From Haliotis rufescens (Eukaryota): a stretch of 64,000 bases of DNA. The stretch covers positions 13,206,001 through 13,270,000 of the forward strand of contig NW_025963890.1 in NCBI RefSeq assembly GCF_023055435.1, written 5' to 3'. Shown here in pieces: positions 1 to 64,000 of the stretch. A program made the position numbers and the translations under genes. The notes under the pieces were generated by a model. That model saw only the letters and a program-made list of their open reading frames with translations. It searched no databases and had not been told where the DNA came from. How positions within the stretch are numbered: the first letter of the stretch is position 1; every line of letters starts with the position of its first letter.

Positions 1-228
1 GCCAAAGAATAGTGCTTGGTTATGCCTAGCTGTTGATCCATATAGTCTTGGCTGACTCCCTCTTCCCTTATCAAAACCACATCACAGTACCATCCTACTG
101 TTTCTGTGGGTCCTCTTCTAGCCATGGTGATCCTCTTGGTTACTTGCCTAAGAAAAGTGCTTGGTTATGCCGTGCTGTTGATCCATATAGTCTTGGCTGA
201 CCGCCTCTACCTTTACCAAAACCACATT
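1..228. repeat. Imperfect direct duplication of ~82 bp (1-82 and ~146-228)
   Basis: AGTGCTTGGTTATGCC..GCTGTTGATCCATATAGTCTTGGCTGAC..AAAACCACAT occurs twice. Confidence 0.8.
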
Positions 229-1622
229 TCTTATGACACTCGTAAGATGAATCATAAGGCCTGAATCTGTTGCTGTTGTAATGGTGGGTCCCACATGGGA
301 ATGGCATTAAGAAATGAGATACCCTGTTAGACTGTTAGTGCCTTTGCACTGTCCTTTGCACTATGCTGACTCTCTTCTGCAATGGAGATGGATATTTCCC
401 TTAGTCTGGAATAGAGTAGTCTCCCCTTGACATCAATGATCATCACATTACTGCTGTCAACCAAAGAGGAAAGACCTACCATTTAAAGTCTCAGCGTATT
501 TCACTGAATCCTTTGCGTGTTGGCTCTAGTGTTTTTTTGTGAACAATTATTGTGCACACGATTTGTGTGTTCATATGTTTCATATGATTTATCATTTATG
601 CCATAGTATGAATATTTAATGCCTGGTGATGGTATTCACCACGGTGATCACAGGTGTGTTGTTGTTTGATGTAGCCATTTTGAATATTGTTCGTGGTGAC
701 GCTTTTTTCGTGATGTGATGATCCGTGATGTCACCCCTTCCGTGGTCACATGGGAGCTGTATGATAGGGTTAGCCACTCAGCAAGTTGAAACAACTTTGT
801 CTTCAGCAAGACCTCACACAGCTCTTTCTCACAGTCAAGAACAAGCAGTAAATGCATTATTATTATTTTTGTTTATGTTATGACTTGCTGCAAGGTGTGT
901 GTACTTCTGTATTGAAGTAATTGTTGACAAATTTGTATTTGCTTCATTACACATGTTAAAAGTTTTTATTGCAGATATTGGTTTCAGCTTTCATTGAGCT
1001 ACCGTTTGTGGAGTATCTGCATGACTGCGCTTTCTTGCCCTTGTTGTTGTGGCTTGAAGGAGTTCACTTTCCTGAATAGTCAACAACTCCTCTGGCCTTT
1101 AGTATGAACATAAGGCCCAGGATCGGCAACAACGAACATGTTGATAGTCCATGACATGGTCATCCTGGTGTCAACCTATGGTTTCAAGAGACAACAAATG
1201 TTCTTGCAGAAGTAGACATTTTGTCTGGAATCATAAGTAGAGCCAGATTGATATTCTTACCTTCTTCTGTTTCTGTAGAGTCGGTGAGACGATCACCACA
1301 TCTGGTATACTAGTGAGTTTGGTGTTTTTCACTGGTGCTGGGCTGTTGCCTCTGAAAGCTAATTGGTCGTTTGTAGCGAATCTAGTGGAATAGAGTGTGA
1401 AAGGTCCTGTCTGTGGCATGTATGGATGTTCGATCTCCACCTGACTGAGTGTGGTACATACTTGCTGCCTTGGCCTGCCTGTAGGACAGTTGGTGTAGAC
1501 TTTCTGTGACATTGTTGCTACCTGCGTCTGTAACTGCTGTACCGTAGACACCAATGTTGATGACAGTCCCTGGTCCGTAGTGGTCCCTCAATTTGCCATG
1601 GATTCTTCAGGTTGGGGATTCT

Positions 1623-3499
1623 CACAATACGATTGCCCCACAAAACACAGCCATCAAGGACACTCAATTCATGTTTCCTTTTCATAAAAGGACTGAAAGA
1701 TTCCTCTAGATTCCTGCTTGGCCATCCAGAAAGAAGGAAATTTCTCACTCTGGAAAGGGTTGGATCTCTGTCTGTCCATTGTTTAATTTGCCATGATTTC
1801 ACAGGAGAAGCATCCATTGCTTCCAGTAGGAGGATTGTGTCCCCTGGTAGAGCTGGATTTGGTGGTGTGTATGGTAAAGGGAGACGACTCATGCAGTCGG
1901 CATTCGCAAGGGAAGTAAGTACCTTTTCTGTACTCGATTGTATAGTTATATGCAGAGAGGGTTAATGCCCAACGTTGAATTCTGCTCGATGCCATCTGTG
2001 AAATGCCCTTGTCCCGACTGAAGATACTCTCGAGGGGTTTGTGATCTGACAACAGAGTAAACGAACGCCCATAGATATACTGATGGAACTTCTTAGTTCT
2101 GAAGATAATTGCTAGAGCTTCACGATCCAATTGAGAGTAATTCTTTTCTGCTTGTGACAGGGACCTGGATGCGAATGCTATTGGTTTCTCTACACCACCA
2201 TCAGACTGATGTGAGAGGACGGTACCCCATAGGGAGATGCATCACACGCCAATACAAGTTTCTTTTGAGGATCATAATGCGTAGGTAGTGGTGAGATTAG
2301 GCAAGAAACGCTGATAGTACTGCATGAGTCCAAGGAATGATTTAAGTTCAGCAACATTTGCGTGGAGCTGGAGCCGACACTATAGCCTTCACCTGTTCGT
2401 CAAGGGGATGCAAACCCTGCACATCTATTTTGTGACCCAAATACTCTACAGAGCCGACCATGAATTTGCACTTCTGTGCGTTCAATCTGAGACCAGCCTT
2501 ACTAAGTCTGGATAGCACTTCCTTCATGTTTTCCAAATGTTCCTGTTCAGAGGCCCCGGTGACAAGAATATCATCCAAGTAGACACAGACATGCTGAATG
2601 TCTTTGAGCAAGCACTCCATAGTTCGCTGGAATACGGCTGGAGCTGCCGATATGCCATAGGGTAAGCGCTGGTACTGATAGAGGCCACGATGAGTGTTTA
2701 TAGTCGTGAGCTTTTGCGACTCCTCGTCAAGGGTTAACTGTTAGTAGGCTTGACTTAAATCAAGTTTCGTGAAAGTCTTTCCACCAGACAAGGATGCGAA
2801 CAGATCTTCGATCCGTGGAATGGGGTAAACATTGGTACAAGCGTTCTTGTTGACAGTTAATTTGTAGTCTCCGCAAATTCGTATGTTGCCATTGGATTTA
2901 ACCACTGGTACGATTGGAGCAGCCCAATCAGAATACTGCACTGGCTTGATAACACCCTGTTTTTCAAGGCGTTCAAGTTCATCGCCAACTTTCTGACGAA
3001 GAGCGTAAGCAACATTCCTGTGCTTATAAAATCTTGGCACATTTGAGGTGATCTCAATAGTGACCTTTTGATCCTTGAATTCCCCTATATCATCTTGGAA
3101 CACATCAGAATAAGAGTTCAAAATGTCTTGTAATCCTTCATTTCACACATTCAAAATTTTTCCCCAATCTAGTCTGATGGCCTGAAGCCAATCTCTGCCA
3201 AGCAAGTTCTCGCCATCACCTTCCACAACTGTCAGCGGGAGAGAAGCCGACTGATTTCCATAATTTACTTGAACGTCTGTAGTACTTTCTATCGGTATTC
3301 TCTCTCGGTTGTAGGACCGAAGAATAGCATTGGTCTCACTTAACTTGGGCCTGTCATCACACTCCTTCCACACTGAATGGAAAGTACTTGAACTGATCAC
3401 AGAAGTTGCTGTGCCAGTGTCTATCTCCATAGTTAGCTTTTTCCCATTGACTAACACTTCAATGAGATAGGGCTCCACTCTGTGTCGCTTACCACTCAA
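1623..3499 (-). pseudogene. pol: Gypsy pol (protease-RT-RNase H), disrupted
   Basis: Fragments 3143-3499 (DTG protease, LLGRDW), 2741-3121 and 2348-2620 (RT, YLDD), 1783-2130 (RNase H), 1623-1892. Confidence 0.9.
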
Positions 3500-3606
3500 T
3501 CCGTTTTGAGCATGTTGAGTTTCTACCTTAAAAAGTCCATATTCATTGTTCTCGTCTTCCTGAGATACATCGTCAATATGATTAGCATGATTAGTGGAAG
3601 ATCTGT

Positions 3607-4413
3607 TTAGTTGTTATGGTTACCACGACCATGACCACGGCCCCTGTCGCGACCCCGACCACAACCACGGCTGTGACCATGATCTGAAGATCTATCATTC
3701 TTGGCGCTGCGAGAGCGTCCAGCACGCTGGATATGACCAACCTTATTACAGTTGTTACACACAGCGTTTTTGTAATAGCACTGACTACTGACATGATTTG
3801 AGCCCCCACGGCGATCACACTTCCTGTCTGCATTATTTCTCCTGTTATCCTCTCTAATCTTGTGCACTGGCCTTGGCATCTGATCTCCCCCTTTAATATC
3901 ATGCACTTCCTTAGCAGCCATTTCCATTCCTAAACACAAGGAGTAAGCCTTAGCAAAGTCCAATGTTTTCTCAGTTAACAGTCTTTTTTGCATTGCTTCA
4001 TTGTTGATACCACACACTAGATGATCCCTTAACTGAGTGTCTAAATCAGTATATTCACATGTCGATGCTCACAAACAACATAACTCAGCCACATATGCTG
4101 ATACAGTTTCATTAGGCTGTCTATCACGCATATTGTACCTCCTCCTTTCCATCATAATAGTGGGTTTCGGGTGTAAATGTGACTTCATCAGCTGTACTAA
4201 TCCATCATAAGAATGATCGCCAGGTTTCTGTGACGTAGACAAGTTCCGTAGTAACTTGTATGACTTCGCACCAATCACACTCAATAGAATAGCACGCTTC
4301 CTACGCTGATCTGTAATTTCGTTTGCTGCGAAATAATGTCCAAGTCTCTCGACATATTCATTCCAGTCATCAGTCTGAGAATCATATTCATCTATTTTGC
4401 CAAAGGTAGCCAT
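3607..4413 (-). pseudogene. gag: Gypsy gag, with in-frame stop at 4069-4071 and two mutated CCHC knuckles
   Basis: ORFs 4069-4440 and 3607-4017 are in the same frame. Knuckles CDRRGGSNHVSSQC and CNNCNKVGHIQRAG each lack one Cys. Confidence 0.88.
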
Positions 4414-4497
4414 GTTGTTTTGAATACCGAGCGAACGCACATGGTCTGACCAAGATCGTTGTTACAACTCGCCGGCACGACAAACGCACTAAATTGA

Positions 4498-4509
4498 CCT
4501 CGTCGCTAA
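4498..4509 (-). promoter_or_regulatory. Primer binding site, tRNA-Ser(GCT)-like
   Basis: Minus strand TAGCGACGAGG, one mismatch from TGGCGACGAGG, just after the LTR end ...TACAACA (4514). Confidence 0.7.
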
Positions 4510-4513
4510 TATA

Positions 4514-4731
4514 TGTTGTAACCCCAGACTACATACAGTCATATCATCAACAAGACAACCCGGGATTAGAGACTATAGTCAAGATGCACATTTACTCTTC
4601 TTGAGTGTTTACATTCATGGCGGAAGCAGACAGACCGAGGTTCCCAGAATTCTCTGCTAAGGGAGCAGTTATTATGCTTAAGTGGAAATCACGGGGAGTG
4701 GCTTATTGTTTTAAACTGTTACTCTATGACA
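4514..4731 (-). repeat. Probable 5' LTR of the Gypsy element (outer boundary uncertain)
   Basis: Ends in ACA next to the PBS; candidate TGTCA start at 4731; no partner LTR in the window to confirm. Confidence 0.45.
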
Positions 4732-5121
4732 GTAATCTTATGGACAGACGCTTGGCAGCCTTCTTGTGTCTCCTCTCTCCGTCCTTTGAATAGTTCTATT
4801 CACGAAGGCAGGTAGTGAGTGTGTAATAGATATGGCACAGGAGATATTGAACCTGAACTTTATATGTTTCTTTATAGCATGTTATGGATTATTACATGCA
4901 TGTAAAACAATATTCAGTTGGTACACAAAGTCTTATTGTTATAATTGACTTTTACTCAAGGTCATCATCATGGAAGCATTTATTTCAGATAAATGTTTCT
5001 CAAGGTGTCTTGAAGAATCCTCCTTTTCTTTTTTATGTGTCACTGTTTAATTCCTCTGGAAGCCTTTTAGGGCCATTAGTTTTGTTTTGTTCTGGTTTTT
5101 ATTTTTTGTGGGGTAAACGAG

Positions 5122-5351
5122 AATAACCTCAGTGATTCAGGAAAATTAGCATTAATAGATGGAACTTGTTTCTGGAACCCCAGTTGGTGTGGCTGGGGAC
5201 ATTTTAGAATGTTTTAATTCATCACTAGCTTCAGAGGTCATTTGCAATTTAAGATTTCTGTAGAACCCTTGTGAGATTTTGTTTTACTGTTAGGGATAGA
5301 AATATATCAGGGCAGAGCAAAAGAATATATAGAGTTTGGACTTTTATCCAT
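5122..5351. repeat. ~230 bp direct repeat, copy 1
   Basis: Near-identical to 6866-7095. Confidence 0.9.
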
Positions 5352-5371
5352 TTAAGAAATTTATTCCAAAT

Positions 5372-5720
5372 TTTAGATTCTTCTCATCCTCACTGTCGGA
5401 TGCCATCAGATGAGCTCTGTATTCTGCTGCTGTCCTCCAGCCATGCTCACTCTGGTCGGCAAGCAATACAAGCTTCTGTCTTTTCTTAATGAGCTCCACC
5501 TTGGTTCAACTTTCTCAGGGCCTTGTCTTGTTGGTTGTGCTGGATGTCCGCACTGGCGCATGTAACGAGATCTTGTACTTCTGTATTATTCAGATATTGA
5601 TCCTCGTTGGCCTCACACTTATAAGTTGGTCTTTCATCCTTGAGATTTCTTCTTTCTGCTGTCTTCAGCCAGTTGTTTTAGCTCATCTTTCATCATGTCC
5701 AGCCTTGACATGGCCTCCAG
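5372..5720 (-). pseudogene. Frameshifted ORF1/gag-like relic of a DIRS/Ngaro-type tyrosine-recombinase retrotransposon
   Basis: Translates as ..YKCEANEDQYLNNTEVQDL..KALRKLNQG / VELIKKRQKLVLLADQSEHGWRTAAEY..MASDSEDEK, matching the RQKL.LAD.SE.GW....EY....ASDS.DEK motif I associate with invertebrate YR-retroelement ORF1. Confidence 0.6.
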
Positions 5721-6400
5721 CCGGGCTCCTTCCTGAATTACTTGGGTAGATAAACTGTAATAGTGAAAGTAAGCTATCCGTTCCCACAAAATCTGCCCTC
5801 TGTCTATCCAGCCCACTTGTTAATAAGTGTCACAAGTCTCGAACCTCAAAAACATTATCTTCTGTCCAATTGAAGAAAAGAAAAAAGATATATATATCTT
5901 GAATGATTTATTCAATAATCCTTGCAAGTTCTCCATAAATACAACTTGTTATCAGTAATACATGAACATATCAAAAAGAATTACATTTTAAATTCTGAAG
6001 GTCCAACAGCACCAATAGACCAATTGGACAATACGTTTATAAGATTTCATGAACATTTTCTGAGGTCAGATCTGGAAACAAAGAAAGATGGCTGAAGAAT
6101 AAAGATCTTCAAATTTGTGTCAGGATGAGAACATACCAAGTGCTTGGTCATACCCTCATGCTCAATCAATATGTCATATGAATTATAAAATTAATGTTCC
6201 AGCTATATCACCATGACATGTAAATGACCACTCAGGGCCAGGCAAACCAGTGGTTGATAGCATGACAACTAGTCCTTGTCATCAGGGCATATAAGGGACC
6301 AACCACTTGATATTCATGGAGGGCGGATACTAGGGAAAAATAATTAATATATCCTCAGGTTTTGCAACAAATACCTTGTTCACTGGCTTACCTAAAAACT

Positions 6401-6657
6401 TGTAGATCCGGGGTAGAATAGGTCTTCAGCAACCCATGCTTGCCGTAAAAGGCGACTATGCTTGTCGTAAGAGGTGACTAACGGGATCGGGTGGTCAGAC
6501 TTGCCGACTGTTGATGCATGTCATGGTATCCTAATTGTGTGGATCGATGCACATGATGTCAGTCACTGGATTGTCTGGTCCAGACTCGATTATTTACAGA
6601 CTGCGTTCATATAGCTGGAATATTGCTGAGTGCAGCATTAAACAACAAACAAACAAC
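6401..6657 (+). mobile_element. SINE-like interspersed repeat, family B
   Basis: GATCC.GGGTAGAATAGGTCTTCAGCAACCCATGCTTG...CTGGAATATTGCTGAGTGC.GC.TTAAACAACAAAC; at least 8 copies in the window. Confidence 0.85.
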
Positions 6658-6865
6658 TTTAACACAGATTTACAACAATCATAGCGTTGCGATGACTTTG
6701 TGGAATGGGGTCCTGCAAATGAACCATAAGTTGTTTTGTTCTTCTCCTTTCAAAGGAGGAAAGCAGTGACGGGAGTACAACCCTGGATGACCAAATCACA
6801 CTGCTTATACATTCCCACCACTCAGTCCTCACTGTGGGCTCGGTGGGTGTCAATGGTGAACCAGA

Positions 6866-7095
6866 ATAACCTCAGTGATTCAAGAATATTAGCATTAATA
6901 GATGGAACTTGTTTCTGGAACCCCAGTTGGTGTGGCTGAGGACATTTTAGAATGTTTTAATTCATCACTAGCTTCAGAGGTCATTTGCAATTTAAGATTT
7001 CTGTAGAACCCTTGTGAGATTATTTTTTTAACTGTTAGGGATAGAAATATATCAGGGCGGAGCAAAAGAATATATAGAGTTTGGACTTTTATCCA
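6866..7095. repeat. ~230 bp direct repeat, copy 2
   Basis: Near-identical to 5122-5351. Confidence 0.9.
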
Positions 7096-7340
7096 TATGT
7101 GAAAATTCTCGCTGTCTGGAAATACCACTTGACAATTAGAGACGATACAGTTTTATATGGAAATCATTATTTCCACCATTTCCACCCATAAGCATGGTAT
7201 TTACCTGTCTGAAGTGCAAGAGAAGCACAAATATGTAGGTACATGCAATAAAAGAACAATATAAACAGAATGTGCAGTGCTTATGCTCTTGATACAATGT
7301 TTGTACAATATAGAAATGAATAAAGTAAATACGAATAAGC

Positions 7341-7474
7341 TATTCTACTCAACTTTTGATAGGGATAATAATGTATATCATCCTTTTTAGAAATACACTT
7401 TGCATATGAGAATCTGTTCTATGTTTCGTGGAAATATGAAAAAAAAGTATCTCTATCAAAAGTTGAGTGGTATA
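7341..7474. mobile_element. MITE with TIR TACTACTCAACTTTTGATAGGGATA, copy 1
   Basis: ~25 bp terminal inverted repeats with TA flanks; copies at 9073-9195 and 11944-12075. Confidence 0.75.
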
Positions 7475-7587
7475 TAAAGGCAACAGTGCTCTGATCTCAG
7501 AGATGGCCACAGCACCGTGACACAAGTCAAAGTAAGCATTAATGTATAATTGGGCGAAATGAAGGGAGGGTGAAGAGAAGCTGTATG

Positions 7588-7752
7588 CAGTGGAACCTCC
7601 TTATTCCAGGCAGAATCATTCCCACTGAAACATTTTGGATTAACGAATCATTGCTACAGTGTTGTGTTTTGGGACATACACACATTCCTGTCAAGATGGT
7701 CCGGAGGCAGGGTTTCCAGACTAACAGGTTCTGGATTAAAGAGGTTTCACTG
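7588..7752. mobile_element. Tc1/mariner(pogo)-like MITE
   Basis: TIR CAGTGGAACCTC...GAGGTTTCACTG followed by TA. Confidence 0.65.
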
Positions 7753-9072
7753 TAACCATGACAACTGACAATGACTGATGCGACAACCGAATTATTTCAG
7801 TCCTAGGGAGCAGGTGTAGCCCAGTGGTTATAGGTGCTGTTTCTTGCTGTGCAGAGTTACTTCCCTTAGCTATGCTGGGATCCTTTAAGCGTGTGACTAA
7901 GTGCCAGATTCTCCCTATTTATGGTACTTGTCATGATGGGTTTTATCAAAGTAGTAGACATATATATACAACCTGCTACACTTTGGGCATACTACCAAAA
8001 TGCACTGATAATTGTTATAGCGCTTTTTGTGATGATTTTAAGTGTTTCCAGCATTAGTCATTTCCATGTTGGTTTAGTATTTAATGTTAGTTATCATTAG
8101 CAGATTTCCAACTTTGCCTTGATGCTGGTGGTGCCACCTAGTCTGTCTGCTTGTTATCACTGCCTTAATCAATGTTGGAGGCCAGAGGCAATTTGTACAT
8201 GATCATACAATGCGCTGTTATGTTCAGATATTTTTGCCTTTTTGCACCTGAATCATATCAAATAAAGATCAATAGTTTTCAAGTTAATTAGGTTCTGTTC
8301 TTTTTTGTCCTTTTAAGACTGGGCTTCACTTTACATTGTTTATTGAACATTATTGTTAATGTTTTGTCCGTACATATATGAAAATAATGCAGTGAACCTT
8401 CTTATCAAACATGAAAGTTATGTTCAGGCCAAACCTAGTTTATTTCATGTTTAATTGCATTTCTCAGTCTATGTGCCAAGAGGTTTGATGGAGATTAAAA
8501 GATTCTGGGCTGATTTGAGGGATATTTCCTGAATAATGTTTTCATACAGACATTTTGTGGAAGAAATATGCTGTAGGAGTCGTATGTCTATTAAGTTCCG
8601 AATTTTAATTTTTGGCCATAATACAACATAACTTGATGTGGCCTCGGTATGACATGTCATGCCAATGAGCATTATGCATGTGAATCGTTCATCATTTACA
8701 GGTGATCCTGACCTCTGGGGCTACAGTTCGCCTTGCAGAGTTGCATCTCTTAGGCATGCCAGAAAACTATATGAAAGCTGGTTCATACTGATTAAATGTC
8801 TAGGTTTGTCAGCACCACACACATGCTCCTTAGTTTCACCACAGTGGTAAATGCCCAAGTCCTGCATCAGTTCGAGATTTCAAGCTGACACACTGTGTTA
8901 TTACAGAAGTTCTGTTGCAAGCAGTGTTAAACCAAACTCACTCTCCACATACACATCCTGTGGATGATTCCGAGGTAGACTTGATGATCCCCAACAACTG
9001 TTGCTTGTCATAAGAGACAACTTATTCTGGTGGTCAGGCCTGGTACCTTGATTGCTTGCGTGTGATCATAGA

Positions 9073-9195
9073 TATACTACTCAACTTCTGATAGGGTTAA
9101 TCAATATGTCATTTAAATATGCCTTTGTCATATGAGAATCAGGTTTGTGTATCATGGAAAGAAGAATATATCCCTATGAAAAGTTGGGTAGTATA
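9073..9195. mobile_element. MITE, same family as 7341-7474
   Basis: TATACTACTCAACTT...AAGTTGGGTAGTATA. Confidence 0.75.
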
Positions 9196-9324
9196 TTTAT
9201 TCCCCAGATGATTTTGTTCATTATGATCCAGACAATTGTTTGCAGGTCCCTGTGATGAAGCTGTAATACTGGTGACTGCAGAATTACACAACTCACTCAT
9301 TATTTACATATAGACAAAACAGAT

Positions 9325-9553
9325 GATATCCGGGTTAGAATTGGTTTTCATCAATCCATGCTTGTTGCAAGAGGCGACTGACAGGATTAGGTGGTCAGGC
9401 TCACTGACTTGGTTGATGCATGTCATCGTTTCCCAATTGTGTAGATCAATGCTCATGATATCAATCACTGGATTGTCTGGTCCAGACTCGATTATTTACA
9501 GACTGCCATCATATTGCTGGAGTGTTGCTGAGTGGGGCGCTAAACAACAAACA
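9325..9553 (+). mobile_element. SINE-like family B copy
   Basis: Homologous to 6401-6657. Confidence 0.8.
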
Positions 9554-10075
9554 GACAATAACAACATCTATTGAGTGTTGAGCATTTATTTCCAAATGCA
9601 ATTTGTTGTGTAGAGCAACATAAATAACATGAAAAATATAGGGATAATTAAAGTTGAAGCTGTGTTAGAACCACTAACAGTAACAATGTGCCAAATATCC
9701 GGATGGTATTCTCACAGTATCAATAACACACACCTGAAGGGATCTGTAATAGTAATTGCCAAATTTGTATTGCTTTCATAATGAAAATATTCAGAAAAAT
9801 AAGTCAACTTTGGATATGTTATACAGAAAGAATTAAAGAAACAGTTAGTTCTCTGGCATCAACATTTTTGTGTAGGAGTGCATGAAACAGACCTCATAAG
9901 AAACCATCAGTTTTATTCCAAGTTACCTTGTCCAATTTAACAAATATATATTTATATATCCCAACTTGACTAATTCCATTGATTGATAATATCAATGGTT
10001 TTAGCAACAATAGATATTATCCTAAAATGTTTACAAAGTCTGATGTGATGATAATACCATCTTTAAACTTAGTTA

Positions 10076-10401
10076 CCGTATTTGACGTTATAAGCGCCCA
10101 CAGCGATATTCTTATATATTGGCTAGTGAACAATCCCAATTAGCACCCCTTCCGATAGATCAATGTACACAAGACTTATTTATTCGTGTATGATGTGCAT
10201 TCGTGTTATATGCATAAAATTCTGAAAAATATATCTGTCCTGTATAATAGGCACAGACTTTTCTTTTGTATCATTTCAGGCTGTCAGCATAAACCACGAA
10301 ATTTACAATCTTTCAACTGTTTTTTTTTTCTCACCAAAATTATTTCTAATAAGAGCCCCCTATTTTGAGAGCACCCTGGGCGCTTATTACATCGATTACG
10401 G
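10076..10401. mobile_element. Tc1/mariner(pogo/Tigger)-like MITE
   Basis: TA|CCGTATTTGACGTTATAAGCGCCC...GGGCGCTTATTACATCGATTACGG|TA. Confidence 0.75.
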
Positions 10402-11280
10402 TATTAGCATTCATGGCAGAGGCTGATGTGTCTCACTGCCAATGTCAAATTCACATCACATTTGATCAATCTCAGATTACCATTGCAGTAATGCCTCCTG
10501 AGAGATATTTGTGTTGAAGCATTATCCTGATTCTGTTCCCTTAAGTACTTAGTTCAAAAGTATTCACCACACATGTAAACCAAATTCAGTTCAATTTGGC
10601 AAGAAGTGCTATGACTTGGCTGACTGAAGATGTTGAAATTGTTCTGATGGAATGACCACTACGTTTATTGCACAAACTTTGTTTCACTAAATCCCACAGA
10701 TTTTGACTTGCTTTGCTTTACATTACTTTAACATCATAGCATTTCAAGTCCACATATACTTTAGGCATCCTTCATACAACCAACTCATTCATAAATACTA
10801 CCAGTTGACAAGGTAATAGAACATTTTCTTGACATAGAAGTTTGCCGTTGGCATTTACCTTCTTATTATATCTTATTTGGTTCATTATATTTGGTATTCG
10901 TGTCATTATATTTGGTATGTCAGGGTATAATCTGAAACCATATCTACCCAAATCCTTTTGGTATTTTCTCATCTTAACAAAACTGATGCATGATTCCATG
11001 AAAATTAAGACATTTGACACAGCATGAAATGTTGCCCTGTGTTGAAGTCATTAGAGTTATCTCCCCTTACCATATGCCAACTTCAAGAAAGTGAATATGG
11101 CTTTACACTTGTAGCAATATTCCATCAATATCCTGACAGGGGACAACTGGAATGGGCTTCACTGTACCCAAGTCTATGAAGTACCCGAAACAACAGACAT
11201 TTGGCCAAACAAAATGTTATTGCAATAGTCATGAAAGAGTTTAGTTACTTTAGGACTATTACCAGGGTCCTGGGTTAAAG

Positions 11281-11543
11281 TTTGTTTGTTTGTTGTTTAA
11301 CGCCGCTCTCAGCAATATTCCAGCTAAATGACGGCAGTCTGTAAATAATCGAGACTGGACCAGACAATCCAGTGATTGACATCACAAGCATCGATCCACG
11401 CAATTGGGATACGATGACATGCATCAACCAAGTCAGCGTGCCTAACCACCCGATCCCATTGGTCACCTCTTTCAACAAGCATAGTCATCTTTTACGTCAA
11501 GCATGGGTTGCTGAAGACCTATTCTACCCTGGATCTTCACAGG
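11281..11543 (-). mobile_element. SINE-like family B copy
   Basis: Reverse-complement homolog of 6401-6657; a degenerate + copy follows at ~11575-11745. Confidence 0.85.
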
Positions 11544-11943
11544 CCTTCTGGATTAAAATGGGTCCACAACACTATTGCTTGCCTTAAGGCGACTAAGTCT
11601 GAATGGGTGGATTCGGTGACTTTGGTTGGTTGCGTACGCCATACATCTTACCCCAACAGTCTGGGATGTTGCTTAAAATATCAATCACTGGTTTGTCTGG
11701 TCCACATTTACAGGCTATCATGATACAGCTGGAATATTGCTGAGATTGTTATTATACTCCCTGGGCTGACCTACAGTAAATAACAAAATATGTCAGTACA
11801 ACCTTTGCATTCTATCATGCCAATAATATCTGTGACATATATATTAATCTCGTTAAATATGTGTAAAGAAAATACCTTCCATCACTACCCATGATGAAAC
11901 TGGCACCCAACTCATGGAAGTGGACTGATTGATCATATTCATG

Positions 11944-12075
11944 TATACTACTCAACATCTAACAGGGATGTTTTATATTATTTTCCTGATACACCCCACT
12001 TATGTCATTACTCATAATATGTAGATGTAATAGTATGAGGTATCTCAGTATCCTTATCAAAAGTTGAGTAGTATA
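11944..12075. mobile_element. MITE, same family as 7341-7474
   Basis: TATACTACTCAAC...GTTGAGTAGTATA. Confidence 0.75.
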
Positions 12076-12721
12076 TCTACATATCACTTCTTTGATTGAT
12101 GCATGAAACTGTTGTGGAACGTGCTGAATGGGAGTATTTTAACTTACAGAAGAGTTAGTTTGGTTTAATGCCGCTTTAAACAGTATTTCGGTTTTATTAC
12201 GGCATGTCAGCTTCTTGTGGAGCGAAAGCATGAATGATGCAGGTCTTAGGCATTTATCATTTTGGTGAAACCCACAAGCATGGTGCTGATAAACCAAAAA
12301 TCATAATTAGAGATAAACTGGGTTTTGAAACCTACGATCATGGGATTCTGGAACATACTCCGCAGAAACAATTGTGGCATCTGTGCTCTCCTATACAGAA
12401 GAGACACTCAGTAATCAAAATAGCTGACATAATGGGCACATGATATAAAACAATGATTGACCATACTTGTTAATCTGGACACAACATTATTGCCACACAT
12501 GCATTTGATATTGAGAATAACAGCATGATCATGATAAAATACACAAACTGTTTTGTCATCATTTCTTTCAAACACTACATCTATGAACAGCATTGGTGCT
12601 GCAAAAAATAATGTGCTGACAAACTTGCATGTAGCTGTTGTGTTTTATCAAGAAATATAGCGATATTATGCCAAAAAGGCCTGCCGTCATCTACAAGAAA
12701 CAACATTTTGAAGTAACTGTC

Positions 12722-13608
12722 AAAGGATAAAAGATTGTTAAGGATAACAGTTGGAGGATAAAAGATTGTTGAGGATAACAGTTGGAGGATAAAAGATTGT
12801 TGAGGATAACAGTTAGAGAATTGAAGATTGGTGAGGATAACAGTTAGAGAATTGAAGATTGGTGAGGATAACAGTTTGAGAAATGAAGATTGTTGAGTAA
12901 TAACAGTTGGAGAAATGAAGATTGTTGAGGATAACAGTTGGAGAAATGAAGATTGTTGAGGATAACAGTTGGAGAAATGAAGATTGTTGAGGATAACAGT
13001 TGGAGAAATGAAGATTGTTGAGGACAACAGTTAGAGAAATGAAGATTGTTGAGTAATAACAGTTGGAGGATTGAAGATTGTTGAGGATAACAGTTGGAGA
13101 AATGAAGATTGTTGATAATAACAGTTGGAGAAATGAAGCTTGTTGAGGATAACAGTTGGAGAAATGAAGATTGTTGAGGATAACAGTTGGAGAAATGAAG
13201 ATTGTTGATAATAACAGTTGGAGAAATAAAGATTGTTGAGGATAACAGTTGGAGGACTGAAGCTTGTTGAGGATAACAGTTTGAGAAATGAAGATTGTTG
13301 AGGATAACAGTTGGAGGATTGAAGATTGTTGATGATAACAGTTGGAGAAATGAAGATTGTTGAGGATAACAGTTGGAGAAATGAAGCTTGTTGAGGATAA
13401 CAGTTGGAGAAATGAAGATTGTTGAGGATTACAGTTGGAGGATTGAAGCTTGTTGAGTAATAACAGTTGGAGGATTGAAGATTGTTGAGTAATAACAGTT
13501 GGAGGATTGAAGATTGTTGAGGATAACAGTTGGAGGATTGAAGATTGTTAAGGATAACAGTTGGAGGATTGAAGATTGTTGAGGATAACAGTTGGAGGTT
13601 TGAAGATT
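12722..13608. repeat. Minisatellite, 31-bp unit GAAGATTGTTGAGGATAACAGTTGGAGAAAT, ~28 copies
   Basis: Direct tandem periodicity. Confidence 0.97.
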
Positions 13609-15532
13609 AATGGTAAGTATGCCAGACCACATTATTTTCTATTCTTACATAGCATTTCCCTAAAAAAAAATCAAAACAATTGTTTAAATTGTAAATGTTA
13701 CTTGTTTGTATCTTTGTCAAAACATTTAATTATAACTTATTTTTTAAAAATTAACCTCCAATCCATGCTGACAAAGAATATGCTTACCTCTGCCTTCTCA
13801 CATTTGAACAAGACATTCAAGAAAACAATAAGTTACAATGATGTGGTCCAAACAAATAAATACAGATTCTTAACATGTGTTTGTATCATTAACATTACAT
13901 ATAAGGAATAAAAATTGTATTATGTGAGCCTAAAGTAATAATTTCTTCATCACATAATGTCTTAAAATACAATAATCGAAGTCTAAGACTTCACGAAGGT
14001 ATTCTTAGATACCGTGTAGGAATACAAAGCTTGAGTGAACCGATGATATTGAAGACATAGTGCCAAATGATTTGCCGTCATGTTTACATGGTTTGTTGTC
14101 ATGTTTACATGGTTTGTTTACATATATGAGCACTCATACATCGGCAAACCACGAATCCTTCATTGACTGCTAAGCAATGGGCTTTTTAGCTTGTAGGCAT
14201 CACATCGATGTACAGAGCTTTCTAAAAGTAGTTCCTCCTCGACCTCATTTGCATATTTATCCAATGGTGACCCCAAGTTTGTAGTATGGTCTCTAATCCC
14301 TGCCAGATGTGAATGCTGATTAAAATATTGGTATATACCATCTTACATCCTAAACTGTAGCACTTGTTTCCCTGGAAACCGATGAACCCAAACAGCATCA
14401 TGCCACAAATATATCAAAATATAAAAATATTCAGATACACACACACACTTGTTCAAATTTTCACTTCAACCTACAAGCAATGACCAAAGCAAATCTTTGA
14501 GTAGGAAATATTACTATAATCAAATGAATGTGGCCTTAATAGAGTCTAAAGCACATTCTGATAACACAGCTATAGTAACTATATTTGTATGAAAAAATAC
14601 TACTTAACATCTGAAGCATTCTGAGCTAATCTATGATATGGCAAGCTTCACCAAGCAAAGCTACATCAACACACCTGAGTTCTGCTAGGCCCTACATTGT
14701 GTCAAATGCAGTGCCCAACATTGGAAGGATCCATTAAAAAACTACAGAAAAAGAACAATCTGGTCATATTTGATTAAATATGACGAAATGAAAATGCCAA
14801 TGATGCCATGATATCTTGCATGTGGTTTTATTTGATAGACTAGAAAGTAAACTTGTGATGAAATTGACAAATTCATGGAATAAAGCTACTAATTATTGCA
14901 GGAAATCCTCGATCAAAACCTGCTTGACACAAACAGTTAAACTTAAAGTTTCAGTTCCCCTCTGAGAAAATTGAGTCCACATGTGTCTCCTGTGACATGA
15001 AAACAAATGCATGCACCAGAGGCTGCGATTCTAGTCCTGACATTACCCTGTCATCTGAACCATGGCTGATTTGTGTCCAGCCCTCACTGTCACATTGTGT
15101 TGTGTGAGTTGTGTTTAACACGCTTTAAACAGTATTCCAGTTATATCACGTCGTGTCAGATTAATGTGGGACGAAAGCCCCAAGTGATGCAGGTGTCAGA
15201 CGTTTACCACTTCGGTGAAACCCGCGTGCCAAAGGGACACAACTCTGCTCAGCAACATTGAGTTCAGAACCCCCATCACAACAATAACCTTTCATTCAAA
15301 CTTCAAACCACAGTTCTTGAGCTTGTAACGGTCACCATCAAGCAAAATCTGCTGACCTATCTGTCATAAAAATCATAGAATTTGCCACTGTGAACATGAC
15401 AACAAGACGAAATTTATGCTGGAAAGTTGTGTACAAAAGCAAATCTGTGCAAGAAGTTTTCTCCCCAAAACTTGTATACCTCTAATACCAAATACATCAA
15501 GGTCTTCACCTCCATTACTGTACTCTTGCAGT

Positions 15533-15925
15533 GGGGCTGGGACAAGTCCAAATTTACTACCCGGGTACCAAAGCCTCTATCATCCGACCCTACCCGGGTA
15601 CCCGGGTAGAATTGTTTGAACAGAGCTCTGACAAAAAGTATTTAGATACACTCCCCTACACTATAAAACGATCTGGTCATGTATACACTGAAGTTGACTG
15701 AAGCTTTATCTATATTCAAAAATATAAAAGTTAGAAGGAATGCATGCACTGTCAGAAAGAAATGCCAACATTAGCGACTTGTAGTGTAACCATGGAGTTC
15801 AAGATAATTTTCATCATTAAACAAAATAATCACGTGACTAACCATGGGACAGGATAGTCCTGGGGGTACCCAGGTCCTGCTCAGTGTCCCCCAACCCGAG
15901 TACCCGAGTTACTCATTCCAGCCTT
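15533..15925. mobile_element. hAT-like non-autonomous element
   Basis: Ends GGGGCTGGGACAAG...CTCATTCCAGCCTT; subterminal ACCCGGGTA repeats. Confidence 0.5.
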
Positions 15926-18117
15926 ATCTTGCAGGCTTTGCTTATTTCCGGTGTGTAAGCATTTGTCTACTATCAAAGCAATTAATACCACTTTTTAACA
16001 GGGTATAATCACAAACACAACCTTCCAGTTAATAGTCACTGAAGTCGTTTTTCACTGTAGGCAAGAGTAGACCCAACGGACACTGAGGACACTATATATG
16101 TTTGAAATGTACTTTTAAATACTGGGGTACATGTGCAAAATGGATATGCTTACTACATACAAAAATGATGGAAAAACGTGGTCAGTAGTATTGACAACAA
16201 AGGCCAGAGAATAAAGAACACATGAGTCATCAGCTGCAACAATTACATACGGCAGACCTCCATTTTGTTCAAATTAATATCCATAACATGAACCAGTTTA
16301 TAATTGACTGTTGAAATAAGAACTAATTAAGATTAATTACCTTAATTCTCTTCACAAAATAGTAAATGCAAAATAATGCTATGGCTACTTCACAAGTGAT
16401 ACCGTATTCGCCATAATAAACGTCCATGGAACTGCCAAAATTGAGAAAGGGGTGCTTATCATGCTTATTAAAACCATACACAAGTTAAATTTGTTGTCAC
16501 AGAAAGAGTGATAGACATGATAGAGAATAAAAAATATTTCAAACATCAATGAAACAACAACATTTTCAATTAAAATTATATAATCCTTTAACATTGCTTT
16601 CAGTTAGAAATCTACAATATAGCAAATACTGACTGTCAGATAGAAATTTGGGCGAAGTACAGCACGCTCATAAAGATTTCAGACTGACCTAGAAGTTGGT
16701 TCGGGGGTGATAATTAGAGCAGGGTGCTTTATACAGATAATATGGTAGGCCAAGAAGTAAATATATGTGGTCTTAAAGTCTTTTTCATACGGTTTACAAT
16801 AACTGCCTTAAATCTCAAACACAATTTGCCAGAAACAACATTTGTTGTAACTTGTGAGCATTCCAATCTGGTTTTTCAAATGCAATTTGATGATGGACCA
16901 ATTGTCTTCTCACCACAAGCTAACAAAAACTCCAGACAACAAACAGCCACTCCAGTCAGCACACATCTAGCACACATCTAGCACACAAGCATCTACAACA
17001 CAGAAGTACCGGGTCTGTATTCGTCGGGACAATGGCCCACAACACATTCTACATATAAATACACATTTGATGCTAGCCAGGACAAGCAAATATGAAAACA
17101 GACATGATCACATTCACTCCTTTCTGCTTTTGATTGTGCGATAATTGATAGGTACACACTGAATTGACATCATCAACAATTATGAATCATAAATTAAATA
17201 AAGTTGGTATGATGAACATTGACAATTATTTCCCACAGCCACACATACTTCACTAATCACTATACTCTCCACATGTCCACTTGACAGTGAAGATATGTCT
17301 GACCTTGAACCTCTCAAACAAAGACTGTAAGGCTAAAAAAATAATAGTCCTGGTTCTCAGGCACCGCCTGCATTATCATAAAGTTTGCCGCATGTTTCAT
17401 TTTTATTTCCATTTAAAAATAAAATAAAAATATCCTCAAATATTCCAAGTCCAACGGTAGTCAAATACTGTATTCCAGTATTTCATTCATTAAGGAATAC
17501 ATTTACATTGTATGTCCTTTCCCAGGTTGATTGTACACAACTGAATTTGGTTACCATGGTTACATACTAGAACAACAACACAAAAAACACCGCCTATCCG
17601 GACTATATTTTCAAATGTCATTGCCTGAGAACCAATTCTTTTATTTTTATAAAGCCTAAGTTGAAGCATTTCAGTTATCACGATAAGTAATCTAATTCTA
17701 TACAAAGTAAGAAAAGAAAACTACTCAACATGAGTGAGTTTTGTTTTAGGTTGATTCCAGCAATAGTCCATGCACATCAAGGCAGGGGACACCAGAATAT
17801 GGGCTTCATACACTGTACCCATGTGGGAACAGAACGTGGGCCTCCCGCATGACAAGCAACCATTTTAATTATTCAGTACCCCACAGCCCTTTTCATCAAT
17901 GGTAACAGTTTTCTCTTCAGAAGAAAATTTGTAAGACAATAATAACCATGATAACAATAACCCTAACACAGAAAGAGGCATCATACACGATTGTGTACGT
18001 CGTCTGCTGACTGCAAACAATTTCAAACCTATCAAAAACAAAATCACATTTCTCAAGTCACGCAGTCTGGAGCAAGCAAACATTTTGTTGACTAAACCTT
18101 GCGAGGCTTAGCCTTGG

Positions 18118-18372
18118 TCATGTGTCAATCAGTGGCAACTGAGGATTTGTTGGAACAAAGGTGTCAAGATCTTCGTCATCGATGTGGATGTCTGGCACGG
18201 AGTGTTCGTCGAAGTCCCCGAGCGCAATGTGATCCTGCAGAGTATATTTGGGGTCAATGGAGGAGAGTTTGAGGAATGTGTCTTCCAGCAGTTGTATCAC
18301 CGAGTCGTACTGGCCGTCGTGGTCCTCACTGTCACTCGGGGGAAGCAGGTGATGGCGGACAGACTGAACCAT
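18118..18372 (-). CDS. MYSM1: MYSM1 exon 16 (terminal coding exon)
   Basis: TTCCAG acceptor, [14 protein letters not shown]. Confidence 0.85.
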   Translation of the reverse strand: MVQSVRHHLLPPSDSEDHDGQYDSVIQLLEDTFLKLSSIDPKYTLQDHIALGDFDEHSVPDIHIDDEDLDTFVPTNPQLPLIDT

Positions 18373-21300
18373 CTGGAAGACAAACATTGTTTAGATCTTA
18401 CAATTACGTAGATATCACTTTGTTTACTGAGTCAATAAGGAGGTTGAGTTCACTGCTGCCCAGCATGGTGAGTGAGTGATTGGGTGAGTGGGTGAGTGGG
18501 TGAGTGAGTGAGTGCAAACAAGGGTTCGAACCCATGATAATAGCTTTCTGGTATGCCAAAGGGACGCAACTCTGCACAGTGAATTTGGGCTTAATGTGGG
18601 TAACAGAGCAGAGGGACCCAGGTTGTAGTCATTTACCACTTAGGTGAAACCTATAATCTCATAATAATCAGATATTTTACTCCAATATAATACATAAAAT
18701 CTGAGGACACCTCATTGGTAGTTGCATCAAGTGAACCCTGAGTGAAATGAAGGTTGTGGAGGCTCTTTGAGCCAATCAGATGTCAGCTTTCTAAAACTAA
18801 TAGGTTTCATTTAAGGAATTTCAATTTGTACAAAAGAGAAACCCACATAGAACACAAATATTCCTTCAATGGTACTTTGGGTGTAGATGACATGGCACTC
18901 GAGACATGACAGGGTGTATAAACAACAACAATATGCCGCTGCCTTAATTATCTAAAGTCAGAAGTGGTCATTTTAGTTCGACTTCGAGATCAGACATGCT
19001 GATCTGAATGCTTTGCCCGGTGAATCTTAGAAGTCTTGACGCTTACTGGCTGATCAGAAAGTTCAGCTGACACCTCCTGAGGTAATGTTGTCCGATGCAG
19101 TGAGGTATATTGTAGAAAAAGATCTGATTTGCATTAGACTGGTGAAACACACGCACATGTACGGCGCTGACAGATCAACAGGATCATAAACGGGATAAAT
19201 CTGAAAAGCAAATCTTGAACCAGTGCATGCAAGAAGACATTTTGGCCCTTGATCAAGCATGTGTACTAGGGGCCAAGTTTACCAAGGAGCGTAATGCAAA
19301 TCAATATGTCAGGTTGGATTCAACAACAATTCAAACTGTATACAAACCTTTGTGAGACAGGAAATGCCAAGAGCTACCCTGAACTGTCTGGACAAGTACA
19401 CCCTGTTGACATTGGAGGGGTACTTGTCCGCTAGAGCTATGAGCGGCCCGATGAGTTCCCCATCAGTACTGCTGTCATAGGTCATGCTGTAGTCAAACTC
19501 ATAGGGCAGGTCTGTAAAAAACATACAGTCTGTCTTTAATTCACAGTTTCGAAGCCCTAGGCTTGTTGGATTTTTGTTTTGTTTGTTTTGTTTCTTGTTT
19601 AACGCTGCACTCAGCAATATTCCAGCTATATGACGGCGGTCTGTATATAATCAAATCTGGACAAGACAATCCAGTGATTGATATCATAAACATCGATCCA
19701 CGCAATTTCTGATACCATGACATGCATCAACCAAGTCAGCGAGCCTGACCACACGATCCCCTTAGCCGCCTCTTACGACAAGCATGGGTTGATGAAGACC
19801 TATTCTACTCTGGATCTTCATGGGGACAATGATAACGAGCTCTGCAATGGTCTGAACAGCTGTTTCAGTAAGCCAGCTCATGATCTAAAGACGAGGGTGC
19901 CTCAAAATTGCTTGAAAGACAAGGAAAATGTTTACTTTTCACATCAGGGTTATCAAAAAAATCTCATTCCTGCTTTATTTCCAACACCGCTACGGCAGAC
20001 ATCAACAACTCACTGCAGTGATATTCTGGAGACATTTCACTCCCAATGGTGAGACACTGGACCTCCGATATGACCCCCGGGTTCAGTTTGTTGTAAGGGC
20101 TCACAATCACTCCAACAAAATGGCTGCCACCTTTGGCAAACCAGTCCTACAAGGTAAAATTCAAAACTGACAAATTTCAAAAGATATTTCTTTACACATC
20201 ATTCAAAGTGTAAGATGACTCCAAATCGCCTAGGTGGTTCTTATGACAAGCGTGAGTTACTGGTGATCTCCCAATATCCCTCAATAGTAAAGTGTGAATT
20301 TGGTGTCATGGTTTACAAGTGTATAAAATGCACAGTTATCCTTTTATTTGTTATTTGAAAAGTTAGATCAAATAACAACAATTTTAGAAATACCTATGAA
20401 AATATAATACTCTTATTACAGCGGACATCCTTAAACTTAAAGGTTAACAAATGTAAACACTGTTAACAAATGCAAACACTGTTAACAAATGCAAACACTG
20501 TAACAAATACAAACACTGTTAACAAATGCAAACACTGTTAACAAATGCAAACACTGTAACAAATACAAACACTGTTAACAAATGCAAACTGTTAACAAAT
20601 ACAAACACTGTTAACAAATGCAAACACTGTAACAAATGCAAACACTGTTAACAAATCCAAACACTGTTAACAAATGCATACACTGTTAACAAATACAAAC
20701 ACTGTTAACAAATGCAAACACTGTAACAAATGCAAACACTGTTAACAAATCCAAACACTGTTAACAAATGCAAACATTGTTAACAAATGCAAACACTGTA
20801 ACAAATGCAAACACCCACCTGAAACTTGAGCTGTGTTTCAATATCCCTGACAGAAGGGTTGGGGGCAAATGTTGGATGTGAGTGATACCAGCCGACTACA
20901 ATCAGGCCTGCCGCCGAGATCTGCTCACTGGCCTGCGTCTGGGAGACTGGAAAGAAACAAACATCATTTTGAAAGAGGACATTATATACTCACCAGCCAG
21001 AGTATCTGTCATCAAAATACATTTATTAATAGCTGAAAATTAACAATAACTAAGTATACAAATTCGCCGTCTCCGTAAAATTGAAATAGTTATAGTGACT
21101 GTCATATAGTTACTGTGTACCTATTACGACCTAGAGTCCTCGCAGGCATCCACTTATCCCTTTCAAACTGCTATGAAAACTTGTGCTATATTTACACTCA
21201 TCAGAGGGGTATACAAAGTATGTGATTTACACTACCAGTTGTCGGATTTTCATTTTTGTGAAAGCCTCAGTGGCTGAGTGGGTTAGATCGCTGACTTTGT

Positions 21301-24300
21301 GTACTGGCGATTAGGTGCCTCACTCTGGCAGTGTGGGTTCAAATCCTGGATGGGACTCAACCCCAAAAAAGTACGAGAATCTGTACTTTACTAAGAAAGC
21401 GTTATCCCAAATATAACATTTGTTCCTTTCAAACTGCTGTATATCCCTAAATTGGGAATGGAAATACTCAGACATTGTAAAACTGAATTTGAGATAATAT
21501 CAAATCTTCAAAGAAAATGAGAGGAATTCTGTGCTACTAATAATGAGTGAGTGAGTATGGTTTTACGCCGCTTTTAGCAATATTCCAGCAATGTCATGGC
21601 GGGGGACACCAGAAATGGGCTTCACACATTGTACCCATGTCGGGAGTCGAACCCGGGTCTTCGGCAAGACGAGCGAACGCTTTAACCACTAGGCTACCCG
21701 ACCGCCCCTGCTACTAATAAAGAACCACATAAGTAACAAGGACATGATCACACACACTCACGATACATGGCAACACATGGTTAGCATGGTAAGCTACTAC
21801 TCGACTACTGCTGGCTCGGACTAACCTGGGTCCATCTCACACTGCATGCCTGTACTGAGGCTGTTGCAGGGCATCCTGATGTCCTAATAAGGACATGATC
21901 ACACACACTCATGATACATGGTAACTCGACTACTTCTAGCTCGGACTTACCTGGGTCCATCTCACACTGCATGCCTGTACTGAGACTGTTGCAGGGCACG
22001 GCCATCCTGATGTCCTAATAAGGACATGATCACACTCACTCACGATACATGGTAACTCGACTACTGCTGGCTCGGACTAACCTGGGTCCATCTCACACTG
22101 CATGCCTGTACTGAGACTGTTGCAGGGCACGGCCATCCTGATGTCCTAATAAGGACATGATCACACTCACTCACGATACATGGTAACTCGACTACTGCTG
22201 GCTCGGACTAACCTGGGTCCATCTCACACTGCATGCCTGTACTGAGACTGTTGCAGGGCACGGCCATCCTGATGTCCTAATAAGGACATGATCACACACA
22301 CCTCAGCCGCTCACGATACATGGTAACACATGGTTAGCTAATACACGACAACTGCTGGCTCGGACTAACCTGGGTCCATCTCACACTGCATGCCTGTACT
22401 GAGACTGTTGCAGGGCACGGCCATCCTGATGTCCAGTATGCCCAGGTCACCATGGTACTGACCACCCAGCATCCCTATCACCTCTGTCTTGGAAATGTGA
22501 GCATGGACGTCCATAACTGCTACTGTCGTGTTGGTCATGGACACGCTGAAAGGAGCCTGTTTGAAAGAAGAAAGATCAGGAAAATATAGAACAGATGAAA
22601 CATACAACATAACACTGCCCTTTAGTAATATCAGTGACAAGAGATGCCAGGTTATTTCGCCAAGGGTACTGAAACTGTATTATGGTTTTACTATTATAGA
22701 CCTCTAGAGGATGCAGAACTTCTTAAGGGCTTCTTATCGTATGATCAAGAAAACACGTTTCAAATGCTGCTGATCAGAGCTGCCTACCCACAATTGCTTC
22801 CATATGTAGTGAGTGAGTGAGTTGGGTTTAACAACGCTTTTAACAATATTCCAGTAATATCATGGTGTGTCAGCAGACCAGGGTGTCACAGGTCTTAGAC
22901 GTTTACAACTTTGGTGAAACCCACGACACGGGTATGGTGCTGACAAACTAAGAAACATAATCGGGGCAATCCGGGATTCGAACCCACAATCATAGGTTTC
23001 TGGCATGCCCAAGGGACGCAACTCTGCACAGCTAATTGCAGCACCTCAGACGACTGGGCCATCCATGCCCCTGCTTCCATATGTAGTGGCAATACATTCT
23101 GTGTGTACAATGGTCACTCTTTGTTCTACAAGAACTAATGAATAGTTTTCCAAGTATTTATGGTTGTAGACAACTTTCATGCCTTTGGATATTTCAGATG
23201 TGAAATGGGGGCGGTCAGGTAGCCTAGTGGTTAAAGCGTTCGCTCGTCACGCCGAAGACCCGGGTTTCGATTCCCGACAAGGGTACAATGTGTGAAGCCC
23301 ATTTCTGGTGTCCCCCGCCGTGATATTGCTGGAATATTGCTAAAAGCGGCGTAAAACCATACTCACTCACTCACTCACTCAGATGTGAAATCATCTGCTT
23401 CTGCCTTCCCTTGTGCCACATCTTCATTAAATATGTTCAGCTTTGGTTACTTAAAATCTTTAGACTGACTAAAGAGGATCCATACTGAAAAGCACAGTGA
23501 GGATAACATTTTTAACTGCTACAGTGGTTTGAAGACATCAACCAGGTCACGACAGTCTGCATTACAAAACAGAATGAACACAATTTTTTTTTTGTAACTG
23601 CTATCAAATTCATTTGGCGAACAATGAAGTATGTAGGGCGTATCATCATATATTCGCAGTGTTTAGTGTACAAAATACGCAAATACAAGACACTTTTAAT
23701 GGATAGCATGTCCTCTTATTCTTTGTCATGACTTTCAAATACTTCTTGCTCCTTGATTAGGTGAATGATGAAGGAACATTCATTCATTCACCTGATCAAG
23801 GAGCAAGAAGTAGATCAGAAACGTTGTGACAAAGAATAAAAGAACATGATATCCATAACAAGTGACATGTATCCATCATGTTCATGTTCTCACAACTTCT
23901 AAATGCCCATCAAATACGCAAAATTCAAACTCTGCATGATCAGCAACATCTGACAACTCACCGGTCGATCTATGGTAAAGGGCTGGCATGGTATCAGTTT
24001 GAAGGGATCGTATGACACTTTCATCATCTTAGCAACCTTGACCTTCCTTTCTTCTCCAGATCCAGTCTTGTGCTGTGAACCGAAGATACAATTCATACAA
24101 CTGTCCAGAACAATAAAATATGCAACCTTTATTTAAGGGAAAACATACCCATGTCCACATAAAGTTCAGTCATTAGCATTCATTAGTCACGTCACTTACT
24201 TCAATTGTTTTTCCTTCCAATTCCTTTTCATCCACCCAGTGACCAGACGAGTCTCGGATCCGTCTCTTCCTGGGTCTCTGTTACCAAGACAAGACAATTG

Positions 24301-27300
24301 ATTCAAAGATCCTTTTCAAATGTTTTTTGGTAACGGTTTTCATCTGTCGGGTAACAATATCATTACTGATTTTGTATGAATAAGAAAACTTAGCATGAGT
24401 AACAGATATTTCTTGACATTGGTTAGAAATATGCCATAAAGACATGACATATTTTGCAGGGTCAGATGTTAAATAAATCATAGGATCAACCAGTGTATGG
24501 TTTTTCTCAGGGATTATGATGCATCAATAACAGTAAAACCCAGAACAGGTAACATATAAAAGTAAAATATGTTCAATTGTTACATTTTTTACACAACATA
24601 CCATGGAGTCAAGTTTATCCGACACAACAGCCATCCAGCCATCTCGGCCTGTATGTTTTAACTTGGCCCCAGTCGGCTGTGTCTTGCCGGGGTTGTTGTA
24701 GCATGCTTGTTCTGAAACAAAACACAACCATTACATTGTAGGTTAGTTGGTTTGTTGTTCAACAGCACACTCAGCAATATTCCAGCTATATGACGGCAGT
24801 CTGTAAATAATAGAGTCTGGACCAGACAATCCAGTGATTGATATCATGAGCATTGATCCACACAATTGGAATCAATGACATGCATCAACCAAGTCAACAA
24901 CCATTAGAAAACCTCATGAAACAATGTCTTTTCCTCTTTATGAACAGTCAAAGGTTTGACAGAACAAACGTGAGGTGGGATGAAATGGGGTTTTACATCG
25001 GTTTTAATCAAAGATTATTGCACTTATATAGCGATATGTGTGCATGTGTGTGTGGCTGCTTGTACTAGTCCGGACTGATGCCAATTTACAGTGCTTGCCC
25101 ACTGAGATACCAGGCCGCAGTTTAACATGAATACCCCATTTAGACACAGTAAACTGACTCTGAGCCGACCAGTCCTTGTTTTAGCTCCTCAATGCTGAGC
25201 GCCAGACAGGGTAATAACAAGTACCATTGTTTAACGTCTTTTGGTATGACCCTGCCAGGGATTGAACCCCAGACCTTCCGCTCTTGATCTAGAAATTAGT
25301 CAGGGGATGCTTATTAGATCAGTGCACTTATATCAGCAAAAATCGCACAGTCTTGAAAATATTGACTGAAAGCATGAGAAACAATCTCTGCCATCTATGA
25401 CACTCTATCAGCATGATCAGCAAAGTCATGGCTCAATATTCATTTTAATCTGGTCTTCCGACCAGCAGAAGGAACTGGGGACCTGTTCCGACCCAGAATC
25501 CCGAAGAGGTAACTAAGCTTTATTCATCTCCTGGCTGCCCACAAGAGTATAGTTCAAGGTTCACATTCCAAGATTCCTACCACAGCCAAAGTTAATGGTG
25601 CCGGTGCACTCCAGAAAGCAGTGTATCCTCCCTATACAGTTGACATCCCCACAGTTCTTCAAACCAGTCCGCACCGAAGTCTTATTCAGGAAGTTCGGTT
25701 TGCACTTTTTCCTGAAAGATGAAATAACCTTCATCAAACTAGTCGTGAGACGATACACCTATGCATCTGGGGATCGCTATTTTTCTTCTTGATACAAGTA
25801 TCCATCACAGTCACACACTAAGTAAAAAATATCAATTCTTACCTTAAATGTTTAATAACTGTTAAACCAAACATGAATTAGTAGGGAAAATCAGTGGTGA
25901 AAATGTAAATATTTTCATCCACTGGGCAATACTTGACACAGCCAACAGTAAATTATCCGAGTACCAGGTATTTGGCCATATTGTCTATGAAAAAGATGGC
26001 TTATAAGATTTGAGATAAGAGCTCATGCAAGTATCATTATGTACTGGATCATGAGCAAGGTATTGTGATACGTATCGGATCACACAGTTGGTGTATCGTC
26101 CCAGCCCTACATCAAACACAAGAGTTTACTGTGGGTGCTTGACGTAGTATGGAATAATTAATAAATAATAATAATATGTATATTTGTGGAAGGATCAGTG
26201 ATTTTGAGTCACTGAATTTAGGAATGCGCCTGTTTTGGTAGTTCATTGGTGTGGAACTGGAGATATGTGACATTTTTTATTAGAGTGGGTATGAGTGAGT
26301 ACTTTGGTTCCATGCTTTAGTTATTTTATTTACACCAAGGCACGTCAGCTTGATGAGGGAGAAAAGTGATGCAGGTCTTGGACGTTTACCACTTTGGTGT
26401 AACCCACTAGCAAGGGTATGATACTGGAAAACATCATCAGGTTAAACCTTGAATTCAACCCATTATCATGGGTTTCATGCATGCCCATTCATGTAAATCT
26501 TCACTGCGAATTGCGAGGACTTCGACAACTGGATCACCCATTCCCCAAGAATTATTATACATCACATGTATACTAAATGAAGTCTAATGTCTCGTGATCT
26601 AGCATGTGTGTCTATCATTGTCTAAAATGCTTGTCTAATCCTATCATACTTATTGTGGCCCTTTATGTTCGGTCGGGTAGCCTAGTGGTTAAAGCTTTCG
26701 CTCATCACGCCAAAGACCTAGGTTCGATTCCTGACATGGGTACAAGGTGTGAAGCCCATTTCTGGTGTCCCCCGCTGTGATATTGCAGGAATATTGCTAA
26801 AAGCGGTGTAAAACCATATTCACTCACTCACTCACTCACTCACTCACCCTTATGTTCCATAGGCTTTTATCCTACGTCATGAACCAAAAATATCTTAATC
26901 ACAAATCATTCCTATTTTTTGGTTCATTCACAACATTGAGTACACATCAATTAGAAATCCAATTTAACACATATTACTTCAGTATCAACATATACATGGT
27001 ACACAGCGTTTCAGCGAGTGTTTGAGTGAGTGTTGGAGTAAGCGAGTGAGTTGGGTTCAACATGTTTAATGCCGTTTTTAACAGTATTCCAGATATATCA
27101 TGACGAGACAGCTTAATCAGTGAGGAAAACCCGAAGTGATGCAGGTCTCAGAGGAGTACCACTTCAGTGAAATCCACAATCACAAGTACGATGCTGACAA
27201 ACCTAGAAACATAATCAGGGTGAACTGGATTAAAACCCACTATTATAGGTTTCTGGCATGCCCAAGGGATGCAACTCTGCAAAGTAAATTGAGGCACTGT

Positions 27301-30300
27301 TGATGACTGGGACACCCATGTCCCCACAGTGTTTCAAAATAAGCATCAATATCATTGCGTCCTTGTCATAACCCTACTTGATAGTTAAAGATTAGGGTGC
27401 CTAGATTCCAATACTGTATGAGCAAACCTCCAGGAACCCAGAATCCATAGCTCTAGCATTGTTGTAAGCCTATGTTAAAGTATGGGAGTTACGAACATCA
27501 TAGGGCTAAGATCACTACGTGGAACCGGGCCCAGCAGGGGGCCCGCGTTAGAAACTAACAGTTCTAGCCCCCTAACCCTTATAATGATAACATATAGCAA
27601 AACCCATAAAAACGGCCCACTTATCTGCTTATCTGGTTGAACTAATTTCATTGTTAATAAGTCACAACCATCTCAGTTATTTACCAGCAATCAATAATAT
27701 GGTTCCTAATCTTCAAGTATCTCTCAGGAGTTTTAGATTGTCGACCATCAAAGAATTCAGAGTGAATCTTCCTCTCCTCCTCTGTGATGTCATCAGCTTC
27801 CATGATCCTTTCCTCCTCCGGGATTGGAAATTCTATCACTTCTCCTGCCGATGTTGTGATACCATTGACTGAAATAAATAACCAGTGGTCACTGTCAGGG
27901 TCACAGCCATGTCCACCATAACCATGATAACATGACTCAACTTCTGCCTGGTCAGTCAACAGACAGATCACAATAATAATAACAATCAAATTGAAACAAA
28001 AACAATGTTTGTTCTCAGAACTTTGGAAATTGGAAACTTGGTGCTGCAGACATGGAGGAGCAGCCTACAGTGAGTGAGTGAGTGAGTGAGTGAGTGAGTG
28101 AGTGAGTGAGTGAGTGAGTGAGTGAGTGAGTGAGTGAGTGAGTGAGTGAGTGAGTGAGTATGGTTTTACGCCGCTTTTAGCAATATTCCAGCAATATCAC
28201 GGCGGGGGACACCAGAAATGGGCTTCACACATTGTACCCATGTCAGGAATCGAACCCGGGTCTTCGGCGTGACGAGCGAACGCTTTAACCACTAGGCTAC
28301 CCGACGGCTCCGAGAGCAGCCTACACATTTTAACATTTGTTTAAGATGACAAATAAAAATGTATTGAAATTATGAATTATGATCAAATTAACATTCATCC
28401 TAGTCATAACCATCTCATGACCAGTGTCTTGTTTGATCAAGCATAATGACATACTTTTTTTTATCAGATGTGCTAAACTATTATTTGCATTTTGTGGCGA
28501 GGACAGAAAGGAAGCCAAGACAGATTACCTCCCCTTGTTTGAACAGGAGACATGTATTGACACATGTTGAAACAGACTGCCCTATATGTCAATATAAATG
28601 AGTATGACCCTTTAGTTGGCATACTGAGACACATTCAACCATGGTATTAAACAAACTAGACATATTTAAAGATGTAAACAAACGCACATTTCGAAAAGAT
28701 GCATATTTTTCATCACCTTTGCCTTATTTTCAAATCATTTACATAAATAAATAACTCTAGTTATGTAAAATATAATTCAAAGAAACTATTCAATGAGATT
28801 TCAAAGTAAACATCATGGACATGGTAAATGGGTGTTTATCTCTCTCAGTATACACCTGATACATGCTAAAGTAGAATGTGTGAAATTGAAATCGGTGGAC
28901 ATCGGCAGCTGACCGTAGAGGTGTATGAACAAGATAAATAAAGACATCCAAAAAATATATACATGTACCAAGTATTAAGAAAAACAAATTGTCACTTGAA
29001 AAGTTTCTGAAGACTTTAATTGATATATCTTGGATAGAAAAATCAATTGCACACAAACACAATACAATAAGACAGTTTGACAGAGAATGGAAAACTTTGG
29101 CAAATGAATTGCCTACTTAATGTGTCGCTATTTGTTTCTTTTGGTGTTTTTTTAACATAAACAATTTCCACTAATGTGCTGTCAGGATTTAGCTTCACAC
29201 TTAGTTAATAAACATGGCAAATGTAGCCTGCCCGTTTCATTGTAAACATTGTTGGACACCTGTAGCCAACTTAAATTTTGTTGTCTGCTGTATAGGTATG
29301 TTACCTCCACCTAATAAGTATACCACATGACGTGCTACTCAATGTTCTACTCTGTAATATCATAAACTGAATTGAACACGTTGAATTAAAAAAAAAATTT
29401 AAAAATTTAAAAATAAAACAAAATTTTCCCTGCTTCATTATGATCAATCCTATGATAATACTGATCATTGAACAGCTTACGGTAAAACATGACTTCACTG
29501 GTAAAAGATAACAAAATGTAAGCATGTTATTATCATGATGACGAAGACAGTTAATTCTACATTCCACATACCTATAACTTTCTCCTCAAGCTTTGGCACA
29601 TCCTGTAGAACAGTCATTTCTTCACTGCTGTCACAACATTCGGTGGGCGGTTCAGGCTGAGTAAATTCTCCTGTTGTATTAGCATTGGCTTTGGTTTCTT
29701 GCTTACTATCAGTAAAAAGTTCCGTGACATTCTCATCCATAGCACCTTCTAAGTTTTCAGATCTCCCCTGAGTAGCACTGTCTGTGTCAGCTGCTGCAAC
29801 GTCAGCATCAGTATCTCCTTCATCAGACTGTTCACCATCACCCAGCTCAGTCGGTGTAACATTGGCTGATCGTAACAACTTCTCATACACAGAGCTAGGT
29901 GAAATGGACCTTCCTAACAGTATTGGGTTGTCGTTATCGTCATCATCATTTTCAATATCGATATCCACATCCTCCTCCTCTTCAACTGAATTGGAACTCA
30001 AGTTCCCAATTTCGTCGGAGGAAGTGCCAGTTTCTTTCTGTAAAGCTTCATCTTTCCCTTCAGAGTGTTGCACTACGGAAGCAAGAATGTCGGACTGAAC
30101 GACCTCTGATCCATCGGCTGTGACTGTTGTTAGAGTCTGGAGATCACTAGCACTAAAGTCACTCTCAACAACAGCAGCCAAAGTGTCCAGTCCGGAAGCA
30201 ATGTGGATCAGCGTCCCGACCGAGCTGTCAAAACCTAATTCCTTACTCCCAGACAAGAACCCTACCCCAGACAGATTCACACTGGGAGACAATTCACTTG

Positions 30301-33300
30301 TGTCCACATTCCCGGTATAGGAACCACATTGAAGGTCCTGTAGCCCAGAAATACCAATGATTGTATTTGCAGATGGTAAAACACCATCCAGACCATTGGT
30401 AATGCTTTGTACTGATTCTATTTGGGAGTCTGCTTTTGTTGTATTGTGGTTTTTCTTCTTGTTTTTGGACTGCTTGGACACTGAGGTCTTTCTGCTCTGA
30501 CTGGGTGAACTGGAAAGGGATGTGACTGTGGGCTGGGCAGTTGTGACGGAAGCAAGGACATTAGCCAGTGGGTCAGCTGACTGGCTGAGGTGGGAGGCCA
30601 GTTGTGTTGAGCCAAGGGGCAGATCTCGAGACGTAGAGGACACAACTGCAGAGGCAGCTTCAGCCTTCTTGGCCTAGAAACACATGCAGAGTCAGTAGAA
30701 TAAGACATAGCATTTATGCAGTGTTCCCGTTTACCAGTAATTACCAGTCTTTTACCGGTAAAATTAGGTTTGGACTGGTAATTCATGTGACTGCCAGTCC
30801 CTGTGGACAGGCAAATAAAGTACCCCATAAATCTTTGCTGTTGAACAAATCAGAGGCGATATTCATATAAGTATATTTTTTAACTAAGTCAGCTTGTCTC
30901 TCCATCAGGGTTTCCACTTTCTATTTTTAGTGCAAGGAAATAAAATTCACTTTGCTTTGAAATTAAATCTGCATTTCTAGCGACTTACACACGAAATATA
31001 TAAAAAAAGAGAGAAAATTGTTACTGAACTTTGTTTGAATGACGTGTAGATCTAATTGGGTTACTTCAGATATGATGTCATGGCATTAAACATGATGTTG
31101 AAAGAATTAAATCCAGGTAACTTTCATACAGTTTTTGATTTGTTGCCAGTCAACCAGGACTGGCAGTTTCAAAAGCCAGCAGGAACACTGTTATGAGAGG
31201 GTGACTGTTGTTTTATGTCACAATCAGCAGTACTACAGCTATATCTTGTCATCCTGGACATAAGTGAGTCCACATCAGACAAACAAGAGCTTTACATCAG
31301 ATCCCTGTCTGAGTTCCCCCTACAACATACAGGAGGTACTGAGGAACTGCTCTGTCTAGGAATCCCCACAGGGAGTCAATAATGCATCACCACACAGGTT
31401 CCTGGAATTAAATAAGTACTTGAGGTGGTAGCTGTGCAGGGGTCTGTTCAACAAAGCGATTATAGTGCTAAGGTGATTTACCTCTTTTCTTTAACACAGA
31501 CTTATGATAGTACAGAGCTCCAGATAACTTTTTGAGCAATTGAGTTTTACTCAAAGGTTTCTATCTTAATTGGGTTATTACACTTTTCATTTGGTTAACA
31601 AATATTTGTTCACTCATCTATTCATCACTCCATTGGGTTTTTCCCAAAATGAGTAAACATTTTGAGATTTAAAAAAAAATGAAATAATGTTTTAGATGTA
31701 CAATGTATATAATGGTTCTAAAAATAGGCTTGACTAAGAAGGTAAAATAACTCGTAATTGTGTTTCGGAAATAAGTTCCGTTGTACCCATGTTGAAAAAG
31801 CTTCATTGGGTATTTACGTGTGCTGGTTTCATACAATTGAGTTTTTCATTTAATGCATGCGTTTCTGTACGCATGTTAGTTGAAAGTAAATGGGTTTTGA
31901 ATAGTTTTAGGGGGTATTTTACGCAAATACACAGTGTATCTGTAGCTATGATAGTAGTAGCACATTATTACACTCTGCCCGTTTCAAGCAGCATATAAGG
32001 TACATGGGTTTCACTAATGTACAACATTGTACTCATTCATACAGGGGGCACGGGGAGCCCAGTTGTCAAAGGCGCCGCGATTCACTGTGCAGAGTTGCGT
32101 CCCTTGGGCATGCCAGAAACCTATGATTGTGGGTTCGAATCCCGGATTGCCCCGATTATGTTTCTAGGTTTGTCAGCACCATAACCGTGCTTATGGGTTT
32201 CACCAAGTGGTAAACATCTTAGACTTGCATCACTTCGGGCTTTCCTCCCACTTTAAGCTGACACGCCGCGATATAACTGGAATACTGTTAAAAGCGGCAT
32301 TAAACCAAACTCACTCACTCACTCACTCACTCATTCATTCATACAAAGATGTGTAGGTACAATGTGTAAATATTACTCAAACAGTGAAATCCCCAAAAAT
32401 TCTTAGAAAAACTTGCACTATGGTAAAGTCTACACAATGTAGCATCCCTCATTTGACAGATTGTAGCAGGAGTTACATCACTTGGTAACTCGATCAAAAG
32501 AGTTGATAATTTACATTGAATACTGATAATCATGATGATAGTAGCAAAATGCAGACATAGAACAAATATAAGTTATAAGGTGAACAATCACCAATCCAGT
32601 AGTGAACACAAAGAAAAGACAGACTGCACTGTACATCAAGAGCTTCATGTCATGCTATGTCTGCGACACGAGTGTCTTAATTCCGGTGTTTCCCCAGCGG
32701 AATTTAGGCACAACTGTCAACAATGCCGTTCAGATGATGGAAACAATACACTGTTGTCTCGTGACGTGATATGACCCTAGGGCATGTTTGATTTTTATGA
32801 ACCCCGATATGTTTGCCCTCGTAGGTAATATAGTGGGATATGTTGCCCAATTGTTGTCACTTTCTTGCCCAAATATGCTTTTGTCTTGCTAAGAATCAGA
32901 TTGAATCAGTATCAGCTGATGACACTTCTGCAACATACCAGATTCTTGAAGTATTGCTGGGCATAGTTCTTCACTTGCAGGCTTGTCCGGGTGGGAATGA
33001 TTTCAGAGATGCGGGTCCAACTTCTACCATACAAATCCTGGAAAACATTGAGTTAGAGTGCACACGTTTTATCTAGGCAGACGGTTGGTTGGGTTTAACA
33101 TAAGGGTAGGGGAAAGGCCTGCATACACAGTATATATCCAAGACATGAAGGGTAGGAAAAAAGTCCTGCATAAACAGCATATATGAAAGATATAAAGGGT
33201 AGGGGAAAGGCCTGCATACACAGTATATATGAAAGATATAAAGGGCAGGGGAAAGGCCTGCATACACAGTATATATGAAAGATATAAAAGGTAGGGGGAA

Positions 33301-36300
33301 AGGCCTGCATACACAGTATACATGGTATATATGAAAGATATAAAGGGTAGGGGGAAAGGCCTGCATACACAGTATATATGAAAGATATAAAGGGTAGGGG
33401 AAAGGCCTGCATACACAGTATATATGAAAGATATAAAGGGTAGGGGAAAGGCCTTCATACACAGTATATATGAAAGATATAAAGGGTAGGGGAAAGGCCC
33501 TCATACACAGTATATATGAAAGATATAAAGGGTAGGGGAAGGCCTGCATACACAGTATATATGAAAGATATAAAGGGTAGGGAAAAGGCCTTCATACACA
33601 GTATATATGAAAGATATAAAGGGTAGGGGAAAGGCCCTCATACACAGTATATATGAAAGATATAAAGGGTAGGGGAAGGCCTGCATACACAGTATATATG
33701 AAAGATATAAAGGGTAGGGAAAAGGCCTTCATACACAGTATATATGAAAGATATAAAAGGTGGGGGAAAGGCCTGCATACACAGTATATATGAAAGATAT
33801 AAAGGGTAGGGGAAAGGCCTTCATACACAGTATATATGAAAGATATAAAAGGTAGGGGAAAGGCCTTCATACACAGTATATTTGAAAGATATAAAAGGTA
33901 GGGGAAAGGCCTGCATACACAGTATATATATGTGTAGGATAAAGCATGTCCGAGGGTTTTTATGTTATTTAAAACCCGCATCCACAGGATTGAACCTAAT
34001 GGCGTCAGCCCCTATGTTTTATCCCAAGGATAAGGGTTTTAAATATCATAAAAACACAAAGGCGAAGTGTTTTACCTAACTTATAAATGAAAAAAAGAAA
34101 CTTAAAACAACATTTATCAACATTTGTATGTTTCAAACATACTTTCCATGAACCGCAGGAAATGGATGTAAAATATCTGTTGCTGGTGTACAGTACTTGA
34201 AAAAGACATTCTTAAGAGGATTGTGATCAGCACCTCTATAGCCTAATGGAAGACTAACCGGGCTACAGCTATGAGGGTTGCGGGGTCGATCCTCAGGAAT
34301 TGTTCAAAGGCCAAAAAAATATTCTTGCGAGAAAGATTCATATGTTACATTTGAACAGAAGTTGTATTAATAAAATCCCAATGATATTATATAAAATCCC
34401 AGGGATATCACAACCATGATAACATCCCTGTTTATGAGATTTAATCCTACTGGAGAACAATGGGATGACATCACAGGAGGTTTATAAGCAAGACATAAAG
34501 GGTTGGGGGAAGGCCTATATACAAGACATAAAGGGTTGGGGGAAGGCCTATATGCAAGACATAAAGGGTAGGGGGAAAGGCCTATATACAAGACATAAAG
34601 GGTTGGGGGAAGGCCTATATGCAAGACATAAAGGGTAGGGGGAAAGGCCTATATGCAAGACATAAAGGGTTGGGGGAAGGCCTATATGCAAGACATAAAG
34701 GGTAGGGGGAAAGGCCTATATGCAAGACATAAAGGGTTGGGGGAAGGCCTATATGCAAGACATAAAGGGTTGGGGAAAGGCCTATATGCAAGACATAAAG
34801 GGTTGGGGGAAGGCCTATATGCAAGACATAATGGGTTGGGGAAAGGCCTATATGCAAGAAGTAAAGGGTTGGGGAAAGGCCTATATGCAAGACATAAAGG
34901 GTAGGGGAAAGGCCTATATGCAAGACATAAAGGGTTGGGGGAAGGCCTATATGCAAGACATAAAGGGTTGGGGGAAAGGCCTATATGCAAGAAGTAAAGG
35001 GTAGGGGGAAAGGCCTATATGCAAGAAGTAAAGGGTAGGGGGAAGGGCCTATATGCAAGAAGTAAAGGGTAGGGGGAAATGCCTGCAAACACTCTATATA
35101 AGTAAGACACAAATCATTACCAGCCCACTGAGAAAAAGCTGTTTCTCTTCCTCGTTCCAGGGACGTTTGGCAGAGTTCGACTTGGGCTTTGTCGGACTGG
35201 AAGACGGAGACTTGTCAGATGATACCATCTTTGTCTTGGATCGGCCATTGAGGTATTGTCTTGAGAAGTGGTCAAGGAAAACTTGACAGAGAATTAAAGC
35301 CTCAGAGTGAGGCTCTGTTCAACTGATAACAACAAACAAACAATAAAAATATATGGACAGTGGAGCTTTTCATTTGCAACAATTTTTATGTCCATTGTAG
35401 CCAATTTCTACTGTTGTTTGTTTGCTTCTTTTCTAATGCTTAAAGTCGCACTCAGCAATATTACAGCTATGTGAAGGCGATCTATATAGATCAGGTCTGG
35501 TCCAGACAATCCAAAGATGACATGCATCAACCAAGTCAGCAAGACTAACCACTCGATCCTGTTAGTCACCCCTTCCAACAAGCATGGGTTGCTGAAGATC
35601 AATTCGAACCCTGATCTTCACAGGATGTTTGGGTCAGCACTTTTGCGTAGGACACTTATCACTTGAATGTACATATTAGGATACTGTTCTTCCATCAGCA
35701 TTCTTTCTATGGTGGCCTTTGATTTTTCATCCATGTAGCTGTCCATTGTCCATCCCTTGCACATAAAGAGACAGAAAATTACACACTGCATGTTTGAGCA
35801 AGACAAACATTTCAAATTTAAATTAATCTGGCGCGTGCAAATTGTTACATGCAAAATATTTGTGGTGTTTTACATTTAGATATTATATCAAAAGTGGTGT
35901 CTGCATCTTATTATTTTAAAAGGACATTACCCAAGCCAAATTTCATACTGAAAGAGAAATTCCATTAATTTGTCCATCACAACAAACAATAGTGGCCTCG
36001 CTTGAAGTATATGTCAGTAAGCCTTTTGGGTCTTAAGTTCAAAAGCTAGAGTACAGTGGCAAAGAGATTAGTGATGCCATTTTATTGTGAAGTCATGGGA
36101 ACCACTCCATGGTCTGGTGGTAGAGCATCCACCCAGAGAACGGAAGGTTCAGGGTTCAAACCCTGGCTGCGTCATGCCAAAAGATGTTAAAAAGATGGTA
36201 CTTGTTGTTACCCTGTCTGACGCTCGGCATTAAGGGGATAAAGTGAGTGAGTATGGGTTTACGCCGCTTTTAGCAATATTCCAGCAATATCACAGCGGGG

Positions 36301-39300
36301 GACACCAGCTTCACACATTGTACCCATGTCGGGAGTCGAACCTGGGTCTTCGGCGTGACGAGCGAACGTTTTCACCACTAGGCTACCCGACCGCCCCTTA
36401 AGGGGCTAAAACAAGGACTGGTTGGCTTGGAGTCAGTATACTGTGTCTGAGTGGGGTATTCATGTTAAACTGCGGCATGGCATCTCAGTGTGCTAGCTCT
36501 ATAAATCAGCATCAGTCTGACTAGTACAAATACACACATACACACACACATGCATGTCGCTATCTATTTAAACCCCATTTCACCCACCTCATGGGAACCA
36601 ATGATGTCACAAAGGCCTACAAAGCATTGTAATGTAATGTCGCTGGAGTTGATCTCACCCAAGCGATATCACCTGGGAGAGCCAGTTTTAGATAATAGAT
36701 GTGGATAGATAATTAGATGAAAGGGGTCCCAAAATACTCTTAAATCTCTTTAACATTTTCAAGCAATGTTAAGCAGGTCATCTTTTAGAGATAGAACTCC
36801 AAATAGAGATGAAAATAGTTTTTGCTAAAGTCAATGAAAAACGTATGTGTAAGTTTCCCCTTGTGGATTAATCAGTTACCATGGTTACACGTTTGGCATA
36901 ATGAACAGTAGATGTAAGCATCAAATGATGTCTACAAGGTTCTCTTCATGGCTATGGAACCACTTAATGGAGAGCATTATTTATTGTACTGATAATTTCT
37001 TATAAAGTCATTGGAATTATTACATATTTCTTTAGACTCTTTAGCATTTGTTTAGCAACTCTGACTGGGGTCTTAGCTTGAATTTCTTTGACACATATGG
37101 AGTCTGAGCTCAAGACATACAACCAGTTTTCAATTAAAGAATAGCATATCTACTAGATGCACGGTAAGAACTTCCCCACATATACCAAATGTAAAAATTA
37201 CTGGTTTCAGGGAAATGTTACTTTGAAAATCTGCAATGAACATGACAACACTTGATATGAAAAAGATTGAAAAAGATAAAAACAAATTTATCAAAGTTGT
37301 AGCAGCTAGGGGTGAAACGATACATTGGTGCAACAGTGCATCGTAAATTGATTAACCCCCCACCCCAGCAAACAATTTAGTCAGTAAAATTCGCAAAATG
37401 TGTTGTAATCAGCATTCCAAGTTCACCACTAAAATTAGCAAATACGACCATGAGTCTACAGCTAGCTTTTCCTTTAGAACTTGCTCTGAAATATTTATAG
37501 TCAAGAAGTATTGCGATATGTATCATAACATGACCTATGTATCGTGATACGTATAGTATTGTGACTTTGTTGCATCATTTCACCCCTGGTAGTAACCATG
37601 GTAACAGAATGAAACAAAATACAGCCTGATGTAATTGTATGACAAAGACTATCTTTTACCTGTTCAAGCATCCATGGAGGGTTGGTAAACTCAGGAAGTA
37701 GGTTTGCACTCTTTGAGGGCAGTTCATTGGCATCATAGAATCCATCTTCAACTCTGAAACAATGGTCAACCTATTCAAAGCAATCCATTGATCTACCAGG
37801 CTGTTTCCAATAATAGTATCTCAACAACCAATCTTACAAGAATATTTTTTTTAAAAACAACCTTGTGTTGTAGAACTACTATCATCATTGATCACGCTTA
37901 CAGAATCTTACTATTCCAAGAAAACCATATGGCACTGGTCGACAGTTGGTCGACAAATGTAACATATCACATCGCAATGACCATGGTGACATTATCACTG
38001 ATAACTGAAGATGCATTCTCTCTGACTCCAGTGTACTAGTCTGTCTCACAGTCCCAAAACCATATCATTTTCCATTCTGCCAAGACCTAACTGTAATGCA
38101 ATGCCTCCAAATGAAGCAAGTCTAGATTTTCTCAGGTTCAGGCATCTGAATGTTCAATATCACATGGGCTCCTTTTCAATGTAAATAGAGTTTCTATCAA
38201 ATCACTAAGTGGAGTCTAGGAATAATTATTCAATATTATATTATTATATAAACTATGACGTGATTGAATAGCATATGTCACAACAGAAAAATAATACTGC
38301 TATATTAAGATGGAGTCAAGTCCAAAATGCTGTCAAAATATTCGAAAATTTGGGTAGAAAAAACGCTTTTTAGTACTTTATGTTGATGCTGAGAGAAAAG
38401 AAATACACTGAGCATGCTGAGTGTGGGTCCAGTGTGAACTGACATCACATTGATGATAGTAGTGATTGTGCACACACATTCATCATTTTGTAGATCTCAA
38501 TATTCACAAGCACGCATATAATCTTTGGCAAAGGGGAGAAGCACATTTGGGGAAAAAAAGGTGCACTTACAATACAAATGCTAGCCCATAATTTGTTTGT
38601 TAGCCATAAATTAGTCAATTGCTATTTTTGTCACCAAATTATTTAGACATACATTGTTATATTCATGAACATGATGCTTCAAAACAGGGGGTTATACCCT
38701 GCATCCCTTAATAACTGGCACAAAAATGTGCAAATCAGTATTCACTTTCCAAGTGTAATATTATTAGGTTACATTTATAAAACTATCAACATGATCACTA
38801 GTGATATTGTCACAACAGTCAATCAATGACACAAAGCAAGGCAGCACTCTTTCACAAGGTTGTATATTGAAGTTAAAAAGGTCAGACTTTAAAAAAAAGG
38901 CACACATTTCCTAGAATCAGAAAGACAAGCATTTACATTCACGAGTGTCTTTCAAATGTGTCGATCTGATTCAAAATAGGACAATGTGAAACAGGAAATA
39001 AAACAATGACTGTCAACCAGGAATTACTGTGGAGTGAATTGTTGTATCTTGCACAGCAGATGTATGGAATATTTTTAATGTAATGAAAAGTTCAAAACAG
39101 TTAATCATATAAACAGTTTCAGTAAGACAGGTAACCAGTTCACAATTTTTCAACTCATGGCGTAAATATTGAAGTGTTTCAGCCTCAGACATGTCAGCAG
39201 GAATTCTATATTTAGCCTCGATTTGAAACAGTGAATAACAAAGAAACATTAATTTTGCAATGATGTATGATCATGATTATTTCTTCATCAAATAATGATT

Positions 39301-41028
39301 AAAATAATCATGATCATGAAAATGTCAAGAAATATAAGGCTGTCAATTTGCAGAGAATTTGTTGGACACCATTGGCATTATGACTTTTCATAGGCTATGC
39401 TTCAAAATCTTAAACAAATTCAAGGAATTATCTGGACCTGCTCAGAGGCCGATAATCGGCCCCAAGTCTGCAGCAAATGTCAAAAACAATTCCCAATTTG
39501 CAACTACCGTAAACATTTCTGAATTCAAGTTACAATGCATTAACATACATAATAACTAATTATATGGCTTTATAGTAGTAACTTGGGTATTCATTTATAT
39601 AAGACAGCTACACAATAAATTGCAAAGAACAATGAGGGATTGAATATGGTTTTATGCTGCTTTTAGCAATATTCCAGCAAGATCAAGGCGGAGACAGCAG
39701 AAATGGGCTTCACACATTGTACAATGTTGTACCCATGTGGGGAATCGAACCCCGGTCTTAGGCATGACGAGCGAACGTTTTAACCTCTAGGCTATTCCAC
39801 TGCCCCCAAAGAACAATGAAGAACGAAGCATGGTTTATTTCACGATAAAACATTGTACTATCATGACATAATTTCTGGAGATTCGAACATGCACTCGCAA
39901 CTTGATGACGTTGTAAATTGGATGACACTATTTATGAGAGGTAAGAATCGAGCGTGTTGTTCCCCATAAATGTAGCTGCCCACGCAGATAAACATAAAGA
40001 TAAACAATCACATTCAAAAGTGGGAGAAATATGATAATTGGTATTGGGAGAAAAGGAACAGATAATCTACGTTAAACATGTTAAAACTATGAGATTATCT
40101 GGGAAATACCTAAAGGTAACCTCCCTGTTCATGAAATGGACTTGTCCAACATTGCCAAGGTTGGATTGTATTCAGGGAGTCATTATTTTTTAAATAAAGG
40201 TAAACATTTTTAAAGCTTGTACATTTTATTAACATCCTTGAAGAGGCAATACAAATGTTGATATCTCATATCTTCACCCCCAAAGGTTTATTCTCCCTGC
40301 AGTGTTTTATTGTGCACCCCTCATGATTTCAAGAATATATGGACTAATATAAAATCCCCAATTTTAACCCAAAAATTCCGATATTGCATGCCAGGGCACT
40401 TAGTAAAGAATCATAGATAAATCCTTGAAATTTGAAAACAATATCTTTATGGTATAGGCCTATTGATCAAACTGAGTCCTGAAATGTGACATCAAAGATC
40501 TCCATCCGGTACAAACAAGATTTGAAATAAGATAAATGTCACACAGTAGTTTCACATGTAACTTCAATGCCCAGTAACAAAAACGTTAATGTCTTGTCAT
40601 TGTCATGTAATTCTGGTAATAGACCCGGGGAACCGAGTATCACGATTGTCACTGAACATTGCTCAAACATGTCATGTACACTTGTTCTGTATTCTAACTG
40701 TTAAAGACGATGGGACATATAACTCTACGTAGATCTAAATGATCATAAGGGGTCGGCCTCAATATTCATGTACAGTGATGCACTACAAGTGAAAACCTTA
40801 AAAATACATCTGTCTTTTATCTGCATGATTTGTTGATTTAAAATATTTGTTCTAAATTTGACATGTGATTTATTCAGAAATTGTACATATGATTTTATCC
40901 AATCTTACAGCATATCACATTTTCACGAGCCATATATCTGTTTGTTCAACTCAATTCCCCATGATCTTAACTTACTCCAGTTTAAAATCAAACTCCCCTT
41001 CGATGTCAATTTCTCCATCATCCGCCAT
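18118..41028 (-). CDS. MYSM1: MYSM1 histone H2A deubiquitinase (Myb/SANT + SWIRM + MPN+/JAMM), 16 coding exons, 3039 nt, ~1012 aa
   Basis: All exons join with GT-AG and consistent phase. SANT ([43 protein letters not shown]), SWIRM ([37 protein letters not shown]), JAMM ([25 protein letters not shown]). Confidence 0.95.
19348..19511 (-). CDS. MYSM1: MYSM1 exon 15
   Basis: LPYEFDY..CLTK; phase 1->0. Confidence 0.88.
19570..19823 (-). mobile_element. SINE-like family B copy
   Basis: Homology to family B. Confidence 0.85.
20014..20146 (-). CDS. MYSM1: MYSM1 exon 14
   Basis: [19 protein letters not shown].. Confidence 0.92.
20444..20812. repeat. Minisatellite, 18-19 bp unit TGTTAACAAATGCAAACAC, ~19 copies
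   Basis: Tandem periodicity. Confidence 0.95.
20819..20946 (-). CDS. MYSM1: MYSM1 exon 13 (JAMM motif)
   Basis: [34 protein letters not shown]. Confidence 0.96.
21264..21410 (+). mobile_element. tRNA-derived SINE-like element (a further family)
   Basis: A box GTGGCTGAGTGG and B box GGTTCAAATCC; no intact cloverleaf. Confidence 0.55.
21544..21708 (-). mobile_element. tRNA-derived SINE family A, TSD TGCTACTAATAA
   Basis: A box TAGCCTAGTGG, B box GGTTCGA.TCC, (TCAC)n tail, 12-bp TSD. Confidence 0.93.
21826..22276 (-). repeat. Tandem array (131-bp period, 4 copies) duplicating the last 64 nt of MYSM1 exon 12 plus its donor site
   Basis: Copies at 22213-22276, 22082-22145, 21951-22014 and 21826-21883 (6-nt deletion). 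Confidence 0.95.
22370..22556 (-). CDS. MYSM1: MYSM1 exon 12 (MPN, catalytic Glu region)
   Basis: [38 protein letters not shown]. Confidence 0.95.
22812..23071 (-). mobile_element. SINE family D (expanded tRNA-Leu/Ser-like head), 17-bp TSD TGCTTCCATATGTAGTG
   Basis: TSD at 22795-22811 and 23072-23088; B box GTGGGTTCGAATCCC; (TCAC)n tail. Confidence 0.9.
23207..23378 (+). mobile_element. SINE family A, TSD TCAGATGTGAAAT
   Basis: Full-length, near-consensus copy with 13-bp TSD. Confidence 0.95.
23683..23871. repeat. ~190 bp imperfect inverted repeat (hairpin)
   Basis: TACTTCTTGCTCCTTGATTAGGTGAATGA mirrored by TCATTCACCTGATCAAGGAGCAAGAAGTA; outer arms also pair. Confidence 0.85.
23962..24072 (-). 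CDS. MYSM1: MYSM1 exon 11
   Basis: ..[12 protein letters not shown].. Confidence 0.92.
24200..24277 (-). CDS. MYSM1: MYSM1 exon 10
   Basis: [26 protein letters not shown]. Confidence 0.92.
24602..24711 (-). CDS. MYSM1: MYSM1 exon 9
   Basis: [13 protein letters not shown]; phase 1->0. Confidence 0.88.
24745..24900 (-). mobile_element. SINE-like family B, partial
   Basis: 3' half of family B. Confidence 0.75.
24972..25284 (-). mobile_element. SINE family C (tRNA head, V-domain-like body)
   Basis: Homologous to 36101-36590: GGACTGGTCGGCTCAGAGTCAG..GGGGTATTCATGTTAAACTGCGG. Confidence 0.75.
25581..25711 (-). CDS. MYSM1: MYSM1 exon 8 (SWIRM)
   Basis: [43 protein letters not shown]. Confidence 0.95.
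26290..26545 (-). mobile_element. SINE family D, degenerate
   Basis: Homology to 32044-32340. Confidence 0.65.
26670..26846 (+). mobile_element. SINE family A
   Basis: Near-consensus; TSD ~C(C/T)TTATGTTC. Confidence 0.92.
27040..27325 (-). mobile_element. SINE family D
   Basis: Homology to 32044-32340. Confidence 0.8.
27685..27868 (-). CDS. MYSM1: MYSM1 exon 7 (SWIRM start)
   Basis: ..[27 protein letters not shown]. Confidence 0.92.
28070..28313 (-). mobile_element. SINE family A with expanded (GAGT)n tail, TSD GAGCAGCCTACA
   Basis: TSD at 28058-28069 and 28314-28325. Confidence 0.95.
29572..30673 (-). CDS. MYSM1: MYSM1 exon 6 (large Ser/acidic low-complexity linker)
   Basis: 382-aa ORF; TTTCTAG acceptor, GTATGT donor, phase 0->1 fits neighbouring exons. 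Confidence 0.9.
30719..31190. mobile_element. hAT-like non-autonomous element
   Basis: CAGTGTTCCCG...GCAGGAACACTG termini. Confidence 0.5.
31513..31950. mobile_element. MITE (TIR CAGAGCTCCAGATA), apparently nested in a Harbinger-MITE relic starting ~31438
   Basis: Right end TATCTGTAGCTATG; ATAGTA on both flanks. Confidence 0.5.
32044..32340 (+). mobile_element. SINE family D, full length
   Basis: GGGGCA..A-box-like..GTGGGTTCGAATCCC..TGCCCC head, body, shared tail, (TCAC)n. Confidence 0.9.
32939..33037 (-). CDS. MYSM1: MYSM1 exon 5 (SANT)
   Basis: [33 protein letters not shown]. Confidence 0.95.
33100..33930. repeat. Minisatellite, ~46-bp unit AAAGGGTAGGGGAAAGGCCTGCATACACAGTATATATGAAAGATAT
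   Basis: ~18 tandem copies. Confidence 0.96.
34488..35085. repeat. Minisatellite, 33-34 bp unit AAAGGGTTGGGGGAAGGCCTATATGCAAGACAT
   Basis: ~18 tandem copies. Confidence 0.96.
35121..35259 (-). CDS. MYSM1: MYSM1 exon 4 (SANT start)
   Basis: [20 protein letters not shown]. Confidence 0.9.
35260..35684 (-). other. U12-type (minor spliceosome) GT-AG intron of MYSM1
   Basis: 5'ss GTATCCTAA; branch point TTTCCTTGAC at 35280-35271, 12 nt from the AG; no long polypyrimidine tract. Confidence 0.85.
35410..35623 (-). mobile_element. SINE-like family B copy inside the U12 intron
   Basis: Homology to family B, with an internal deletion. Confidence 0.75.
35685..35755 (-). CDS. MYSM1: MYSM1 exon 3
   Basis: [23 protein letters not shown], followed by GTATCCT donor. 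Confidence 0.88.
36101..36590 (+). mobile_element. SINE family C interrupted by a nested family A SINE
   Basis: tRNA-like head (TGGTCTGGTGGTAGAGC, GGTTCAAACCC); body resumes after the insertion. Confidence 0.8.
36243..36397 (-). mobile_element. SINE family A nested in family C, TSD TTAAGGGG(A/C)TAAA
   Basis: 13-bp TSD with one mismatch. Confidence 0.92.
37307..37588. mobile_element. hAT-like non-autonomous element
   Basis: TAGGGGTGAAACGATAC...CATCATTTCACCCCTG; related ends at ~25990-26110. Confidence 0.5.
37660..37753 (-). CDS. MYSM1: MYSM1 exon 2
   Basis: TTTCAG acceptor, GTAAAA donor, phase 2->0, VEDGFY..PPWMLEQ. Confidence 0.8.
39636..39806 (-). mobile_element. SINE family A, TSD CAAAGAACAATGA
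   Basis: 13-bp TSD. Confidence 0.9.
40976..41028 (-). CDS. MYSM1: MYSM1 exon 1 ([17 protein letters not shown])
   Basis: AAAATGGCG start context, GTAAGT donor; resembles the acidic D[VI]DIEG N-terminus of MYSM1. Confidence 0.85.
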
Positions 41029-41031
41029 TTT
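41022..41031 (-). promoter_or_regulatory. YY1-like motif AAAATGGCGG overlapping the MYSM1 start codon
   Basis: Exact match to the YY1/Kozak composite; function untested. Confidence 0.35.
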
Positions 41032-41954
41032 GGATATAGTATCAAGGAGTTACCTCCCTTGCCAGTTTGCTAAAAAAAATTCTGTCTTGACACCATTTGC
41101 CTCCCTTGCACAGTTTAGTATTGTGCAAAGGCACATATCTTATAACTATCTACACATTTCAATACCCTCTAAAAAAACGAGGAAACGTTGTCAAATTAAA
41201 AATATAACTTCTACCAGTGTAGTCGAGCCAAAACATTTCATGATCATGAAAAGAAACCTAAATATATATTATTTGCTGAAACACGACAGTAAGCCAGAAA
41301 GTCGACCAATATATTATCTGATATATCTATATAGGACATACATAATAACAGATCAGATAAATTATAACCAGATAATGTGCTCTTGTGGCCAACCATGAAG
41401 AGCGCTTGTAATCTAATACTGCGAACATTCCCGAACTACTTACACGCCCTGTGTGTGTCTTACCACGCTGTTATCAAAGGTAGCCATCGATCGAAAAGTC
41501 CGAGCGCTGCTTAATCCCCAAATAAGGCTTACGTTATTGTCTTTTGTAAGAGTCACTGGGGTGCTTTTACACAATATTCGTAAGTAGTAGTTATAACCCC
41601 GGTGTACTCTGCAGAAAGGACATTCGTGTTGACGTGTTAGTTTGATAATAGATGTACTTATTACTTTTTTGTCATTTTATCGTCAATTATCCTTAATTAT
41701 TCTAGACATATAATTATTTCTCGTTGTCACAAGGTATCATGTGAAAACAATTTGTTATATATCATACACATACAAACAAACACAGATTGGCTATGTTACC
41801 ATAGTTTTACGTTTTTTAGGACATGCGCATTGCGTGTCTAATATTTAAAGTACTTTCAAGTCGAATGGTGTTGGTAGTTGATAAACATAACTTATTGACA
41901 TTTTTTTTAAATGGAGTTACAGGAAAGATTAAACTTGTTTTGTAGGTTATAATC

Positions 41955-42791
41955 TACGGAAGCGTAGTAGGGCCACGGTGAATCTTTTTTGTCTAAGTAT
42001 CTTCTACGTAGGACTTATTATCTCCTACGTAGGACTTAGTATCTCCTACGTAGGACTTACTACCTCTTACGTAGGACTTAGTATGGCCTAGAATCGCGAT
42101 CTCCTACGTAGGACTTAGTATCTCCTACGTAGGACTTACTATCTCCTACGTAGGACTTAATATCTCTTACGTAGGACTTACTATCTCCTACGTAGGACTT
42201 AATATCTCTTACGTAGGACTTAGTATCTCCTACGTAGGACTTACTTTCTCTTACGTAGGACTTAGTATGGCCTAGAATCGCGATCTACTACGTAGGACTT
42301 ACTATCTCCTACGTAGGACTTACTATCTCTTACGTAGGACTTAGTATGGCCTAGAATCACTATCTCCTACGTAGGACTTAGTATTTCCTACGTAGGTCTT
42401 TGTATCTCCTACGTAGGAGATACTAAGTCCTACGTAGGAGATAGCGATTCTAGTCCATACTGTCATACGTAGGACATACTAAGTCCTACGTAGGAAATAG
42501 TAAGTCCTACGCAGGAGCTAGTAAGTCCTACGTAGGAGCTAGTAAGTCCTACGTAGGAGATACTTAATCCTACGTAAGAGATATTTAGTCCTACGTAGGA
42601 GATAGTACTTCTAGGCCATACTAAGTCCAGCGTAGGAGAAAGTAAGTCCTACGTAGGAGATAGTAAGTCCTACGTAGGTGATAGTAAGTCCTACGTAGGC
42701 CATACTAGGTCCTACGTAGGCCATACTAGGTCCTACGTAGGAGATAGTACTTCCTACGTAGGAGATAGTAAGTCCTACGTAGGAGATACTT
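41955..42791. mobile_element. Foldback-like palindromic element of ~34 tandem 21-bp units with core CCTACGTAGG
   Basis: Left arm 41995-42412 and right arm 42413-42791 are inverted; TIR AAGTATCT.CTACGTAGGACTTA. Confidence 0.8.
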
Positions 42792-42974
42792 GCTTCTTGT
42801 AACTGTGCCAGTTCTACAGATCAACTAAACCGTTGGGCAAGAGAAAGTATTTTGATGTGTTTGATGGGGGCAAAAACTGAAACAAACAAGAAATGGTTAT
42901 TTGATGCTGATGTATGTAATACGGGTATCAGAGCTGTGTTTTAGCTCTTACGTTGCAGTGTTTTTGGCAACTGT

Positions 42975-43475
42975 TTTCAGTCTAGTAACGTTTGACAACG
43001 CTGGTAATGTTTTGGTGAAATCCCATATTTTCTTTTGCCCAGTAGTTTATCTTCCGATGCGTATTCTACATTAGCAAGAACATGTAAATACCTCTGGTAT
43101 ATGTTCAACAAGACATTTCTAGGAAGTACATACTTAAGCATTCTCATGGAAAACGCTAGATGTTTATTATGGTACATGACTTGTCCATTTCATGTTATCG
43201 GATAATATTACACTAAGGTGTTTAGGAGTAGTTACCTGCTCTAAGTGTTGATTATTTAAAATCAAATCAGGTATCTAGGCTAAGTTACGATGACTAAATA
43301 CCATGTACTGAAGTTTACTAGCCATTCCTGTGTCCAGTCTTCGAGCTTAGCTAAATCATATTTATGTTCTTCATCTATAACTTCTTCACTTGACGCAGCA
43401 ACACTTACATATGTATCTTTAGCAAAATGACTAATTATAGTTGACAGGGTATTAGCTAATTCATTAATGTACATC
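42975..43475 (-). mobile_element. CR1/L2-like LINE ORF2 (RT C-terminal) fragment
   Basis: YINEL..FAKDT (FADDT-like)..DLAKLEDWTQEWLVNF; KHLSVILSDNMKWTSHV; LKYVLPRNVLLNIY..VEYAS. Confidence 0.75.
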
Positions 43476-43476
43476 A

Positions 43477-43720
43477 GAATGGGTCTTCAGCAACCCATGC
43501 TTGCTGTAAAAGGCGACTATGCTTGTCGTAAAAGGCGACTAACGGGATCGGGTGGTCATGCTCGCTGACTTGGTTGATGCATGTCATCAATCCCAATTGC
43601 GTGGGTTGATGCTCATGATATTAATTACTGGATTGTCTGGCCCAGACTCGATTATTTACAGACCGCCGTCATAAAGCTGTAATATTGCTGAGTGCGGCGT
43701 TAAACAACAAACCAACAAAC
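43477..43720 (+). mobile_element. SINE-like family B copy
   Basis: Homology to family B. Confidence 0.85.
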
Positions 43721-43829
43721 ATCAGAAATAGACACGGTCCCAAGACAGACCCATGTGGCACTCCAGCAGTTATTGTTTGTTGAGAGTAATAAGATACTTA
43801 AAAACGTCCATGGAAACCATAGTTGTTGT

Positions 43830-44010
43830 TCGATGGTGAAGATACAAAGGCAGTTAAATCGGGAAAATACATTGGGTTGTGTAATCATTAGGCATGTGTT
43901 TTCTTACAAGTGATAATGATGGACATTCTAGGGTTAGGATTGTGTTCGTTTCTACACGGATTGCACATTTTTCGTGACCCATCAAATTTGCGCCATCAAG
44001 CAACGTCATA
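43830..44010 (-). mobile_element. Possible LINE ORF2 C-terminal zinc-finger-region relic
   Basis: ..EKCAIR..LECPSLSLVRK..PNVF.. resembles a degenerate CCHC region; heavily mutated. Confidence 0.35.
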
Positions 44011-44924
44011 TTCATTCTGAGGTTTAATCTCTTTTTATCGAGTATATCGACAATGAAATTTAACCATTTGAATGTAACGAAAGATATTAAAATGCATGCC
44101 AAAATAGAACCATTCTAACTACTGACTGATGACACCGGCCTAGTTCCCCAAATACATTGATGTCTCGTTAACTCTAACTCCGTTATCTTGATGTAATCCT
44201 CCCGGCAAAACCACAATCTGTCACAGTAACAGGTATGGAAGGTAAAAGAAACAAAAATATCAGTTAGGAGTTAACAATTTATAGAATTTAGCATAGACAT
44301 TTTCAGTGATCCATTCATATAATTTTCATTATTTCTTTTGTCTTGTACGCCCATAATCAATTTCAACAGATAATTCGAGACTGATATTCTCTAACGTTGA
44401 CGTTATATATTCCTAAGACAATTTAGACACACGACTAGAGTCTAGTTTACTGTCACAGTTGCCAGCCGTACCGCTATCTTCCCTTCATCAGTTCATGTAT
44501 AAGATAAGATAAGGCGATATTTATGGATACATATTATATGTAATACAGAAGTTAATAAACTTCTGATTTCTTATAACAAGTAGTTCAATAATCCATGTAT
44601 CCCCAGATTTCATTTAAATCTGCAATCTTTTCTATGAACAGTGAGGTATATCACCAATACAACCCAACACACACACTAAATAAACTGTTATTCTATTCAG
44701 AGATAAATGAAAACAAACATATTTTCTTAAATAATGGTTCGAAAATATGGTTTGGTAGCCAAACATTTGCAGGAAATGAGAGACTTGAACAAATGTTGAT
44801 GAGTGTCGAGCAGTCTGCTGTCAGTCTTGCATTTCCCACTGTACATAACGTTGAGGGGTGACAATGATCTACCTTATCACTCGTCAGGATAGGCATGTTT
44901 CTTCTCATGCACATCTCACCATGC

Positions 44925-45110
44925 CGCATGAATACCCCACTCAGACACAGTACACGGACCACGAGTCGACGACCAGTCCCTGTTTTATCCCCTTGAGGCC
45001 GAACGCCAGACTGGGTAACAGCTAGCATAATCTTTTAACGTCTTTTGGTTTGACGTGGCCATGGGATCGAACCTCTAACGGACAAGCGCTCTATCCTTTA
45101 CACCATGTGG
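44925..45110 (-). mobile_element. SINE family C, partial
   Basis: Homology to 36101-36590. Confidence 0.7.
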
Positions 45111-45169
45111 ATGGTCTAACAATAGATATGAATAGTTTCTTCAAATTAATCATATGTTTGATCTTACGC

Positions 45170-45317
45170 NNNNNNNNNNNNNNNNNNNNNNNNNNNNNNN
45201 NNNNNNNNNNNNNNNNNNNNNNNNNNNNNNNNNNNNNNNNNNNNNNNNNNNNNNNNNNNNNNNNNNNNNNNNNNNNNNNNNNNNNNNNNNNNNNNNNNNN
45301 NNNNNNNNNNNNNNNNN
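45170..45317. other. Assembly gap (N run)
   Basis: Run of n. Confidence 0.99.
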
Positions 45318-45934
45318 ACAACTTTAACAATTATAGTTGACATAATATTTCTAATCTTTATTTAATGCATAAAGTACATCATAAAGTTAGAATATACATC
45401 GCACATGGTGTAAAACGAGTTGCCGAAATAGGATAATTAATTTAGCATCTATGCAAGTACTATTGACTGTTCATGTGTCATCTCAAAGGTGATGCTTGTA
45501 TATTTATAGCCTTATACATGGCCCTTGCAAGTAGATGGACGCGTGTCCCTAAGGTCAAAGTTGTAACGGGCACAGATAAGTTGAAGCAGATAAAGCCATT
45601 AGCCCCATTTACGGAAACAGTCGAGGTATAGGTAAAGTCAGCGTTCGGGCGAATACTTACCTCCGTTATCTGTGAAGATATTCTGATACTGTCACTATCT
45701 GTAAACGTGACCAGAATTTTCCGCTTCATGTTATATATGTGTACTAGGGTCAAGGAACTGAATAGTGACTCCTAGTATCTTATTACGTCACCTTCTGAAG
45801 TTGAGCTGTGAAACCTTTCTTCAAGACGATTGAACTTGGTCTCGGCTCGTGTCAGTTGGGTCTTCATGTAGTGTCATAATACAGGTTCATGTATCCTCAC
45901 AGAGCCGACATATCTTCGTTATGTCAGGGAAGTA

Positions 45935-46240
45935 CAGGTGGCTCAGTTGTCCACGGGGCCACAATTTGCCATGCAGATCGTTGGTTGAATCCCGGATTCG
46001 CCCTGATTATGTTTCTAGGTTTGCACCATACCATACCATACCGTACCGTACCGTACCGTACCGTACCGTACCGTACCATACCATACCATACCATACCATA
46101 TACGTGGATTCAATCAAAATGGTGACGTTTAAGACCATCACCACTTCGGGATTTCCTCCCGCATCAAACTGACACGACATGAAGTAACTGATCCCAGAAA
46201 TTCTAGGCAAAGCAGCGTTAATTCAAACTCACTCACTCAC
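45935..46240 (+). mobile_element. SINE family D containing an expanded (CCATA/CCGTA)n microsatellite at 46026-46098
   Basis: Homology to family D; the microsatellite grows from the internal CACCATAC. Confidence 0.75.
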
Positions 46241-46248
46241 CGCTGTTA

Positions 46249-46371
46249 ACCGTCTCCGTTGTCCTGTGGTAGAGCGTCCGCCCGGAGAGCAGAATATCCG
46301 GGGAAGAACAAGATCACTGCCTGCGTTATACCAAAAGACGTTAAAAGATGGTACTTGTTAATACCCCCCCC

Positions 46372-46402
<31 letters not shown>

Positions 46403-46501
46403 ACACCGTGCATGCGCGTCGCTATATAAATGCAAATAATCTTGGACGTAATGTTTAGCCCCAAATGCGATAATCTTGGACGCGACGTTAAACCCCATTT
46501 C
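46249..46501 (+). mobile_element. SINE family C, internally deleted, with poly-C/(CA)n
   Basis: GTGGTAGAGCGTCCGCCCGGAGAGC..AAAAGATGGTACTTG..GACGTTAAACCCCATTT. Confidence 0.65.
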
Positions 46502-46729
46502 AGGCATGGGAACGTGTCCACAGATCTTGCTGGCATCACTAATTTACCTTTGGGGGAATTCGGGGTCACAATAGGGCTTCAGACAGTGAGGTGTCAGATT
46601 TTGTGACTTCGTTGATTGCGTGTCGTCGTGCCCAACGGTCGTTGATCACGTTTTCAGCCACCTGCCTGATCCCGAACCCGAACGTTTCAAAGTATAATTA
46701 TAACCATTTTACATTTTCCAAGCCGGTCC

Positions 46730-46835
46730 AGGGTGCCGTTATACAAAACAACCTTAGCACTACGACTGTCGTAAGTCTATGTTAGAGTATGGGGGTTACG
46801 ATCACCTTAGCGCTAAGATCGCTTTGTACAACGGA
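46730..46835. mobile_element. Degenerate PIF/Harbinger MITE
   Basis: Related to 50008-50114; another relic at ~27445-27533. Confidence 0.55.
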
Positions 46836-47409
46836 ATGATTTACGTGCTATAACTGGAGTATTGCTGACTGAGTGGGCGTTAGACAACATTCGCTCGCAA
46901 TAATACAATTGAGATTTCTATGAAATTCCAGTATTTATTAATCCAGATAACACTAATCACGTAATTGACAACTAAATCAAACGAACTCGTTAAACGTTAT
47001 CCAATTGGGAAAATCCCAAACCCCCATTCAAGACTTACATACCCGTCGAGTGATGTCAAACGAAACAGAAGAATAAGTCTCTTAATCCATTACTAAATAG
47101 ATGGCGTTTATTTAGAAATCTGAGCATCTGCATCAGCAACAAAAACAAACAAAAACAAACAAACTGAAAGCTTTGACATAGGCAACGTTTTAGTTATTTC
47201 TTCAAGCAAGTGTACTCCGTGGTCTAAATGTTGAAATCCAAAAACAAATTCAATGTCGTTTTTCTTGCTACTACAGCTTATAAATGCCCCTTAAAGATAT
47301 ATAACATTTATTGTTTTAATTTCAATTTCCTATATTTCTTCACTGAGCTGTTTCGGTATATTACTAATACCTTATCAAGCAATGTATAGAGACATCGCAT
47401 AGCAAGTGT

Positions 47410-47900
47410 ATGAATGAGTTTGGTTTTAATGCCGGATTGAACAGTATTTCAGTTGTTTTATACAAAAAAATATTTCAGTTATATCACGAGGTGTCAGCCT
47501 GGTATGGGTGAAAGCCCGAACTGATGTAAAAGTCTGAGGCGTTTACAACTCAGGTGAAACACGAGTAGGAGCTGACAAACCAAGAAACATAAAGAGTGTG
47601 AGTGAGTTGGGTTTAACGCCGCTTTTAACAGTATTACAGTTATATCACGGCGTGTCAGCTTAATGTGGGAGGAAAGCCCGAAGTGATGCAGGTCTCAGAC
47701 GTTTACCAGTTCGGTGAAACCCACGAGCACGGGTATGGTGCTGACAAACCTAGAAACATAAACGGGGCGAACCGGGATTCGAACCCACAATCATGGGTTT
47801 CTGGCGTGCCCAACTCTGCACAGCGAATCGCGGCGCCTTAGACGACTGGGCTACGAGTGCCCCCAGCAACATAAAGAAGGCCAACCGGCACATTGAACGA
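47410..47900 (-). mobile_element. Older family D SINE with a younger family D copy (47616-47864) inserted, TSD AACATAAAGA
   Basis: TSD at 47606-47615 and 47868-47877; the old copy resumes after the insertion. Confidence 0.8.
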
Positions 47901-49009
47901 ATACAATTTAAAGTTAAGATACTAAAGTCATGCAATCCAGTCTTCGTTCATAAAACATCTTCTAAATACCACTTAATGGTATAACACAGTTTCATGTTAT
48001 ATATCGTTATAAATCATGCAACAACAGTGGAGTGGTGAGGATTCCGTCGATTTATTCAAACTCACATCTTTCAGCTGGTTTCGATTGGAAACATCCAAAT
48101 AAATGTTGTCATACAAAGTCAAACAATACCAAAATTGTTTCTTCTTTCACTGAGATGTTTCGGTACAATTACAAATACTTTAAGTAAGCAATTTAAGGAC
48201 ACAATTAAAAGAAATTAAACTCTTAAAATCGTACAAGTCTGTCTTTATTATTACCTCAGCTTAAACTTGACATTATATTTCGTCAGGCAGCATGAAAAAG
48301 CTGTGACGTTGTAATTCTTCCGTGTATTTATTAAGACTCACATCAGTTGTTTTCGATTGGAAAATTCAAATAAACAGCAATACTCAATATCATAAATAAC
48401 TCAAGGCTACTAACGTGTGGTCTGTTTTTAGATCCAATTATGCAACCCTTCACTGTTAAAGTTATCAAGTCCCGGTGAAATCCAGCGGTCACAACGGCGA
48501 TGACTTCCTGGACTCTGATTGTGACCCGACCTATTGGCACCAGATAAGATAAAGCTATTATTGATAAGATAATTAATGCAGGTCATCAAGCTCTAATACA
48601 ACTTGCATAGATTCATGCACCCGAATTAAGTGCAAGCAATGGCCATTATTAGTATACACATATTCAGTGACATCCCGGTAGTCCGTAAATTATAAATATA
48701 AAACCTCAGTGCCAGAGAATAACCAGTCTCGATTTTCTGCCGAAACATAGTCCATAGGTCGTAAAAATAATTATGAAAATTGTGATGTGTTCGCGAAACC
48801 ATACTTACAATGTTGGAATGTCTATATTTTTCAGTCTAAATTCAGTCACTATGTATACCCAGTCACAGCACAAAATGCGTGAAACTGGTATTGATATATT
48901 GTAAAGATTCCAGTCGTAAATGCGATCAGGAATTAGGATATAACACTGACTATACTTTACAACTGAATGTTCACCGCCATGGGTTACAATGTTTATTCTA
49001 TAATATATC

Positions 49010-49445
49010 AGTTACTTATGTTGCTAATGTTACTTAAGTACTTATGTACTTATGTTACTTATGTTACTTATGTACTTATGTTACTTATGTTACTTATGTT
49101 ACTTATGTACTTATGTTACTTATGTCACTTATGTACTTATGTTACTTATGTTACTTATGTTACTGATGTAACTTATGTTACTTATGTACTTATGTTACTT
49201 ATGTTACTTATGTAATTTATGTTACTGATGTAACTTATGTTACTTATGTACTTAGGTGTCTTAGGTTACTTATGTTACTGATGTAACTTATGTTACTTCT
49301 GTACTTATGTTACTTATGTAACTTATGTTACTATGTTACTTAAGTACTTATGTTACTTATGTTACTTATGTACTTATGTTACTTATGTAACTTATGTAAC
49401 TTATGTTACTTATGCACTTATGTTACTTATGTAACTTATGTTCCT
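49010..49445. repeat. Micro/minisatellite (TTATGTTAC/TTATGTAC)n
   Basis: 8-9 bp tandem units. Confidence 0.95.
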
Positions 49446-50007
49446 TTATTTACCTACATTGTTGTCAATCATGGTAAAGAACATTTAATTCCAAAGTATG
49501 ATAGTGTTTTACTGACTGGTATAATTTGTCAGTCTGACAAAGACATCCAATTTTAGGCAATTTGTGAATCAAGCAATTTGTAAATTGAATGGAATTTTCA
49601 GTTCTTTTATAAAGTGATTGAGTTTAGACATATGCAGTAACTTGCACGTGATTCATGGGTCTTCACTACGTTGAGAGGATTATTTTATCCGGTAATGTGT
49701 TAATCCGGACTATTACATAGCAACGAAGCCGTCCGGATAAACGAGGTTCACCACATCGGAGCGTGCAAATAATGTTGTACTATAATCACCTATCTCAGAA
49801 ATATAATCTTTAGTTGGCTGTGTTTTAGTCTTAAACCTGCTATTTCATTTAGAAATAATATGAACACTTTTTATTGTTTATTAGTTGAACTTTTCACAGT
49901 ACAAATGTATCGATTCTATGGCACAGTATTTCACAGTGAGTACACGTATATGAATTCAAAGAAGATGCTTCAAAACTACACAGGCAACATAAGAAAATAC
50001 TGTACAG

Positions 50008-50114
50008 GGGCCCGTTTCACAAAGCGATCGTAGGGCTACGACTGCCGTAACTCCTATACTTTAACATAGATTTACGACAGTCTTAGCGCTACGATCTCTT
50101 TGTGAAACGGGCCC
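50008..50114. mobile_element. PIF/Harbinger (Tourist-like) MITE, TSD CAG
   Basis: Perfect 17-bp TIR GGGCCCGTTTCACAAAG; CAG at 50005-50007 and 50115-50117. Confidence 0.88.
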
Positions 50115-50479
50115 CAGATTCTCAAAATGCCCGTTACTGACCTACAAACAGGACTTGTTTCTGTGTGGTGTAAAGTAAGTATAACTATATTTTACACTAA
50201 TGTCAATTAACGTCCAAACTATGAATTATTCAAATGCGGTATGCATATAAATCGGAATTTCTGCTTAGGTTGGCAAAATCAAAACACGGAAATTGGGTAA
50301 AGAATTATCTCAAGCTTTAGATGTATCGATAGTCTGTCTCACAGCCCCTAAGCCATATTATTTTCCCTTTTACCCAGCCCTTTCTGTAATGCAAAAGCCC
50401 TAGATGAAGCAAGTCTAGATTTTCCTCAGCTTCTGAATCTCCTATCTCAATTTAAATGTAGTTGTTTCTTTCTGTCAAA

Positions 50480-51260
50480 TTCATATATTTTCAGAGACGA
50501 AGTGTTAGTCTAGTGTATCGATGATCTGATATCGTTTAAATAGCCAATTTCCTTCCACTGATTAACCCATGAAATATGTGTAAAAGAGGCCACTGAAACA
50601 GCCTCTTAAGTTTCATATTTAGATATATACATAAAAAATCAGAGTTACAGCTAACTATAAACAAGACTGAATGACTAGAGGGGCGATTTCAACTTTCCAA
50701 TACTCAACTTTCCTGTTATTTTGAGCAATATTCAAGCAGCTCCAGCCTTTGGTGTCTACATTACACAACATTTGAGGTACAATCGAGCTGCTATTTCTAC
50801 GAAGATTTCAAAGAGTGTCATACGACTCTTTCTCAAAAGGGGGCGGTCGGGTAGCCTAGTGGTTAAAGCGTTCGCTCGTCACGCCGAAGACCCGGGTTCG
50901 ATTCCCGACATGGGTACAATGTGTGAAGCCCATTTCTGGTGACCCCCGCCGTGATATTGCTGGAATATTGCTAAAAGCGGCGTAAAAACATACTCACTCA
51001 CTCACTCACTTTCTCAAAAGTTGTTTGATACCGGTTACGACATTCAAGGTCTTAGTAAAGCTTTCCAAACGTTTTATCGCAGACATGTGGAAGACATCAG
51101 TGACAACAATGAAGTCCGATGCAGTTCCTTATTTAACTTGTACCATATGTTCCCATGTTTTATAAGGTAAACACTTGACTTGCCCTTCCATGTGTTTGTG
51201 ACAGATACCCCGGTGGGGCAGGATACGCTCACCGTTTTGCGAAAACCTGGTATCATCACT
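50480..51260 (+). mobile_element. Penelope-like element RT C-terminal fragment, interrupted by a SINE
   Basis: KEATETAS*VSYLDI..DFNFPILNFPVILSNIQAAPAFGVYITQHLRYNRA..KLFDTGY..AFQTFYRRH. Confidence 0.75.
50840..51008 (+). mobile_element. SINE family A, TSD CTTTCTCAAAAG
   Basis: 12-bp TSD; near-consensus. Confidence 0.95.
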
Positions 51261-52685
51261 ATTTTCTTAGTGATTTATAAGCACTTGATTATGATATAGT
51301 CTGAATCGCACAATGGCCGTTGCTTTAATACGATATAACTTCTGTTAGATTCTTATTCTCACTCGAATGCATAAAGAAACAGGTCATATTGTAAGATGCA
51401 AAGCATATACAATTATATCAGGCTGTATGTGTACCTTATAATATTAAGGTAAATGGCATATTTTAATGTAAATGTACAGATAATACACTGTTATGTTTAT
51501 ATTTGCAGTGCGTCTATTTTGAAGTTGAAATACGGCATCAACAACGACAAAGCTATTTTTCGTAATTTGCCAATACGGTCTTTGCATATGAATAGAAGTA
51601 AGCGAGAAGCATTTCTTATTTATAGGTAAAGAGAAAGAGATGACTTAATTCCATAACAGTACTCAATAGAACACAGACAGAACAGATGGCTCATTTCATC
51701 AACAAAGATATGTGTCAACGCACCCTGAACGTCACAATCATATACACTGCTTACAACCGAATAGTATGCACACATTCCAACAAGCAGTAGAAAATTCTGT
51801 TTCTCGGCGTCTAATAATCGATACTGGACTAGACAAACCAGTTATTAATAGCATGAGCAAAGTCCCACACTGGGTACAATGACACCCAATGAAGCTAGTC
51901 ATCGAGCTTGATCACCCAATCCATTTAGACGCCTCTTTACGACATCAACAGGTTACTATGAGCCGTTATAAACCGAATCCCTTTCGGGGATTGTGTAGAA
52001 TATTACCAAATGGGATTAATTCCATACACATGAATAACATATATTAAATCAACGTTTAAAACAAATAGAAGACAATTATTATAGCCTCAAACAGCAACCC
52101 TCGCACATGACCAGATACATTAGGTATAAGCATGATATCTACATTCCGTATCTTATTATAGCGCTGACAAGGCTTAGTTGCAAAAGTTCAAAAGATACCA
52201 ACACAGGTCTGTCAGGACGGTCACGTTTCAATCAATTACATTGTAAACTGTAAAACGTTTACGTGACTTAATTAAGACTTACTTAAGACCACTTTCACCT
52301 TTTATCAACATTTCAGTTGTTGAATTAAGTAACAGTGCCATTAGGCATGGTATCTAGATGCCTATTTTTTCATATTTAAATTAAAGCGACAATTAAAACC
52401 CTTTCAACAATCAAACAGAAATATCTGCTAAAAGTAGAGCCAGTGTATGATTCCGACTATTTCATAAGCATGTGTTTATGAATCACAATAAAATGGTGAT
52501 GATAACAGGTTCAAAATATGTTTCATTACTTTCTAACTTCTGAACATCAAATATTCCGATAGTAGCAAATGCAATTAAATGAGATTTCATAAAGATTGTA
52601 TCACGTTAGTTTCAATGAGATACACGATTACACAAATCAAATTGATGATACAAAATCCCGAAACCATCAGGCACCTAATTGGTCA

Positions 52686-52842
52686 GTGAGTGAGGTTTTA
52701 TGCCGATTTTATCAATATTCCTGTACAATCACTGCTGGGGAAACTGGAAATGGACTTAACACATTGTACCCATGTTGGGACTCGACCTAGGGATTTCGGC
52801 GTGACAACGGAAAGATTTTACCACTAGGCAACCACAACGCCG
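52686..52842 (-). mobile_element. SINE family A, degenerate
   Basis: Homology to family A; further relics at ~17731-17870 and ~11090-11170. Confidence 0.65.
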
Positions 52843-52889
52843 AGACAAAAAATGAACTACACGATGGTCATTTTTGGGGGGTTTTTTTA

Positions 52890-52890
<1 letters not shown>

Positions 52891-52944
<54 letters not shown>
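52891..52944. repeat. (GTA)n microsatellite
   Basis: Direct observation. Confidence 0.97.
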
Positions 52945-53487
52945 TACAGATTAAAATTAATAAAATATGCAGCAAAGAGAGTTTGGGTGACGCTGGTGCA
53001 GCCAGTGAGTCAAGTTTAGTGCAACTCAATATACAGTTTGCACACACAATTATGTTATATAGTCATGTATTTATATAATCAAGGGCATGCAGACGTAGTT
53101 CTCGAATGCATTATACAAACATGTCTTCTCTTCCATCCAGAGTAGATGCATCATTGCTGTTGAACTAATTGACTTTGCTACTGGTTCAATCTATCATGAT
53201 AACATACTTCACCTTCTGGTGCAATCAACAAAGATAACATACACCAAAGTCCAGACCCCTTGCGCTGCGTATTAAATGCTAATTAATATCAGGGCCATGC
53301 TTTCGTGAACACATGCCCCAAACCTGTATTACAATAAGATGATATATGCGATGTTCATTTAGTAGAACGATGTATATGGGTGGCTGTATCGGCAATCTGT
53401 CAAGTTCAATATGGACAAAAGTCACTGATAACTCTGACCGACACCTGCAATAGATGTCACCTTTGCCCACCCCACTTCTGATACCTG

Positions 53488-53521
53488 TATATAAAACTCA
53501 ACAGTGGGCATTGGCTTCAGA
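53488..53521 (+). promoter_or_regulatory. TATA box (TATATAAAA) and Inr-like TTCAGA of the LLTP gene
   Basis: TATA at 53488-53496, Inr ~30 bp downstream, ATG at 53632. Confidence 0.7.
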
Positions 53522-53631
53522 AACCACGACGAACGCTGTGACACACGTTCCATTACACTTCACGGTGTCAAGCAAGCAGCCAACATATAGACACACGACT
53601 GCGGGAAGGGTCTCCCCAAGAACCCAACACA

Positions 53632-53686
53632 ATGTATTCAACAACAGCCTTTACGCTGTTAGCTCTGCTAGCAAGTGCACTGGCAG
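53632..53686 (+). CDS. LLTP exon 1 (signal peptide)
   Basis: ACAATG start; G|GTAAGT donor. Confidence 0.85.
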
Positions 53687-56600
53687 GTAAGTCTTCAGAC
53701 TTTGAATGTGTACCTGCACTAGTGGAATGATATATTTCAGGTTTGGTTTTTTTTGACGGACCAGGTCGGATTAGGTCCCTTTTGGGGCCACATGATCTGC
53801 TTGATTTAAGAATTAAGAAAACTATTAGAGTTGTTATGAAAGTTATCAGGTGTGTTAATATATGCATTAGACTTTCTTCATTACATGTTTAGGAATTGTG
53901 ACAACACTAGATGTACCAGGCCGATATTAGAGATGTTCAGGAAGCGTGTTTCTAATATTTGACCAAAGAGCAAATCTTTGATCCAAACTTTTTTTTATTG
54001 AATATATAGTTGGTTGGTTGCTTGGTTGTTTTACGCCGCCCTCAGCACTATTCTAGCTATATGACGGCGGTCTGTAAATAATCGAGTCTGGACCAGACAA
54101 TCCAGTGATCCAGTGAGCATCAACCAAGTCAGCGAGCCTGACCACCCGATCCCGTTAGTCGCCTCTTACGACAAGCATAGTCGCCTTCTACGGCAAGCAT
54201 GGGTTGCTGAAGACCTAGTCTAACCCCGGATCTTCACGGGTCTGGATAAATATACAGTGCACATACGTGCTACATAATTCATCTAAGGTCATAGTCTTAG
54301 TTAAACTTAGATCTACATTTTAAAACACAGTCCTTTTTCGCTTTTTTAGCCACACTTCTGTATTTGATCATGTGCGAAGTTCAAAATATGCACCGGTAAC
54401 GATGAACAATAGCTATCTGTAAGCCAATTGAACTTTCTGATATTTTCACATCATTGATTCAAAGGTATCTGCAACATCAAAATTTGACATTTCCAGAGGA
54501 CAAAAAACTCATCATTCTTGCTTATCCTTTTGAATGGTTACATGTTCGCTTTCCTCATCACCTATTTGTCGATTGGTATAAGCCTTAACGTGAGCTATAA
54601 ATGTTGAAATTGATCACCTTAGATATTCAGTTATAGGCTACCTTTTTATATACCTTTAGTTCATTGTTAAATTCAAACAACGTTATGAGGTAACACTTAA
54701 AATATCGAGCTCTTAGGTTATTGGTGTTGTAGTTTCAAATGTTCCACGTGTGTGAGGTCATAGTACAACATGACACCACTTTGCAAATGTGACACACTGG
54801 AGGAAGGTGTTACAGTCTAACTCTTCATCAAAAGAATTTCTTTCCACCATACCAATCCTAACAAGGATTTCATAGTTTCACATAGCTAATTTTCGATACC
54901 ATTCATTTCTCTATATATTGTTGATTAAACATGATATTTTATACTAGGGCCAATCACCTACCAGTCACGCGATGAAACGACATCCTGCGCCAGACGATGC
55001 CGAGGTAAGTAAAATAGCTTAGTTTGTAATGACTGCTGATCTTGTCTTAATCTACATATCTATAATAAAAACTGTTTGAAAAATACATATCGATGTTTGT
55101 GGACAGAACTGATATCAGTTGTTTTCATTTTTGTGTCAGACATGAACAAGTTCAACTACCTCCCAGGAACAACCTATGAATTCGATTATAATGTTCAGAC
55201 ACATACATCTATGGAAGGAGCTTCTGGTGATCAAGCGACTCTTGGTATCCGGGCAACTGCTGACATTGAGGTGCTGTCTAAGTGCGACATGGCTCTTAGG
55301 GTAGGTGCAAGTACACACATTCATTAGAGCAATGTCCAATACACCATAACATTGTGAGAAATATGCGCGATGTGTAAAAAAGGGCATCTCTCTTCTATTG
55401 TACAAACATGTGTTTCAGCTGCGAGATGTGAAGGTATATCAGTCTGATCCATCAACCTCTACACCAATGAAATACGCTGATGAGTCAGGCGAGTTCAGAA
55501 GGAATCTAGAGCGATTCCCCCTCCGCTTTTCCTTCCAAGATGGCATAGTAGAAGAACTGTGTCCAGCTGAGGGTGAAACCACATGGGCTCTCAACATCAA
55601 GAGAGGTCTTCTCACTGCTGTTCAGAACAGTATGGATAACCTGGAAAAGAACCAGATAGTACAAGAGGTAAAACAAACATGTTTTTCTTGTGTTTTAAAA
55701 CTGTATTATGTATAATTTGTATAACATGCATGTATTGGGATACATATGCAAAAGTTCTATCCTTGATGTCCCCAGAGTGACGTCACAGGCGAGTGCAACA
55801 CCAACTACACGGTGGCATCACATGGCTGGTACTCTACAACAATTAAGAAGACCAAGGATCTCCTAGGTTGCACTGATCGTAATGGTTATCACAGTTCCGT
55901 CCATGGCATGCAGTACAGAGTTCCTTCAGAGATCCAGTCTCTGCCCCTCATGAAGAGTACACACGAATGTGAACAAGAACTGGACAAGAATGGACTCCTC
56001 AAGAGTGCGCTCATCCGGGAGACCCACACATTCAGACCTTTCTCCAGGGCCACCAGCGGTGCCACCACCAAAATCCTTCAGAGACTCAACTACAAGACTC
56101 AGAGATCTGGTGTTACCACAAGACAAGGTGATCAGTCTATACATCTCATTGTGCTAGTTTCGCCGATGACACAATACTTAAAGATCATTAAATACATATA
56201 ATCATCACCTTTAATAAATGTTCCTCAGGATCGTACATACTTAATTTATTATTTACACGTTCTAGATTACATTCGGAATCGGGTAGGAGTTGTGTTTGAA
56301 CATGCCTATGGACCAGGAAACAAAGACCAACCAATGAGAGATGCTGAGAGTAAACTGCGAGAGATCTGTCAGAATACACGCGAGGATATCCGCCCCGACA
56401 CTCCACGCTTGTTCTCTGAGCTTGTGTACATCATCAAAAATCTGGATGTTGATAACCTTAGAAGTGTCTACCAGCAAGTAAAGTCTGGAGCTACCTGCAC
56501 TGACAACAGCGAGAGAGTCAAGTTAGTATAAACACTTGAAGTGACACAAACATATTGCATATCATATATACCATTCCTGAAAATCCTTTCAACAACAATC

Positions 56601-59600
56601 CTTGATAAACATCTGTACATCCTTTTTTATTAATCCTTCAATTTTGGTTGCTTCTAGGAAGTTTTTCCTGGACACTATCCCGATGGCCAGTACACGTGCA
56701 TCTGTTACGTTCTTGAAAGAAATTCTGCTAAAAAGAGAAGTCACTGGTGCACAGGCAACCATGTGGATCACTTCCCTGTCTCTCATCCACTACCCAACAC
56801 TGGAGATGTTGCAGGAAGTAAAGGTGAGCTGTTATTCACATCGCAGAAAAATCCCTAAAAGCAGTCAAAGAGACCTTCTTCCAAATCTAATATTCTCTCT
56901 GAATCTATTTATTTGTAGGCGCTTCTTGACACCCCACAGTACAGCAAGGCGGCCATGCTTCCGATCTCCACTATGGTCAACAACTATTGCAACCATCATG
57001 AAGCTTGTTCTGAGGAATCCACTATCACACGTATCATCTCTACCATGGAGAAGACCATTGGTTATGGCTGCTACATCAGAGATTCTAATCTGGAGACTAG
57101 TCTTGTTGCACTTCGTGCTCTCGGAAATGCAGGCCATGTGGACAGACTGACCACTACGCTTAGCAGCTGCTTCAACAAACAAGCCAACCCAATGGAGGTC
57201 CGAGTAGCTGCAATCCAGGCCTACAGAAGACTACCATGTACTGCCGATGTAAGTTATGGAACTGTATACGAAACTCACTCAGACATATGATATTTGCTAC
57301 ATTTAAATGTCAATAATTATTTAATAAAACCATAATGTCACAATATGTGTTTCATTCCAGAGAAGTGAAGTAATGACCATCTACCAAGATTCTGATGAGG
57401 ACTCTGAGTTGAGAATTGCTGCCTACTTGGCTGTGATGCAGTGCCCATCTGAAGACGTCTTGAGTACAATCCAAGGAACTCTCGAATCTGAGAAAGCTAA
57501 TCAAGTTGGAGCCTTTGTCTGGTCTCATCTTACCAACCTGATGGAAACATCCAGTCCACAGAAACAGACCATCAGACGAATCCTGGAGGACAAAACCCTC
57601 GGAAGGAATTTCGACCTCTCAACACTCAAGTATTCACGCAACTATGAAGGCTCTCTATTTCTGGAGAAGTTCAACACTGGTGCCATGCTGGAGAGTAATG
57701 TCATCTTTTCAGATAAATCCTTCATTCCTCGTTCTGCTATGCTCAACATGACAGTTGATCTCTTTGGGAACTCTCTCAATCTCTTTGAGCTGGGTGGACG
57801 CATGGAAGGAGTGGAGTATCTCATTGAGAACTACCTTGGCCCATACAGCTACTTTGGAGGAAAGGCAGCCAAGAAACCAAAGGTGCTTTTCTTATATATC
57901 CATCATTTAATTTCTCTTAAGTCTAAGAGCACACACAATACTTTTGCCATTCAAACATTTAGTACAGAACAATATACATGTATTTCAAATTGCTATTGGT
58001 TTCAGAGCAATGTCAACCTTGATCACCTCAGAGGAGACTTGTACATGAGGATCTTTGGCAATGAAATGTACTATGATCATTTCAAAGGCGTAGATCCATT
58101 GGCATCTATCAAGAACTTCAACTTTCTTGACTTCCTCATCAAGATGTCCAAGAAACAAGACTACTCTTTCACTCAGAGTATGATGATCCTGGACAGCAGC
58201 ATGATCATCCCCACCAGCTCCGGTCTTCCCCTCAATCTCACCGTCAACGGAACAGCAACCATCGACCTTCAGGCCTCTGGTCAAGTCGATCTCCGAAAAA
58301 TGACAACTTCACCAAGCAGTCTCCTCATTGAGGGACACATCAAGCCAAGGTTAATTTTAAGTTTTCAGTCCTTTTTAAGAAAATATTAAGTTTATCACAT
58401 TTGCCATGCAACTGTCCATAAAATATAAGTCTGAAACCATTGCCTTCTTTTTTAGTGGAGCTATCAAGATTGTTGGCACGATGAGCATGGATGCCTTCGT
58501 CACCAAAACAGGTCTTAGAGTTGTCAACACCTGGCATTCCAGCACTGCCTTGAAAGGGCGTGTAGAACTCAGCCGAGGAAAGATTCTTAGTGCAGACATT
58601 GACTTTCCTCAACAGAAGATGGAAATCCTAGATGTCAAGTAAGCATTTCTAATATTCAGGCGCTTCTATATACAAAGAATTCCCTTTTTATACACAAGCA
58701 AATATTTTAAGATAACTGTTATGCCTTTGCTTAGGAAACAACACTTCATAATCAATCCACTACATTAAGTGATAGAAACTAAGAAATATTAATAATGATA
58801 ATACGTCCACTTGTAACACGCTCAAACTCCTCAACAACGTGCTTGTGGGCATCTACACAAAACGGAAAGAGATTATGGGATGTTAGAATAAAGTTTGAAA
58901 ATATATATCTTAGCTTTGAAATGTACCAAAGAGTCAGCATATCTCAAGAAGTCAAGCAGATTATTCAAGTTATAAGCAGCTGCTACTCCGAAAGAGTGAT
59001 ATCAAAATGTTTTTAAGTTTATAAGCGGGGATATGAATGAGTGAGCGGACAAGAGTAGTTGCTGCTTCCTCCGTGATCAGTGAGTGAATAGTGCCAAAAT
59101 TGTTAATACAATCAATTAAAACATGATATTCAACATTTTTATGGACTAATATTTCCTTCCATATTCTACAGCACAGAGTTCTTCAGCATTCATGGTGATC
59201 AGGAGAAGAAACAAGACTTGGTCTCAGGCAACAGAAAGAAGCTGGAACTGTGCACAGGTGCCAGACTTGCCACCATTACCGGCCTTGAGCTCTGTAATGA
59301 GTTCCAGTGGCCTAATGCTTCTATGGTGGATAATGCTCCATACTTCCCCTTCACAGGGCCCTTCTCCCAAAGCCTAGTTCTTTACAAGAGGGACACACAC
59401 ACTGGCTACAAGCTCATGGCTAAACAATCAGTGGTGAGTTTGTAAATGAGTTCTTCTTTCAAAACAGTCACACGTTTCGGTGGTATGTGAATTTGTTACA
59501 GAAGAGACATTATGACATACATTTGTATGAAATAAGAAGTTCTCTGCTGAGAAATCATCTTTACTTAATTGAGCAACTAAGTTTTATTTTAATGGTAAAA

Positions 59601-62600
59601 AAGGTATATTTTTCTTTTTCAGAATCAGTATTCCTCTGTAGCTCAGATAGCTGTGAACACACCTGGATCCAGAACTGACCGATCTTTGGCTTTCGACTTT
59701 CTTCTAAATAAAAAAGATAAAGACCTTGAAATCAACCTAGCATCCCCATGGAAGAAGGCAGCATTCAAAGGTGTGTTGTTTGAATTGAGCCTCATTTACT
59801 GTCACATTTGAAGAAACATATAACTTTGTGATTTATTATGCTTAGATTGAAAGTAATACTATTCATGTCATACTACAGGGTCCATGGCATATGAAAGTAA
59901 CAAGATAGGCACAAGGGGCAATCTGATTGTCGATGAATCTTCAGAATATGGTATCATCAGTGAAGTGGGTATCAAGAAAGTAAAGACATTTGTTACCTAC
60001 ATCCCCCGAGTGGAGATCAGACGTCCTGGAGCCAAAGTCATCCTACTCAGTGGCACAGTTGAGGCTGAAGCACTCAAGAGAGCCAGTGTTGAGTTAACCC
60101 TTGCTGGGGTAACACCAAATGCAATCAGCTTTAGATGTAAGTTCACTTTTCAAAACTAACAATTATTCAATAAAATCATAGCACGTCAACATAAAAACAC
60201 AACTAAACACCATTTTTCATGTTTCTTTTATCTTACATTACTTTTGCAGCTGCCTTACTAAACTCTAAAATTGAGAAGAGTGTGATGGGTACCTTCAATC
60301 TTGCTCCAAAGCAGGACTACGTTCTCGAGGCTGGTTTGGTGTACCAGAACAGTGGCAGGAAGAAGTCCATCATCAAGGTCATCCCAACATTGACGGTGAA
60401 GACCCCAAAAGTTGAGGTCGTCTCACTCTCTGGTTCAGGAGACTACAAAGAGGGCAAATCACTCAAGGGCAGTCTGTCTCTAGATGTCCACAAGGTCTTG
60501 ACCAAACCAATCACTCTCAAATGTAAGTGTTATGGAACGGAACATGCCTCAAAGAAACTAACTTAAGGAATATTTAGGGATGCAGACATATAGTTCACAA
60601 TCACAATTTAGTATCAGATATTCACAAACCTGTGGATATTGATATTTAGTAATCTAATATTAATGAGTGGAGAAACATGTATATGTTAGTACTTAACTCC
60701 GTTAACCAGGTAAACTGAAATTTTCAATGGTTGATTACTTTGCTGTTGCAAATGATGATGAATAATTCCAAATAACAAACATTTAACCACAGTATCTAGT
60801 GAAGATTATGATTATTAATTTATGCATATATGTCCAAATCAGGTAACATCAAGAAGACAGGTGGTACCAAAAGCAAGTACACTGGAAGTGTAACGGTGTC
60901 CTCCCATTTTCTGGTCACCAAGGTTAGTGGCAACGTGCAGACCAAGATGAACACAGTCAGCTCCTTTATAACTCTCGACTACAACCTGCCTAAGATCCGA
61001 AGTATCAAGAAGGACAAGATCACATTCAGCTCTAAATACACTGATCGTAGCACCAAGTCCCTCTGGAACTACCAGCTCAACACGTAAGTTACATTTGTAA
61101 ACATTGACATATCAACCTCTTATACATCAGGACAGTGTCACAACCTTAGTAATAGCAAAGTTGAATTGCAAACGTATGCATCATGTGTGTAGACATTATG
61201 ATTTTTTTCCAGAAACTTCGAAGACAAGAGATTCCCTCAGGTGAACTTCTTCACAGATATGGACTTCTCTCACAACAAGAAACACACAGAAGCTGGTGCA
61301 GCTTTCAGATATGGACCCAAATCCAAGGACTCCTCCCGCCAGATCACAGGTTATGCTCTAGTCAACCATGACATGGGCTCCAAAGCCAAAGTTGACTACA
61401 CAATGAAAACTACTCTGGGACCACTGGTAAGTCATTTGATTGTACATAGCATAACAATAAGGCCAAATATACAGCTAAAAATCAACTAAACATAATAAAT
61501 AATAATATTATAGTTATATACCAAAGAAATTTATCATCTGTATAGCAGTTGTTACTAAATGGTTGCTTTGATTTTCATTTCAGGATGTAAAATTGAGCCT
61601 GAAAGGAAAGCACGCCCAAGACAGTCGCAATCTGAATTCCTCCATGACATTTGCCTATGGCAAAGGAAATACAATTGATGCTGCTCTCAATCTTAGAAAC
61701 AGTGGAAAAAGGACACTTTATCTCTTGGGTGAAGCTAGCCTCTCCTATCCAGGCAAAGAACTACGCCTGAATACCGATCTAATCCAGTCAAAGAAAGACT
61801 ACACACACTCCATGACCTTCTACATGGATAAAGAAAAGTCTACCATGGTAACAACCTACAAAAGACAGAAGGATACAGCCCACCAGGTGAAATCTAACAT
61901 CAACCTACATAACATCCAGCCAATCCAACTCACTGCTTCCACTAACCTGGATAACAAAGACCTCAAGGTTTCTGCTCAGGCTGATTATGCTGGCGAGGTT
62001 TACGGAATCAACACAGGCTATAAATACTCCAAGACATCATCTGCCAAGTGGAGCATGGACATGACATACCCCACAAGACATGTCATTCTTCAGGTCGAAG
62101 GGGGAAAGCGAGGTGTCACATATGAGGGCTCTGCTGATGTTAAGTGGGATGCTGATAAGGACATTTCCAGGAGATTCCTCCTCACAGGAAAACTCAACCT
62201 CAAGTCACTTGGCAATTTCGCTTCCACTGTTGCAATGAAATACCCAACCAGAGATGTGGAGTTCAATATCAAACATGCTAGTGGTGAACAGTATACAACC
62301 CGTGCTGATTTCTCTTGGGACACTGACAAGAAGGTCAAAGTAGACACATCTTTCAAAAGGGTCCCAAGACGAAATGGGCAGTCACTTGATGGCTCTGTGA
62401 GAGTGAAGACACCATTTGAAGGATTTGAGGAACTAATGGCCCAGGCCAGCAGTGACAACGATGACAAAAAATATGGCTCTACCATGCAATTCTCCTGGGG
62501 TGGAAAGAAGAATCAGATCTCTTCTGCTGTCAGCATGAAGAAACCCTTCTCTGTAAGAAACATAGACCTCACTATCACAGGAACATCCCCTTTCAAGGGA

Positions 62601-64000
62601 TACAGAAGGTTCAGCACCGAAGTAGCTCACAGAATGACAACTTCACTCACCACTATCATGAAGGGAAGCTTAGAGGGAAAGAATGCCAAGCTCATTATGA
62701 CTGGAGAGAACCGATGCACTGACCAGAAAAGGGACATTGAGGGTACTGTGACTTTTAAGTCCAACTTCAAGGGAATGCGAGCTGTTAATCTCCGTCTTTC
62801 TCACAATGATGATTTAAGAAAGTTTGTGAGTGACATTGCACTGGATGTCAATGGTGATCAATACATCTATGACTTGGATATGAACCACGCAAGATCTGGA
62901 TGGCAGTTCCAAAACACTGGCAAGCTCACACTCTCTTCTCCAAGCTACCAATTCACCAACAACTGGCAACACAGAAATACTCACAATGATGTGAAGAGTA
63001 CAATGACAACAGAATGGGGCAGAGACAAACGTATATTTGTCAACATATTTGGAAACCATGCTTCAGCCACCAGAACAAAGGCCTTAGGAGGAGTGACAAT
63101 TGAAACACCATGGGAACCAATCCGCAATATTGACATCAACCTTGACCATGAACATGGAAGAGGTTTTATCCGACACTCGTCTAACATGAAGCAGGGAGAG
63201 AATATGATTGGATCAGCGGGTATCAACTACATTAGATCCAATGGGCAAACAGAGTCTGATTTTACACTGGCATCACCCATGACCAACCTTAAAGGGAAGA
63301 TAAATGCTCGCTATGTAACTTATCCACTCTCGGGTCATGCTGAATTAGAATGGTCTCCATATAACAAATTATCGCTCGATGGTTCCTTTGCTGCTCCATC
63401 TACCCAGGATATTGAAACAAGTCTGAGGATGACAAGTCCTTTTGAAAACTTCAGAGATATTGTCGTGAAGGCATCCCACAAGAAGGAAGGCTCTGATTTG
63501 ATATCCAGAGGAAGCTTCAGCTATGACATAAGAAAGTCCTTTGAGTTTGAAGCACACATCACACCTGATAGTCTCAACAATTACCGGGCAACACTGAAGA
63601 CTCCATTTGATGACTACAAATCTTTGGAAGCAGGACTTTCATTCAATGGTGACCATAGAAACTTCATGAGCAAAGCTAACTTTGCTATCACCCCAGTCCT
63701 GGGCAACTTTGCTGGAGTCTTAAACTGGAACCTAGATGATATGAATGGAAAAATGAGGATAGATACTCCCTTCCACGAGTATCAGTACTTGCAGGTGTTT
63801 GCCAGCAGTGAGAATACAAGCAAGGGAAGACGTTCACACATTGAAACTGAATACTACCCAAGGAAAACTATTAGCCTCGATGCTGTCTATGCCATTGGAA
63901 CCCCCATTATTATTGACGTCACCATCAAGACTCCATTTGAAAGAATGGAACACATGAGTGCATCCCTGAAGCATGCACTGAGAAGACGTTCATTACAAAC
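53632..64000 (+). CDS. Large lipid transfer protein, apolipophorin/apolipoprotein B-like (vitellogenin-N/LLT domain superfamily); 3' end beyond the window
   Basis: Signal peptide MYSTTAFTLLALLASALA; LLT motifs NIKRGLL, ESDVTGEC, LRALGNAG, ELRIAAYL, NQVGAFVWSHL, KYSRNYE, SFIPRS, PTSSGLPL; 18 phase-consistent exons. Confidence 0.93.
54008..54241 (-). mobile_element. SINE-like family B copy (LLTP intron 1)
   Basis: Homology to family B. Confidence 0.85.
54948..55004 (+). CDS. LLTP exon 2
   Basis: GPITYQSRDETTSCARRCR; phase 1->1. Confidence 0.8.
55140..55300 (+). CDS. LLTP exon 3
   Basis: KFNYLPGTTYEFDY. Confidence 0.92.
55419..55667 (+). CDS. LLTP exon 4
   Basis: PLRFSFQDG..WALNIKRGLL. Confidence 0.93.
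55776..56127 (+). CDS. LLTP exon 5
   Basis: SDVTGECNTNY..ETHTFRPFS. Confidence 0.93.
56266..56521 (+). CDS. LLTP exon 6
   Basis: VFEH..PRLFSELV. Confidence 0.9.
56658..56823 (+). CDS. LLTP exon 7
   Basis: KFFLDTIP..PTLEML. Confidence 0.9.
56919..57248 (+). CDS. LLTP exon 8
   Basis: LRALGNAG..EVRVAAIQAYRRLPC. Confidence 0.93.
57361..57882 (+). CDS. LLTP exon 9
   Basis: ELRIAAYL, NQVGAFVWSHL, SFIPRS. Confidence 0.93.
58006..58349 (+). CDS. LLTP exon 10
   Basis: GDLYMRIFGNE..PTSSGLPL. Confidence 0.9.
58456..58638 (+). CDS. LLTP exon 11
   Basis: GAIKIVGTMSMDA.. Confidence 0.9.
59172..59433 (+). CDS. LLTP exon 12
   Basis: TGLELC..APYFPFTGP. Confidence 0.9.
59623..59770 (+). CDS. LLTP exon 13
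   Basis: NTPGSRTDR..SPWKK. Confidence 0.88.
59879..60136 (+). CDS. LLTP exon 14
   Basis: Phase 1->1, open. Confidence 0.88.
60250..60522 (+). CDS. LLTP exon 15
   Basis: Phase 1->1, open. Confidence 0.88.
60843..61083 (+). CDS. LLTP exon 16
   Basis: Phase 1->2, open. Confidence 0.88.
61213..61426 (+). CDS. LLTP exon 17
   Basis: Phase 2->0, open. Confidence 0.88.
61584..64000 (+). CDS. LLTP exon 18, giant exon (>2.4 kb) continuing past the window end
   Basis: TTTCAG acceptor; frame DVKLSLKGKH.. appears open to the end (absent from the ORF track, consistent with no stop before the edge); recurrent (T/S)P(F/W) motifs. Confidence 0.88.

Follow-up and report, generated by a model that had tools for sequence, protein, structure and literature searches.

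The 21-bp-period array beside a MYSM1-like gene in the window (the whole 64,000-nucleotide stretch of DNA analysed here) is very probably a gene-less, right-truncated IS3EU/GingerRoot-type copy in which two end regions are fused head-to-head, with the 21-bp units as likely transposase sites. The family to which it belongs (family A, defined by the core TCCTACGTAGGA) has TACGG..CCGTA ends, 6-bp target-site duplications (TSDs) and a link to a transposase gene. The less ordinary result lies among its sister families, in which the core is swapped on a constant period and linker. The main features are as follows.

40976..41028, minus strand: likely first coding exon of the MYSM1-like gene, a putative assignment from 17 residues followed by a GTAAG donor
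41949..41954, plus strand: presumed left copy of the 6-bp TSD, ATAATC, from its position beside the TACGG end and the 6-bp TSD of the family
41955..41981, plus strand: terminal cap with the TIR tip TACGG..., identical in sequence to the family consensus 27-mer
41982..41998, plus strand: T-tract and GTCTAAG lead-in, common to other copies, including the transposase-linked loci L134 and L152
41999..42406, plus strand: left arm, 17 cores TCCTACGTAGGA with inward linkers CTTA(G/C/A)TATC
42085-42100, 42269-42284 and 42348-42363, plus strand: three shortened variant units of the left arm
42407..42418, no strand: central 12-bp palindromic core, with the flip at 42412/42413 and no spacer
42419..42791, minus strand: right arm, 16 cores in the opposite orientation, terminus ...GATACTT
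about 42441-42456 and 42602-42617, minus strand: two shortened variant units of the right arm

An earlier note on this DNA had counted about 34 units at a 21-bp period, and we found exactly 34 cores in 41999-42791, with 28 of the 33 intervals being 21 bp and four being 37 bp. Each repeat unit consists of the 12-bp palindrome and a 9-bp asymmetric linker, with 17 cores directed inward from the left, one at the centre and 16 from the right. The perfect 10-bp palindrome ascribed to every unit is present in 23 of 34, and the unit is better read as carrying a 12-bp core (19 of 34 are perfect 12-mers); a 12-bp palindrome arises in 0.8% of trials with shuffled units. The reported flip without a loop spacer was borne out and falls inside one core. 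The mirrored stretch of about 800 bp is likewise present but is an imperfect palindrome: the match is exact for 11 bp either side of the centre, register is lost about 33 bp out, and the arms are alike at 328 of 363 aligned bases (about 90%) with five gaps. A 16-bp piece described as an insert does recur in both arms, although only two of its five occurrences have the letters given for it, and it reads instead as a variant unit (TATGG-) minus 5 core bases, an undeleted form of which lies at 42690-42740.

The cap is confined to the left side, as had been claimed, in that no right cap and no end followed by ATAATC was found by sequence search in the remaining window and the next 10 kb, but it is not unique, as its 24-bp form has 205 exact matches in genome G000 (reversed control, 0). 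The same search gave no sign of a right cap displaced by an insertion. As the right lead-in, cap and TSD are deleted, the window copy is truncated and likely immobile, and its own TSD cannot be read; it is likely neutral as well. An unrelated repeat of about 220 bp with short inverted ends (42826..43050; 1531 first-look candidates) starts about 35 bp past the array.

To place this copy in its family, we drew on 441 first-look candidates from a search of G000, of which 40 were scored. Most fetched copies have the layout cap>units|units<cap with TACGG..CCGTA ends. Among 31 cap pairs (loci L001-L060 and four others, two of the pairs being nested internal pairings), most have these ends, and the 6-bp flanks are exact duplications in 21 and match with at most one mismatch in 26, compared with 0.07 under shuffled pairing. 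Exact duplications of 3-5 or 7-10 bp occurred in none of the 31 pairs, and the one other length above chance was 2 bp, exact in three pairs. Copies are 209-1842 bp long (median 513) and contain only repeat-derived ORFs. In structure, family A is a Type 2 foldback/MITE: non-coding, with long modular TIRs of tandem subterminal repeats and many dispersed copies. The proposal of a non-autonomous foldback element is thus upheld, and the genome-wide recurrence of cap and design that had been set as a test means that the array is not merely a local inverted satellite.

Several further observations concern family A loci. Its 6-bp target sites favour G/C as the first and last base and A/T at the four positions between them. 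At L042 and L046, which carry a cap without an array, no partner was found within 10 kb. At L126 (4349-5760; G000:C2), cores of family A are arrayed on a different linker, CTTATCATC, up to a short terminus, CTTCCGTA; this is a subfamily with another cap. Family A arrays extend to >2.7-3.7 kb with higher-order periods at L012 (C57:10741194 onward) and L028 (C13:4945737-4948497), and a family E end plus transposase fragment is amplified in a 1-kb tandem at L133/L070-L079 (C1:41329000-41339000); in these arrays, elements are turning into satellites.

TA..TA ends and 6-bp TSDs are the defining features of IS3EU (PMC10045372), whose termini are given as TAYGG..CCRTA (PMC12730594). We identified several transposase families by a Pfam rva_4 search of G000 followed by a search with one such protein, and found that two loci join the family A array to an IS3EU-type transposase gene. 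At L134, the family A lead-in with three units immediately precedes a decayed transposase, which is 52% identical in its best segment to P0001. L152 retains the cap and 14 units together with the 5' leader and the beginning of the same gene. At L153 and L154, 36 bp of the transposase leader remain between the arms. No intact family A transposase was found among the 4 DNA and 69 protein matches of these searches. The sister transposases P0001 and P0002 match Pfam rva_4, and D133, D192 and E232 are invariant in the transposase alignment, which has no invariant H or C and hence no HHCC motif. Family A therefore has TA..TA ends with TIRs, a 6-bp TSD and an integrase-like DDE transposase without HHCC, as in IS3EU/GingerRoot; the window copy itself shows the left end only, and its TSD is presumed from that of the family.

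These features do not support the recombinase-type or Kolobok origins suggested earlier. Crypton-like elements lack TIR-type ends and their partner encodes a tyrosine recombinase, whereas we found TIR caps, 6-bp TSDs and a DDE partner. Kolobok and piggyBac duplicate TTAA; here, 4-bp duplications were exact in none of the 31 cap pairs and the 6-bp sites vary in sequence. A MULE-type foldback such as Muta1, with an 8-9-bp TSD, is at odds with the absence of pairs at 8 or 9 bp (0 of 31). The half-core/linker/half-core arrangement does resemble a loxP-type site. Even so, it is extremely improbable that the array is a Crypton-like or Kolobok element, given the linked DDE transposase, or an assembly fold-back artefact or local inverted satellite: the arms differ by 10% and five gaps, the same design recurs with TSDs at many loci, and the junction of flank and cap is present in four runs of four studies. 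These contigs reach 26, 25, 10 and 39 bases into the cap (4 of 24 listed runs), of which only the 39-base contig, from organism B, passes the junction threshold of 31 bases. Because the junction occurs in independent runs, the left junction of the insertion is not an assembly product.

We then compared unit design across families. A core-blind pattern, linker-N12-linker-N12-linker, had 450 matches, and the 100 listed contain three core types, all palindromic in consensus. Among sister IS3EU families from G000 and metagenome contigs, the 21-bp period is kept and six share the linker CTTAnTA(T/A)C, whereas the 12-bp core differs between families while being palindromic in consensus. Families B (core TTGAAATTTCAA) and C (core TGGAAATTTCCA) have a related cap (557 exact matches) and transposase-bearing copies, with B mostly having a 54-bp spacer at the centre. 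Inside a family C element, L101/L102 (12553-12978; G000:C583) holds a 21-bp repeat with core ATCTACGTAGAA and a self-mirrored linker, GATACTATC, interrupted by another insertion. Three copies of a 12.6-kb element represent family D (core TCGTGGCCACGA, linker CTTATTATC); they are 99.4-99.8% identical across the 10.7 kb that were compared, and two of them have exact 6-bp duplications. In this element the transposase frame is open, HECT-domain exons lie on the opposite strand, and Tc1-like and RT fragments are nested; it is apparently intact and recently mobile.

G000:C1:41839651-41852225: family D copy (L147+L093+L094), with further copies on C112 and C594

In the metagenome set of 80 loci, 61 had enough upstream DNA to be examined, and 22 of these 61 (not independent of one another) have a 19-22-bp-period array upstream of a related transposase. 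A 12-bp palindromic core was found in three of the 22 arrays, at L163 (TCGTGCGCACGA), L191 (TTGCGATCGCAA) and L172 (TCGTAATTACGA), with L163 and L191 on the common linker; a fourth locus, L216, has a low-complexity palindromic core only. Across seven cores (A, B, C, D, L163, L191 and L172/H), at least eight changes in the left half are each mirrored in the right half in consensus, a count to be read with a choice of seeds that favours symmetric words and with the other arm of D being one base off. No palindromic 12-mer frame emerged from the seed search for F, G, L166 or L187; TRF gives palindrome lengths of 12 bp (F) and 10 bp (G). A transposase tree of 33 rows, drawn from G000 and the metagenome only, groups A, B, C, D, F, G, L163 and L172 in one 99/99 clade with five rows lacking a perfect core. 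L191 and E are placed outside this clade, and a separate IS3EU clade has non-palindromic units (19-21 bp). Palindromes of at least 12 bp occur in 4 of 35 unit classes of 17-25 bp, all four IS3EU-linked, in fetched G000 DNA that is enriched for such loci.

A possible reading of this pattern, which we offer tentatively, is that one IS3EU lineage has a two-part end code. A 9-bp linker common to the families and a 12-bp palindrome particular to each would recur once per two helical turns and be coated on one face by a symmetric dimer; the palindrome would act as an address that co-changes with the protein in mirror steps, which would allow families to coexist and promote spacerless foldbacks. It is rather unlikely that core symmetry is instead a neutral by-product of quasi-palindrome correction and concerted minisatellite evolution in a TIR of which only the cap is needed for mobility. 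This reading is consistent with the 55% of family A cores that are imperfect (405 of 901 are perfect), with arm lengths that vary widely and with the absence of an array at L135 and some metagenome loci, but mirrored double changes in family A show no excess (3 of 74, against 4.1 expected), and period and linker are kept across distant transposases.

We consider it unlikely that the units are kept as single-strand structures, with neighbouring cores forming 12-bp stems around a 9-nt linker loop or the whole element forming a cruciform. The linker does stay constant while the core changes symmetrically across families, the element has a strong predicted single-strand fold (-320 kcal/mol, z -39), and 22 of 135 family B linkers are self-mirrored, GATAnTATC, as expected from template switching on hairpins. 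Set against this, hairpins do not require a strict two-turn period, the other IS3EU clade manages with non-palindromic units, and the nearly identical family D copies have self-complementary cores in just 2 of 9 and 1 of 11 cases; the 496 of 901 family A cores that deviate also speak against a strict structural need. On the basis of the fold model, extrusion of a cruciform and formation of a hairpin RNA from the element would be physically possible.

The units are likely transposase binding sites, as judged from position, conservation and analogy, and binding of a dimeric protein to them is plausible. In the modelled family D transposase (pLDDT 90.5), a pair of N-terminal helical bundles precedes the catalytic core, and the best fold matches of the model are IstA, TnsB and MuA, albeit weak overall (TM 0.2-0.4). 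The end sites of TnsB and MuA are asymmetric. As the same holds for IstA, the analogy does not explain the palindromic core. A pair of direct repeats at 23-bp spacing, read by two HTH domains, is required by IstA (PMC10122671). IS21 IstA, Tn7 TnsB and Mu MuA are likewise DDE transposases with two N-terminal helical domains, whose tandem HTH domains recognise repeated sites in the ends, and these ends have several direct repeats about two helical turns long, similar to the units here; the prokaryotic ends have 2-4 sites each, whereas those described here have up to dozens with a palindromic core (PMC10122671).

The foldback form may have arisen from a parent element in which both ends had a cap and a unit array. 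Self-complementarity makes the 12-bp core the identical word in both arms, so that a core-to-core fusion, by deletion or template switching, would join the arms without a loop and give the spacerless flip. Slippage afterwards may have altered arm lengths, transposase acting in trans would have spread gene-less copies, and loss of the right cap would have yielded the window copy. Of 27 copies bounded by TSDs, 18 have a spacerless flip inside a core. In these, a variant unit often sits one step from the centre, suggesting descent from a single founder or a small number of them; the other centres in the remaining 9 copies count against the explanation given here.

At the locus itself, the MYSM1-like gene lies on the minus strand, with a SWIRM exon at 27684-28064 that matches Pfam SWIRM and PDB 2dce KIAA1915, and its likely start codon at 41028 is 927 bp from the cap, in agreement with the distance of about 1 kb given previously. 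The array had also been placed between two divergent promoters. However, the first Pfam-supported plus-strand exons (Vitellogenin_N) are at 55350-56201, putting the two promoters more than 10 kb apart unless something lies within a masked run of 148 N at 45170-45317. These exons fall in a vitellogenin/apolipophorin-like gene at 53542-56201 on the plus strand, with a likely signal-peptide exon near 53640-53730. Elsewhere, the window contains a broken LTR-retrotransposon remnant on the minus strand (1231-4461; RT and RNase H Pfam matches) and six other minisatellites (12724-13608, 20443-20814, 21799-22434, 33102-33929, 34483-35078 and 49011-49446), of which the one at 21799-22434, with a 131-bp unit, adjoins an MPN-like exon and possibly takes in a duplicated exon end.

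The position upstream of this start codon raises the idea that the window copy was co-opted for MYSM1 promoter regulation through CpG supply, cruciform formation or protein docking, which we judge very unlikely. The element does supply CpGs, as had been proposed, with 42 in 837 bp compared with 27 and 25 in the 1-kb flanks (a doubled local density), and all 34 central CpGs are intact in the window copy. The implied methylation effect did not hold up: family-wide, central CpG transitions (69 of 1258) are no more frequent than those at other C/G positions (139 of 2516), so there is no sign of germline methylation, and CpG hypermutation is not apparent. The left junction is shared with a second organism whose flank is about 2% diverged, so the insertion is likely older than the divergence of the two organisms; an older neutral insertion would, however, be expected to be shared by close species, and this copy is one among hundreds.

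No description of IS3EU arrays of 21-bp palindromic-core units was found in the literature, with Repbase, Dfam and most supplements outside the comparison. Published IS3EU/GingerRoot elements have the same TA..TA ends, 6-bp TSD and integrase-like DDE parent, and single-ended truncated copies are abundant, as here; in the portions of these reports consulted, subterminal 21-bp arrays, palindromic cores and spacerless foldbacks are not mentioned (PMC10045372, PMC6839031, PMC12730594), and the terms 'subterminal' and 'palindrom' are absent from the accessible text of PMC6839031. The Type 2 foldbacks Muta1 of Aedes (PMC5225508) and FB4 of Drosophila (PMC2955051) likewise combine a terminal motif with tandem subterminal repeats in modular TIRs and have hundreds of non-autonomous derivatives with variable repeat number. 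Muta1, however, is a MULE with an 8-9-bp TSD and 12-bp repeats at a 15-16-bp period (PMC5225508), whereas family A has a 6-bp TSD, a 21-bp period, a self-complementary core and no spacer. IS3EU-related tandem repeats are also described in other marine invertebrates, namely HSymIS3EUlR in Hydractinia (PMC11934779) and CgiSat35/47 in oyster (PMC8268682), but their units are 129-690 bp, with no palindromic 21-bp unit or foldback form in the parts of those descriptions consulted. Judged against the literature rather than Repbase or Dfam entries, family A is a new family of the known superfamily IS3EU/GingerRoot.

The window copy itself is ordinary mobile DNA. The structure and function of IS3EU are described as largely unexplored (PMC11934779), and G000, with at least four families that have matched transposases and different cores on one linker, provides a panel for the study of IS3EU end recognition. 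The palindromic unit also offers a simple reason for the presence of IS3EU ends on foldback elements.
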